From the NCBI GenBank assembly GCA_001643675.2, contig LSRY02000058.1, positions 124,001 to 188,000 of the forward strand: a stretch of DNA of 64,000 nucleotides. Reading direction: 5' to 3'. Below, one piece after another: positions 1 to 64,000 of this stretch; positions within the stretch are counted from its first letter, which is position 1, and each line of letters starts with the position of its first letter. This stretch comes from Monocercomonoides exilis PA203. Taxonomy: Eukaryota; Protista; Preaxostyla. The notes beneath the pieces were generated by a model. That model had not been told where the DNA came from. It searched no databases and worked only from the letters and a program-made list of their open reading frames with translations. The translations under genes and the position numbers were made by a program.

Positions 1-1261
1 ATAATACATATACATTAGGTGAATAATAACCTATTGATCAAAACTTAAAATGATCGAATGGTTTTTTATTCACATAATAACTTTCATGAGGCTTTTTTCT
101 ATTCTCATTTCAATGCTTGAATTGAGTTTTTAGCAACCCTAACAATTGCAAATAGCACTAAAATTCAAATTTAAAAACCTAAAAATGTCTTTTTGTTGTT
201 GTTTAATTTATTTTTCAAAAAACTAATTAAATAATTTCAATTAGGGGACAGTTGTTTTTGAGAACGAAAGCTTTAAAAAAGAAAAAAGATATATAAAACA
301 TATAGTCAACACCAAAGAGTGTTGATGAAAGTTCACTCGAAAACATTTAGCCTTTTCATTAAGCTTATTTCTAATATTTTTGGTACCCTTAAAGTGGCAT
401 CATACCGCAGATTGGATCAAATTATTCATATCGAAAAAAATAATTCAAAAATTTGGGGGTAATTTAAAATAACCCCTGTTTATTTGAATTGACTTGCTTA
501 TTTTAAAAATCTTCATCTAATTTTGAATAAAATGTTCTAAACATAAAAATGATTGTGTTAGATTATTCGCGTGAAAGATTGATATAAAATACGAAAGTTT
601 TTTTTCGATTCTTTTTTGAAAAAAAATCGATCTTTCAATAATCTTCTTCGAAAAAAAGAACAATTCGATAATTCGTTTCAAATGCTTTACCAACTTATGT
701 TATCGAAAACGTGAGTTATATAATGCAAGTATATATTGTTTTAACAATTAAAAATTCATTTTTCCCAATATACAAATCATAAAAGCTTCTGAAAACTTAT
801 TGTTTATTTCTTCGCAATTGAAGGTTGTTTCTGTAAAACCGTAGCACCAACAACTTCTGTTCCATTTTGATCAGTCCTCACTTGGTATTTACTGCTTTTT
901 TCGATTTAAGCAACAGAAATTTACAAACAATATTGTTTTTCATTTTTCGCCTAGTTGATAAACAATACCTTCAATAATTTACGTGAAATATATAAAAAAC
1001 TGAATGAAAAAGGTATATGTGGTTATTTTTCAAGATTTCGTTTTGAGTATTAAACATTTCAATTTTTAACAAATTTAACTTTTTCGATATTCATCTAATT
1101 ATTTATCCGATTTCACATTTTTCTTACAGTTCCAAATTCTATAAACATTTTTCCTTTGGATATCCCACATTTATAACACTCTCTATCCTCAGGATTACTC
1201 CTAAGTGCAAAAAGAATTTCGACGATCTCATCTATTTATTTACTCTCGTCTAAATTAACAG

Positions 1262-3079
1262 ATTTCTATTCCTGCACGCTCAAACCATCATCAACAGTTC
1301 TGTCTTCCTTCAATTTACAGCTCCGACACTTTTTTCACTGCCTTCAGCATCTCTTTCTTCCGCCAAACACAATCTTCAGCAAATAATCCTGTGGAAAACG
1401 AAGGATCAGAAAATAAAAGAGAAACGCCAGGAAGATTCACTTCATTCGGACTGGACAGCAACAAATTTGAATGGTGCACGTGGTTAAATACAAATGACGG
1501 AAATGATTGATGTGGAGCACTTAAAGTTATTTGCGCAAATGCGAATCTCACAATCACTTCCTGCTCATTTTTCAATTGCTCAACCAGTGATCATGGAGGA
1601 GCGTTGTATTGCAATGTTATGTTAAAAATTGATATTTCAAAATCCAATTTCACAATTTGTCAAGCGAAGCATGGAGGAGCAGTGTTCGTTTACAATCCAC
1701 AATCAAATTCTGTTTATTCATTTTTGGATAATAGAGTGGAAAGTTGCTCAATAACAGATTGGTGTGGAACTGGTTGGTATTTTGCTCTAGGAAATGATCC
1801 TTCAAATTTTCAATTTCTGTTTTCCAAATGCAAGTGCATTTCAAATTCTGGTGGTAATTCTGCTGGTTCTCTAACATTTTCAAATCCCCCAGGAAACAAT
1901 CCAACTCAGTTTTTGATTGATGATTGCCAATTTGTCAATAACAAATTGACTGCCTCTTCGACATATGGAGGTTCCGCAATGTGTTTTTATCCTCCTTTTT
2001 CCTGGATGAATGGAGTCAAATTCATTTCTTTCTGCTTCTTTGATAGCAACACAGCAACAAATGGAAGGGGAAACGATGTGTTCTTTTACGAAAGTGTTAT
2101 TACTCAATCCCCATTCCGGCAATGTGGTTCAACAACTCCAACACAAAGAGTGTGGAATGCAGGAACAGCTGATAACACTGTGTACAATGGTTAGCTTCCA
2201 ATCATCAACCAGAACAAAATCGTTGCCAGCAATGGAACTGATGCTGATGCCTGTGGCAAAACACAGCAAAGCACATGTGCCGCCATCGAGTATTCCCTCT
2301 ATGGGTTTGATTTTTTCAAAGATGCTTCCCTCACTCTCCTTAGCTCAACATTTGTTCCTCTTCAAACACTAACCTTCAGCGCGGTTGACACGAAAATCAC
2401 TGGAAACGGAACAGATGCCACCACCATCGCCTCCAGTGGCATTCCCCAACCACAAAACTCGCATTCACAATCATCACAATCAACATCATCATTTTCTTCA
2501 TTTTCATCCTTGTCATCATCATCAACATCTTCTTCTCCAGATCCATCTGCCTCGTCTGCCCTCTTCCAACAGACTCAGGGCTCCCTCACAGTCTCTGCCC
2601 TCGCCATCGCCCACAACTCCACAAACCCCATCACCCCCATCCTCTCCCACCTCTCCGGTAACTCCCCTTCCCTCAACCTCAACACAACCACCATCACCGG
2701 AACAACCTCCAATTCAATCACAGCACCCCTCTTCTTCCTCACTGCTGGCTCCCTCGCCCTCAACCACACAGCAATCACCAGTCTCATTCTCAACAGCCCC
2801 AGCATCTTCCACCTCACCTCCCTCACAACACCCCTCATCCTCAACTCTTCCAACATCACCCACATCACCTCCACTTCCACCCCCGCCAGCTGTGTCCTCT
2901 CTTCCCTCGTTCACCTGTCTCCTCTCCCTCTTACTCACAAACTGCACCATCACAAGCATCAACTCAGAACAGTAAAGCCAACAGACTGCCTCCAACGACG
3001 GGTGCATCTCATTCACCCAATCTGCCTCTGCCAACACATTTTTGGTGAGCAGCATCATCTTCGCTGGGTGTTGAATTAG
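1262..3079 (+). pseudogene. Degenerate beta-helix (Pmp/pectin-lyase-like) surface protein gene
   Basis: ORFs 1604-2194 and 2510-3079 are in the same frame. In-frame stops at 1508 (TGA, ND*CGAL) and 2192 (TAG, YNG*LP) fall where Trp is plausible, and the frame degrades near 2910. GGA(L/V) repeats, FxxN motifs and DACG..TC match the intact gene at 43787. Boundaries are approximate. Confidence 0.65.
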
Positions 3080-4047
3080 CATAGAAGAAAAGGCGTGTTA
3101 GAAACAGAAGAGTTTAAAAATTCAAAGAATAAGGAAAAAATTACTGAGAATGCAGATGCTTATGGATATAGAAGCAAAGGCGAAAGGAAGAAAAAGTTTT
3201 TCTTTGAAAAGAAGTTGGCATAAGAGATTTTACGGGGATGTGGTATGAAAAGAAAGAAAGAAATGATAACGAAAATAAAGAAGATGCGTGAAATGATAAG
3301 AAAGAGAGAGGCTTTATTTAAGAAAAAGAGAAAGAACATTATGAAATTACGACAAAAGAGAGAATGAATGAAAAAATGAAAGGAAATAAGGAAAAAAAGA
3401 CAAAGAAAAAATAAATGGACATACGATTCTGCGACTGCAACATCGAAGTTAAATGTTTGTTGTGATTATGGATTCTGGATTATGAAACACGCGCACGATT
3501 CAAATTTATTCATCTGAATTTTCTGAATATTGTCGTTTTTTTTTTAATAATTTTATCTAAAACGATAAAAATTATCTTCAATGTAAATCTTTCTTCACAT
3601 AAAACTCAAAATAAATAACAATTTCACTTTATTAACAAATTATTTATTTAACATTTATTTAATTTAAGCGTGTAAACAAGCTTCCGTAGAATTTTCAAGT
3701 TTTTATTAATGAAATCGACAAAAAAGGTTTGATTTTTCTTTTATTTCCACTTTGTTTAAATTAGTGTTTTTTGTTTGTTTTATTTTCCTTTCCCACATTA
3801 ATTATTAATTTGAATGATCTTTTCTAATTCAAAATCTCATATTGATTTTTAATTTTTGGCCTTTTATTTGAATTAAGTGGTCTTTATTCAAATTAACATA
3901 GGTTTATTAAAAAAACCTCCATTAATTTAAATTAACCTACTTAATTTGCTTTATATCAATAAATAAATCAATACAAAGACTAACGGGAATATTTAATCTC
4001 CTTTAAAAACTAACTTTATGGAAAGTGAAGTTTGTTCATGGAACTAC

Positions 4048-6265
4048 TCACATTTCTTTGCAGCAATTATCATCACGTTTAAAAAACGCTTTTATTGTCT
4101 CTGCAACATCTGATCCGACAGATTTGTCCACTTTTTTTGCTTTTTCTCTTTTCTTTTCTTTTCCCGTTTCCTTCTTTTTGTTCAACGACTCTATCAAACT
4201 CAGTCGAGATGACGAACATCTGCTTCTTTCTCCTGTAATTAGTTCCTGTTGAATAAGATCAAAGACTTTGAAGGGAGTTACTAATTTATTTGAAACCATC
4301 TCAGATTTGAATGACGATACGCCACGCAGATGGCACAATTGGCGTTTCCACACAGCTCCAACTGTGCAATGCTTATTCTTCAGATTTCGTTCTTGGAAGT
4401 CTGAAAACGTGAGTAAAGGAGATCCATCAACTGTCTGCCGGCAAGAAAGTGAATCCTCATTCACTCGAGAAGCATTTGAGTCAGTAAGCAACCGCGACAC
4501 TGATACAAGAAATGATATGCTGTCGTCAAGATGCAGACTGTTGTGCACTGTAAACCCATTTTCCGTCTGCAAGTTGCAAACAGCTGTTTTCAGCGATTGA
4601 GCAGACATGCATGGAGCATTACGATACCTGGAAGCGAAGGGAAAGGAAGTTTTCAGTTGTTGCAGTGGATGTGTTTCTGAAGATGCAGAAGACAAAGCGG
4701 ATGAAGGATTTGAACAGCATTTGTTTGATGATGCACCGAATAATGATGAGCTCAGCTTGCCTTCAATAAGATAAATAATCGAAGAGCACCCGCACGTCGA
4801 AAGCCGATGCCGCTGCTCGTCGAATCGCATGTCTCTGATCGAATGATGAAGATCCGCTACAGTTTTCCGCTCAACCACACAATCAAGAACTAGTTCTTCG
4901 CTGTATGCTTCGCAAAACTCTTCTGCTTCATTCTCGCTGTCCAAAAAGTTTTTTCCTCTTGACTTTCGCGCAATCCAAAGAAAATCCCCCACTGACAATG
5001 ACCTTCTCAGCGTCTTGATTCCTCTCAATCGTAATTCCTCCACAAATGCCTAAAAATAGAATAAAAATAATCATTAAACATTGTGTTCAATAATTATTAT
5101 CAATCGAAAACATTAAGTAAAATGAAAATAAAACGATCCAAATAACCGTTGATTCTTCATCGTAGCGCTTCTCTCGACTATCTGCAACAAGATATATCTC
5201 ATATTCGCCTATTAAAAGGGGTTTAATTGATGCATTTCTTCTCTGATCCTCTGCAAGTTTCTCTCTAACATTTTTTGAGAGTTTTAATTCTTTGAATTTT
5301 GGCTTCAAAGGAAGTGAAAGAGATTTCATCAATTTGCAATTCGTTTTTGACTGATCGTCATTCATCTTACTTGCTTGAATAGGCTTGTCTTCATCTATTT
5401 GGAAATCTTCTGTTTCAGTATCAATTTCCTTTTCTGTATATTCTTCCTCTTCGTCGTCTTCTATTAGCACTGGATCTGCTTGCATGTTATTGTAAGAAAC
5501 TGATGGAAGCATCCGCTTTGGTGTTGTTAATGGATTTAGACTTGATGAGTTAGAAAAGTGTGCTGCAGAACTGCTTTCACCGAAATATTTCCGTTTCAAA
5601 GCAGTTAATGTTAGATCATCAGAGCGTGTGGAAGGAGATTCATCAAAAGAACAGGGAAGTGTTTTCGATTTTTTGATTTTCGGAATTTCCATTACTTCAG
5701 GTTGTGAAAGAGTTTCATGAAGTGGACTCCATAAAGAGTCTCTGACTGGTGATTCCAAACAATTTAATGTCTTTAACTTTTTCCTATTAGCTGACATAGC
5801 GAAATGTCCATCATCTCCAGACAAATATAAATCAGTATCATCCTCGCCTGGAGTATCAAAAAATTGTAATGGAGAAGATATCGGAGTTTCACAAGAAAAA
5901 CAACTGTTAAAATCATTGTTACTAAAAATTGAAGAATGAATTGGGGTCACAAGATCAATAAAATTATTTTGCCATTTTGGTTTAAAAGCTTCATTCTTGT
6001 CTTTTCCATAATATTCACTTGATTGTTCATGTGAAAAGTACGGAGATAATTTATGATCAGCTTGGTGCAATGTTTCGATTTCTGTATGTTGTTTACAGTT
6101 TTGTAGTATAGTTGTGGATCTGTATCCGCAATATGCATTTTGATGTGAATTATCAAAATGGAAATCTGTTGCAAAATCTTGAAATAATAGATCGATTTTT
6201 TCGTTCGATAGTTCAATATTTTCATGTTTATGGTTGTCTATATTGCTTTCTTTTACATTGCTCAT
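4048..6265 (-). CDS. MUS81: MUS81-like ERCC4 structure-specific endonuclease (2 exons; intron 5050-5146)
   Basis: Motifs LVADSRE, LSVGDFLW, VVERKTVADL..SIRD.RF.EQ and YLIEG, plus a C-terminal HhH-like QLCHLRGVS. The GT-AG intron joins the two ORFs in phase 0 (EEST|AFVEEL). Confidence 0.9.
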
Positions 6266-6469
6266 AACGTTGTCCGATAATCCAAAAAAATAAAAATTTG
6301 AAAAAGAAATATAAAATATTTATGGGTCAATGTTAAGTTCATTTCAAATTAAAATTCATCTATTATAATGTATTTCGAACAAATTATACAAGAACTCTTA
6401 ATTTTGTTTGTCAGCTCCCAATACAATTTTCATCATTCAATTTTTTTGATCTGAATTTGTTAAACATTT

Positions 6470-8630
6470 CGTTCAGGAAAGTCAACCTTAACTGATTCTC
6501 TTATCGAAAAAGCTGGAATTATTGGACAACAACAAGCTGGCGATGCTAGAACGTTAGATACCCGAAAAGACGAACAGCAAAGGAGCATAGAAATCAAATC
6601 GACTGGAATTTCTTTGTATTACGAATTCCAAATTCATAACCCAAAAAAGAGAGAGACGGTTATCCTGTAAATGTTATTAACTCATCAGGGAACGTTGACT
6701 TTACAGGTGAAGCATCAGCCAATAATCATATGACAGATGGAGCAATTGTTGTCGTCAATTCAGTTGAAAGCATTTGCGTTCAGACTGAAACAGTATTGCG
6801 ATAGGAGCTTGCAGAGCGTGTGATGCCTGTTCTTATGATGAACAAAATTGACAGAATGATCCTTGAATTAAAATTGGATCCAGAAGAGGCTCATCAAAGA
6901 TTCCTACGGAAGATTGAGCATATCAATTAACTTTATACCATGCATCACAACGAAAAGCTGAGTGATGTTGAAGTAAATCTTGTTACATGAACGATTGCAT
7001 TTGGAATGAGTCTTAATTTACTCTGTTTCATTCGTCAACAATTTGCAGAATTTTATTCAAGAAAATAACACTCACCAAAAACAGATATATTGAAGAAACT
7101 CTAGGAAGATTAGTTTTTTTCAACCCTGACTCGGAGAAGTAGCAAAAAAATACCTGATGCGAAAGCAGACGAGGGAAAAAAGGTGAAAATTGGATTTGTG
7201 CAGTTTATCTTGGATCCTTTGCATCAAGTGATCAATTCTGTCCTGGCAAAGAACACGGAAAGATTGACAAAAGTTATAACTCAAATGAAAAACCATCTGA
7301 CAACTGAACAGGAAGCTATCACAGAAAGAAAGACACAGAAAGCCAAGGAACTAAGCTTGATGCTGTCGGCCAATATGCTTCTAGAAATAATCGTGTTAGT
7401 CAAGTCATTTCAAATCCAGCTTCAGAAAATCAAAAATTAAAAAGTTAGCGCAAAGGAACAATGGTTGCTGCTTCCACTGCTGCTGCTGCTGCTTTTTCCT
7501 TTCATAATTGCAATCCAGATGGATCATTGATGTTCTATTGTTTTAAAGATGGAATCTCCTGAAAAGATTGATTTCTATGCTTTTTAACGAATCTTCTCAG
7601 GAACTGTTAGAATTGGAATGAAGGTAAGAATGTTTTTTTAAAGGATAAAACTTTTGTCCACAGAAAGAAAGACGATTTGATTTATAAAGAACATACAAAG
7701 AAGTGTTCTGCTTGTTTACAGGCAGAAAGTTTGAGTCTGTAGAAGATATTCCTTTCTGGAAGCATATCAATGCTTTAATGGAGTTGGTTAATATCTAACA
7801 AAAAAATAATAATACAGGAGCAATTGAAGATAATGAAAATGCTAGCAGTAATGCCTCAATGAAGCTATCTATGTCTCTCGTTGTGTGTGCGATTATTCCA
7901 ATCGAGATGAAAGAAAATGAGAATTCTGCTGTTGTTTACAAAAGACCCAAAGCACCTGACAAAAATATATCCTGTTTGCGCATTTTCTTCAGCAGCAGAT
8001 TCAGATAAGAACATAACATAGGAGCTGGTGATCCGAAATTTGATGGATCCTTTGAAGGGTTCACACGATGATTTCGTATATTTCTATAAAAAACAAGCCT
8101 GTGAAATGAAGCAATATATTGGGGATGGCCTTCAATCCGTTGTTGTTATGCTTCAATTCAATTTTCTGTTAAACAGAGGAGCATCTGAATTTATCTAGAT
8201 TTAATTGATGTCATGATTTGTATGCTTGTATAATTCGAAAGTTTTTATGTTCAGCTAATTTTTCTAATTGCATGTTTGCTGCTGCTGATATTACTACCCC
8301 AAAAAAAATATGATATTATTTGAATCGACTTGCGCTTGAACAAGAGAAGATAATGAATTTAATGTAAAGAACCAAAAATTAGCTCATCTCTTGTTAAAGT
8401 TAAAGCTTTTCTGCTTATCTTTGAATTGCTTGAATTTACAAATGATCTCTGTTCACACATTTCTGGGTCAGTTTTTTCTGTGGAGTGTGTGTTTAGTCAT
8501 TGGTAACTTGTGCAAAAGAACAGCGAATGAGATTGGTTCACAATGGTATTCTACTGTTAGTGCAATCAGAAAACGCAAGGATTAACCAGATGATGCCTTA
8601 GGACCTGGGCTTTTTTACAAAGAACACTAT
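6470..8630 (+). pseudogene. EEF2: Translation elongation factor 2 pseudogene
   Basis: Readable fragments: [88 protein letters not shown]. Many stops and frameshifts, and shorter than a full EF-2. Confidence 0.9.
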
Positions 8631-9019
8631 GTTATAATTATATTTTTTTGTGTCATTTTTAGTGAATTGCATATCGAGTTAAAGATTCGGTCAATTAAAT
8701 GATTTTAAAAATTTTTTACAAGTGCAAAGTATAATTTGTCATATCGTTTTTATCTTGGTAGATTTTCCTTGGTTGTTTCGTGTTATTTCTTTTCGTAATT
8801 ATTTAAAGATTATTTAAACATTTTCACATTTTAAGGAGATATTTAAGGTATTTCCGCAAAATAAAAATTATAATTTTAAAAAGAACGTTCAATTCCGTTT
8901 TTTATGTGCTTGAATAATTGCATTAAACACTATTTGTGCTTCAAACAATGACCAGATAATTATTTGATCCAAAAATCTGTTTTCAATCATTATTAAGGGT
9001 AGAAGATCATTATTAATTG

Positions 9020-10967
<1,948 letters not shown>

Positions 10968-11645
10968 AGAGAGAGGAAGAGGAAGAGAAAGAGAAAGAGA
11001 AAGAAGAAAGGAAGGAAGGAGAAAAAAAGAAAAGAAATTCTCAAAGGCAAATGAATAAATAAAATAAATGAAAAATAAAAATGAAAATGAAAATTAGATT
11101 AAATAGATGTTAATGTGATGCAGAGCGATGAAGAGTTGGGGAAAATATTAATTTTCATTTTATTTTATTTTATTTTATTTTTTTGTTTGAGAATTTTTCT
11201 TTTTTTTGAATGAGAATGGTTTGAGAGAAAATAAAATGAGATTTAGTTTGTGTTTCACAACTGTCTCTAGTTTATGACTCCTTTTTGAATTGCCAATTTC
11301 CTTTGTCGAGTGGAGCTGTCTCTTATTCTGATGCACATTATATTTTTTTATTTTCTTTTTTTTCTAACACTGTAAAACAAATAAATAAAATAGACCTTAA
11401 TTTTTCATTGTTTTTTTCATCTTTGACATCACGTCGTTTCTCATCTTATTTTTGTTTTTGATTAAACATTGCTGCACTTCGTATTGATTTTTGAATTTTT
11501 GATTTTTTCTATTAGAAATGTTTTTTAATATTCCTTTGTTATTAAAAATCTTAAATGATTGATAAAATCAAAACTTTCATCTTCTATTCAAAACTATAAA
11601 TAAGGTTCAAAGATCAATTATTGATCAACGTTTTCTTAATTATCA

Positions 11646-14383
11646 ATGCCAGAAGAAAATGCAAATCAATCTCAAGAGCCAGTCTTAGAAAAGTCAAAAG
11701 ATTCACAACCTCAACCTCTTTCAGAGAGTGAAATTGAAAAGATGATTTCTGTGTGATGATTTTTCCTAACATCATAATTTCTCCATAAATATTATTTTCT
11801 TTTAACGTCTTTCGAACTGTATTTTTCAACTAAAATTATAAAGGATCCTGTATATCAAACTTGCAAAAAATTAGAAACCGAAACTCAGGAACTGTTTGAG
11901 AGTATCAAAAAACATGTTGGAGTGAAAGAAACAGAAACAGGACTTGCTCCCCCTTCTCAATGGGATTTACAGTCCGACAAACTTAGGATGCAACGCGAAC
12001 AATCTCTTATAGTTGCTAGATGCTTAAAAATTTATCAAGGAAACCCAGACCCGTACGAGCAATTGATAGGAAGACAAACTCAACCGAGAGGAATGCGAAT
12101 GGGGCAACCTGGTGCAGCCGACGGAGCTGCAGCAAATGGTGCTCAGGGTCAAGGCGCTGGTGCTCCAGCAGAAGAAATTGTTCAAACAACAAAATATATT
12201 GTTAACCTTAGGTTTTTTCATTGATTTGAATTTGTGTTTTAAATATATGACGACATTTTTCATTACAATAAAGACATTATTCAAAATACGTGGTTGGATT
12301 AGGAGAAGATGTTTCACCAACTGATGTTGAAGAAGGGATGAGAGTTGGATGCGACAGAGTTAAACATTCAATTCAATTACCACTTCCACCAAGAATTGAT
12401 CCAACAGTATCAATGATGGAAGTTGAAGAGAAGCCAGATGCGACTTACGCAGATGTTGGAGGCTGCAAAGAGCAAATTGAAAAACTTCGAGAAGTTGTTG
12501 AGATACCTTTATTAAAGGTGTGATATTAGAAAATATATTCAAAATGTTAATAATTCATTTTAAACTATGAAACAATATAACATTCTTTTATTGTTATAAT
12601 TATATCTTTTCAGCCCGATCGTTTCACAAAACTGGGAATTGACCCACCAAAGGGTGTGTTGCTGTTTGGTCCGCCAGGAACAGGGAAGACTTTGGCTGCG
12701 CGTGCTGTTGCAAACAGAACTGAAGCAACATTCATTCGAGTTATTGGGAGTGAGCTTGTTCAACGGTATGTGGATTGTGTGATGTTGATATGCATATATT
12801 TATATATTTATTTATTGAAAAACGGGGGGAATATAATGTTATTTACTGTTTTTGTGAAATGTATTTATGATTTTTTTAATTTTTTTTTTTGAAATATTTG
12901 GATAAAAACATAATTTTAATATTATATATATATATTTAATATTTCCTTGCGCAATGTGTTTATTCTTGTTATTATTATTATTATTATTAGATACATCGGA
13001 GAAGGAGCGAGAATGGTTAGAGAGATTTTCGCATTGGCCAAGCAAAAGAAAGCTTGCATATTGTTTTTCGATGAAATTGATGCAATTGGAGGTTTGTGAT
13101 TCTTTCTTATAGATTTCTTGTGATTCATCAATTTTTCTTTTTATTTATTTATTTTCTCCTTCTTCTTCTTATTATTATTATTATTATTTAAATAATGTTT
13201 CTAACATTCTTTCTTTTTTTTCTTGTTATATACTCTTCCTATTTATTTGAATTGTCAAAATTAAAATAATCATAATAATAATACAAATCTTTATATTTTC
13301 TCTTATTCTTATTTATTTTTTGATATTTATTTATTAATTTATTAATTATTCACTAACTTATCTTTTTCATTTCCCCAGGTGTCCGTTTCGAAGACGACAC
13401 GGGAGAAACCGAAGTACAGCGCACGATGCTTGAGCTTCTGAACCAGCTTGATGGGTTTGAGTCACGTGGGGCAGTGAAAGTGATCATGGCGACAAACAGA
13501 CCAGATATTTTAGACCCAGCGCTGATGAGGCCAGGGAGATTAGACAGGAAAGTGGAGTTTGGACTGCCGGATTTGGAGGTGTGCGGGAGAGAGGGAGAGA
13601 GAGAGAAAGAAAGAGAGGAGAGAGAAAAGGAGGAGAGAGAGAGAGAAAGAGAAAGAGAAAGAGAGAAAGAGAGAGAGAGAGAGAGAGATGCGTTTTGTAA
13701 TAAAAATGATGATAATGATAAATATTATTGAAAAAATTGAATGGAAATATCTCATATAAATAAATTTGTTATCATTATGAGAAAAATACATAACTTTCAA
13801 TGTTGTATTGCATCACTTCGTATTTCTTTTGTTCTTTATCGCATTTTTTTTTCCTTCTTTGTCAATGTTAATTATATTTTATTTTATTATTTAAATTAAT
13901 TTATTTGCTTGTTTTCTCTTTGTTTCTTTCACATCTTTATCAAAAGGGCCGAACACAAATATTTAGAATCCACTGTCGCTCAATGAACTGTGAGAAGGGA
14001 ATCCGTTTTGATTTGCTTGCGCGTCTATGTCCAAACTCAACAGGAGCAGATATTCGGTCTGTTTGCACTGAGGCTGGAATGTTTGCAATCAGAGCTAGAA
14101 GAAAGGCATGCTCTTTTCCTTGAATATAAAAAATTATTTTATTTTAAAAAATTAATTTATTTTATTTTATTTTCCGGAAATTTATAATTTCAATTTTTAT
14201 TGATTTGTTCACTTTGTTTCTTTAAATAGTATGTTACTGAAAAGGATATGCTTGATTCTATTAACAAAGTTATCAAAGGATATGCAAAATTCTCTGCGAC
14301 TCCAAAGGTTTGTTTTTGTCCTTTATTAATTCGATTCGTTTTTTCATACATTTCGTAATTTTCAGTATATGGTATACAATTAA
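11646..14383 (+). CDS. PSMC2: 26S proteasome AAA-ATPase RPT1 (multi-exon)
   Basis: [57 protein letters not shown]-terminus KFSATPKYMVYN*. Confidence 0.95.
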
Positions 14384-14511
14384 CGCGTTGAATTTTCGTT
14401 TTTTTACATCACGCATTCAAATACCAATTCATAAATTACTTTTATTTTCTTTTAACAAATATAAAAATAAAATTTCTTAAACGAAGCGATTTGTTTGTGA
14501 AATGAATACAG

Positions 14512-14998
14512 TTATAATCTGTCGAGGCATTCCAAATGTATTATGGCTGATCCTCGAATGACCTAAGAAGTTAAATAAAAATTATCAAATTGAAATATAG
14601 ACACAAAAAATAAGAATTATCACCATTGTTCCAATGAATTTTGGCTTTTCTTTTTCGAAAACTTCGCTCGCATTATGTAAAACTATGTTTAACATGTGAT
14701 CATTGCTGAATAAAACGCCTTCAACAGTTCTTCCAGCATTTAATTTAACTTTAAACAAATATAATATAAGATGATTGGAATATAATTGTTGCAAATAAAT
14801 ACCTCTTATGTTTTTTTCCAAAAACCTATTAAAAATATAAAAATCCAATAAACTTAAGAATGAAATATAACTCTAAAATCTAACCTTTTCAAATCTGGAG
14901 CTGATTGTCCTGGAAAATATATAGTTGTTGAATTAATTAAAATATTAATAAATAACAAAAAGACATTTTTCCATACTGAATGATGGAGCTGAAGCCAT
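14512..14998 (-). CDS. SNRPG: Small nuclear ribonucleoprotein G (5 exons, three of them ~22-25 nt)
   Basis: Spliced product: MASAPSFRQSAPDLKRFLEKNIRVKLNAGRTVEGVL..DHMLNIVL..IGTMVIRGSAIIHLECLDRL*. Sm1 and Sm2 motifs are present and all introns are GT-AG. Confidence 0.85.
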
Positions 14999-15078
14999 TT
15001 ATGCAAAAAACAGATTTCTGTTGATCAAAAAATATAAAAGTATGGTGAACTAACCATTACAGATATTGTGAGGAGCAA

Positions 15079-16701
15079 ATGTCGAGCTCAACTCTTCTTA
15101 AAATTAAGGAGATCGAAGATGAAATGAAAAAGACCCAGAAAAACAAAGCAACCAACTTTCATCTTGGGTTGCTTAAAGCTAAATTGGCAAAATTGCGTCA
15201 AGAAGTCTTAGATCCAAGAAAAAGTGGTGGCGGTGCTCCTGGAGAAGGATTTGATGTCTCGAAAACTGGAGATGCACGTGTCGGATTAATTGGATTTCCT
15301 TCTGTTGGGAAATCGACATTGCTTAATGTCCTGACAAAGTTTGATCAATGAATATGACTCATTTTTAGAAATTTAAATTTTCAATAAACTTAGCACTTAT
15401 TCAGCTGTTGCCGCATATGAATTTACTACATTAACATGCGTTCCTGGTGTTATTCGATATAAGGGAGCAAAGATCCAAGTTTGTCATTTTTGTCATCAAT
15501 GATATGTACATAAATTGTTAATTTAGCTTCTTGATTTGCCAGGTATTATCGAAGGAGCTCGTCTGGGAAAGGGTCGTGGTAGACAAGTCATTGCTGTCGG
15601 AAGAACTTGCAGCTTGATCTTGATTGTTCTTGATGCATTGCAACCTCTTACACATAAGAGAATTATCGAAGTATTTTTTATTCTGTGAATTTTTTGAAAG
15701 AAACGTTTATTTTGTTATTTATTAGGGAGAATTGGAAGGATTTGGAATTAGATTGAACAAAAAGCCTCCTCAAATTGTTATGAAGAGAAAAGAAAAAGGA
15801 GGTATTTCTATTACAACCACTGTAAAGCTCACAAACTTGGATGAAGAAACAATCAGAGCGATTTGCGCTGAGTATAGAGTATGTGTTTTTCTCTTTTATC
15901 TTTTTTCTGCATTTTGATGATGTCATATTTTTTTTCACTTTTATAAAATAAAAAATTTTATTTGGAAATTACAACAAATTCTTAAAACTTCTTTTCAAAG
16001 ATCCGAAATGCTGACTTCAACTTCCATTGTGATGCAACTGCAGATGATCTGATTGATGTCATTGAAGGCAACAGAATTTACATTCCATGCATTTATGTGC
16101 TGAACAAGATTGACCAGCTTACCATTGAAGCCTTGGACATTCTTAGCAAAACACCTCATGTTTGCCCTATTTCTGCACATCTTCAGTGGAATCTGGATGA
16201 ACTTCTTGAGATGATGTGGAAATATTTGAACCTTCTTAGAATGTTTGCGTGATTTCTTTATTTAAACTTCAATTTATTTATTTATTTATTTATTTTTTTT
16301 TTATCACCCTTCAAATTTTTAATTAAAATGTAATATTTGTTCGAATTTGTTAATCATTACAGTTACACAAAGCCTCCGGGACAAGTTCCTGATTATACTG
16401 CTCCTGTTATTATGTCTGCTGAAAATCCCACAGTCGAACACTTCTGTAACAAAATTCATAAAGCAATTATGCCAGCTTTCAAATAGTGCGTCAATTTTTA
16501 TTTTTTTTTACTTGAATTTTTCATAATTAAATTATGTTTTATATTTCATTTTTTAATATTTATGTAATGTACAAAATCGTTTCTTATTTGAATAACAGTG
16601 CTATTGTGTGGGGCAAATCTGTGAAGCATAATCCTCAAAGAGTGGGAAAAGACCATGAACTTGCTGATGAAGATATCGTTCAAATTGTCAAGAATGGGTA
16701 A
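15079..16701 (+). CDS. DRG: Developmentally regulated GTP-binding protein (DRG, OBG family; multi-exon)
   Basis: [50 protein letters not shown], and TGS domain [16 protein letters not shown]1 versus DRG2 not resolved. Confidence 0.95.
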
Positions 16702-17308
16702 GTAGCAAACACTGCACATGGAATTCACTTCGCATTTATTATTCTTTCCCCCATTTAGACTTTTTTTCGCACAAACAAATTTATGAAAACAACAATTTTA
16801 TTATCTTCATCAACACATTTTGAAAAATAAAGCAATCTCTTTTTTTTTAAAAGAATGTCTGATTCATATCATTGGGAAAAAAGGAGAGAAAGAAACAAAT
16901 GCACGCTTCAAACGCAAGTGTGTATTTTAAGACCGCTCTATCATAACAATAATTGTTGATCTATTTCTATCGCAGAAATCTGAAGAAAGAGAAAATTTGT
17001 ATATTTTTTCAATTTCATTTCAATCATCTGCTGGAGGGAAGGGGAGATTTTTTATATTAATTTTTGTTGAGAATGTGTACAACAAGAGCAATTGAGCGAG
17101 AATGAATAACGCTTTAATATGAAAAAGGTATATGACGAACTGTTGCCAAACATCCAAACATAAAAGAGAGAGGTTTCCCAACGATTGTCAGAAGATGAAA
17201 TGTTTGGATGTATTACAATGTTCTTTGAAATACGTTTATAGACAGCATTTCACGTGTCAGTGATGTTTTTGTATTTAAAATGAAACATGAAAAAAACACA
17301 AAAATAAT

Positions 17309-17380
17309 TGCTCCTACCTGGATTCGAACCAGGATTACAGGATTCAGAGTCCTAGGTGCTAACCATTACACTATAAGAGC
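17309..17380 (-). tRNA. tRNA-Gln(CTG)
   Basis: 72-nt cloverleaf GCTCTTA..TAGGAGC-A with anticodon loop CT-CTG-AA, T-loop TTCGAAT and a downstream T-run. Confidence 0.95.
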
Positions 17381-17388
17381 TTCGCTTA

Positions 17389-19070
17389 GTCGGGGAGGAA
17401 ACCCGATCCAGGGAGGAAACCCGATCCATTTTTGATCAAAAACTTTGATTAATGTTTTTGATCAAAACAATGGAAAAGAAACCTTCTCTTGTCAGAATTA
17501 AAGCATCGAGTGATATGCGTTCTATTGGAGATGAGTTTATCAAGGCCTTGTATGCCTATGATATTTTGCAATATTCCGGTCGTGAAATCGAGGAAAGCGG
17601 ATTGATTTCGAGAGGATGTTTGGTGAGAGCCTTGAAAGCAAGAAAAGAAGGGAGAGATTTAAGAAAAAATGGAAGACCAACATTGTTTGCAAAAGCAGAA
17701 GAAGATGAGTTTGAAGAGAGGATTTTGGAGGACATTAGGATCGGAATTTATCACACGAAACGAAATATTATGCAAATGGTGTGAAAACAAGTCTTTTCAT
17801 CATTTTTTTTAACTTTTTTTGTTTTTCAGGCAAATGAATTATTGTGCAAAAAAAGAAGCGAAGGAGAAGAAATCAAAACTGTGGACAAGCATTGGGTTGA
17901 TCGTTTTTTGTTAAGACATAAAAAAATCAGCTTGCAAAAGCCGAAACCGCTGCCCATTGGAAGGGCTGCACATTCATGCAAAGCTGTATTAATTCCGTTT
18001 TTCGACGCCTACGAAAAATATTTCTTCAAAGTGAAACCTATTCCTCAATTGATGTTCAATATTGATGAAACATCAACAGTTTTTTCAGCTTTGTTAGAAG
18101 AACAGGTAGCTTCATCATCTTCTGTACCATCATCAATCACTCCAGAATCGTCTCTGCCAACCTCCACATCCATCATTGTAATGACTAGCGCCGATGGGTG
18201 CAGATACCTTGCACCAGTTCTCATTCCCTTCAAAACAATTCCAGCTGAATATCTTCTTGACACAACCTCAACTGAAGTTTTTATTCCAACCACGTCAGGC
18301 CATTTAACATCGTCATTATTTGCTGAATTGTTCAAAAAAATATTTTTGCCAGAAATAAACAAAAAACGGTGCGCCATAGGAAAGCAATATGATCATGCTA
18401 TGCTGGTCATGGATGGAGGTGTGGGTCATTTCAGCGATGAAATGAAAAAAGTTTGCAGAGACAATTTAATAGATTTGATAAAACTTCCTTCTCACACCTC
18501 TCATATTCTACAGCCCAACGACCAATTTGTGTTTGCGAGTTTAAAGAGGAATTTCAGCAAGGCAACGGAAAGCGGGAAGGCTACGACGGCTGCGGAGAGA
18601 AGAGAAGCATTTATTCGAACATTGAAAAATGGACTATCAGCTGCTAGTTACCCCTCAACGATAATTGCTTCGTGGAGGGTTTGCGGCTTATTTCCAATGG
18701 ACAAAAATGCAGTTTTGAATCGTTTGCCTGATGCCCCTCCTCAATGGGCTGCCTCACAAATAAATCCTGAAAGAGCACCAGAAGGTGCTTCATTTGGAGC
18801 AGTCTATTATTCATCTGACGATGATCATCAACTTTTTGCTTAAATTAAGACTTTTTCTCAATTTCAGTTAATAATACGTTTATTTGAATTTCTGTTTTTG
18901 AAAATCGTGCTTATTATTTTATTCAGTTTTTTTTTCTGTTAACAGTGCATTTTTCATATATTGAACATATTTTTTTCGTCAAAAAAACATAAAATTTCAT
19001 CAATTTATCTTAAATGTTTTTTTAGATCATTGGGTCGGGTTTCCTCCCTGGATCGGGTTTCCTCCCCGAC
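17389..19070 (+). mobile_element. pogo-like (Tc1/mariner, DD35D) DNA transposon, copy 1
   Basis: TIR GTCGGGGAGGAAACCCGATCCAGGGAGGAAACCCGA at both ends, flanked by TA, enclosing a transposase gene. Confidence 0.92.
17452..18843 (+). CDS. pogo-family DDE_1 transposase (intron 17779-17829; ~446 aa)
   Basis: HWVDRFLLRH (CENP-B-type HTH), NIDETS, VMDG, LPSHTSHILQPND, with 35 residues between the 2nd and 3rd Asp. In-frame splice QM|ANE. Confidence 0.9.
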
Positions 19071-19682
19071 TACTTAGTAGACGGTATTCGAATCTTGAGC
19101 AAAAAATAAATTTGATTTTATAACATAGATGTCAACCTCTTTTTTTGGAATTGATTCAATCAAATTGGTACTTTCTCAATCTCACTTGGTCCAAAATAGG
19201 AATTACGAAATGTTTGAAAAACTGATCTTATTATTTTTTTGTTTCTTATTTTATGTGATTCCTTCGTTTCGATTATTCACAAAACTTTGATATTTTATGC
19301 ATCGATATAAAATCCATGGTGTTTTGATCTGTTTTCAGCAAATTTTGAGTTTTTTTATAGTTCAAAAGGTTTGCATTTATTTTTAATTCTTTCACATGAT
19401 ATCCTTGCGATTGAGCATTTATATTAATTCTTATGATTATTTTCATATGTTTTAAGCTATTAACAGCTGTGACGTTTTATTTTAAATCAGGATCATTAAT
19501 AATACTTTTTCAACGTTTATTTCATATAAAACTCAAGGGGAAACAACGATTTTTGTTTCATTTCAATATTTTTCATAAATATTTTATGACATGCATACAA
19601 TAAGTTATATTTTTTATTCTCTTTTATTTTTTTTTTTAAAAAAAGGTGAATGATTGAAAAATAGAAATAATAAAAGAAAAAA

Positions 19683-21233
19683 CTAATTTCTTTGTTCCAA
19701 AAGAAGCCTTAAAGGACTTGGCGTAATTCTTTTCGCCTTTTCTGCTTCTGATGAACGTGGAGTTGAAGGAAAAGGAGATGAAGAAGATGCAGAAGAATGT
19801 TGGATTGATTTCCACTGACCTGGTAAACACCAGGCCATAGAATTATCATCTTCGTCACTATCATTTTCTTCCAAATCAATCCTTTTCGTTTCATTTCTAT
19901 CTTTTTCTTCTTTTTCTTCTTTTTCTTCTTTTTCTTCTTTTTCTTCTTTTTCTTCGATTTTTCGCTTTTCTTTCTTTTCTTCTTCACATTTCTTTTTCAG
20001 TGCGCCTTCCTTTTCATTCTGTGAAATATCTGAATAAAAAAAAGAGAAAATATAATGGTTGAAAGAGTTATCAAAAAAAATCAAATAAAAGATAATGAAT
20101 ATAAATATGGGTAAAGTAATGAATTATAAACTGTCTATTTGTGCCTTTAAAGTAGTTATTGTGGGTGTAATTGACAAGCTCGGATTCAATCTATTTTTCA
20201 ATTTTATTCGATATCTCTCATTCGCTATTTGTCTTGCTTTTTGTTTTTGTAAATGCTCCGTCCACAAGTTGTCCAAAATACGCTGATTTGCTTCCCCATC
20301 TGCTCTTGTCAATGGATTTCGTAATATATGAAAATTGGTCAAACAACAAGCCACACAGAAATAATCAGCAACCCTTTCAACCTCAAATGGCCACTGTCTT
20401 CTAAAAACTGAAAAGAGGGTCTTCAGACGACCGAAAAACCGTTCCACGATAACTCGATGAGTTGCTAGCTCTGGTGTTCCCACTGGTTTGGTGATAATTG
20501 CAGCCAAATCAGGTCTCGCTCCTATGTAAGCCGAATCAGCCAATATTTTTGCCCCTCCCAAACGATCCAAAAATTGAGGATAATGATCTTTAAAGACTGT
20601 AAAGTCATGAGTAGAGCCAGAATGAATTGCACTGATAGTACTTGCTGTCCCAACTTTGGGATTGACTCCAACCTCAGCTTTCACACAATATGTGTGATGT
20701 TTCCCGCTAAAAAACTTTTTCCCAAAGTCTAATCGACCTCCAGGTCTGTTGATGGGAATGATTGTACAGTCCAAAACAATTCCAACCTCCTTCATCACTT
20801 CAATCCTGTCAGGGCGAAATGTCAAAAACAAATCTGCTAATGGAGCTCTGATATGAGAAACAATACTGTGAAGAAGTCTGACAAGAGCGTTTTGAGTTTC
20901 ATAGAAAGGTGTGGATAATAAAAGTGTGAGTGTCGTTGAACCGTGATGAAGAAAAGTGAGTAACAAGAATAACTGTTCATCAAAATTGTTGATTGCTTTC
21001 AGTTTCCCTCGACGATGAGGAACTTCCATTTGAAGAATGTGAATGAGAAAATCAAATTCTTCTTTTGTGAATCCAGTAAGTCGAAAAAAAGAAGAAACAG
21101 GATCATCAAAATAGTCACAAGCTTTTTTGATGATGGAAATTTTTTCTTCCTTTTGAAGTGATTCATTCCGTTGTGGAATAATATTTCTCCTCTCCACACT
21201 CTTCAAAACGTCCAAAAAATTTGAATGTGACAT
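19683..21233 (-). CDS. PIF/Harbinger/ISL2EU-like (DDE_Tnp_4) transposase (probable intron 20030-20131)
   Basis: FRLTGFTKEEFDFL, LDCTIIPINRP, FSGKH, GSTHD, LADSAY, RVIVERFFGRLK..F. A GT-AG intron links it in phase to the charged ORF 19683-20029. Confidence 0.85.
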
Positions 21234-21434
21234 CAGAAAAAAATAAGAACAACTTTTGTTTGATCAAAACCAAATATTGAAATTTTGTTATTAATGATCA
21301 CGAAACCAACATTTGTGAATATGAATGTTATTGAATCAAATCAAATAAGTTTGATTCTATTCGGTTTTCAATCGATATAATTAAGTGTTTATATATCTTT
21401 TGCGGATGCATCAAATAAAATACAAAAGGTTCTA

Positions 21435-23064
21435 GTCGGGGAGGAAACCCGGGCCAGTGAGGAAACTCGGGCCTCACCCATAGTTTGATTTTTATGATCT
21501 CTTATGAAGAAAACAATTAATACTGCATCAAGACTTTGCGCAACTGCTGAAATTCGTGAGTTGGAAGATGCGCACTTGAAAGCAATTTACCTGCACAACA
21601 TTTTGAACATTCCTACAAGAGAAATCGCCCGAAGCCAGGTACTTTCTCGCTCTTCAGTGCAAAGAGCTCTCGCAGCGGAGAAAAAAAGGAATACGCCTGG
21701 AAAATGTGGAAGATCAACTCTAAAAGAGAATTCAGACAAACAGTATTTAACTACTGTGACAATTCACAATGCAGAGCATGGAACGTTTCATTCTAAAATG
21801 GAAATAACCCAAATGGTCTGGATTTCGCTAATTATTATTTGTTTTATTTTTTTTTTATTATTCAGGCAAATGATTTGTTAAAAACAAAGAGAAAAGAAGG
21901 AGATGAAGTAAAAACTGTGGACAAACATTGGGTGAAACGATTTTTGAAAAGGCACATTGAAATTAGTCTTGCAAAACCAATTTCTTTGCCTTTAGGGAGA
22001 GCAGCCCACACATCGAAATATACAATCGGTCCCTTCTTTGACGAAGTGAAGAAATTGTTTGAAAGCATCAACCCAATTCCACAGCTATTATTTAACTTAG
22101 ATGAAACTTCAACATTTTCATCCAAACAACAACCTGAACTTGTCGCTTCTTCGTCATCAACACCTTCCACGATTGTTCCTGAAGTTCACTTGCCAAATTC
22201 CACAACAATTATCTTCATGACAAGTGCAGACGGGTGCCGATATTTAACACCCATATTAATTCCATTTTCGACGCTTCCAGAAGAATACAAGCTAGGAACA
22301 ACTTCGCATGAAGTGTTCATTCCTTCTTTATCTGGTCATGTTACATCTGCAATTTTTTTGGACTTGTTCAAGAAGTGCGTAATTACAGAAATTAGAAATA
22401 AAAGAATTGCAGTCGGAAAGAAAGAAAAGCATGCAGTCCTCATCATGGACGGTGGAGTGGGGCATTTCCAGCCGGAAATTCTTCAATTATGTAAGGATAA
22501 TTTAATTGATCTAATAAAACTTCCATCGCATACTTCACACATTTTGCAGCCTAATGATCAATACATTTTCGCAAGTATGAAAAGGGTATTTGGAAAAGCC
22601 AAAGAAAGCGGAACAACTACCTCAGCATCTCCTAAAAGAGAGGTTTTTGTTGAAATCCTGAGAAATGGACTTGCAGCTGCTTCGTATCCTGAAACAATAA
22701 AATCATCTTGGAAAAGCACAGGGTTGTGGCCATTTAACCCAGAGAAGATTTTATCTAATCTTCCTGACAATCCTCCAGAATGGGCATTATCTGGAGTTGA
22801 ACCCAAATCTGCACCTATCGGATCATCATTTGGAGCTGTTTATTATTCTTCTGATGATTTATCGGATTTGTTCTGAAAACAATTAATTATTAATTCCATA
22901 TCACTGAAGCTTTTTTGGAATGCACTTCTTTTATATAATAATGAAATATCTTAATGTTAACTGTTTTTCTTTGTTTCTATTCATGAAATGAAATACAAAC
23001 ACTAAAAAAAGTGAAAATAAAAAATTCCCATTTTAATACCAATGGCCCGGGTTTCCTCCCCGAC
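21435..23064 (+). mobile_element. pogo-like DD35D DNA transposon, copy 2 (diverged subfamily)
   Basis: TIR GTCGGGGAGGAAACCCGGGCCA at both ends, flanked by TA. Confidence 0.92.
21504..22876 (+). CDS. pogo-family DDE_1 transposase (intron 21816-21865; ~440 aa)
   Basis: NLDETS, IMDG, LPSHTSHILQPND. The intron is at the same QM|AN position as in copy 1. Confidence 0.9.
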
Positions 23065-23317
23065 TACTTAAAGCAGAATTTTATCTTTATCAGATATTGA
23101 AAATTACTATTTTAATAAAAAAATAGCTTTTACAAACGAAATTTCCTTTATCATCATTAATTTTGTTTTTTTTTAAATAAAACTTCTTATTTGCATTTCA
23201 AATTAAATATAAGATATTTCATTCATCATAAACATTATTAATATTTTTTTAAACAAGCATTCATTCGAATTATGGTGAAATATAATTCTATTTGGAAATT
23301 TTCGGCAAAAGGAGATG

Positions 23318-23759
23318 ATAGGGGAACACGAATTTTTCAAATTCTTTATATAAAACGGAAATAATATTGTATAAGAATCATTTATAAATTAATTAAAATT
23401 TGAGATCATCAATCATAAATATTTCTTTTTTTCAATCAAAACATTTTGATCTGACCCAGTATTTTTTTAATTATTTGGGTTAAAATTCTATAATAATCTC
23501 CACATTAATAGATTGGTTTAGGTTCTAGGGTTTGCGTAACAGATCTTGGGTTTAGGGTTTGTTCCCGTTCTTCTTTATAAGGTTAGCACTCAAAAATAAC
23601 ATGAAAATTTATTGATCTATCCCATAAATACTAAGAATCCTTGATTATTATTTATCAAAAAAATTAGATGATCTCAAATTTTTATTAACTAAAAAATGAT
23701 TCTTATACTATATAGAATTCGTTAATAATAAAAAATTAGAAAAATTCGTGTTCCCCTAT
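23318..23759. repeat. Foldback/MITE-like unit (mirror copy 25557-25998)
   Basis: Perfect 21-bp IR ATAGGGGAACACGAATTTTTC, with imperfect pairing extending ~90 bp inward and ~50-80 bp outward. Confidence 0.7.
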
Positions 23760-24053
23760 AATATACATTTGCCAAATTTTCAAAAATTCATTTTCAAAAT
23801 TTTGAGTTTAATCTCAAAAATATACACCATTTATTATTCGAAATTGGAAAATTTACACCAAAAAATTCTAATTCGAAAAAAATAATTCAAATTCGGAATT
23901 AATAATTCAATTTCGAAATTTATTATTTCGATTTAGAAAAATAATAATTCTTTGATTTGTGGAATGAATAACTTATGTTTTGCAGTAAATTTTCTCTTAA
24001 TTTTTATCTCATTTGTTCACCTAGTTTATCATCATTTGAAAAATGATGCATTT

Positions 24054-24298
24054 GGTGATTATTTTTGAAATCATAACTTTTTTCGGGGTAATGATTTCTC
24101 CAAAATTGTTTGATATTGGGAAAAGATTTTGTATTCAAATGCTAAAATTATCACAACTGTTTCAAAAACAAATGTTTTCACTTCAATGAAAATGAAGATA
24201 TTTTGAATAAGCCTATACATGTTTTTTTGTTGATATTCAAAATGAATTCTAAAACGAAAATATTTGATTGAGATAATATGATTTCAAAAATAATCACC
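24054..24298. repeat. MITE-like unit with a perfect 22-bp inverted repeat (mirrored at ~25017-25261)
   Basis: GGTGATTATTTTTGAAATCATA at 24054-24075 and its reverse complement at 24277-24298. Confidence 0.65.
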
Positions 24299-26253
24299 CA
24301 ATTTTCATTAAAAAATTCATTTATTTTAATTGAAAAAATTTTTTAATTTAATGTTTATTCAAAAATTTTTTGAAATTCATTTTCATATGAAAAATTGATG
24401 CTTTTCTTATTTTCACCAAAGAAACTATTAAATTATTGTGAAAAACATTATCGTCTTTTGTTATTCAAAAAATGTGATTGAAAATTTCCTCTTTTCATTA
24501 GGTTATTCAAAAGAATGAATTGTTTTAACAATTAATTTTCATAAGAGTGTTGATTTTTGTAAATAAAAAATAAACTTCAAAAAAAAATAAAAAGTCGTCT
24601 GAATTTTGTTGAAAAGTTCCTTTTGTTTAATTTTCAAATAAAATAAAAACATAGTATTTCGATCAAATTTCTGTTACCAGTCACCATATTTTACTGTTAT
24701 GAAAACAAAATTCAGACGACTTTTTATTTTTTTTTTGAAGTTTATTTTTTATTTACAAAAATCAACACTCTTATGAAAATTAATTGTTAAAACAATTCAT
24801 TCTTTTGAATAACCTAATGAAAAGAGGAAATTTTCAATCACATTTTTTGAATAACAAAAGACGATAATGTTTTTCACAATAATTTAATAGTTTCTTTGGT
24901 GAAAATAAGAAAAGCATCAATTTTTCATATGAAAATGAATTTCAAAAAATTTTTGAATAAACATTAAATTAAAAAATTTTTTCAATTAAAATAAATGAAT
25001 TTTTTAATGAAAATTGGGTGATTATTTTTGAAATCATATTATCTCAATCAAATATTTTCGTTTTAGAATTCATTTTGAATATCAACAAAAAAACATGTAT
25101 AGGCTTATTCAAAATATCTTCATTTTCATTGAAGTGAAAACATTTGTTTTTGAAACAGTTGTGATAATTTTAGCATTTGAATACAAAATCTTTTCCCAAT
25201 ATCAAACAATTTTGGAGAAATCATTACCCCGAAAAAAGTTATGATTTCAAAAATAATCACCCAAATGCATCATTTTTCAAATGATGATAAACTAGGTGAA
25301 CAAATGAGATAAAAATTAAGAGAAAATTTACTGCAAAACATAAGTTATTCATTCCACAAATCAAAGAATTATTATTTTTCTAAATCGAAATAATAAATTT
25401 CGAAATTGAATTATTAATTCCGAATTTGAATTATTTTTTTCGAATTAGAATTTTTTGGTGTAAATTTTCCAATTTCGAATAATAAATGGTGTATATTTTT
25501 GAGATTAAACTCAAAATTTTGAAAATGAATTTTTGAAAATTTGGCAAATGTATATTATAGGGGAACACGAATTTTTCTAATTTTTTATTATTAACGAATT
25601 CTATATAGTATAAGAATCATTTTTTAGTTAATAAAAATTTGAGATCATCTAATTTTTTTGATAAATAATAATCAAGGATTCTTAGTATTTATGGGATAGA
25701 TCAATAAATTTTCATGTTATTTTTGAGTGCTAACCTTATAAAGAAGAACGGGAACAAACCCTAAACCCAAGATCTGTTACGCAAACCCTAGAACCTAAAC
25801 CAATCTATTAATGTGGAGATTATTATAGAATTTTAACCCAAATAATTAAAAAAATACTGGGTCAGATCAAAATGTTTTGATTGAAAAAAAGAAATATTTA
25901 TGATTGATGATCTCAAATTTTAATTAATTTATAAATGATTCTTATACAATATTATTTCCGTTTTATATAAAGAATTTGAAAAATTCGTGTTCCCCTATCA
26001 TCTCCTTTTGCCGAAAATTTCCAAATAGAATTATATTTCACCATAATTCGAATGAATGCTTGTTTAAAAAAATATTAATAATGTTTATGATGAATGAAAT
26101 ATCTTATATTTAATTTGAAATGCAAATAAGAAGTTTTATTTAAAAAAAAACAAAATTAATGATGATAAAGGAAATTTCGTTTGTAAAAGCTATTTTTTTA
26201 TTAAAATAGTAATTTTCAATATCTGATAAAGATAAAATTTTGCTTTAAGCGAA

Positions 26254-26325
26254 GCTCTTATAGTGTAATGGTTAGCACCTAGGACTCTGAATCCTGTAAT
26301 CCTGGTTCGAATCCAGGTAGGAGCA
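26254..26325 (+). tRNA. tRNA-Gln(CTG), second identical copy
   Basis: Exact reverse complement of 17309-17380. Confidence 0.95.
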
Positions 26326-27188
26326 ATTATTTTTGTGTTTTTTTCATGTTTCATTTTAAATACAAAAACATCACTGACACGTGAAATGCTGTCTATAAAC
26401 GTATTTCAAAGAACATTGTAATACATCCAAACATTTCATCTTCTGACAATCGTTGGGAAACCTCTCTCTTTTATGTTTGGATGTTTGGCAACAGTTCGTC
26501 ATATACCTTTTTCATATTAAAGCGTTATTCATTCTCGCTCAATTGCTCTTGTTGTACACATTCTCAACAAAAATTAATATAAAAAATCTCCCCTTCCCTC
26601 CAGCAGATGATTGAAATGAAATTGAAAAAATATACAAATTTTCTCTTTCTTCAGATTTCTGCGATAGAAATAGATCAACAATTATTGTTATGATAGAGCG
26701 GTCTTAAAATACACACTTGCGTTTGAAGCGTGCATTTGTTTCTTTCTCTCCTTTTTTCCCAATGATATGAATCAGACATTCTTTTAAAAAAAAAAAGGGA
26801 TATTTTATGAAAGAAAATGTTGATTCTTTATTTTCAGAACATAATTCTTCTTATCTAATGCTAATGTCTCCGAAAAGTTAATTATGATAATAGATACATA
26901 TAATATTATCAAAGACGATAGAATTGCGTTCAAAAACAGAAAATGAATGATTTAAACATTCTTTTTTAATTACTGATAATTTTCAATCATAAAAGGCAAG
27001 CCGATAAAATAAAAATATAACACGAGGAAAATGCAACAAACATGCTAATTACAGATATTTATCCAGTCATATCGCATGAAAATTTCCAATGATATCACAA
27101 CAAATCCAAAAATCTCTTCATTATCAAAAAAAAAAAAAAAAAAAATAAAATAAAATAAAATATAATAAAATAAAATAAAAATATTTTT

Positions 27189-30058
27189 TCACTTCATATG
27201 CGATTTACTTGAAGCACGATGCATAAGAAACTGCTTAGTGAGCTCAGGATCTGCAGGTGAAGGCACACCTCGTTCATGGCCTCTTGTGAAGAACCAGCTT
27301 TTCAACTTCTTCATCAGATTTTTGCTTGTTTCGTCAAAGACCCAGAGATAACGACGATTTGGATGAGTTTTGTTGAAAAGCATTTCTTGAATTGAGGAAA
27401 AAGTTTGTTTAAATATTTTCTTTCGCTTCAAAGAAAACTCAATTTTTTCTTTTCTCACGATTTGAGAACTTAAAAATCGGGGATATTGCAGTAATGGTGT
27501 AACAATACAACATTGTAATGATGATGACTGATTCAATGAAAGAGATTCTAAGGCCTTTAATTCTTGAGCTGTTGAAGAATTATCAGAAATATTAGAAACA
27601 TCAGAAAATAAAAACGATTCATTGCTTGCATCAGAAGAATTGCAAAGTTGATAGTAACTGTCATTGGATTTATGGTCTTTATTTTCAATGTTCCGTAATT
27701 GAATATCAAAAATGTTATGAGAAATAACAAATGAAGCTTCAACTGATTCATCCTCAAGTTCAGAAAAATTCAGAAACTGCTGGTAAAATTGTTGTTCATG
27801 TTTATGTGCCGTTTTATTCGAAACAGAAGAAGGTAGAGAATTTGAATAACAACAGTGCTTTCCAACAATTGAGCCATGCAAATGTTTCCTTTGAGATTTA
27901 CCTGATTCAATGGAATTTACATCAGAATGAATAAAAGGAACCTTTTCAGATTTCATTGGAACGAACACATCTGATGTACATCGCAATTCACTGAAATAAT
28001 TCCTATCTTTTTGATTGTTATCAGAAAATGACTTATTTTCAAATGACAAGCATTTCATCGAGGGATAACCTTGAAAACAGTCAGAAACAGATAAACTTCC
28101 TTTTTCTTTAGAATTGCACAGAGAAAAATGACAATTCGCTTTAGAATTTTCTTCTGTTCGCATTTTCTTTCTTTTCAAGTTCTTTTCCAGAAACTTCTGC
28201 TGCTCCCTTTCAAAATACAAATCAACCACACTTGTTTCGCTTCTTCTTCGCTGCTCTGCAATTTTTGCTTCCAACTTTCTAATTCTGTTCTTTATCTCCA
28301 TTTTTGCCTCCTCCTTCAATCGAATCTCAATATCATCACCACCACCATCACTACCATCATAATCATCGTAATCACAATCATTCAACCGTCTCTTCAGTTC
28401 CTCTATCTCCTCTTCATTCTCCAACACCCCCTCTTTCTCTTTGGCTGTGACCCACAATTCTGCCTCATCCCACATTTGCTGCTCTTTTTCTCCTTCAATC
28501 CATTCTTTCCTTACCCATTCCCCAAACATCTTCCAGTGCGCCTTCGCTTCTTGTATCTCGCTCTCAATCCTTTTTATTAGCCTTCTGCGCTCTTTTTCTT
28601 CATTCTTTCGGATCTTTTCTGCTTCTGCTTCTTCTTCTTCTTTTCCTTCTTCTTCATATCCTTCTTCCTTCACTTTGCCTTTAACCCCAATCTCATCATT
28701 GATCATCCCTTCATTCACAACGTGTATCAACTGACTTCCTTTCACTTGCTTTTCAAGACGCCTCAGAGAAGCATCTCTCCACCTTTTTTCCATCTCTTTC
28801 CTCTTCTTTTCTAACAACCCGCTGATTTTCCTTCCATCAACATCGACTTCGATGTCGCAACAGACAGAAGTTGGCTGAGAATCAAGTGGCTTCCAGTGAG
28901 AAAAGAATGCTGATATCTGATCAGTGTCAGTAAAATCACCATTTGCAATATCTGATATTTGAACTGATGTGAAGTCAAGTCTTTGTGAATGAATAGAATT
29001 ATCATCAGCATCCGCAAAATAACCTTCTGCTTTGTTGTCTTGTACATCTCCTGTGCTAACCGCTAATCTGCTTCGATCTTTAATAGTTTCATTGTTTGAC
29101 TGACCTTCTTTCAAATGCAACTGGGAAGAAAGGATTGTTGAGCATTCAGCTATCATATCAAGATTGGTCGCGTTGTAAAAGCGATAAGGAATTTTGGACT
29201 GCATCCCGGAAGAAACAAACTGCGGAGGAGGTTCCATTGATCTTTCTGTAAATGCAATTTTATTGCTAATGTCTTGCTTTTTAGATCCTTTGTCTTGTGA
29301 CACTGAAGAAGCAGATTTCTCTGTTTCTTTTGACATTTTAAGTTGTGCAAGATAATTTTCATTTTTATGAAAAGAATCATCGCTTTCGCGAAATTTGTTA
29401 TTTCCGTTTTCTAAATATGATTTTGATTCGTCAAGAATTTGAGAACGCTTATCAGGTGTCGTTTTGTAATCAGTTTTACTTTCCAATGTCACTATTGAAT
29501 AAGAAGATGACTCAAAGTTATCTCTCAATAACTTTTCAGTCTTTGATTGCGAATTATCTATCAGGCTTATGCTGCACTTCTGAAGTTTGTTGTTAAAATT
29601 AGAAGCATTATTTTTAACCAAAAATGGAGAAGAAGATGATGACAGCACAGTACTTTTGCAAAGATCAAATTTTGATGATTCGCTGCAAGTACATTTTGAT
29701 TTATTTGATATTGTTTCTAGAGATTGATAAACAGACTGCATATAAGGATGCAAAGAAGAAGCAAATTTGTCTCCCATCAATATTGAATCCATTTTTTCAT
29801 ATTCATTCTTCAAATTATTTGTTGATGGTTTTTCTTTTGCTTCTTTGATTGGAAGAAGTGCAACATCTCGGATTTTTGAGTGCTCTGAACTTGAAATTTC
29901 AATTTCATTTGAGCAATTATGTACCGATGTTTGCAAGAAATCCTATGAAATAAGAACCTTAAAATCAAAGAAAAAATAGAATTATTAAAAGCCAAACATT
30001 TTCTTGTAAAACAGTCGTTGAAGATAGCTCGAAACTCATAATTAGAAAACTGATTCAT
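27189..30058 (-). CDS. Hypothetical protein with a central Glu/Lys coiled coil
   Basis: 915-codon ORF with a probable splice acceptor at 29943. First and last exons are unresolved. Confidence 0.65.
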
Positions 30059-30134
30059 TAAACACCAACAATTGTTATGGCTATCTTGATAAAAATTATT
30101 CCAATTTACGCTTGTAAGATCAAAAGCGTTAAAA

Positions 30135-30773
<639 letters not shown>

Positions 30774-31887
30774 ACATCAGCATCAAGCCGTTAATATTTT
30801 TGTGTTTTTCATTACTTATGTTTTAATCAGAACATTGTTCGTTGTATTTTCTTTAAACACTCATATATTTTCTCTCCAAATAACAAAGAGCAAACTTTAT
30901 TCAACACTCTTTCATTTGTTCATTTGATATGACACTTGTTATTTTTCATACTTTTTTTAGAAATTCCTTTTCTTGTAATTTTGTTGGAGAAATTCTGAAG
31001 TCATTGATTATTAGAGTTGATTTTTATCTTTTAAAAAAAGATACTTAAAAAAGAAATGAAAAAAAAAATGTTGAAAAAAGAAAAAACAACATTTAAAAAA
31101 CAGAATGACTTTTAACAAACAAGATGCAAAATTTCTGTTTTATAAAGAACTGAAAAAGTTAAATAAAAAGGAGAGTAGATAAAGTACTTTCAGAGATAAA
31201 ATTTTACTATAACAACTCATAACAAGCTCATCTATCAAGATCAAGTGATCTTGAAACAATATGAGCATTTCAAAAAATGGTTAATAGAAAATGATTCAAA
31301 TAAAATAAAATAAAAAGAAAAATAAAAATAAAAAATTGCTTTCAAACAGTAAATTAAACGAAAGTGAGCTGATTATTCAGAAAAAAACGAGAAGCAGTTC
31401 AACATGTGAATGCAACATATGTGATTTGTGATGCGAAGTCAATGTACATACAACCACAATTAAAAATAATGATGTAATTATGTTTTGATTGAAGAAAAGT
31501 GAATGCGTTGAATTAAAGAACAGCAATGGAGTCTGAAAATCAAGCGGTCTATTAACAGATCAAAAACAGAATTAAATAAACGAAAAAACAAATAAAATAA
31601 TAAAATAAAAATATTTCAAATAAAAAAAAAAAAAAAAAAAAAAAAACGAATAAATACATTTATACATGCACACTAATGCAAATATACGAACTGAAAAATG
31701 GAAGAAAACAATGTGAATTCAATGATTTGTGTTATACTAACAGTAAACATTGTCAATAATCAAAGGTGGATGTTAAATAAAAAAATATGCTATGACATAG
31801 AAAAAAAATGTAAAAATTTCCACTTTCCAAAAGAATGAATACAAAAAATTTTTTTATTTTTCTTTTCATAAATTAAAACAAACAGAT

Positions 31888-31925
<38 letters not shown>

Positions 31926-32880
31926 ATATTTTCAATTCCAAATACAATAAATTGATTTACATTACAAATGATTGGAATTTAGAAACCAAAAATAAAATAA
32001 AAACAAAATAATATAAAAAAATAAAAAATAAAAAAAATACTTTTGAATGAAATAATAAAACCAGAGAAATGTTCAATTGTGAATGGAAACTGAAAAAATT
32101 ATTTATTCGGAACATTTAAAACATTGAAAAACAAATTAAAAGATAAAAATCATTGGATAATCAAAGAAAACTAACAGTTGGAAAGAAGAAGAAATAAATT
32201 AAAGAAAAATCAGAAGAAAAAGAAAGAAAGATGCGAAGAAAGTTGGATAATTCATTTGCCAGAAGAAGAAGAAGAAGAAGAAGTCGAGAACTAAGAGTGA
32301 ATTCAACCAGAACCAATAATAATAAAAAACTTTTTTCCCCCTCTTTTGAATAGAATAACAAGGCAAAAGTGATTGAATATGAATGAAATACCAAATGACT
32401 TATGAAATTAAACCTTTTATGCTAATAATAACAATACCATAATAATAATAATAATATTATTATTATTCTTATAATGATTTCTGCATCGAATAAAGTTAAT
32501 ATTTCACATAGAAATACTCAATAAACAAATAGTTTTCTTTAAAAAATCAAAAAGAAAAGAAAAAGAAAAGAAAAGAAAAGAAAAGAAAAATACAAACATC
32601 AAAAATTAATTATCAAGAAAATGAAGAGAAATAATAAAAGACATTGATCCCTTTAAATAATAATAACAATAATAACGAAGATTGCAACAATGATTAAGCT
32701 GATTATATTGAAATATTTTCAATTAAGAATAAAAAATTTGATATTTCTTTGAGACAACAAAAGAAATCATCAACAGTATTTTTATCAAACTCATTCACGA
32801 AAATTTTGTCAAAAAAAAAAAAATTATTTTTTTTTCCAATTTGACATGTTTTATGATTGAATTTATAAGATTTTTGATTC

Positions 32881-32928
<48 letters not shown>

Positions 32929-33067
32929 CTTTCTCTCTTTTCCTTTGCTCTTTCTATCCTTTTAAGATCTGATGATAATCCTATTTCTCTTTTGATTGTC
33001 TCTTTCTTTTCTTTTTTTCTCTTTCTCTCTTTCTCTCTTTCTCTTTTTCTCTTTCTCACCTTCTCAA

Positions 33068-35783
33068 TCATTGCTCTTCTTGTTTTTCATGAGAACAATA
33101 ATGCTCATGCTCATGTTCAGGTTTCTTCTTCTTCTTCTTCTTCTTTTTCTTCCTCCTCATCTTCCTCTCTTTTTCTTTCTCTTCCTCTTCCTCCTCTTCT
33201 TTTTCACCTTTCAAATAATAATTCTTCATTTGTATTTGATTATCTGATGATAAAATAAAAACAGAAGGATTTCGAATAGATTGACTCAACAATGAAAGAT
33301 CATTGGAAGAATAAACAGGAATGAAAGAAGAAGAAGAAGGAAGACAAGAAGGGTTAGAAGGAAGATTAAGAGGAAGATTAAGAGGAAGATTAAGAGGAAG
33401 AGAAGGAGGAAGAGAAGGAGGAAGAGAAGGAGGATTAAGAAGATTAGAAGAAATTGAAGAACTTGAAGGAAGAGAAGAATTAGAAGAATTAGAAGAATTA
33501 GAAGGAAGACAAGAAGGGTTAGAAGGAAGATTAAGAGGAAGAGGCAACAAGAGAGGGGAAGATGAAGGAAGAGGAAGAGGAAGAGGAAGAGGAAGAGGAA
33601 GAGGAAGAGGAAGAGGAAATGCATAGGAAACATTGGAAGGAGGAAGAAGAGAAGAAGAAGAAGAAGAAAGAGAAGAAGAAGAAAGAGAAGAAGAAGAAGA
33701 ATTTAAAGAATTAACAGAAGAAGAAGAGAAAGAACTTGTAGAAGCAAACAAACCAAAATTCTGAGGAGGAAGAAGAAGAGGAGAAGGAGCAATAGAAAAT
33801 TGAAAGGGAATATTTTTTGATTGAATAGCAGGAGGAGAATAGGAAAATGAGAAAGAAAGAGGAGAAACAGAAGAAGAAGAAGAAGAAGAGGATGAGGAAC
33901 AGGAAGAGGATGAGGAAGAGGAAGGAGAAGAGGAAGAGGAAGAAGAAGAAGAAGAAGGTGAAGGAAAATAAGGAGAAAATTGAATTTTCAGTTGTTCTTT
34001 TTCTTCTTCTTCCTTCTTCTTCTTCTTCTCCTCTTCTTTTTCTTCTTTTTGCTGTTGAATAGAAGAAAGAAGAGATTTTGAATTTAAATAAGAATTTGAA
34101 TGAGGAAGAGAAGAAGAAGAAGAAGAAGAAGAAAGAGGATGCGGGTGAACAAAATAAGGGAGAGAAGAAGGAAGAATAAGAGGGACATGAAAAGAAGAAG
34201 AAGAAGAGGAGGAGGAAGAAGAGGAAAGTGAAGATGAAGAAGATGAAGAGGAATATGAAGGAGAAGAAGAAAGAGAAGAAGAAGAATTCGGTGTTTCTGG
34301 TATTAAAGATGTATTAATAGCAGGCGAAATCAGATTTTCGATCTCTTTTCCATCCAAAATTTTCGTTCTTTTATTTCTTTTTGGGTTTTCCCTTATTTTT
34401 CTTTTCTTTATTTTTTCTTTCTTCAAATTATTTCTTCTTCTTCTTCTTCTTCTTTCTCTCTCTTCTTCCCTTTCCCCTTCTTCTTCTCTTTCTTCTTCTT
34501 CTTCTTCTTCCTCCTCTTCCTCTTCTTCGTTATTCTCCCTCTCTTCTTCACTGTCTTCTTCCAAATATTCACTCATTTCTGTCTCATTCTCAAAAATTGG
34601 ATGTATTTCAGGTGTTTTTATAGCAAATTCATTGAAAATTGGCAACTCTTGTGTCAAAATAAGGTTATTTGATGGAGTTTTCATTGAAAATGAGTTTAAT
34701 TCTTCTTTTTCATAGTCTTTTTCTTCTTTTTCAGTTATTTTATCTTTGATTTCTTCTTCTTCTGTTCTTTCAGATTCTTTTATTTCTTCTTCTTCTTCAT
34801 TTCTTTCTCTTTCTAAAAATACAATTTTTGGTAAAGGTGTTTGCAATGTTGGTGATTGGGTTAGTTTTTCATTGTTTTCTTCTTCTTTTTCTCTTTCTTT
34901 TTCTCTTTCTTCTTTCTCTCTTTCCTCTTCCTTTTTATCCTTTTCTATTTCTTCTTCTTCTTCTTCTTTGAATAACATGACATTGTTCATGCCATTATTC
35001 TTATCTTTCTGTTCATGATTTTCTTCTTCTTCTTCTTCTCTTTCTTCTTTTTCTTTTCTTTCTTTTTCCTTTTCTTCTTTTTCGATTTCATTACCTTTAT
35101 CATCTTGTTTATTAGATTTTTCTCTTTCAATATTTGAAATATGATTGCTTATTCTTTGTTTATCTGTTTTATCGATTGCATTGGAAGAGGAAGAGGAAGA
35201 AGATGAAGAGGAAGAAGGATAAATAGAAAGAGGAGGAGAAGAAAAGGAGGAGGAGGAAGAAGAAGAAAAGGAAGAAGAAGAAGAAGAGGAAGAAGAAGAG
35301 GAAGAGGAAGAGGAAGAAGAAAAACAATTAGAAGGAGAAGAAGAAATGACAATAGAAGAAGAAAGAAATTTCTTAGAAGGAATAAAAGGAGAAGCCTTTG
35401 AAGACAAAGAAGAAGAGAAAGAAGAAGAAGAAGAAGAAGAATTTTTATGATGAAGAAGAAGATGAGGTATGAAATTGGTTGGGAATGAAGAAGAAGAAGA
35501 AGAATTTGATGAATTTTGAGGAAAAGAAGGAAAACAAGAAGAAGAAGAAGAAGAAGGAAAATTAGAAGAAGAAGAAGAAGAAGAAGAAGAAGAAGAAGAA
35601 GAAGAAGGAAAACAAAAGGAAGAAGAAGAAGAAGAAGAAAGAGAAGAAGAGGGATAAGAAGGAAAGTTGCATGTTGAATATATTGGAGGTAATGATGAAT
35701 TGCAATTATTATTATTATTATTATTATAATCGGTGTAAATGAATGAGTTTATAGGACAAAGAGAAGAAGAAGAAAAGGAAGAG

Positions 35784-35818
<35 letters not shown>

Positions 35819-37333
35819 AGAGGAGGAGGAAGAAGAAGAAGAAGAATTTGAAGAAAGAGAAGAAGGGTAAATAGAAGGAGAAAGATAACAAGAAGAAGAG
35901 GAAAGAGAAGAAGAAGGATTAAAAGAAGAAGATGAAGAAGAAGAAGATGATGATGCTAATAGAAAAGAAGAAGAAGAAACAATTGAAGAAGAAGGAGAAG
36001 AAGAAGGAGAAGGAGAAGGAGAAGAGGAATAAGAAGGAATTGAAGAACACAAAGAAATATTTGGTTTATTTGATAGAAATGACAAAGAATTTGAAGAAGG
36101 AGAAGGAGAAGAGGAAGAAGAAGAAGAAGGAGAAGAAGAAGAAGGAGAAGAAGGAGAAGAAGAGGGAGAAGAAGAAGAAAGAGGAGAAGAAGAAAAAAAG
36201 GAAGATGAAGAAAAAGAGGATGAAGAAGAAGAATTTAAAGAATTTAAAGAAAAAAAAGAAGGAGGAGAAGAAGAAATTAAGGAAGAAGAGGAAGAAGAGG
36301 AAGAAGAGGAAGAGGAAGAATTAAAAGAAGAATTTAACGAAGAAGAAGAAGAATTAAAAGAGGAAGAAGAAGAAGAAAAATTAAAAGAAGAAGAAGAAGA
36401 AGAAGAAGAAGAAGAAGAAGAAGAAACAGAATCACCATAATATTTGGAATTATTTTGAAGCAAGAAAAAATCAGAAAAATGCTGAAAAGACGAATTTTGA
36501 GAAAGAAATATATCATTTTTGGGTTTGATAGAAGAAGAAGAAGAAGAATGAGAAGAAGAAGAAGAAGAGGAAGAAAGAGAAGAAGAAGAAGAAGAAGAAG
36601 AAGAAGAAGAAGAAGAAGAAGAAGAAGAAGAAGAAGAAGAAGAAGAAGAAGAAGAAGAAGAAGAAGAAGAAGAAGAAGAAGAAGAGGAAGAAAGAGAAGA
36701 AGAAGAAGAAGAAGAAGAAGAAGAAGAAGAAGAAGAAGAAGAAGAAGAAGAAGAAGAAGAAGAAGAAGAAGAAGAAGAAGAAGAAGAAGAAGAATAACTA
36801 AAAAGATGAGATGGAGTGGCAGTGTAATGTTCAAAGGATGAAGCTAAATCAGGTGAAGAAAGAGGAGAAGAAGAGAAAGAAGAAGAAAGAGAAGAAGAAG
36901 AAGAAGAAGAAGAAGAAGAAGAAGAAGAAGAAGAAGAAGAGGAGGAGGAGGAGGAGGAGGAGGAAGAGGAGGAAGAAATAGAAAATTCATCTGAAGAATG
37001 AAGAGAACGAGATGAAAAGCTAAAATAATCGTTTTCCTTCTGTTTCAGTTGAATCTGATGGTTTTCTCTGGGATGAGGAAGAGGAAGAGGAAGAGGAGGG
37101 GGAAGAGGAGGGGGAAGAAGAGGAGGAAGGGAATTACCATTACCATTACTATTATTATTATTGTTATCTTCATCGTTATCAGAAGCTATGGAAAGAATGT
37201 GTAAGAGAAGAAAATAAAAAGAAATTTTTTTATAATCGAATCAAGAGAAAAAAATAATGTTGAAAAAATAAATCAAAAATAAAAATAAAAATAAAAATAA
37301 AAATAAAAATAAAAACAAAACAAAGAAACAAAG

Positions 37334-37372
<39 letters not shown>

Positions 37373-37406
37373 AACAAACAAACAAACAAACAAACAAACA
37401 AACAAA

Positions 37407-37441
<35 letters not shown>

Positions 37442-38877
37442 AATTGAAATAGAAGCGAAGCAATTAACACTTAATATTATCAACTCCATTTCACACCTTT
37501 TCCACCCTCAGAACTTTCTACCAAAACATCATCATATTCAGCTTCAATCTCATTTTTGTGAACATATTTTGATTTATCAACAGACATCTTTTCAATTTTC
37601 TTCTTCAATTCTTCTGGAAATCTTTTATTTTCTTGTTCTTTTCTGTTTTTATTTTTATTTCCTTTTTCTCTTCTTTTTATTTTTTCATTTTCTTCTTCGT
37701 TTTCTTCTTCTCTTTCTCTTTCTCCACACACAAATGGATGTTTAGCTGCTTGTTGAGGAGTTAATCGTTTTGTGGGGTCGATTGAAAGGCAACTGCGAAT
37801 GAAGGAGATGAAGAGGAATATATCAGATGATGAGGAAGAGGAGGAAGAGGAAGAAGAGGAGGAAGAGGAGGAAGAGGAAGAAGAGGAAGAAGAGGAAGAG
37901 GAAGAAGAAGAAGAAGAAGAAGATGATGATGATAAAAATTGCGATGAATCAGAAGAAGGAAGAAAAGAAGAGGAAAAAGAGGAGGAGGAGGAAGAAGAAG
38001 AAGAAGAAGAAGAAGAAGAAGAATGACGTAAAGAATGGAAATAAAGAGTGTGATCGAGGGTGGAGTGGAGATAGGCACATGGCTGATGATGAGAAGAAAA
38101 ATGAAAAGAATGAATATGATTATAAAAATATTGTGGGAAAAAAAATTAAACAGAAAAATGAAAATGAAGAAAAGGAAAAAGAAGAAATGAAAAAAGAAGA
38201 AAAAAGAAGTTCAAAGAAGAAAAAAAGAGGTTGAAAATAAAATAAAATAAAATAAAATAAAAATTTAATTATAAAAAAGAATAATGAACAACCAATCAAA
38301 AATAGTATCAACAGTATTTTATATATATATGAATATACATCACATACTCTGTGCTTAGACTTCTGAGGGATAAACGAATACAAAGTGGGTGAATTCTGGT
38401 CAAAACGGAAATATTTCATTGAAAGCTGGCCTTTTAATACCATCCAGGTGGGAAATGGACTGAAGAAGAAGAAGATGAGGTCATTGGAAAAAAAAATATT
38501 TTTTTTTTTAAAAAGAAAAGAAAAGAAAAAGAAACATTAATAAAATGTGATAAATATGAAAAGAAAAAGAATGAAAAATAAAATTATTAGTTCATTCGAA
38601 AATTCATATTTTCTCTCTCTTTCATTTTTATTTCTTTTCTTTTCTTTTATTTTTTCTTTTCATTTTATTTATTTATTTATTTATTTATTTCTTTTGTTTC
38701 TTCTCTTCTCTTCCCTTTCTTCTCCCTCTCTTTCTCTCCACAAACCCCAGCATCTTCAATATCCTATAGACCATGTCGTGTTCGTCACAGCCTGGAAAAA
38801 GAGGATGGCCTATCAGAAGCTCAGCAGCCACACACCCAACACTCCACATATCGATTCCACAGTCATAACTGATTGAT

Positions 38878-38934
<57 letters not shown>

Positions 38935-40181
38935 AGAGAGAGATGATGGATTATATAGAATAAAATAAAAATTATAATTGCAATGATGAAAATGAGAAAA
39001 AAAAAGATTAAAAGACAAAATTTGTATTCAACAAAAAGAGAATAATAATAAATATATATATTAGAATAAATAAAAGGATCCAATCATTAAAAAAAATATT
39101 CCATTGAAAATTGAAAATCAAATACAAAAATCTAAAATTTCATACGGAAGTCCAAGTAATACTTCAGGTGATCGATAATATCTGCTCTGAATGTACGAAA
39201 ACATCAAACGACCCTCCAACGTTGCACAACCAAAATCTGCTATTTTCACTGATGGGAAAAATCTGTAATTGATAAAAAAATATAAAATTTTATTTTTTAT
39301 TTATTTGAATTGAATGAAACATATAAATAAAGAAATTTTCATAAATAAATTAAAAATGAACAAAAAAATCTACAAAAAAAAAAGTTCACACTTGTCCAAC
39401 AAAATATTTTCAGGCTTGATGTCACTATGTACAATGCCTTCATTCTTCATCACGCACAACGCATCAATTAATTGAATCACAATTTTTCTCACCACAGGAA
39501 TAGGAAATCCAGAAAAGTTGGTTTGCTTCAGCACACAGTATAGATCCACTCCAAGAATTTCCAGAACAAGGCAGAGATGCCCATGAAAAGTGAAGCTGTT
39601 ACATAAGGAAAGAATATGGTGCTCTCCATTTGGATCTACAGAACGCAGCTAAAAAACAATTCATGAATTTACAGATAAACACAAATTACATAAATGAAAA
39701 ATAAGCAAACCTTTCGCAAAATTTCACATTCCGATTCAGCGTGCTTTAAATGTTGAGGAGTATTCTTTATCACCTTTATTGCATATGTTTCATGTGTATC
39801 AAGGCGCAAACATCTTAAGACTTGCCCAAAGCTACCTTTTCCAAGTAATTCTTCAACTCTGTATTGAAGGGTCATCGAAGAATTTTTTATTTCTGATGTG
39901 TCAATTATATCGCCTACATGAAAAATATAATCCCCTTTGATATTGTCATTGCATTGAGAAGACAAGCACTGAGAAGGGGAAGTTATAGTCAGTCCTAAAT
40001 TTGCAATTTTATGTTTGTATTTAAAATTTGGAGAACAATTTTGATATGTTTCTGAGAGAAAAATTGTTGTTTTATGTAGGTTATTGTTTTGTGAAGCATC
40101 TTCCTAAAAAACAAATTTATTAAAAATTATAATGCAACATATTGCCTATAAATCAAAAAATTATAAAATAACAACCTTCAT
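33068..40181 (-). CDS. YAK1: YAK1-like DYRK kinase with a very long Ser-rich C-terminal tail (multi-exon; last exon 33068-37185)
   Basis: ETYQNCSPNFKY, DNIKGDYI (DH box), LGKGSFGQV, AIKVIK, HSDIKPENILL, ADFG, YIQSRYYRSPEV, IDMWSVGC, DPTKRLTPQQAAKHPF. The last splice was checked and is in phase. Confidence 0.85.
36529..36794. repeat. (GAA)n microsatellite encoding poly-Ser on the minus strand
   Basis: Nearly pure GAA run inside the last kinase exon. Confidence 0.95.
37265..37437. repeat. Compound microsatellite (AAAAAT)n(AC)n(AAAC)n(A)n in an intron
   Basis: Directly visible. Confidence 0.9.
38879..38943. repeat. (AG)n microsatellite in an intron
   Basis: Directly visible. Confidence 0.95.
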
Positions 40182-40360
40182 AAAGTGAAAAAACAACAAT
40201 GAATTTCTGCTTCAGAAAGTGACTAATTATGTATGGGTTTCGATTATTGTGAAAAAACTTGTATTAATCTTAAAAATGCAATTTGAACAAAATTTGTTCT
40301 CACAAACAACAACAATTTCTTTACCAAATTTCCCATACTTTAAGTCAAGTAGTTATTGGA

Positions 40361-43300
40361 ATGTATGAAGATGATTTTTTTGAAGACATTGAAAGTGATT
40401 ATGATGTATGCTACACATAAATCATAATTTATTTTAATTTGTGCAACAGATGAGAATTTATGATTATTTTTTTTAAAATTGTTTATTGTTTGATAATTGT
40501 ATTTTTATGTATTTCAGATGTATTTTTTTGAAATTATCTTTAATAATATCATCATTTTTCTTTTGTGATTATGATTTTTGTTTATCATTGAATTATTTTT
40601 TAGGATTTTTCAACAAGTCCTTTAACAACAGAAAATGCAGATTTACCTTTATCTCGTCCAAAAGATGTATCATCATCACTAAGTGAGATTAAATCTGAGT
40701 CATATGAACGCATAAACGAAAATGTACAAGATCCTATCAATCAAAATTCGAATGAACTTTTGAGCGCTGAAAACGAAAGCTTTAAAACAAATTCAGAAAA
40801 CAAACCAACACCAGTTCGCTCTCCAAGCAGTTCAACAAATATTGAATCAAAAAATTCACAAAAGGAAAAAGCAAAATCAATGAATTCTTCTCCTTTAAAG
40901 ACAGTGTCAACAAGGTCCGATACGCCAGAATCTGAAATGTACTATGAAGCTGTTAATGATGCAGAATACGATATGATTGTGAAATTAAACAAAATAATAA
41001 AGAAAGAAAACGAGCAAATGAAGCGCCAACTTCAAAGAGCAGGATTTCAGGTGGAAAAAGTGATTGAGCTTGAGAATGAAAAAAAGGAACAAGAAAACAA
41101 GATTAAAGAACTGGAGAAAGAAACAAGGTTATTAAAAAGGCTGCTGAAGCAGAAAGAAGACGCGCTGTTGAAAGAAGCACAAGCCACAGAGTCCATTCCT
41201 TCTGTGATGGGACACCTGAGAGGCGAGCTGAAGGCAACGCAGATGAGAGAAAAAGAAGTGCAGAAGAGAGCAGCCGATTTGAGCAAAGCGGTGCGAAAGG
41301 AAGGAAAAGCAAAAGAGAAGTTTGATGAATCAGATTTTTCCTGTTATTTTAATTAACTTGATATTTTCATTTATTGCATTCATCAATCTTTTTTTTCATT
41401 TATTCCATCAAAAATGATCTTTTGTCATTTTTCTTTCATTTCCTCAATCCCTTACATTTTTTTTTCTCATTTGCTTTCCACCTTTTCTTTCTTTCTTTAT
41501 TTTTCCCAGATTACAACAGACATTGAAGCAGACCCGTGATGGCCTCGAAACCGTCAAGCAGATAGCAGCAGAAGCATTCGAATCTTCAAAGGACGAAAGA
41601 GAAGGAGAAGGAGAAGGAGAAGAAGAGGACAGCACAAACAAAGTGTTTCTGACCGAAAGCGAACCAAAATCTCCTTCATCGGATTCATCAGCCGTTTCGG
41701 AGAAGCAGAAGAATGCAATTGGAGAAATAATACAGATTGTGAGTCAGATCAGTGATAAACCTGGTTCTTCGACTACTTCTTCTTCTTCACCATATCCCAT
41801 TTCAACCACATTTCGCTCATTTTCAAACTCATCGTCTTCTTCCTCTCCCTCTTCTTTCTCCTCCTCCTCTTCCTCCACTTCACCTTCCTCTTTCAACACA
41901 GCCACCTCTTTTATTTCCTCTCTTCCTCCGTCTGTCATCAACACATTGTCTTCCTTCCACACACGCGCACCACAACGCAAACAGCATGCTCTTTCGTATC
42001 CTTCCTCAAAAACCCCAACACCAACATCTTCATCCTTCACTCATTCTTCCTCCTCCTCCTCTTCCTCTTCTTCTTCCTCTTCCTCATCCTCATCCAACAG
42101 TCCTCTCCCTTCTCATCTCCCCCACTCGGTTCTTGTCCCTCTCCACTCTTTCCTCCCACCAGACGCCAAAGACACAGAGATAGAAAGACTACGTTCTCAA
42201 TCGGCAGTTCTGTTCCAGACGAAAACAGAGACGAAGCTGAGGCATTTCCGCGAGAGGGAGAAGATGCAGAGGCAGCTGGAGCAGATGAGGGCGATGATAC
42301 AGGAGAGAGAAAGAGAACTGGCGAGGAGAGAAAGAGAGGTACAATGTGTGACGATCCAGGCGAATGGAGGGTGGAGGGTGGCGGAGCCGAGGAAGAGGAG
42401 GGAGATTATTGAGAGGTTGCTGAAGGAGGAAGGAGAAAGGGAAGAAGGAAGGGAAGGAAGGGAAGGGGAAGGAGGGGAAGGAGGAAGAGGGGAAAGAAGA
42501 GGAGAAGGAATAAAAGGAAGAGGAAGAGAAGGAAGAGAAGGAAATGGAAGAGGAGGGCAGAAGATGATGTTGTACGAAGATGTTGACAAATCAGACACAC
42601 CTTATTCGTATTCGATGTCAGCAGCGTCTGGAATGAACAGGTTGGCAGCGGGTGAAAAGATATGTTCATTTAAAGTGGAAGAAGAAGAAGAAGAAGATGA
42701 TGATAACGTGAAGGAAATAGAAATGGATGAAAGGAAAAGAAAGAAGAAGAAGAAGAGGAGGAGGAAGATGAATGAGTTGAAAGCAAAAGAGGAGGAGGAA
42801 GAAGAAAATCAAAAACAATTCGAAGAGAACGAAGAAAGCGAAGCAAAAAAATCAACGGAAGATGAAGGAGAAAATATTAAAACAAATAAGAAGAAGAAGA
42901 AGAAAAAGAAAAAGAAGAAGAAATCGAATAAAAGTGACATATCTGAATCAGAATGTGTTGTTAATGAGATTTTAATGGAGGATATTGAGGAAGAACAAAT
43001 GGAAATAACAAATGGAAAGAATGAAAAGAAAGACAAAAAAGACAAAAATGAAACGAAAGATAAGAAAGAAAGAAAAGATGAAAAAGAAGAGAAAAACAAC
43101 AAAGATGATAAAGATGATAAAGAATGCGATATTTCTTTTGAAAAGCTCAATTCAACTTCTCTTTCAACAGAAGAAGAAATAGCAGATAAATTTGAAAATT
43201 TAATGAAAAACAACGAATTAACAGAAGAAAAGGATGTATTTGGTTACTATTCACACAAAATGAAATGTACTGCTTGCGAACTTTCAACCGACAGAAAGTC

Positions 43301-43637
43301 ACAAACAAAGGAAATTCCGCATTTGACGCAAAATTTTGACAGAAAAACGGAAGATGATTCAAAAACTACCCAAATTTTATCTGATTTGCAGGAAAAACCA
43401 CTTTCTTCTGAAGAAAACGATCGGTCATTCACATTGTTGAAGAATAATCCTTCCTTTCCCTCAAAATCAATTAAGCAACAAATAGAAGGTGCAACGGATG
43501 AAATTATTTTGAAAGACTTTGATGATCCGCACAATTCAGAAAATAGCAAAAAGAAGGATGAAGATTTATTAGAAAAAAATGTTCTTGAAAAAATAGAATT
43601 TGAAGATGAAGATAATCCATTTTCTTTTAAATTATGA
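40361..43637 (+). CDS. Hypothetical coiled-coil protein (3 exons)
   Basis: MYEDDFFEDIESDYD|DFST splices in frame to ORF 40760, then to ORF 41523. Heptad-rich and low-complexity segments. Confidence 0.7.
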
Positions 43638-43786
43638 AAACTTTTATTTGTTAATAGTCTGTATTATTTTATTAATGTGTGAAAAAATCGAATATTGTAT
43701 TAATAATTTTTCTCCTATTTTTAACTTTCAGATTTTTTAGTAGCCCATAATTTTCTTTATGAATTATTCTTTATGTTGTTTTTTAC

Positions 43787-46700
43787 ATGTGTAACATATA
43801 TTTTATGCTCATTGCATTTATTTTAACATTGCATCGATGCATCTCAATTGATTTTTCAGACAAGCATCTTTTTAGTGATGAAACCCCACAAAAACTTAAA
43901 CTTATGTTTGAAACTCGCTCAAATGATGCAAATTTATCAAAACACAATGTAAATTTGGACAGAGCTTTAAAACAAAACAAAGGAAAATTTATTTATTCGG
44001 ATTCACCCCATTTTAGTTCAATTAAGAACACATTTTTACTTTCTAATTCTTCAGTTCAGTTTTATAAGTTGCTCATCATTTATCAGAACAGCAAACCAGT
44101 TTCTAATTATGATTATAATTCAAAGTTTACCATGCATTCATGTGCGTTGTTAATTTTAACTGAACTCTGTACCAGTCCTTTTTTTACAACAGATGGATCA
44201 ATAGAATTAAATAATTTAACGCTTACTCTGAAAGACCCTTCAACTAATGTTATACCGTTAATATCATCTTCAAAATCTTCTTTTGAAACTCATTCAGGTT
44301 CCTTGTGCATTTCACATTCAATGTTTTCTTCCTTTATTTTATCATCCACACCATTTTTATCTTCTCAATTCATTTCATTAAATTCACTTGAACACAATCA
44401 ATTCACAAACATCTCCATACACCCTCGTTCTAAAAATGTGCCAAACGATTGCATTTCTTCGGCCACTATTTCTTGCTGTTCATTTTTCACGGTTTGTGAT
44501 GTTTTTTATGGAGGAATTGTCCATTCCATAAATGCACATTCAAATAGTTTGAATACATTTAACAATACATATAAGCTATGTATACACAATTCAATAAAAC
44601 CAAAAGTTATTACATCACAGCAAATTCTATCCAAATCAAATTCGTATGAATTCATCTATGACGAATTTTTAACATGCCATCCAGATTATGATGGTTCATT
44701 TTTCCCTTCAACTTCAAATGCAACTGATACATCATTGTGTGGTGGAGCAATTTGCTTTGTTCAAGAGCAATTATCAGCAACATCTTCTTTGAAGCTTCAG
44801 TTTTGTTCGTTCAATGAGTGCTTCTGCGAAATGGCTGGAGGGGCTGTTTTTTTGCGTGGAGCAATTAATTTCGTCTGCGAAAACTCTTCTTTCCTGATGT
44901 GCCATGCTACGTGGCAAGGAGGATGCGGAGGAGGAATCTTTGCAGACAGAATTGATGGTCAGGCCACGTTCGATAAAGGAAGTTTCATGAGATGCAGAGC
45001 AGGTAAATGCGGAGGAGGAATGTTTTTTAGCTTCGAGAAGACGAAATTGAAGCAGCACAAAAGCGAAAATATGGAGGCGGCAGAGATGATTGAGATGACT
45101 GTTACTCAAAATTGTATATTTTACAACTGCAAATGCAATAACACGGTGCATTCATTTGGTGGCGGCTGCTGTCTTTTTTGTGATGATGACAATAAATTCA
45201 TTCAATTAAGGAATACAATTTTTCATTTATGCGATGCTTCTGTAGGGATGTCGATAGTCTTTCAGCTCAGCAACGTCTTCAATGAATTTACGGCGAGTCA
45301 TTTCCATTTTTACTATGTGGCTTTTAAACACAACAAGGAACTGGATTATAATTCGAGAGAAAAAGAATTATTTGATGATATTACTCCAACAAATAATGAC
45401 AGAAACGAAGATAATGAAGCAGCCTTTGGATCTTTCCGTGCTTTCAACTCAGAATTTATGAGTCAATTACAATTTATGTGCAATTGCTCGCAACTCAGTG
45501 ATAAACCTCGCATTAATGTGCTCTTCTGGGATGCTGTTGGCGTATGGAATCCTGTTGGAGATTTTAAACCTTGTGATCATTCGTGCTGGTTCGGCAAAAG
45601 AGATGGCGATGCAATATTGCTTCAAAAAAATGCAGTTACAGACGTCAGTTCTTGGCTGAAAAACGTCACATTCTTCTACATTGGAGGTGAAGATGCAATT
45701 GATTCACCTGCTTGCGGAATGCTACAGTCCCTTCCGTGTGCGTCACTAGAACCAGCATTAAATGGGAGATGCGAATATGAAACTTCTTTGTATATAATTG
45801 GTGATGTTGCACCAATAAAATCTCAGCTTCTTTTCTTCCAAGAGAGAATAACATTCATGGTATACAAAGGAGTTAAACCAATAGAAATCCACTCTCGTTT
45901 ACAGGAACAAGAAAGTGTCTTCAGCTTATTTGGAACAGAACTTGTAATGATGTATGCCTCTTTCTATTTTGGCAAATCACAAGTCGATTCGATGGTTTCA
46001 TTCTGCTATCAGCATTCAATTTTTAGTGATAAGAACGTGTTTTTATCATTCAGCAGCTTCAATCTGACTGGCCCAAACGCTGAATCATCATCCGGTGCGA
46101 TGACAACAACATTCTTTTATAATCCAATGTTTGTCATATATAATGCTGGTCTTTCAATTAGTGACTCAACTATCAGCCACTTTTCATTTTCTGAATCTCC
46201 ACTGATTTCATTAAGAGGAAAGCATTATAATCTTATGCTAGCACTAGCTGTATTCAATGACATTAGCACTCGAAAATCGCAATCTGCAATAGTCAAAATA
46301 AATCAAACAAAAGCAGATTCTTCGCCTTTGCAGTTTGTTTGTGCCAATTCAACATTTAAGTCGATAAAGGCAACATCTTCGAATAGCGGAGGAGCTATGG
46401 ACCTTTTAACAAATTTTTATGGAGATATTTCATTGAAACATACCGCTTTCCAAGAATGCGAAGCAGAGCAAACAGAATTCGGCCGAGGTGGAGCACTTTT
46501 CTGCACATGTGATAACTTGCATGCGACTCCTTTGCTGAAAAGCATGATCTTCCAGGACAATTTGGCAAATTGTGCCAATGACATTTTTATAATATGCGAT
46601 TCATTCACCCAAATTAATAGCAGTACAATATCTTTCGAATATTCTCATTGCAGCGTCAATGAAGCAAACAGCTTCATGGGGCGGCTGAAAAATAAACTAG

Positions 46701-48886
46701 ATATTGTGAATCTTCTTCCACAAATAATTTGCTATGAGGCTGAGACAATTTTCACTTCATCAACACACGAAAATGCATCTGATGAAGAGAAATGTGGTTC
46801 ATTAAAGCTTCCATGCAAGACGATGGATGTTGCTAGCACACATGTCAATCACACGACCTTAGGCCGATTGCTGATTATTGGGAATGCAAGCATTGGTAGA
46901 TCTTCACAATTGATTAACACAGAAATATCATCGTTTTCTGATGAGAACAGCTATTTCATTTTCAACAATACTATGATTACGACTAATGTTTTAACATGCA
47001 GCGAAAATGTTGTCTTTTCCTCATTGTATTTTTTGTTTGATTCATGCAAATTGCAAAATGACGAATCAATATTTTTTGTGAATGGACCAACTAACATATC
47101 ATCATCAACTTTTCAGCAGATTGAAAGCAGTTCGATGAATTTTGACTTTCAACGGCTTTCGTCTAATGAAAAGCAGTATTTGGGGATCATTTTGTTGAGC
47201 GTTTTTGAGACTCAACTGACATTACATGACATAAGGTTTATTGATTTCACAGTCAATAAGCCTCTTTTTTTATTCTACTTCAATACTAGCATTACCATGA
47301 GAAATATTACATTTTCTTCTATAGAACTGAATGAAACCTCAATTGTTCAATCTGTCCATAATAACAATCAACCATCAATTGCAGACTTTCCAATATATTC
47401 TTCGATGGAAGATTCCATTTCTTCTTTTCGTTACAGTCTCTTTCGCAGACAATCTGATAAAAGTTTTTCATTGATGAGCGTTTCCAGATTTGACAACGAC
47501 AATAGCATACAAGATATAAACATGAAAAACATTGCTTTTACAAACCTTTCTTTAAGCAATTCCACTCTTATATTTTTAGATTTTCCAAAAACCTATTCCA
47601 ACACCAGCTTTTCAATGAAAGAAATCAAACTGTCAAACATCAAGCTTCTTTCTCAACAAGAAAATCCTCTGTTTGTGTATTGCAAAAATAATAATTTCGC
47701 CATTTATCAAATATATTTGGATATTTCCGATCTCTTTGTCTCTAACTGCAGTGTTCCAAAGATTTCTGGTTCACTTATCTTAGCTTCAAATGTCAGCTTT
47801 CAATTAAAATACTCACAAATTATGAATCAACGATTATCACAGGGAACATCATGCAGCAAATTGCAATTGACAGACAAAGTTAAACGTAGTGAATCAATTC
47901 CTCAATCATTAAAAAGTAACCAGGAAGTAATTAGGAATGGAATAGAAAGATGGAAAGAAGAAGAAGAAGAAGAAGCAGCAGATTCTATATGCCTTTGGAA
48001 CACTTCCATTATTCAAATGAAAAACTGCACATCAATCGTGGATAATGTACAGATTTCTGGTTTTTCTGTTGGAGCATTTATTATCCAAGGAGGAACAGCA
48101 AATATCACATCGTGTCAGTTTTTGAACAATTCAGCCACCGAAAATGACATGCTCATATCACGGAACATTGTGTGTCGTGACAACGCTTCAATTGATTTTG
48201 TTAATGTAACCACTTCAGCGACTGATGATTCTCTGTGGATTGTTAATGAAGGATGTACATTTAGCGGTGCTTTTTCAACAGAAGAGATCTTTTTTGCCCA
48301 CCCGTCACTGTCAAACATGACATTTGATTCACAAAATGGTACTTGCTTTCTACACTTCGTTGGAAATAATATCCTCCCTTGCAACATGACATTCTCATTT
48401 GTGGAATACTCCAAGCAGCCAACAGAATTCATTATAGATGGAACTTTAACAGAGTTTCAGGGCTCTACTGCTGCAGTCGGCGTAATAGGGCAAAAAACAA
48501 TGTCCAGAATACAATATGAGCATCCAAATGCTGCTGCTGCAATTGTGTGTTGGGGTGCGAATCCATTGAAAAACATGACAAGTAATCCTATTCGATTATT
48601 TAGTATCACTCCAAGAGATACTCCTCATTTCCCCACGAAAATAGTTGTTTCTATTGCTGTTTCAGTTGTTTTTGTTATTGTTTGCATTATCATTCTTTCA
48701 TTTATTATTGCTTCAAAATGGAAGCGAAGGAAAAAGAAAACAGGGAAAGCGTGTGTTGACAGTGGTGTGTTTTCGGTGAACAGATCAAATCTAATATCTG
48801 ACACATCACAACTACTGCCAACTGAATCAATTCCGAGCGATGTTCAAGAACCAAACTTCGAAGAAGATGACGAGGATTTTATTTGA
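43787..48886 (+). CDS. Large type I membrane surface protein, beta-helix (Pmp/pectin-lyase-like) family
   Basis: 1699-aa single ORF with an N-terminal hydrophobic signal, GGA(I/V/L) repeats, CG...PC motifs, TM helix IVVSIAVSVVFVIVCIIILSFII, a basic stop-transfer segment and an acidic tail. Confidence 0.85.
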   Translation: MCNIYFMLIAFILTLHRCISIDFSDKHLFSDETPQKLKLMFETRSNDANLSKHNVNLDRALKQNKGKFIYSDSPHFSSIKNTFLLSNSSVQFYKLLIIYQNSKPVSNYDYNSKFTMHSCALLILTELCTSPFFTTDGSIELNNLTLTLKDPSTNVIPLISSSKSSFETHSGSLCISHSMFSSFILSSTPFLSSQFISLNSLEHNQFTNISIHPRSKNVPNDCISSATISCCSFFTVCDVFYGGIVHSINAHSNSLNTFNNTYKLCIHNSIKPKVITSQQILSKSNSYEFIYDEFLTCHPDYDGSFFPSTSNATDTSLCGGAICFVQEQLSATSSLKLQFCSFNECFCEMAGGAVFLRGAINFVCENSSFLMCHATWQGGCGGGIFADRIDGQATFDKGSFMRCRAGKCGGGMFFSFEKTKLKQHKSENMEAAEMIEMTVTQNCIFYNCKCNNTVHSFGGGCCLFCDDDNKFIQLRNTIFHLCDASVGMSIVFQLSNVFNEFTASHFHFYYVAFKHNKELDYNSREKELFDDITPTNNDRNEDNEAAFGSFRAFNSEFMSQLQFMCNCSQLSDKPRINVLFWDAVGVWNPVGDFKPCDHSCWFGKRDGDAILLQKNAVTDVSSWLKNVTFFYIGGEDAIDSPACGMLQSLPCASLEPALNGRCEYETSLYIIGDVAPIKSQLLFFQERITFMVYKGVKPIEIHSRLQEQESVFSLFGTELVMMYASFYFGKSQVDSMVSFCYQHSIFSDKNVFLSFSSFNLTGPNAESSSGAMTTTFFYNPMFVIYNAGLSISDSTISHFSFSESPLISLRGKHYNLMLALAVFNDISTRKSQSAIVKINQTKADSSPLQFVCANSTFKSIKATSSNSGGAMDLLTNFYGDISLKHTAFQECEAEQTEFGRGGALFCTCDNLHATPLLKSMIFQDNLANCANDIFIICDSFTQINSSTISFEYSHCSVNEANSFMGRLKNKLDIVNLLPQIICYEAETIFTSSTHENASDEEKCGSLKLPCKTMDVASTHVNHTTLGRLLIIGNASIGRSSQLINTEISSFSDENSYFIFNNTMITTNVLTCSENVVFSSLYFLFDSCKLQNDESIFFVNGPTNISSSTFQQIESSSMNFDFQRLSSNEKQYLGIILLSVFETQLTLHDIRFIDFTVNKPLFLFYFNTSITMRNITFSSIELNETSIVQSVHNNNQPSIADFPIYSSMEDSISSFRYSLFRRQSDKSFSLMSVSRFDNDNSIQDINMKNIAFTNLSLSNSTLIFLDFPKTYSNTSFSMKEIKLSNIKLLSQQENPLFVYCKNNNFAIYQIYLDISDLFVSNCSVPKISGSLILASNVSFQLKYSQIMNQRLSQGTSCSKLQLTDKVKRSESIPQSLKSNQEVIRNGIERWKEEEEEEAADSICLWNTSIIQMKNCTSIVDNVQISGFSVGAFIIQGGTANITSCQFLNNSATENDMLISRNIVCRDNASIDFVNVTTSATDDSLWIVNEGCTFSGAFSTEEIFFAHPSLSNMTFDSQNGTCFLHFVGNNILPCNMTFSFVEYSKQPTEFIIDGTLTEFQGSTAAVGVIGQKTMSRIQYEHPNAAAAIVCWGANPLKNMTSNPIRLFSITPRDTPHFPTKIVVSIAVSVVFVIVCIIILSFIIASKWKRRKKKTGKACVDSGVFSVNRSNLISDTSQLLPTESIPSDVQEPNFEEDDEDFI

Positions 48887-49328
48887 GAGCTCATCGTTGT
48901 AGTATTTTTACATGTATTTTTATGTTTTTTAATTTTTCTTTCTTTCTTTTAATTTTTTACAAATTTCATTCCTTTGATATTTGATTATTTGTTCGTTGGT
49001 TTAATCCAACTTTTTTACAATTTCTATAATTTTTTTTTAAAGGAAAATATTACATGAAGAGTAATTTCTGCAAATTTGTTCAATTTCTTATTTTCTTTTG
49101 GTGTTAAACTCAATTTATCAAAAATAACAAAAAGAAAAAGACTGGTTGTTTCAATATCTTTAATGAGATGCTAAGAACAAACAGATTCAGTGAATCTTTA
49201 GCTGACGGGAGTTTAATAATGATGTTGATTTAATAAAAAAGAAACAAAAAAAAAAAAAATAATCAACAATTCTAATTAAAAAATTAAAAAAATAAAAAAA
49301 ATCGCCGAATGAGATGTGGAATAAAATT

Positions 49329-52300
49329 CTATTCATCCGCAAGTGGCCGCGGGCTATCTGAGGAAATGGTTTCAACATTAAGTGTAACAAGCGTCTCTTT
49401 CAATTCAGGAAGGAAAACTTCAATCCACACAGGGAAAGATTCAAGGTTAGTTACGGTGTTCTGATAAAAAGTGAGATTAATTAGATGAATAAAGAAAGAA
49501 AATAGAAGAGTATGGAAAAAAATGAATAAAATATATAAACAATTTGTTTAAGTTAAAAAAAATAAAGATATCACAAACATCTAACACAAAAACAGGATTT
49601 CCATTTCTGCAATACTGTGCAACAATATTCTCAGAGTGTGAAAGAGCATCACAAGTATTCTCGTTTGCCCATTCTGGCTGAGGCTTTCCAATCGAAAACA
49701 TCGCATTTGCAAAGCCAACACCAGAAGTCACACGGACAATGGCAAATGAATTGCTGATTGGCTATTAAGAAAAAAGAAAGAAAGAAAGAAAAGAAAAGAA
49801 AAGAAATAAGTTTTGAATCAATTTATTTATTTATCGAAAAACATAATGATTTATTAATTTATTTTTTAAAATGAAAATGTAACATTTTTTTAAAATGCAA
49901 AAAATAAATGAAATTTGCATACCATTTCACTTGTTTTCAGTACAACATGCACAAACTTCGGGGATCCTTCGCAGTGAACAATAGAAGTCTGCAACTTACC
50001 ACCCTCTTGCACAACCCTTCCCTGTGCAAAGATCGAATTCACTCCTCCAAACACAGATTTGAACGGGAGCGAGCGAATAGGATCGTCGTTCGAGGCTTTG
50101 GAAGAGAACTTGTCGAATATCTCTGAAAGATCAAAATCATCTTCATCATCATCATCTTCTTCTTCTTCTCCTTCTGCTCCTTCTTTGCTTTCTTTCGTCA
50201 ATTGAACAAGCGTCTTTATTATTCTCATTTCTTCTTCTTCTTTCTTCTCTTCTTCGTCCTTTGCGCTTTCCTTCAAAGAATCCCTTGCCAATTTTCTGTT
50301 CTGCTGTTTCTTGTGTATTTCTGCTGCTTCCTCAATCAGCCGAGCCAACTGCTCAGATTTCCTCTTCCTCACATCTCTTTCAACGTCTTTTTTCACAACT
50401 GACTGCAAAACACGCAAAATGCGTTCTTCTTCTGTTTCTCCTTCAATTCCCCCTTCTTCTTTTCTTCCTCCTTTGACTGCGCTCTCTTCGAACCCAACCA
50501 CCAGCAGTGGCTCGTTATTCGCCTCTTCCGACTCCAGAGACAGTATATCCACTCGATTCGCATCCAGAATCATCTCGCGTGGATACATCGCATCCCTCAC
50601 AATGGCAACTGTATCACCCTGTGAGGGATCAGGAGAGGGGCCTAATGCAACCACCCCTGTTTTCACTTGGAGGTCGTTGCCAATGGCGAGTGAAGGATGA
50701 GCATTGGGATCAGAATTTTCATTGGAAGCGGATGTGTCCTTGCGGGAGGTGTGCTTCTTTCTGCGCTGGGACGGGGCGATTGTGGAGATGGTGTTGCTTT
50801 CTATGATAATTGAATCAGTCTGTTTAATTTTTATTTGAAAATTAGAAAGAAAAGGATAAATAATATTGGAAAATACAAAAAAATGAATAAAAGAAATAAA
50901 ATTTAAAAGGAAAATAAAATATTCCTCAATTCAAACCAAAAGCCTGTCTGTCTCAGCGATCAATGAAGATGTGTCACTTTGAGGAGTGATCACAGTATTG
51001 CCGTTGCTATCCTCGCCAATCGCAGCAGATTGAATGAAAAGTGGGGCATTTACTGATGCAAAGGCATCATGAAGAGCGAATTGGGTGTGTTCTGAAAAAG
51101 AGAAGAAAAAATAAAAAAAAGGAAAAAATAAAAGAAAAGAAAAAGAAAAATAAGCATTAAAAAGAAGATATTCACAAGCAGGAAAATAAAAAAATAAATG
51201 CATTTTTTTCAAATAAAGCCCAAAATCAAATGAAAACCCCTACTCCATCACCAAACCAGTTGATACAGAAACAGTTCCTTTCGCCTCAATCCCAAACGCA
51301 TCCGACGCTTTGATCCTATTTCCCATCACATCCACCGTCTCACTCGATGCTGAGCCGATCCTCACTCCTTCCCTCGCTGTCATCGACCCCGCCACCTCAC
51401 ATCCCCCTCTCACCCACGTGTTTCCAGTCACTTCCAGGTCATCTGCCGTCACATCAGCTGATTGAATGGACTGCGACACCACATTCGCTAGTGTGGATGT
51501 GAGGGGCACATTCAAAGAATTTGTGCTGAATGAAGCAACGTGGATGCTCCGCACGTTTGTGATGTCTGAGTCTGAGGCATCGATCGCCCCACGGAACACA
51601 ATACGAGGAGTTGTATCGGGTTCTTCTGAGACTTTGGTATTGGTATTTCCATTGACATTATCTTTGGAATCATTTGTGTTAGTTTCTGAAGAAGAAGAAG
51701 AAGAAGATGTTGATAATGATGATGATGATGACAAAGATGATTCAGGTGTGGCTGGAAGCGCCTCAAACACAATCGGAGCGTCTGTTGTCTTAATCGTCGA
51801 AGTACTTCCATCAATCTGCATCTTCCCGAATTTGATGTTATCACCCAAAAATGAGACAGACGAATTCACTTCCAAATGGTCCACTGAAGATAACTCATTC
51901 CGCATTGTGGGAGCGTAAACACCCAAGTTGCTTATTTCAAACAGCAAAGCAGTTGCCCTGGCTGGTGATGCGTTGTCTGAAACAGGCATTATCTGCTCAG
52001 CGAATGAAGAAGAAGAAGCAGAAGCAGCATCTTCCGGTTTTGTAACTTTGAACATTTCTGAAGAAGAAGATGATGATTGTGTTGAAAACATCTTTTCTTG
52101 TCCTAATAGATCATCAACTGTTAGTTCAGATAGAGGAGTATTCAAAATCTTCTCCCTTTTCTCTTCTGTTAGCTTTTTCATTGATCCTTCATTCAAATCA
52201 GCTTCAATTTTCCTTTTATTCAACCACTGCTTCGCATTTCTCGGTGTCTTCACAGGAATTTTCGGCGAATGCACCTGAATGTAGCTGTTTGTGTCTGGCG

Positions 52301-55300
52301 ACGGCCGAATCTCAATCGCCGGCAGGTCGTCTTCAGTGTTGACTCTGAGCACGCCTTTCATCTTCACTGAGTGCGAAAACGTGGGAAACACCCCGCCAAA
52401 CAGCATAATCCCGTTCATCACACTCAGGCCAACCACAAACACCGCCATCACAATGATAGATGCGATGAACATCCAAAAGTACTTGTTGGGCCTTCCAAAG
52501 GAGAATACTGAGGAAGAAGAAGAGAAAGAAGACTTTGCATCGCTGAAGCTTTTTGAGGTGCTTGACAGTGGAGACAGCAGAGGAGACTTGCGATTACTCG
52601 AAAATGAAGAGGTGCTATTCTTGTTTCTTGTGCTACTACTGCTGCTTCCTCCGTTTGACTGAAATTCCTCTGGCAGCATCCCTTTCGCCTGGTACAGCGT
52701 CGACGAAGCCAGTGACGCAGTGTCTGCGGCAGACAAAGGCGATTTCCTGCTGGAAGAGTCCAGAGAATTCAGATAAACCGAGCCTGACTGAAGCTTTTGA
52801 GACCGGCTTTTGTCCTTTCCACCGCGCTTGGGTGTCTTTCTGTTCGTGCTGGCGTGTGTGGTGGGCCGCAGAAGCGCCGATGACTCGGCTAAATCGTCTG
52901 AGTGCGAGTCATTTGAGTTATTCGAGTCGTCAAGCTCATTTGAGTCTATCCCCCTTCCTTCCTTTCTCTCTTTCTCCTTCTTCTCCCTCTGCCTGCTGCT
53001 ATTGCCATTGCTGTTGCTGTTTCTCATGCTCTCCTTCGCATCCTGCTCCGTCTCCCTCCGCACAATCCCGCTCACATCCACGTTAAACTGCACCTGCGAC
53101 CGCAGCTGCTCCAGCTCTGCCCTGATCATCTCCACTGCGTTCTTCTGCCGCCTCACCTGATAGTGATCTTCCTCTGTTTCCTTCAGCAGCCTTCTCATCT
53201 GCTCCAATATCCCCTCAGCTTCTTCCACTTTGCACTGCACCGTCGCGTCGTAGTGGTCATTCAATGCGCTCAGGCGGTGCACGAAGTCATTTGTCGCCTC
53301 CATCATCTTCTGCCTCTTCTCCTCCATCCCCAGTGAGTCTGCCACTTTGTTCGTGATCGATTCAATGCGGATGGAGACAAGGTCATTCACCATTTTGATC
53401 ATTGATCCTTGGTCGGAGATTGTTGTGTGGCCCACGCTCGTCTGCAAAGGCGTGCCATTCCCTGCTCCTGCGCCTGCCCCAAACTTACCCAGCTTCCCTT
53501 TTTGCTCTTTGCCCCCCGCTCCATCACGCAGTGTGCTTGCAAAGCCAACCCCGTTTCTTCTTCCCCCGTCTCTCATTCCTGAAGCCATTTGTGGGTGTGG
53601 CGGCATTTCCAAACGAACTACGGTGCTGCCACCTCCAGCTCCGTTTGAGGCAGAAGAGCTCTGCATGATCGAAATGGCATCAGAAAACAAGGTTTGAAGA
53701 GAAGAACGAGTGTCTTCGAGTGAAGAGGGGATGTTTGTGCGTCCGAATTTGGCGCGGAGACGAGAAACTGAAGTGATTTATTTATTTTATTTATTATTTA
53801 ATTTTTATAAATAGGAAAGAACGAATATTCAAAAATAATAAATAAAGTCAATTGAAGATAAATAAATGAGCATTATTTTTGAAAAATAGGAAAAAACAAA
53901 CAAAAAAAAAAAAAATAAATCATAAAAGAGATAATAAATCAAAATTATTAAAATAAAATAAAATAAAATAAAATAAAATAAAAATATAAAAAGGCATACA
54001 TTGTGACAGCTTCGATGCTCTATCCCCAACTTTCTCACCAGGCGTGGACTTATCAAACGAATTCTTTGTGGAGTCAACAAACCGCTGAACCGACAGCATT
54101 TGCTCCAATTCTTTTGAAATTGAAGGAGAAAACAAGTTTTCCTCATCTTCATCTTCTTCATCGCTTTCTTCTTCTTCTTCTTCTCCACTTGAATTCGCTT
54201 TATGTTTCAATTCTGACGGAAGAAGAGGGATCTTGACTTTGAATGGCAATGAGATGCTTTCAAGCTTGCGAGTATGAACTGAATAATAATCAAGTTTGAT
54301 TGTTCCAGTGACAATTTTGGGGTTTGTGGAAGTGATTGAAGAAGAAGAAGAAGAAGAAGAAGAAGAAGAAGATGATGATGATGATGATGAATTAATACAA
54401 GGAGAAGAAGAAGAAGAGGCAGAAGAAGAAGAATTATTGCCAATTGAATATGATGAATCCACAATCAGATTTGGAGAAGAAGAAGAAGAAGAAGAAGAAG
54501 CATCAGCTGATGTTGATAGCTCTGTTGAAAGAGGAGTGCGAATCACAACAAAAGGAGAGGCAGAAGTGAATGAAGGGTCATGTACTTCGAATCTGGATGG
54601 AGAAGAAGAAGAGGAAGAAGAAGAGGAAGAGGAAGATTTAGAGGAATCAGATGATGGTGATGATGGTGAGGAAGAGGAAGAAGGCGATGAAGATGCGGCG
54701 GATGGGGATAAAAAAGAGGAAGAAGAAGAAGAAGAAGAAGAAGCTGACTGATCAGAAGAACTTGTCGCATTCTCATAAGAATTCTTCTCTGAGTCGATTT
54801 CATCATTTTCATCTGATGTCGAATCAACAACATTAGCATTAGCATTTGCAGCAGCGGAAGATTCTTTTGGTGTCAATTCAATCAAATCTGGCTCATCATC
54901 ATCGTTTTGAATGACAGAAACGCTATTTTTTGGAGCTTCTTTGGTTTCTGTTTGAATTTTGCTTTGAGAATTCTTTGAAGAAGGAGTTTGTTTGATTGAG
55001 GTTATTTTGAATGAAGATGATTGGGATGAAGAAGATGGAGATGAAATTGGAACAGAAGAAGAAGAGGCAGAGGAAGAGGAAGAAGCAGAAGAAGAAGCAG
55101 ATCCTTCATTCGCATTGTTCTCCTTATTATCTGCTTCATTAACTGAAGAAGAAGAAGAAGATGATGATGAATTCACTTTATTGTTCTGTTGAGCATTTTC
55201 TTGTTCAATTCTCTTCAGCTTCCAGATGACTTTCTGGTTTGTTTCTGGAATCATATTGGGAATAAACACGACAGAGCCGTTTTGCGAAGACTGATGCATT

Positions 55301-56775
55301 GAAATTAGTGAGTCAATCTTGACACGAGAAGAAGAAGAAGGAAATGAAGAAGAAGAAGAAGTTTGAGAAGGATTTTGTTGTTTATCTGATTCATTTTCTC
55401 CATCTTCTTCTGATTTTAAGCTTTTATTGTCAGAGGTTTCTTGTGAATCATCCAACTTTCTAAGAGAAGAAGAATTGACAGCGTAATTAGAAGAGTTGTT
55501 GAGTGTGAGAGTGCATTTGATTCCAGCTGCAGAGACAGAAAGGCAGCGAGAAAGGCAATCAGCAAGATCTTCAGAGAAGTCTGAAATGCAAATAAGGTTG
55601 GGTTTTGAAGTTGATTCGGAATATTATCAATTTATCAATTTATTTATCATCAGAAATAATTGAAAAATAAGGAAAAAAAACAAATGAAAATATTCATAAA
55701 AATCAATGAAAAATTTTATTTTTATTAAAAACTTTCAAACCTGCTTCGTTTTCTATGAAATAATAGCCACCATTTCCGTGCGCTGCCAAAGCACTCAAAA
55801 GAACATCGTCGTGCTTTTGGCCGAACCCAAATGTGTAAACAGACAGGAAATCTCTTGGATATTCACTTAGAAGCTCGTCAACTCGTTCGCTGTGAATTAT
55901 CGCACATTGACATTACAGAACAAAAAAATTTACATAAAAGTTCAAATTTTTTTCAATAAAAATATTAAATTTTTTCAATTTTCAGTCGAATCATTAAAAA
56001 TGCAAATGCAAACTTTAATGATTGAAATGTTGGCTGGATAACAACAGAACGCTGCCCATGAAACATCGTCTGAGGTCTGATGAAAGTATCAACTCCATCA
56101 GTAAATAAAAGAACTATACATGAACGTGCTTCGCGAGTTGAAGTGCTAAAGAAAATTTCAAAATAATAATCAACAGTAAATCAAGTCATGACCCAGCTAC
56201 AAACCTCTTTTTAAATAATTCATCTAACGCAACTTTCATTGCACCCAGAATATCTGTTCCACCTTGTGGAATTTCAAAATCTTTTTGAAGAATTTTTGAT
56301 GCATATTGTTTAGCCCCATCAGTCATTTCTGTTAGTCCAAACAATATGTGTTGCGATGTCCCAAACACAATCATTCCAAATCTATCTGTTTGCTGAAGAG
56401 ATTGGACAGTTGTTTCAACGCACGTTTTTACGCGTGCAAACTTACTTCTATTTGGAAGATACAAACTATTGCTTGTCATACTCTGTAATTTCGTTTGAAA
56501 GGCATACACTTAAAAAGGAAATTTATAAAAATTCGTCAAACTTGAGATGTGTCAACAAGTGCAATAATATCTAATGGAAGCCGGTTAGACATTGACTCTA
56601 AGTTCACTGGTGCATCAATAGATGCACAAAGAAATGCTTGACCAGGTGTAGGGCATGGAAACGTTGAATAAGATAAAGACAAGGCAGATTTATCGCTAGT
56701 TGGATTTTTTAGAGAAGGTGTCGAAAGAAGAAAAGGACTAGATGCTGGTTTTCCAGGAGGTTCATCAAATAACAT
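49329..56775 (-). CDS. vWA-domain membrane protein (~2100 aa, ~10 exons)
   Basis: MIDAS-type LDIIALVDTSQSM, GGTDI, LFTDG, VYTFGFG..HD. In-phase splices at 53999/53768 and 51243/51092 join the Ser-rich, coiled-coil, TM and beta-rich regions. Confidence 0.6.
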
Positions 56776-57017
56776 TATTAGAGTGTTTGATAGAATAATT
56801 AAACCAACTAATGAACAGCTAAACGCACCTTAGTAACTTCTTCATCGCTGTAAATTCAAGTATAACTGCATTCGTAAACAAAAATTTTTTGGCTTATATT
56901 TATTATAATGCACTATTCCGTCTAAAATCCGTGTTTTTAATTTCAATAATTTTGTATTTGAATTGATTTCTTCGAAACAATTTTTTAGCTTGATCCGTCC
57001 CAATTTCACCTGCATCA

Positions 57018-60000
57018 ATGGAGCTAATTTGTGCAAATTGCAGGCTACTGGTCCAAGGAGTAAATATCGAAGCGAAACTTTTGCCTGGTGATGCAAGTTA
57101 TCATTTTATATGCTCGGATTGTCATCCTTCAAGCAAGATAGAATTTGAATTGCTGAAACCAAATTGGTTTGAATTTTAAATATATTTGGAACAGTTTAAT
57201 TTGCAAATGCTTACGTAATAATTAGGATCGAAATTGTCAGAGTTGCAATGTTTAATGTAATCTTACAGCACGAGATCTTTGTTGATCCTTCACAAACACA
57301 TCTGCAAAAGCAATTTGTAAGTATTGATGAAATTCTCGAATTTATTCGCTGTAACTGGGACAGAATCTGTCATTTTCGTCAACGTTTGCTTCACTTTTGC
57401 ACAAAAGATATTATCATTTATCATTGATATTCGTTTATTGTAATAGCATTCAACGCTTGGGAGTTGAACATTCCAATTCAACTTTCTGAAAATCCAGAGT
57501 TGTTCTTTGAATTACCATCAGACATTGCAGATATTAGAGGTGTTTTTTGGACTTTAACGGAAAAAGGAAGAGATGTGCGAAGTAATCTCGTATTTACAAA
57601 TGATGAAAGCAGCTTATATCAGCTGAGAACAGCAAAGGGACAGAAAATTGCAGAAAAAATTCGAAAGCAATTGGAATCAAAAGTCGAGCTAGAAAAAAGC
57701 ACAGTTTGCAAACTGAAGCATTTCATTGTTTTGGTTGAAAATTTATCATTTCATTTCATTTTTTTTTGTGTGTGTGTATGTGTGTGTGTTTTCTTTTTTT
57801 CTCTCTCAGCCAATTCATTCAAAGCCCCAATTCATTCTCCGACCAGAAGATTATCGGTCGCACGACACTTTCATCCGGCAGCCGCTTACAGGTATCACAG
57901 CCAGCTCGCCTTATTCTGATTCTCTGATCCAGCAAACTCATCAGAAATTGGCTGAATGGGAGGAAAGCTTGATCCATGCAATAGACAAAGACGCGAAAAT
58001 GCATTTTTTTCAAAAAGGGCAGGTGAAAATGTCTTCGAAGCAAGGGGTAAATGGAATAGGGAAGAAGAAAAAAAAGAAAAAGAAGAAGAAGATGGAATAT
58101 GTGGGAACAGCTGAAAAGCAGCTAAAGTTGTCATCATCTGAATTGGAAAAAGTGGAAGATGAAATTAAACTTGAACAGGAAGCAGTTCAAAATTCTCCTT
58201 CCTCGTCTCCTTCTCCTTCTCCATCTCCCTCTCCTTCTGCCACTATATCTTCTTCATCGTCTTCTTCTTCCTCTTCCTCCTCTTCTTCTACTTCTTCTTC
58301 TTCACTCTCCTCAATACTTCATCATCTTCACCCCAACTTATTATCAGGAGCCCAATCCAATCCATCTTCTGAACTATCAACACAAAAACCTCCTCTTCCG
58401 TCCAAAAATGACGATGATGATTTTTTGCCATTGATTCTTGTTCCGCCTGCTCTGAAGCTGCTGAAGATGAAGAACAGCCACAAGAATGAGAGTGGCGATG
58501 GAGAGAAAGAAACCGCCACTCAAAATTTGAGTGAAGGTACAAATAAACAAAGGAGAAAGAAGAGAAGAGGGTTTTTTAAGTTTGCACAGCATAAAAGTGG
58601 AGCGAAGAATAAAGTGAAAGAAAAAGAAAAAGAAAAAGAAAAAGAATCTGCAATTAAAGATGAAGAAAAGCAAGAAAATAAAGAAGACGGAGGAGAAGGA
58701 GAAGGAGAAGAAGAAGAACAAAATATCAATGAAAACAACGAAAATAATGAAAACTACGAAAAAAATGACAAAACATCAGAAAATCGCCTTTTTGAAGGAG
58801 CGCTTGTGAAATCCAAGACGAGAGAGTCAATGCCACTTGAAGAAGTGACAATAGCAACTTTGCTTCCTCTTGCACGTTCTCAGCAGATGGCTGAGAATTT
58901 AACAGGGATTGAGAAGGAAGAAAGGAAAAATTTGGTTGAAACAGAGAAAATGGATGAGGAAGTTAAAGACGATGATAATGATAGAGCTGAATTTAATGAA
59001 ATCAAAAATAAAGAAAATATTAGTAATTGTTGTGATTCAATGAAAGATGTTCAATTAGATAGTAACATTGAATCAGTAAGTTATATTAACAGCAAAACTA
59101 CGTCTTTATTATCGCCAACATCTTCTTCTGTTTCTTCTTCTTCTTCTTCAACTAACAAATCCATTTCACCTCTTTCTCCTTCTATTTCACAAGCGAATAA
59201 TTCTCGTTCTTCACTTGCTTTTCTTTTGCCCTCAAATCCAAATCAACTGAAACTCAATGAGTTGCCTCAAAAGACAAATAAGCCAATTTCTTCTGTTCTT
59301 CACATTTCCTTTGAAAGTCGATCAAACAACGATAATAACAATAACATTGATAATGCATCATCACAAGAAGAGAAGATTAAGCTTGTTTTGACTTCTTCAC
59401 AGAAAGAAGAACCAAATTCCAATAAAACTTATGCTTCTTCTTCTTCTTCTTCTGCACTTGCGTATGACAACGAGAATTTATCATTGAACAGAATTAACAC
59501 TTCAAATTCGAATGAATCAACAACCATTTCATACACATCATCATCATCATCATCATTGCAGTCACTTCAACAGCAATCAACAATTTTCTCTTCTTCTTCT
59601 TCTTCCTCTTTATTTTCTTCTCAAACTGCACGTTTCCCTCAACCTTCCATCAACACTCCCTTAACAGCTACACTTCAAAGCCCTTCTGCCAATCTTTCAC
59701 CCACATCATCTCTTCTTCTTTCTTCTTCTTCTACTTCTCCTTCTTCTTCTTCCTCCTCCTCCTCTTCTTCTTCTTCAACTTCTTCACCATTGTCACCATT
59801 AACCTCCACAACAACTTCTTCCTCTTCTTCCTCTTCTTCCTCTCCTAATTCACTTCACAACATTAATGACAACACATCCATATCACTTCCTGCACCCCAC
59901 TTCACATTGTCCTCTCTTCCTTTCTCATCATCCTCCTCTTCTTCTTTCTCTTCTTCTTCCTCCTCCTCTTCCTCTTCTTCCTCCTCTTCAATCACCAACC

Positions 60001-63000
60001 GCACATATCGTATCGGCCCAGCCAGTGACAGTTTTTCCTCTCGTTTCGTGTTCTCTCCATTCGCCAAAGTTGACCCCTGCGGCTCGCGTTTTATGCCTCA
60101 TCTGATCATTCCTGATTCAAAACTGGCGATTCAGAGCGAGAAAAGAGGAGAAGACGACGAAGAAGACATGAAAGTGTGGGAGAGGAAGAAAGACGAGGAG
60201 AAGAAGATAAAGAAGGAGAAGCAGAAGGAGCGGGCATTGGAAGCACTGAAAAACGGGAAAATTTCAGAAATTTCTGCTTTTTCTACTGATTCGTCTATTT
60301 CTTCTGCGTCTGTGCCTTCATTTCCTTCATTTGGTTCATCTTCGCAGCCAGGAGAAGATTCAAAGGATAAACAGAATTCAGAAGATAGCAAAGAAATGAA
60401 TGACAATACAGCAACAAAACAAGGCAAACGCAAACAGTATTCGAAGAAGCTGCAGCTTCTGAATGGAATGCGCCGAGCCAAATCGACAAGAATTTTAGCG
60501 CAAAGTCTGAAGAAAGGCAGCGAAAAGGGAGGAACAGCTGAAAATGAGACGAAAAAAGTGACTCAAATAAGCGAGTCAGCAGAAGATCTTCAAGTGGAAA
60601 TACCTGAGCTGCTTCGTGATGTCATTCCGTATCCTCTGCAGATCAACCCGCTGTGCATTGAACAAACAGGAGAAAACAATCAAACTTCTTCATCTTCATC
60701 GTCATTGGCTGGAAATTCGTCAAGTTCGCTTTCTTCTTCCTCTTCTTCTTTGAGGCAATCAAGTTCTTCCTTTGGCAGCTCCTCTTTATCAGCACTGGCT
60801 GATCAGCAAGCCTCTGCCGCGAGCATTCAAGCCAACAAAATCAACGAGAGAAAAAAGATGTTCAATTTGCTGTATATGCTAATGCACACTGCTATTCCTT
60901 CGCAACTTCCTGTTTCACACTACACAGCAAAGCATTATCCAACCATCTTTCAGAGAAAAGGATGCTCTGAAGAAGGAGAAGGAGGAGGAGAGGAAGAAGA
61001 AGAAGAAGAGATGGAGAAAGAAATAGGAGAACCACCAAAGTATTTGTGGCTGAGAAGACTTGTTGATCCAGGGAATGAAGGAAACAAAGATGAAGAGGAA
61101 GAGGAAGAAAACGAAGAAGAAACAACAAATGATAGTATAGCAGTTCCATTTGGTGGCTATTTAGCAAGTTTCAATAACGAATCAAGCACTAAAAGCAATG
61201 AAATCAATCAACAGAAGTTTCATTTGGCAGATGAAAAGCAGTTTAAAAAACTTCGTTCTGTTAGCGTGAGTGTGTGTGGAAGAGATGGGGTTACAAAAAC
61301 AGTCAAATTGAAGCTTATCAAAGAAGGGAATGAGATTACAGTGTCAAAGGAAGATTTTGAGTGTTTGGTGAGTTTAGATAGTTCGATAACAAAGAAGGAT
61401 ATTTCAGATGCGTTTGAGTGGGCGAAGAGGAAGAAAGAGTGTTTGGATCGGAAGAATAAGAGAGGGAAATGGGAAGAGAAGGAAAGATGTGAAGAAGGAA
61501 CAGGTTTATTGATGAATGCAAGCAAATTAACTGAAAAGAAAGAAGATGAAGATAATAAGAACAAGAAGAATAAAAGCAAAAAAACGAAAAAGGATGAATT
61601 TACTGTGACATATCCAAAGTTGCTTCCAACACATCCATCTTTCATTCCATATCTCTCACACTTCGATAAAATGAATGAAAATAATAGAACCTTGCAAAAA
61701 GATGAACAGTTAAAGAAATCGACTTCTGATGAAGATGAAGAAAATGAAGAGGAAGAATCTGATATTTCTTTGATAAAGCTGAAAGATATTTCAGAAGCAG
61801 AACTGAAAGAATATTTTGCGAAACAACAAGCATGTTTGAATGATGAGAAAGAAAAAGAAAAAGAAATTGACGGTTTAGCTACAACAACCACAACTTCTCC
61901 TTCTTCTGTTAGCAATTTTCTTTCTTCAGTTCCCTCTCAACCATCTTCCTCTCAATCAACTGACATTTACAAAGCGAACTTGCCATTTCCTCTGTCTGAG
62001 CAAAAGTTAGCCATTCCAACAAATATGCAAAGTAATTTCAATGAAGAGCTTCATTCATCTTTGACTGAAATAAAACCAAAAGTTCATGAAAACACCGTTT
62101 CAAGTATAAAAAAAGAAAATTTAAATTCTTTTTCCATCCAAAAAGATTCATTTCTCATTAAAAGGAACCAGAAATTGCCTTCTTTCTTCAACAGTCACAT
62201 TGAGCTTCTTCTCTCTCCAGACAACACAAAAGTCACCTCCCACCCGCTTCTCCAGGAAATCTCCTCATTCCCATCTCTTTTCTCCCTTCTTCCTCTGTCT
62301 GTCCTTGTGAATGTGCCTTCCCCTTCTTTCCTCTTCCCCCAGCCTGTTACATACAGATACCACAGCGCTTCTCAGATGTGTGTGTTCCGGCAGGTCAACT
62401 CGCCTGCTGCACGGCCGCTCGACTTGATTCAGGAAGACTATCATCCAAAGGGACCCTTCAGAGAATGGAACCAGATGAAGTTTGCGAGGTGGCCGACAGA
62501 AGAAGAGAGAGAAGAAGAGGTGAAGCAAAGCAGAAGAGAATGGATGAAGACGATGGCGAAGGAAAAAGTGAAGGGAATTATTGAAATATCAAAACGAGAA
62601 TTGGAGCTGGAGAAGTCGCCTTTTGCTGGAACGAAGATAACAAACAACGAAAATGAACAAAGCTTTAATGCAGTTAATGATAACACTGAAATCGAACAAA
62701 ATTCATCTTCAAGGCTTTCCTTTGAGAAGAATGGTACTCAATTGCATTCTCCATTTAACACATTCAGTGGAAATGCAACCCCAACAATTAAAAGTGTGCT
62801 TGAAGATCCGAAATACTCTTCCTTTGCACACAATCTTGTTCCTGACTCAGATGTTGACATAGATTCCTCCCTTCCAAACACCCTCCAGCAAATCCGTTAT
62901 TTAGCACAACAGAACCAAGGGCACGTCATCGCCCACCGTCCCCCCACTTTCTACCGTGTGGATTCTTCTTTCACTCCAGAACACTGCAACCCGTCGCTCT

Positions 63001-64000
63001 ATCGTCCTGCGCCTTTGCCCGTTGGAGTTGGGATGCCTGTTCTGTTTGACATCCACTCAGAGCAGATGCAGCCACTGAGCAGTTTGGTCGTGGGAACACG
63101 GCACATCCACCCGGGTGTGAGCACGCAGCTGGCGAAAGAATACTTCCACGACTTGTTCAAAGGCGGAGAGTGCTGCAGCTGCAAATACTGCACTTCGGAT
63201 GTGTTTCCAAATATTAGCGGAAATCCGAATATGAATGTGAATGTGAATACGAATGCAAGCACAAACGCCCAGTTGTCTCCTTCTGTGCCTCTGGTGCCTT
63301 CTTCTTTTTCTTTTTCGTCTGCAGGATCGCTGGATGCATCTGCTTCTCACTCTCCACTGGGATCACAGACACCATCATTAACACCAGCAATGACAGTTAC
63401 GCCCACTCCTTTGCATTCTCCTTCATCATCTCCTTCGCTTTTGGCTGCCACATCGTCGTTTTATGAGTCCATAAGCAGAATTTCTACATCTTTTCAGATC
63501 CATTCGAGCACCATTGGTGTCTCAATGCCAGACAGAATGAGCGAGTTGTACAACAAGGCAATCTTTGATAATGTCCCTGCTATTTCGGGGCGAAAGGTAA
63601 GTGAGATAGAAGAGAGAGAAAAGCCATCTTTCTGCTCTTCTTGCTCCTCTTGCTCTCCCTTGCAGCCATCGTCTTCGGTTTCCTTGTTTGATTCACTGTC
63701 TCCTTCCTCTCTTTCGCCTCGATTGTCACAAACTGGGACAAGCCAGCAAAAGACAAACACAGATTCGCTTCTCAGAAAAGCATCATCATCAACTGAGCAG
63801 AATATCCAAAAGCCAGCTGCGAGGTACAATTTAGAAGTCAAGGAATTACTTGAGAATGAGATGCAGCTGATGCAGGTGGAGCAGAAGAATGGCAAAGGAA
63901 TTGATACTCAAAATGAACTTGCATCATCGCCAAAGAGTCGGTTGTCTAAGAATGCAACAGAAATGGAAGTGAAAAGTGGCGAAAGAGAAGATGAAGAGGT
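57018..64000 (+). CDS. Large chromatin-type protein with an N-terminal ASH2L/KAT14-like zinc finger + winged helix (3' end beyond the window)
   Basis: Spliced N-terminus MELICANC..LLPGDASYHFICSDC..W|IEIVRVAMFNV..EFIRCNWDRI..W..NI...LSENPELF. The exon starting at 57810 is open wherever it was checked, up to 64000. Confidence 0.7.

Follow-up and report, generated by a model that had tools for sequence, protein, structure and literature searches.

The large palindromes of mammalian sex chromosomes, which measure tens of kilobases to megabases, are demonstrably old and are maintained by gene conversion. Palindrome formation in the Tetrahymena rDNA is an example of a fold-back process. An inverted duplication can also arise by fold-back priming, a route established in yeast, in which short inverted repeats close to a break are used and Pol delta trims the flap (PMC10622511); a fold-back route has been described in humans as well (PMC3907307). 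A different setting for inverted repeats is the centromere of Komagataella phaffii, which occurs once per chromosome, has a unique core of ~1 kb that binds Cse4, and is a transcription cold spot (PMC5010909).

The window considered here (the whole stretch of DNA that was analysed, 64,000 nucleotides from Monocercomonoides exilis) contains an interstitial palindrome with one tRNA-Gln(CTG) gene in each arm. This structure is probably a young inverted duplication of a 2.1-kb intergenic segment bearing the tRNA gene, seeded at a hairpin MITE and followed by the stacking of tRNA-targeted transposons. The features of the locus are:

15079-16701, + strand: DRG-type GTPase, several exons (ORF translations give the DRG N-terminus and the C-terminal end)
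16837-17388: left arm, outer segment, 552 nt, with a T-run at its start; 100% complementary to 26246-26797
17309-17380, - strand: tRNA-Gln(CTG), left copy (ARAGORN; Rfam RF00005, 65.8 bits)
17385-17388 and again 23067-23070: CTTA, the 4-nt duplication flanking the whole transposon stack (sequence reading and arm alignment)
17389-19072, + strand: pogo-type transposon A (Pfam DDE_1 and HTH_Tnp_Tc5), with ~60-nt terminal inverted repeats
19075-21434, - strand: PIF/Harbinger-type transposon B (Pfam DDE_Tnp_4)
21435-23066, + strand: pogo-type transposon C (Pfam DDE_1 and HTH_Tnp_Tc5)
23067-24610: left arm, inner segment, 1,544 nt; complementary to 24704-26249 with one substitution and two one-base indels
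23290-23787, mirrored at 25529-26026: MITE of ~498 bp with 121-nt terminal repeats (from terminal repeat pairs)
24054-24301, mirrored at 25014-25266: MITE of ~250 bp, with dozens of copies at 75-89% identity
24597-24717: half copy of a ~245-bp hairpin MITE, made up of a 14-nt terminus, a 93-nt arm (the spacer) and the mirror of the terminus
24704-26797: right arm, 2,094 nt, without interruption
26254-26325, + strand: tRNA-Gln(CTG), right copy (ARAGORN and Rfam), with an empty transposon target site 8 bp upstream
27189-29936, - strand: 915-aa ORF of the right flank (no match in Pfam)

An earlier note on this DNA placed the structure between the DRG gene and the next gene, and described two near-identical inverted arms around a 93-bp spacer; both points agree with the present analysis. 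The DRG stop codon is 136 nt before the left arm and that of the 915-aa ORF is 391 nt from the right arm, which places the palindrome between two converging genes. When aligned, the left arm (16837-17388 plus 23067-24610, ~2,092 nt) and the right arm (24704-26797, 2,094 nt) are 99.8-100% identical, with one substitution and two single-base indels in total. The sole substitution, at 23076/26240, is 6-10 nt from a transposon insertion, and the spacer (24611-24703, 93 nt) is non-palindromic. The note had taken the interval to consist of the two arms only. In fact, three transposons interrupt the left arm, as an insertion of 5,678 bp at 17389-23066; the palindrome proper is 4.3 kb, and this stack accounts for the remainder of the "10-kb interval". 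Nor is the interval as a whole very AT-rich, as had been stated, because the insertion has 35% GC. The GC content of the arms (21-33%) is ordinary for intergenic DNA here: it is 21-29% in the neighbouring intergenic DNA, and other intergenic stretches of the window are similar to the arms.

The copy number of the arms, for which a BLAST search had been proposed, is one outside the nested MITEs: in a genome search, the remaining arm DNA matches only the palindrome's own contig (C56). The MITEs themselves are the small foldbacks that had been noticed within the arms. The outer ends of the palindrome were inspected for a target-site duplication in the flank sequences and the arm alignment, and none was found. 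The locus therefore has the features of a fold-back or template-switch product: a segment that is otherwise single-copy is present twice in inverted orientation, between unique flanks and with no target-site duplication.

Of the three MITEs, the ~498-bp element has at least 20 genomic copies at 85-99% identity and predates the duplication. The ~245-bp hairpin MITE at the centre of the palindrome belongs to a family of hundreds of copies, with 852 candidates across the genome at first look. Both arms are present in full copies elsewhere, whereas the second arm is missing here. Alignments to full copies show the spacer to be 89-90% identical to one arm of the MITE, and the duplicated arms extend 14-17 nt into its terminus. 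The turn-around is thus located at a pre-existing hairpin-prone sequence, consisting of the spacer and the inner 14-17 nt of the arms. On contig C25, a 10-kb palindrome has a complete member of this hairpin MITE family at its turning point. The missing half was sought at both outer flanks of the present palindrome, where local alignments were no better than those of shuffled controls. A weak likeness between the right arm's first 40 nt and the MITE loop (~69%, in AT-rich sequence) was given no weight.

Each arm had been reported to carry an outward-facing tRNA-Gln gene ~470 bp from its outer edge, and the distance proves to be 472 nt in both. T-runs downstream of the left gene are compatible with a Pol III terminator. 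An Rfam scan of the interval at a permissive threshold returned nothing beyond the two tRNAs.

Three cut-and-paste transposons inserted independently at one spot of the left arm, after the duplication. The resulting stack (17389-23066, 5,678 bp, in the order pogo/Harbinger/pogo) begins 8 bp upstream of the left tRNA gene and is flanked as a whole by CTTA, while the right arm has a single CTTA at 26246-26249, which is the empty site. Judged by their Pfam domains, the transposase ORFs of all three elements are intact. That of transposon A is in two exons (17452-17784 and 17842-18843), that of transposon B is at 20124-21233 on the - strand, accompanied by a second ORF at 19683-20084 on the same strand, and transposon C has ORFs at 21504-21881 and 21839-22876. 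Separate copies of transposon A, 94-99% identical, are present on contigs C34, C22, C16 and C11, and those of transposon B, 89-99% identical, on C34, C8, C22, C12, C33, C1 and C21; the closest other copies of transposon C are 91% identical. The elements are thus independent and abutting, and lie 8 bp upstream of a tRNA gene, as in a tRNA-targeted stack of DNA transposons. The copy of transposon A on contig C16 is 9 nt from a different tRNA gene, in the same geometry and orientation. Tandem Repeats Finder detected just short AT-rich arrays and the terminal subrepeats of the pogo elements. Because filled and empty sites occur in the same molecule, the locus is a built-in before/after control for the insertion of tRNA-targeted DNA transposons.

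Comparable structures are found elsewhere in the genome. Among the 63 listed tRNAs, all six close inverted pairs are within extended inverted repeats, and there are two further large palindromes without tRNA genes. Together, these two narrow probes gave eight large inverted repeats on eight contigs, one each, with at least seven contigs besides that of the present locus. They vary widely, with arms of 0.3-5 kb and spacers of 48 nt to 12 kb, and the substitution divergence between their arms is graded from 0.05% to 8.7%, reaching 2.3% in palindromes and 8.7% in a remnant pair. Extrapolation from the small fraction of candidates that were scored suggests a total for such palindromes of around a hundred, if not more. 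M. exilis has 40-50 chromosomes (PMC8767320), so there appear to be more of these structures than chromosomes. The palindrome described here accounts for two of the four tRNA-Gln(CTG) genes found in the genome, and all four tRNA-Gln(TTG) genes found are in inverted pairs within such repeats. Mirror-image duplication is a route by which tRNA genes are doubled in M. exilis. In Dictyostelium discoideum, a sizeable share of the tRNA genes is reportedly arranged as close identical pairs. The published account of the M. exilis genome is silent on both palindromes and tRNA genes, and a genome-wide description of these palindromes would therefore be new.

It may be that the palindrome is old instead, and that its arms have been kept identical by recurrent arm-to-arm gene conversion. 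Near-identity would then be uninformative on age, because conversion would keep the arms alike. This reading is possible, if on balance doubtful. Three separate insertions have gathered in one arm against one substitution between the arms, and that substitution is beside the insertion, where heterology is expected to end conversion tracts; both observations speak for conversion. As three insertions against one substitution imply either very fast stacking or arm-to-arm conversion, the term "young" is not proven. However, arm divergence in other palindromes forms a graded series that reaches 2.3% (8.7% in the remnant pair), so homogenisation is not generally efficient in this genome. Conversion across the site would also be apt either to remove the 5.7-kb insertion or to transfer it to the other arm, and the stacking of cut-and-paste elements at tRNA genes seems to be common in the genome. 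A different concern is that the palindrome was created in the assembly, for example by an erroneous join or by an ONT read that is a fold-back chimera. The assembly was produced from ONT data with Canu, followed by ten rounds of Pilon polishing (PMC8767320), which could inflate arm identity. None of the Logan short-read contigs shown, which are short unitigs, crosses the spacer, so the turn-around itself rests on the ONT assembly. Such an error is nevertheless very unlikely. The structure is in the interior of a contig, where unique sequence extends for more than 35 kb to either side, its arms differ by the 5.7-kb insertion, and its spacer is a defined MITE fragment of 93 nt as opposed to a zero-length junction. 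Moreover, the empty site and the right outer boundary are crossed by contigs from separate short-read libraries (runs of 2016 and 2022), and one short-read contig shows the filled pogo/tRNA junction as a loose end. The assembly foldback that the earlier note named as a possible refutation is thus at odds with the unique flanks, the asymmetric insertion and the short-read support for both sites.

The earlier note gave most prominence to a candidate centromere or insulated chromatin domain. We know of no described centromeres for the 40-50 small chromosomes of M. exilis, and tRNA genes could in principle mark the boundaries of a small regional centromere built as an inverted repeat, or of some other chromatin element, for instance a replication origin or an insulated domain. 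The geometry does recall K. phaffii, where near-identical 2-kb inverted repeats are unrelated in sequence between chromosomes (PMC5010909); every verified large palindrome is on a separate contig, and the present one occupies a gene-free gap between convergent genes. A regional centromere of the K. phaffii, C. tropicalis or S. pombe type, though, would be expected to have a unique central core of ~1 kb or more. The core here measures 93 nt, too little for a single nucleosome, and represents part of a MITE that is present in hundreds of copies. The arms have the same GC content as neighbouring intergenic DNA and carry apparently functional Pol III genes. Arm length, spacer length and arm divergence vary widely among the palindromes, and two narrow probes already gave eight large inverted repeats, with an extrapolated total of around a hundred, if not more, against 40-50 chromosomes. 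Given this core, this ordinary composition and comparable palindromes on at least seven other contigs, the proposal is left without support and a centromere or chromatin element is highly improbable at this locus. It is just as improbable that the tRNA-bearing palindromes at large are more than repair accidents and are used by the cell as small centromeres or origins with tRNA boundaries. Least probable of all is a tRNA-bearing transposon of the foldback or long-terminal-repeat kind. The palindromic shape and the nested MITEs would suit such an element, but arm DNA outside these MITEs is found nowhere else in the genome and the outer ends lack a target-site duplication, so the dispersed foldback transposon that the note had anticipated as a refutation is hardly credible.

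The last alternative listed in the note, a very recent inverted duplication, is the one favoured here, with arms that are single-copy outside the nested MITEs and one substitution apart. At the hairpin MITE, breakage or the stalling of a replication fork would leave a 3' end. This end could prime by snapping back on a short run of complementary bases at the MITE terminus, or it could switch template. DNA synthesis would then copy ~2.1 kb of the flank backwards, and the new strand would rejoin the chromosome in the T-run. Three transposons later entered one arm, just upstream of its tRNA gene. The same process has probably given rise to many other palindromes in the genome, most of the close inverted tRNA pairs included. 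By analogy with yeast, break-dependent synthesis primed by Pol delta could be the source of the duplication (PMC10622511). The canonical hairpin model predicts a complete MITE where half is present, so an extra step would be needed, either breakage at the tip of the hairpin or subsequent loss of the central part. Origin-dependent inverted-repeat amplification (ODIRA) was also considered and set aside, because it yields triplications and not a two-copy palindrome (PMC4689423).

Compared with known systems, the locus resembles the palindromes of mammalian sex chromosomes in its near-identical arms, short spacer and mirror-image gene copies. With K. phaffii centromeres it shares ~2-kb near-identical inverted repeats of locus-specific sequence in a gene-free setting (PMC5010909), but differs in its 93-nt MITE-fragment core, the tRNA genes in its arms and the many similar structures in the genome. 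Like Ty3 and the Dictyostelium elements TRE5-A and DGLT-A (PMC5006619), the stacked transposons are inserted a few bases upstream of a tRNA gene at a site that is reused; those elements are retrotransposons, whereas the stack in M. exilis consists of cut-and-paste pogo and Harbinger elements. The closest likeness is to the inverted duplications of yeast mre11/sae2 mutants (PMC10622511) and of humans (PMC3907307), which are likewise inverted copies of a flank, with arms identical at birth and a short unduplicated spacer bounded by pre-existing hairpin-prone sequence. The underlying repair mechanism is already known from yeast and human cells, and the locus offers a compact, readable example of DNA duplication in a mitochondrion-less protist, with a hairpin transposon marking the turning point. 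Unlike the fold-back cases, the M. exilis palindrome is interstitial, with 2.1 kb per arm and both unique flanks kept, so that a second junction, here in the T-run, is needed and not a dicentric intermediate. It also differs from the yeast and human cases in its seed, which is half of a transposon hairpin.

Repeat finding and self-BLAST of the window, which covers C56:124001-188000, resolve three collinear inverted-repeat blocks, which together make up one palindrome centred at 24657. Two genes converge on it, and the features are as follows (window coordinates):

16701, end of DRG, a DRG-type GTPase gene, convergent on the palindrome
16837-17388 and 23067-24610, left arm, in two parts
17389-23066, three adjoining transposons (5,678 bases)
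24611-24703, spacer, 93 nt
24704-26797, right arm, uninterrupted
27189, end of a 915-aa ORF, (-) strand, convergent on the palindrome

In a global alignment, one substitution separates the arms (G at 23076, A at 26240), along with two single-base indels; their outer-edge T-runs differ in length, and a 4-nt CTTA occurs twice on the left arm and once on the right. Each arm contains one outward-facing tRNA-Gln(CTG) located 472 nt from its outer edge (ARAGORN, Rfam), with T-runs downstream of both genes; an Rfam search of the interval matched only these two tRNAs. The near-identical inverted arms, the 93-bp spacer and the outward tRNA-Gln genes about 470 bp from the outer edges, all described in an earlier note, are thus upheld. 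The AT-richness that it remarked on is ordinary: the GC content of the arms (21-33%) is close to that of adjoining unique intergenic DNA (21-29%) and of other intergenic stretches of the window (~22%). Elsewhere in the window, extreme strand asymmetry is present at 35001-37000 (GC skew 0.71-0.88, AT skew 0.38-0.73), overlapping a 1,131-aa ORF, 33068-36463(-); this probably reflects a low-complexity coding repeat.

The 10-kb interval had been read as two arms. The palindrome stands, but the 5,678 bases inside the left arm consist of a pogo element with DDE_1 and HTH_Tnp_Tc5 domains (pogo A), a PIF/Harbinger element with DDE_Tnp_4 (Harbinger B), and a second, diverged pogo. Because each matches other genomic copies as its own unit (query 1-1687, 1687-4048 and 4045-5674), these are three separate insertions and not a composite element. 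The stack begins 8 bp upstream of the left tRNA, and since the mirror site in the right arm is uninterrupted, it is younger than the duplication. A pogo-A copy on contig C16 ends 9 nt from a different tRNA, in the same geometry. Two Harbinger-B copies also form a tandem, head-to-tail stack with a 4-nt overlap (whole assembly, G000:C22:114480-119149). In palindromes on C37 (tRNA-Arg) and C23 (tRNA-Gln-TTG), a shared transposon-like terminus with a ~40-nt hairpin (L024:4548-4617, an excerpted C37 locus, and the C23 loci) ends 17-25 bp upstream of the tRNA. It is present in both arms, and that stack is thus older than those duplications.

Three insertions against one substitution can be explained by fast stacking at a favoured target. 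Maintenance of arm identity by gene conversion would also fit these counts, and is considered the less likely of the two. The published ONT assembly of PA203 was produced with Canu, Nanopolish and ten rounds of Pilon (101 contigs, about 82.3 Mbp, an estimated 40-50 chromosomes; PMC8767320), and the polishing could have erased a few true arm differences, although other palindromes in the same assembly are still 0.5-2.3% divergent. The words tRNA, centromere, palindrome and inverted are absent from the main text of the genome paper (PMC8767320).

The earlier note had raised a fold-back chimera of the assembly. None of the listed short-read contigs (assembled from four sequencing runs on a single sample) crosses the spacer, so that support for the centre comes from the ONT assembly only. 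What speaks against such an artefact is that the palindrome is interior, that its spacer is defined, and that a 5.7-kb insertion makes the arms asymmetric. The empty site upstream of the tRNA is spanned by short-read contigs (records 21 and 30), as is the right outer boundary, where record 7 reaches 33 nt into the arm; the pogo terminal repeat is also seen joined to tRNA-proximal sequence, ending loose at 26246. Others stop exactly at 26795/26797 and 24610, breaks that a repeat boundary would cause. An ordinary foldback transposon, with many dispersed arm copies and target-site duplications, is ruled out: in the assembly searched (82,301,135 bases, 101 contigs) the full right arm is found on C56 only, and the outer ends of the palindrome lack a target-site duplication. 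Within the arm, a ~475-bp MITE (arm positions 819-1291; at least 20 copies, 85-99% identity) and a ~250-bp MITE (~290-545; dozens of copies, 75-89% identity) occur in both arms and hence predate the duplication; the remainder is single-copy.

The centre has a different character. A query of 24580-24750 returned 852 first-look candidates in the assembly, and scored copies typically match on one strand and then directly, over a shorter length, on the other, the pattern that a ~245-bp hairpin element leaves. Aligned with eleven full copies of this hairpin MITE, the 93-nt spacer corresponds to one complete MITE arm, from terminus to stem top, and the 14 bases preceding it to the terminal sequence; the second MITE arm is missing. 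The right palindrome arm begins with the exact reverse complement of the left MITE terminus. The two termini of full copies are imperfectly complementary, and so the right-hand one here seems newly copied from the left. The junction shares four bases, AACA/TGTT. A turn at this MITE was verified in two palindromes, C56 (half copy) and C25, a 10-kb palindrome with a complete copy at its centre. On C37, a further full copy is located 38 nt beyond the palindrome's outer boundary (L024:688-932), and it may be that outer junctions also tend to fall near hairpin MITEs. The MITE loop holds a motif resembling its own terminus in the alignment; two ~120-bp units joined head to head may have given rise to the family as a dimer, and the C56 centre resembles the monomer.

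In yeast, breaks near natural short inverted repeats lead to fold-back annealing, flap trimming by Pol delta proofreading and fill-in synthesis, yielding an inverted duplication, a route suppressed by Sae2 and the Mre11 nuclease (PMC10622511). By analogy, the junctions at C56 agree with a variant of this route: breakage of the MITE hairpin at its tip, or close to it, would have allowed the 3' end to snap back on the MITE's own terminus, ~2.1 kb would have been copied, and the strand would have been joined again within a T-run. The product would be identical with two replicative template switches, and the half MITE could instead be what a centre-break deletion left of a central MITE that was once complete. 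The genome contains Mre11 (C34:391148-391327, within a 594-aa open frame). A six-frame genome search found no Sae2/CtIP C-terminal domain at the Pfam cut-off (best 17 bits); the domain is short and divergent, and its absence is thus a weak lead which, if true, could help explain frequent fold-back duplications.

Similar structures recur. Eight loci in the assembly match the tRNA-Gln sequence (anticodons by ARAGORN): four CTG genes, two of them at the C56 palindrome, and four TTG genes, as two inverted pairs. Among 63 scored tRNA matches there are six same-score inverted pairs less than 20 kb apart, all within extended inverted repeats. The C25 and C71 palindromes came up only via mirror-symmetric matches to a MITE of the C56 arm.

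Inverted repeats by contig (arm divergence as substitutions)
C56, Gln-CTG; arms 2.1 kb; 93-nt spacer; 0.05%
C24, Ile; arms 2.0 kb; 110-nt spacer; 0.15%
C37, Arg; arms 4.0 kb; 0.52%
C63, Glu and Asn; arms at least 3.2 kb, insertions in one arm; 985-nt spacer; 0-0.46%
C23, Gln-TTG; arms 4.2 kb, 11.9 kb apart; 1.0%
C7, Gln-TTG; arms 0.29 kb, 4.1 kb apart; 8.7%
C25, no tRNA; arms at least 4.9 kb; 2.3%
C71, no tRNA; arms 3.3 kb; 0.09%

Judged from sequence divergence, the palindromes form a gradation that looks as if they arise again and again and then decay, and the C56 palindrome is at its young end. On C80, equal-score, mirror-symmetric hairpin-MITE matches 13 kb apart (G000:C80:90452-90709 and 103638-103895) suggest another large inverted repeat. 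An excerpted C40 locus contains a 2.1-kb tandem array (L022:5888-7994) between 283-nt inverted-repeat copies of 98.9% identity (3460-3742 and 8055-8337).

The earlier suggestion of a candidate centromere does not hold up well. Centromeres of K. phaffii are likewise built on 2-kb near-identical repeats, unrelated between chromosomes, which flank a 1-kb unique Cse4-binding core, with exactly one such structure per chromosome (PMC5010909). However, the arms at C56 contain Pol III genes and have an unexceptional base composition, and similar structures span a broad range of sizes and ages. Their number also seems to exceed that of the chromosomes by far, as two narrow probes, with 40 of about 1,400-1,900 MITE candidates and 63 tRNA candidates scored, yielded eight. 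A centromere is thus very unlikely: the C56 palindrome resembles those of K. phaffii in its ~2-kb, near-identical arms, but in place of a 1-kb unique core it has a dispersed repeat shorter than one nucleosome.

Follow-up and report, generated by a model that had tools for sequence, protein, structure and literature searches.

Co-stacking of pogo-like and DDE_Tnp_4 transposons upstream of a tRNA-Gln gene in Monocercomonoides exilis and possible landing sites common to both families

Introduction

Retroelements are known to insert position-specifically at Pol III starts, and Ty3, Tj1, Tca8, DGLT-A, TRE5, and NLTR-A are named in the available text of PMC5911963 as retrotransposons found upstream of tRNA genes; insertion at a distance from tRNA genes has been seen in retrotransposons according to the accessible part of PMC3706591. 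The target-specific DNA transposons in the literature covered (Dada, Pokey) insert inside the RNA gene. Within the literature covered, as far as the available texts go (including PMC7175516, with most subscription papers and Repbase Reports outside the coverage), no cut-and-paste element upstream of tRNA genes and no description of the elements reported here was found, and the IS481EU paper mentions neither M. exilis nor tRNA. Amongst pogo transposons, the accessible text of PMC7386202 gives TAA and TAAA duplications for Fot and Fot-like elements, and a DD35D spacing for these elements that is also found in Passer.

The oxymonad Monocercomonoides exilis has 17,983 gene models and 37.8 Mb of repeats (45.97%; PMC8767320, seen in part), which puts the genome at about 82 Mb, and 153 tRNA genes (PMC6759080, seen in part). 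The locus described here lies in a stretch of 64,000 nucleotides from M. exilis PA203 (contig LSRY02000058.1), hereafter the window, in which a tRNA-Gln gene is immediately preceded by three transposons belonging to two unrelated families. Read contigs from four runs (X1–X4) of one sample, perhaps the source of the window itself, were used as a check of the assembly and not as independent biology.

Results

A stack of three transposons upstream of tRNA-Gln

The original prediction had placed the 5' end of a minus-strand tRNA gene at 17380, a duplicated TTA at 17386–17388, and the start of an inverted repeat at 17389. These coordinates were confirmed: the tRNA gene lies at 17309–17380, and the repeat begins with GTCGGGG (Table 1). 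The insertion that it had read upstream of the tRNA is real and young and lies at about the Pol III start region; it proved to be not one element but three stacked elements spanning 17387–23066 (5,682 bp), beginning 6 bases from the 5' end of the tRNA and ordered outward from it as pogo-like element A, DDE_Tnp_4 element H, and pogo-like element B. M. exilis accounts for 10 of the 12 protein matches of A and for 12 of the 17 of H.

Table 1. Features of the tRNA-Gln locus, in window positions
Feature	Position	Strand	Remarks
3' flank of tRNA copy 1; outer left arm of the inverted duplication	16837-17308	-	
tRNA-Gln(CTG) copy 1, occupied allele	17309-17380	-	ARAGORN; Rfam RF00005, 65.8 bits
Target site CTTA (TAAG on the tRNA strand)	17385-17388		Positions -8 to -5; compared with the empty allele, 26246-26249
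Element A, pogo-like	17387-19072	+	1,686 bp, TA at each end included; exact inverted repeats of 38 bp
Transposase gene of A	17470-17778, 17830-18843 (exons)	+	440 aa, open; GT..AG intron; matches P0013
Second CTTA, between A and H	19073-19076		
Element H, DDE_Tnp_4 (PHIS/IS5-like)	19077-21432	-	2,356 bp; flanked by TA; lacks terminal inverted repeats
Transposase gene of H	19683-21233	-	Open reading frame 21233-20124 plus predicted C-terminal exon ~20030-19683
Element B, pogo-like	21433-23066	+	1,634 bp, TA at each end included; exact inverted repeats of 24 bp
Transposase gene of B	21504-21815, 21866-22876 (exons)	+	440 aa, open
Third CTTA, outer end of the stack	23067-23070		
Native 5' region of tRNA copy 1, pushed away by the stack; inner left arm	23071-24593		
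High-copy repeat region at the palindrome centre	24050-25264		Dozens of contigs, their flanks differing, stop at 25263-25267
Unoccupied target site TAAG, 5' of tRNA copy 2	26246-26249	+	
tRNA-Gln(CTG) copy 2, empty allele	26254-26325	+	ARAGORN; Rfam RF00005

The insertion site is fixed by a second, inverted copy of the locus that is empty. The region 16837–17388 matches 26246–26797 in inverted orientation (552 nt, 99.8%) and 23071–24593 matches 24704–26245 (99.8%), so that the arms of the inverted duplication, 16837–17388 plus 23071–24593 against 24722–26797, are ~2.07 kb long and differ in 5 of 2,076 alignment columns. Excision in silico of the 5,682-bp stack restores the empty site except for one substitution. 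Upstream of tRNA copy 1, the stack has taken the place of the entire native flank, and the intact twin close by may have buffered its displacement.

The palindrome and the stack could in principle be artefacts of chimeric long reads, and amongst the contigs listed none bridges A and H, with all runs coming from a single sample. This explanation is extremely improbable: the insert and point changes set the two arms apart, an X2 contig spans the empty junction (record 15, 25858–26288; 0 other letters, 1 gap), and depth in X1 is 192 at the duplicated flank, compared with 57–108 at five single flanks. Further, contigs fit the left junction of B in X2 and X3 and that of A in X3 (one contig), and X1 also misses other short repeat-to-repeat junctions.

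The inverted duplication, which doubled the tRNA gene, is very young, with a 128-nt spacer (24594–24721), and is centred on a high-copy repeat at which it likely arose by a fold-back event. Up to 68 X1 contigs end at one place in this repeat (24050–25264), which contains inverted repeats of 25–26 bp at 24050–24075 and 24277–24302 and appears to be a MITE-like family, and which dominates the loose contig ends (1,176, of which the 24 listed include no element-end flank). A stretch of ~500 bp (23290–23787 and 25529–26026) with 121-bp arms, 79–81% complementary, lies 240 bp upstream of the empty tRNA site and may be an older MITE. Reading 23071–26245 as a TA-flanked foldback element was ruled out, as the tRNA and 480 bp beyond it are also mirrored; the low depth of the site-adjacent stretch in X2 and X3 counts against it as well. 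Elsewhere in the window, the minus strand at 33068–37240 holds a 1,390-codon open frame in which poly-serine runs predominate and GC and AT skew are extreme.

Pogo-like elements A and B

Elements A and B are assigned to the pogo superfamily by domain, spacing, and ends. The predicted transposases match Pfam DDE_1 (50.1 and 45.2 bits, cut-off 22; A at 3e-13) and HTH_Tnp_Tc5 (22.7 and 24.2 bits, cut-off 22.2) and have a DD35D catalytic spacing, with 35 residues from the second to the third D as counted on the translation; the transposase of B is identical to P0017 (KAH7815998). The pogo-end sequence is TAGTCGGGGAGGAAAC and variants, and the lengths of the inverted repeats are counted with the terminal TA. 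The 19-mer of the original prediction matches the window four times (17387, 19054, 21433, 23048; none in 100 shuffles), and these matches are the ends of A and B. Prokaryote genomes gave no matches, and the two matches to the 19-mer in metagenomes (L001, L002) were rejected as chance, lying in GC-rich DNA that lacked the second repeat unit and a tRNA. Viral contigs gave one distant, uninformative match for each family (23% for L003 and 27% for L004), and no tRNA was found with L003.

Element H

The ends of H were set by H-right/TA/H-left junctions in two runs (X1, X2) and agree at a single base before the first mismatch, thus forming no inverted repeat. These junctions could be tandem copies or circles, and the high contig depth of H suggests several near-identical copies. 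The main open reading frame matches Pfam DDE_Tnp_4 (74.7 bits, cut-off 24.8; 8e-21) and, weakly, IS5 (NF033581; 27.6 bits, cut-off 140), and the nearest named relatives outside M. exilis are Phytophthora DDE_Tnp_4 proteins (27–36%). A C-terminal exon is likely spliced to the main frame: three paralogues (P0027, P0029, P0043) carry the transposase and the same C-terminal tail in one protein. The tail (19683–20030) is conserved in four paralogues, with an acidic stretch, a W-x-LP-x-QW-K/R-S motif, and a terminal PL-x-x-LL; the stop ending the main frame (20124–20126) is altered in collapsed contigs of other copies (20125 T>A).

The original prediction had named Harbinger, a family label that is not supported for H. 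No inverted repeats were found, the flanks are TA, and the search for a second, Myb/SANT gene returned no frame >68 aa lying mainly within 19075–19680, although a gene split by many introns is conceivable. A 146-aa frame was considered as a separate second gene and ruled out, as it has no family above cut-off and corresponds to the transposase tail of the paralogues. H is PHIS/IS5-like but does not show these Harbinger features. With its single gene, TA flanks, and absence of inverted repeats, H matches none of the individual PHIS groups whose duplications are given in the text covered.

Target-site duplication

The empty site reads G-CT-TA-AAGC and the filled site G-CT-[TA A TA]-CT-[TA H TA B TA]-CT-TA-AAGC. 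The TTA of the original prediction does recur (17386–88, 19074–76, 23068–70), together with the preceding C; it is one of several equivalent readings. TA is invariant, and the left side of B reads CTA, not TTA. TTA as a Harbinger duplication was ruled out, H itself being flanked by TA. The shortest account has three events, in which A and B, with ends that include TA, duplicate CT and H duplicates the TA at the left end of B; the same letters can also be read as a duplication of four bases (CTTA) with unequal ends, or as TA duplications accompanied by CT remnants. At the tRNA, the CT at 17385–86 is likely the duplicated pair and the TA at 17387–88 the invariant end of the element.

TA occurs at all four ends of A and B and at nearly all other pogo ends in the read contigs, and the empty allele demands an extra CT-TA per pogo-like element beyond the TA. 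At other loci, four to five contigs per run diverge directly after GACTA and one other locus continues with CTTA (X1, X2, X4; the chance of at least one in six is about 0.04), so that TA is invariant and the extra CT-TA recurrent, not universal. The pogo-like elements may duplicate CT rather than TA, and a longer duplication has precedent in the TAA and TAAA of Fot and Fot-like elements.

It is also conceivable that A, H, and B moved as a composite through the left inverted repeat of A and the right inverted repeat of B, so that the tRNA site was hit once. The outer 19 bases of A and B are exactly alike, the 99.8% likeness of the duplication arms leaves little time for three events, and gene models of the subfamily of H itself were not retrieved, so an identical stack could exist elsewhere. 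Set against this, the inner A/H junction has the CTTA of the host site and five other pogo–H pairs combine different subfamilies (see below), so that stacking would still want a cause; we regard a composite as highly improbable.

Stacking across the genome

The survey took in every member of 10 clusters of pogo and 12 of H proteins. GenBank accessions were available for 20 pogo models and 24 H models; two H entries lacking an accession, the short pogo match P0053, and unnamed M. exilis-like matches were left out. Accession numbers were assumed to follow contig order, with which contig sizes and locus tags are consistent. An H model occupies the next accession number for 5 of the 20 pogo models (0.054 expected; maximum of 2 in 20,000 shuffles), and 22 of the 44 models have a neighbor of either family (0.21 expected), under a shuffle null that takes no account of gene-poor regions. 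Same-family neighbors overlap in the part of the protein covered and are therefore separate elements, and the five pogo–H pairs represent different subfamily combinations. Loci outside the window include those at KAH7827031-36, KAH7825431-32, KAH7822208-09, KAH7816775-76, and KAH7832369-70, along with the solo B copies KAH7826553 and KAH7818596. Stacking is undercounted, because B scores as a singleton despite its three-element stack. Base-exact H-right/TA/H-left junctions at other loci, involving two distinct right ends, occur in X1 and X2; X1 also contains, away from the tRNA-Gln locus, a pogo end followed by GA and then a start like H-right. The stacking in the original prediction is thereby borne out as a genome-wide habit of both families.

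The 44 models fall in 31 loci, 20 of them with one annotated model, a distribution that fits about 57 equally used sites (41–94). A set of 153 equally used sites is rejected (P 0.0006) and 153 unevenly used sites are compatible at gamma shapes 1 and 0.5 (P 0.13–0.52), with P 0.02 at shape 2. The effective number of sites is of the same order as the count of tRNA genes. The two families likely have a few dozen landing sites in common. A general preference for promoters or open chromatin, in which elements are drawn to a wider class of start sites or to TA-rich DNA free of nucleosomes and tRNA starts make up the smaller part of the targets, would account for one tRNA amongst several non-tRNA flanks and for the AT-rich consensus of four flanks in X1, with its TATAT start (see below). 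This is improbable, since thousands of sites exclude the observed stacking (P 2e-13 at 1,000) unless their use is extremely uneven.

Clustering is also expected if the elements attract one another. Transposases that favor the terminal TA of an element already in place could seed arrays anywhere, with the first landing at a tRNA owed to chance or open DNA, and rich-get-richer growth clusters in the same way as a small fixed set of sites. Both families leave a TA beside G or C ends, H sits in the terminal TA of B, H–H and pogo–H junctions recur, the six other pogo flanks in X1 show no tRNA, and the region 5' of the tRNA already holds other repeats. Against such mutual attraction, the ends of the two families have only TAG in common, which in a genome of 82 Mb is not enough for recognition, a copy of the host CT/TA site borders both A and B, which are not nested in one another, and the landing beside a tRNA demands a coincidence of 4e-5 to 1e-4 per locus. 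On balance we consider it rather unlikely.

A tRNA start as the possible anchor

Adjacency to a tRNA is known from one locus, the array at tRNA-Gln, and it was this locus that prompted the finding. There the insertion, at -8 to -5, lies within the ~30 bp or less upstream of the mature tRNA 5' end by which Ty3 and DGLT-A are recognized, and the offset of the array matches that of retroelements targeting Pol III starts. The chance of lying ≤20 bp upstream of one of 153 tRNA genes, as given above per locus, becomes 0.001–0.003 for any of the 31 loci, a figure that takes no account of the window having been picked for this coincidence. With all three transposase frames open and close copies in existence, the tRNA-Gln site was hit recently, and probably more than once in the short time after the duplication.

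Flanks at other loci were read from X1, where the search with the A/H junction gave 11 records, 8 of them listed and six carrying pogo flanks. In two singly read flanks no tRNA start occurs in the first 30 bases. The other four, merged, give an AT-rich consensus (4 G+C of 30) beginning TATAT, for which the simulated P is 0.17 with no tRNA, 0.04 with one, and 0.005 with two amongst the four flanks, in a simulation that rests on an assumed base composition and tie-breaking. Two of the four resemble the left end of B, which at this locus is oriented toward the tRNA, so that strict targeting in a fixed orientation is disfavored by the flank data. The X1 flanks are unbroken for 61, 359, 731, 903, and 1,204 bases by our reading; the four of 359–1,204 bases count against a tRNA, since a multicopy tRNA would usually break them. 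Going by the depth table, X1 lacks the A/H junction of the locus itself, and its tRNA and B/H junctions are not amongst the four flanks. The sample favors far-side ends, because repeat-to-repeat junctions, those on the tRNA side included, give short contigs. By an eye count, 15 of 28 places in the X3 consensus agree with the tRNA flank of this locus, which would be expected were the tRNA junction one of its four flanks.

Discussion

The explanation we favor, tentatively and as something short of probable, is that a few dozen sites marked by the host attract both families, and that these are most likely Pol III gene starts; targeting of tRNA starts is our best, unproven guess at the cause of the common hotspots. 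Under this explanation a bound Pol III start complex (TFIIIB, by analogy with Ty3, DGLT-A, and TRE5) would tether the transposase or expose the DNA, the transposase would take the nearest TA-containing site, and later arrivals would reuse that site so that arrays build up, while some copies may land elsewhere. At tRNA-Gln, A and B would each have inserted at the CT/TA site with a short duplication, in an order between the two that the letters leave indistinguishable, and H would then have entered the terminal TA of B and duplicated it. The conserved C-terminal tail of each family is a candidate tether, and no motif common to the tails of the two transposases was seen. The fuller claim, that two unrelated DDE families (pogo-like and single-gene PHIS/IS5-like) converged on oxymonad Pol III starts and built mixed arrays there, with the pogo-like elements possibly duplicating CT, is a little more doubtful; it would make them the DNA-transposon equivalent of the targeting seen in Ty3, DGLT-A, and TRE5. 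A safe-harbor strategy, as the original prediction put forward, may underlie such a preference.

If true, a pogo-like transposase acting at tRNA starts would extend host-factor tethering to simple cut-and-paste enzymes and would be a candidate for a small, site-biased gene-delivery tool. Even without the tRNA anchor, it wants explaining that two unrelated families stack together, exact to the base, at a few dozen sites.

Compared with known systems, as far as the available texts describe them, H has the DDE_Tnp_4 transposase of the PHIS group (PIF/Harbinger, ISL2EU, Spy, Pangu, Nuwa; PMC4482050). Harbinger elements have TWA duplications, two ORFs with a Myb/SANT protein, and inverted repeats, whereas H has TA flanks, one gene, and no such repeats; ISL2EU has AT duplications and a YqaJ ORF and Spy makes no duplication, also unlike the TA-flanked, single-gene H (PMC4482050). 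Elements A and B resemble Fot and Fot-like pogo elements in DDE_1 and HTH_Tnp_Tc5 domains, DD35D spacing, a 440-aa transposase, a length of 1.6–1.7 kb, short inverted repeats, and TA ends, and differ from those described in the likely CT (or CTTA/TAAG) duplication and in stacking at common sites (PMC7386202).

Dada elements are likewise DNA transposons linked with multicopy small-RNA genes and, as with H, have no terminal inverted repeats (PMC3706591, PMC8869645). Dada recognizes a sequence within the gene (A box or anticodon region) and inserts there with 6–7-bp duplications, using a MuDR/hAT/P-like transposase (PMC3706591, PMC8869645), while the transposases here are DDE_1 and DDE_Tnp_4, the tRNA gene is intact, the insertion lies upstream, and the duplication is 2–4 bp. 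The tRNA-upstream retrotransposons have proven genome-wide enrichment and, for Ty3 and TRE5-A, contact with TFIIIB (PMC5911963), unlike the M. exilis elements, which are cut-and-paste DDE transposons with one tRNA-adjacent locus. As in the group of Ty3, DGLT-A, and TRE5, only a few bases separate the insertion in M. exilis from the mature 5' end of the tRNA downstream, close to where Pol III starts, and, as with the tRNA-upstream retrotransposons, unrelated classes of elements occupy the same sites in a compact genome.

Follow-up and report, generated by a model that had tools for sequence, protein, structure and literature searches.

The 5.7-kb insert in one arm of a palindrome of Monocercomonoides exilis is best explained by an inverted duplication followed by three separate transposon insertions at the start of a tRNA gene in one of the two copies, a reading to which we assign a probability of roughly 0.8. 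According to this reading, a 2.1-kb segment containing a tRNA-Gln gene would have been duplicated in inverted orientation, and cut-and-paste elements would then have inserted three times, independently, at the tRNA start of one copy. The sequence shows that a pogo element (pogo2) entered at the CT dinucleotide at positions -5/-6 of the gene, duplicating CT, that a Pangu-type PHIS element entered AGT, bases 2-4 of the tRNA-side repeat of pogo2, duplicating AGT, and that another pogo element (pogo1) is flanked by a CT duplication of its own; newcomers would land beside the tRNA gene and push older units outward. Such a site would constitute a renewable safe haven, with the tRNA gene and its internal promoter staying intact. 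The features are listed by their positions in the window, the 64,000-nucleotide stretch of DNA analyzed here (Table 1), which homolog searches assigned to M. exilis, assembly GCA_001643675.2.

Table 1. Features of the palindrome and of the three stacked elements, with positions in the window
Feature	Position	Strand	Remarks
Left palindrome arm, outer part	16837..17386		Includes tRNA-Gln gene
tRNA-Gln(CTG) gene	17309..17380	-	5' end faces the stack; called by ARAGORN
CT target dinucleotide, first copy	17385..17386	+	At -5/-6 relative to the tRNA gene; the empty mirror has one CT
pogo1, DD35D pogo element	17387..19072	+	TAGTCGGGG...CCCCGACTA ends; ~56-bp terminal inverted repeats
pogo1 CDS	17470-17778 + 17830-18843	+	440 aa; 51-bp intron
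CT, 2-bp duplication of pogo1	19073..19074	+	Original left flank of pogo2
TAGT stub	19075..19078	+	First four bases of the tRNA-side terminal repeat of pogo2; same anatomy in L011
AGT, left copy of the middle-element duplication	19076-19078	+	Inside the TAGT stub
PHIS element (IS5-like, Pangu-type), 2,355 bp	19079..21433	-	AGA...TCT ends; very weak inverted repeats
Middle-element transposase	ORF 21233-20124, intron 20131-20030, second exon 20029-19683	-	Second exon charged
Motif W-x-[LI]-P-x-Q-W-[KR]-S	19806..19832	-	PHIS second exon; candidate targeting motif, putative function
AGT, right copy of the middle-element 3-bp duplication	21434..21436	+	
pogo2 body, DD35D pogo element	21437..23066	+	CDS 21504-21815 + 21866-22876
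CT, 2-bp duplication of pogo2	23067..23068	+	
Left palindrome arm, inner part	23069..24611		Two small repeats with inverted ends inside (23291-23784, 24050-24302)
Palindrome spacer	24612..24702		One arm of a ~250-bp hairpin MITE family
Right palindrome arm (empty)	24703..26797		
Empty target site, single CT	26248..26249	-	In the right arm
Second tRNA-Gln(CTG) gene, identical	26254..26325	+	No element upstream; called by ARAGORN

The palindrome arms matched at 2090 of 2094 alignment columns. They differed by two substitutions, of which one lies at the outer edge and the other at 23076 (G in the left arm), and by two gaps of a single base within runs. The left arm contained 5,682 additional bp (17387-23068), starting 6 bp upstream of its tRNA-Gln gene, and the right arm lacked the insert, in agreement with the one-sided insertion described in the initial annotation. 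In-silico removal of the three units with one copy of each duplication (CT, AGT, and CT) restored the mirror arm with one mismatch, and the mirror arm serves as the pre-insertion control that it had been proposed to be. The tRNA-Gln gene, which explains the stacking at this site, had been omitted from that first reading.

The three units abutted with all frames open, as described before, and the junction strings quoted at that time were present. Both pogo units started with TAGTCGGGG and ended with CCCCGACTA. pogo1 was flanked by CT on both sides, with a single CT in the empty arm, and seven further intact pogo copies on other contigs had matching 2-bp flanks (TA, AG, TA, GA, GA, TT, and GA). 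Matching in all eight intact copies would be expected by chance with a probability of ~2e-8 at 0.11 per match, and models with duplications of 3, 4, and 6 bp fitted one, one, and none of the eight, respectively. Three nested pogo copies, from which the inner element was removed, gave the duplications CT, CA, and TT. Because the 2-bp flanks matched and the longer models failed, TA is a part of the pogo element, and the duplication of this family is 2 bp of variable sequence. The target had initially been given as CTTA, which consists of the duplicated CT and the TA at the start of the pogo ends; duplications of CTTA (4 bp), TTA/TAG (3 bp), and TA for the pogo units were ruled out by the empty site and the eight other copies.

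The pogo units contained the DD35D triad and terminal inverted repeats of the pogo group (IS630/Tc1/mariner). Their two transposases, 440 aa each with ~55% protein identity, matched the DDE_1 domain with E-values of 3e-13 and 9e-12. The spliced models were searched exon by exon, and exon joins were used to check the frames; HTH_Tnp_Tc5 was detected above the cut-off in exon 2 of pogo2 and below it in exon 2 of pogo1, the intron splitting the domain. The pogo2 gene, with a 50-bp intron, was identical to the annotated MONOS_16733. The dN/dS values between pogo copies were 0.07-0.13, and these values show divergence of functional lineages under purifying selection. The TA duplication of pogo was absent, the empty site holding one CT; the proteins are of the pogo type, and the elements are a variant rather than canonical members. 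TA is the common target of the IS630/Tc1/mariner group (PMC7325037), and Bogo, a pogo element of Blepharisma, has a deviating but fixed TAA/TTA target (PMC9942856). The pogo family, of which Bogo is an example, shares with the M. exilis elements HTH_Tnp_Tc5 and DDE_1 domains, DD35D, terminal inverted repeats, and a single transposase gene in ~1.65 kb; the M. exilis elements differ from this family in their free 2-bp duplication (CT, GA, AG, TT, CA, and TA) and their docking at tRNA starts. A TA target has been defining for IS630/Tc1/mariner/pogo elements, and the empty twin site shows that one pogo family dropped it.

The order of the insertions can be read in part from the junctions. The left AGT corresponds to bases 2-4 of the original left end of pogo2, which looks intact because the last T of the middle element and the duplicated AGT rebuild the full TAGTCGGGG. 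The nesting of the middle element in the terminal repeat of pogo2 proves that pogo2 is the older of the two. In other loci (L002, L004, L005, L008, and L011), a pogo terminal repeat was likewise split by a PHIS element, and at the identical trinucleotide. The relative order of pogo1 and pogo2 is not fixed by the sequence, both duplications being CT; the docking distance suggests that pogo1 was most likely the last to insert. Successive stacking, one of two options raised in the initial annotation, was supported by the target duplication that each unit possesses and by the position of the middle element inside the pogo2 repeat.

The DDE_Tnp_4 transposase of the middle element comprised 369 aa, increasing to 482 aa if a 102-bp intron is assumed, and showed a weak match to IS5; its nearest outside matches were DDE_Tnp_4 proteins of Phytophthora (27-36%). 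The element was flanked by AGT on both sides, and across loci all 19 PHIS-family junctions between elements read AGT, ACT, or ATT. A 1-bp or TAG duplication would fit the junction of the middle unit itself but was rejected, as symmetric AGA...TCT ends with an ANT duplication fitted all junctions, the tRNA-side flanks ACT-G and ATT-T among them. Both ends of the middle element began with AGA, with only a few bases matching, and relatives had longer matching ends (AGAACTT...AAGTTCT). The Pangu group of PHIS elements is defined by an ANT duplication and by ends that begin with AG, the duplication of PIF/Harbinger proper being TWA, and PHIS/Pangu terminal inverted repeats are 11-40 bp long, starting with AG or GG, with a second ORF in most autonomous copies (PMC4482050). 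PIF/Harbinger sensu stricto was ruled out by the ANT duplication, and no Myb/SANT second ORF was seen. In its transposase, duplication, and AG-starting ends, the element resembles the Pangu group of the PHIS superfamily and bacterial IS5. It differs from Pangu, for which the abstract of that survey names plants, fungi, and animals but no oxymonads, in far weaker inverted repeats, a spliced charged exon in place of a second ORF, tRNA-start targeting, and a fixed orientation (PMC4482050). The charged exon, found downstream of the transposase ORF, was spliced to the transposase in the present model and in one MONOS model, and was annotated apart in MONOS_10037. Since the inverted repeats are weak and a separate second ORF is lacking, the element is designated only as Pangu-like.

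The sample of insertion sites comprised 12 loci of the genome, chosen by transposase homology alone. An element end lay 2-12 bp upstream of a tRNA gene at 10 of the 12, and these genes represented eight amino-acid types (Asp and Glu twice each, Ile, Val, Gly, Asn, Leu, and Arg). With 153 tRNA genes (PMC6759080) in a genome of 82 Mb (PMC8767320), we computed that a random element end would fall in this interval in ~5 of 100,000 cases. Among the other two loci, L005 had no tRNA gene within reach (ARAGORN and Rfam), and L009 contained a tRNA-like sequence beside the element end that neither program called; neither locus gave an Rfam match to a tRNA or to any other Pol III transcript, and relaxed ARAGORN (-ps85) returned only noise. 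The P0055 locus, chosen as a hoped-for non-targeted control, likewise ended at a tRNA gene, and the sample is therefore without a negative control family. The pogo units occurred in either orientation, and the PHIS unit nearest the tRNA gene always had its 3' end toward the gene. Some tRNA genes were unoccupied, such as the mirror tRNA-Gln copy and the tRNA-Lys gene in L008. These positions show that elements of both families terminate 2-12 bp upstream of a variety of tRNA genes, the few-base upstream insertion at diverse tRNA genes known from Ty3.

Insertion at tRNA-gene starts has been described for retrotransposons: Ty3 integrase contacts TFIIIB, and NLTR-A elements of Dictyostelium insert at 2-6 bp upstream of tRNA genes (PMC5911963). 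The insertions in M. exilis resemble those of Ty3 and Dictyostelium NLTR-A/TRE5 in that they occur position-specifically, within a few bases of the start of numerous tRNA genes on the upstream side, and leave the gene intact; however, the latter are retrotransposons using an integrase or APE/RT (PMC5911963), whereas DNA transposases of two superfamilies act here. No report of tRNA-start insertion by pogo or PHIS transposons was found in the literature. Dada elements are also DNA transposons linked to tRNA genes, but their target is a site within the gene that is defined by its sequence, and they duplicate 6-7 bp, in contrast to the upstream insertions at variable distance and across isotypes in M. 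exilis (PMC3706591; PMC8869645). Insertion of the Dada type was ruled out, the tRNA genes being intact and the duplications 2 and 3 bp.

Both transposases may be guided by a protein tether to the initiation complex of RNA polymerase III (TFIIIB/TFIIIC), in the manner of Ty3 integrase, perhaps via short C-terminal tail motifs. We moderately favor such tethering because insertion is position-specific, isotype-independent, and just upstream of the gene, as with Ty3 and NLTR-A; contact with TFIIIB has been shown for Ty3 and is only inferred for the M. exilis elements. Tethering would explain the loss of the TA requirement in the pogo family. The motif W-x-[LI]-P-x-Q-W-[KR]-S was found in 14 of the 15 PHIS copies examined, in some with substitutions. 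The PHIS transposases were 50-74% identical to the middle one, the L008 copy being near-identical, and their charged second exon was poorly conserved. A search with this exon found one homolog, in M. exilis itself, which gave no link between the motif and a host protein, and the structure predicted for a relative (P0004) from its sequence alone was too poor for use (mean pLDDT 43). The final 25-30 residues of the pogo proteins aligned almost only within the closest relatives. The odds are about even that two unrelated transposase lineages independently evolved a short Pol III-docking tail and that, in pogo, the tether replaced TA recognition, so that insertion could take place at any dinucleotide lying 2-7 bp before the start of a tRNA gene.

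The same stack might have arisen without a protein tether if the transposases read the DNA of the tRNA gene (A box), in the way that Dada recognizes the primary tRNA sequence (PMC8869645), or used nucleosome-free tRNA starts with selection eliminating insertions at other places in a gene-dense genome. The pogo end TAGTCGG does recur around the A box of tRNA-Asp and tRNA-Glu genes, but tRNA-Gln, -Ile, and -Val targets lack this string, and distances of 2 to 12 bp show that the cut is not fixed. Moreover, insertions occurred only on the upstream side, with the PHIS unit beside the tRNA gene always in the orientation described above, and kilobases of AT-rich spacer adjoin the sites, where selection alone would not confine insertions to ~10 bp. 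We regard targeting without a tether as unlikely.

If tethering is correct, the docking tail would make these elements a protein-guided, safe-harbor cut-and-paste system. The two superfamilies, pogo and PHIS, share a tRNA-start habit, and a compact transposase that is targeted by position and spares genes would allow the evolution of tethers to be tested, the short conserved tail motif offering a direct handle, and may become a tool for safe-harbor insertion. The present locus contributes an empty site as control, the order in which the insertions occurred, the non-TA duplication of pogo, and the tail motif.

Because the mirror copy lacks the stack, the three insertions most likely took place after the duplication, and the palindrome itself likely originated by an inverted duplication primed by fold-back, the simplest route. 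Palindromes can homogenize their arms, and conversion between the arms could make the insertions look younger than they are. A stack older than the palindrome, with the right arm having lost it or having been copied from an empty template and the arms kept alike by conversion, would mean that the insertions are not necessarily recent. The closest pogo2 sibling among those seen, at ~91%, is in line with an older stack, although the donor may be absent after a cut-and-paste move. Such an older stack is nevertheless improbable: no footprint of an excision is present at the empty site, the frames of all three units are open, and a substitution at a distance of 8 bp from the site distinguishes the arms. 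The event is likely recent, as the initial annotation had suggested from the identity of the arms, the one observation behind this dating.

The alternative offered initially, a composite transposon in which two direct pogo elements mobilized a PHIS transposase as cargo in one event, is very improbable. The outer ends of the block share 19 identical bases and the block is flanked by CT on both sides, so that it could be mobilized as a unit, resembling the bacterial composite transposons Tn5 and Tn10, in which two like-ended elements with compatible outer ends bracket a third gene. However, the flanking elements here are not near-identical (only ~55% protein identity between pogo1 and pogo2), every unit is bordered by a duplication of its own, and the block was not encountered a second time. 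The internal CT duplication and the AGT duplication inside the pogo2 repeat show assembly in place. Close copies also had other neighbors: a copy of the middle element with 98% identity and identical ends lay between two non-autonomous elements (L008), a 96% copy of pogo1 lay beside a tRNA-Glu gene with a GA duplication (L007), and further neighbors for the middle-element ends were found in contigs of four runs from one sample. Unit orders varied among loci. Separate occurrence of the units, considered in the initial annotation, was observed for the middle unit and pogo1, where it counts against a composite. Contig depth in run X1, a rough guide and not a copy number, was 96-97 for pogo2-specific contigs, 107 for the empty joint, 307-427 for pogo1, and 625-725 for the middle unit. 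With pogo2 near single-copy depth, this pattern speaks against the presence of a second block, and recurrence of the block is unlikely.

Joining of two alleles as a palindrome or a nanopore fold-back during assembly is hardly credible, even though perfect palindromes are a known long-read artifact and none of the contigs among the matches listed spans the block, because the empty joint was present in all four runs, pogo2-specific sequence occurred in run contigs without differences, the junctions obey exact duplication rules that recur at other loci, and an allelic empty site would remain a valid control. The search for the empty joint covered contigs of four runs from one sample, two of which date from 2016, and the joint was seen once with the mirror-specific base. 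No contig among the matches listed bridged the two internal junctions, which rest on the assembly and on exact duplication logic.

In the spacer, the MITE arm is cut where a short internal inverted match permits fold-back, and the outer limits of the palindrome fall in T runs. A loose contig end contained another copy of the tRNA-Gln gene, which has ATT and an end of the PHIS family at 3 bases on its upstream side.

The habit of inserting beside tRNA genes extends across deep pogo lineages of the M. exilis genome, since distant pogo families in L003, L005, and L012, three of the other M. exilis loci retrieved by transposase homology, belong to the same tRNA-side stacks. The string found at pogo ends, TAGTCGG, recurs inside tRNA genes for Glu and Asp (L004:17129 and L008:16360), where it falls in the region of the A box, and is absent from the Gln, Ile, and Val tRNA targets. 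In the tRNA-like sequence of L009, which received no call from ARAGORN or Rfam, the terminal stem is long, there is a T-loop motif, and what may be an AAC anticodon precedes a short intron that is palindromic. Sequence related to the 450-bp element of L008 was found in L011 and L007.

Features of the window and of related loci (L-numbers)
Feature	Location	Strand	Remarks
3' exons of a gene	window 16000-16701	+	stop just short of left palindrome arm
Small element, inverted ends	window 23291-23784		inside left arm, mirrored in right
Small element, inverted ends	window 24050-24302		inside left arm, mirrored in right
Long low-complexity GAA/TCT region	window 33068-36850		ORFs on both strands
IS1595/Merlin-type transposase gene (DDE_Tnp_IS1595)	L002:2896-3741		near far end of tRNA-Leu stack
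450-bp element	L008:11455-11908		inserted into 3' end of pogo2-family copy
tRNA-like sequence	L009:9145-9232	-	adjoins pogo end
More distant pogo families	L003:11583-13240; L005:1-1647; L012:10001-11500		28-36% identity

The centre of the palindrome (window 24594-24721) is one half of a hairpin MITE of ~250 bp, which suggests that the inverted duplication arose by fold-back; further copies of this MITE were found in L001, L002, and L011. The ends of the 24050-24302 element are common to a 4.9-kb pogo-containing element (L012:13477-18380), and the small element itself is present in several other loci.

The gene ending beside the left arm, which by eye resembles one for a DRG-type GTPase, contains introns with GTTTG/GTGCG-type donors, as in the transposase introns. 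The GAA/TCT region displays sharp switches in skew.
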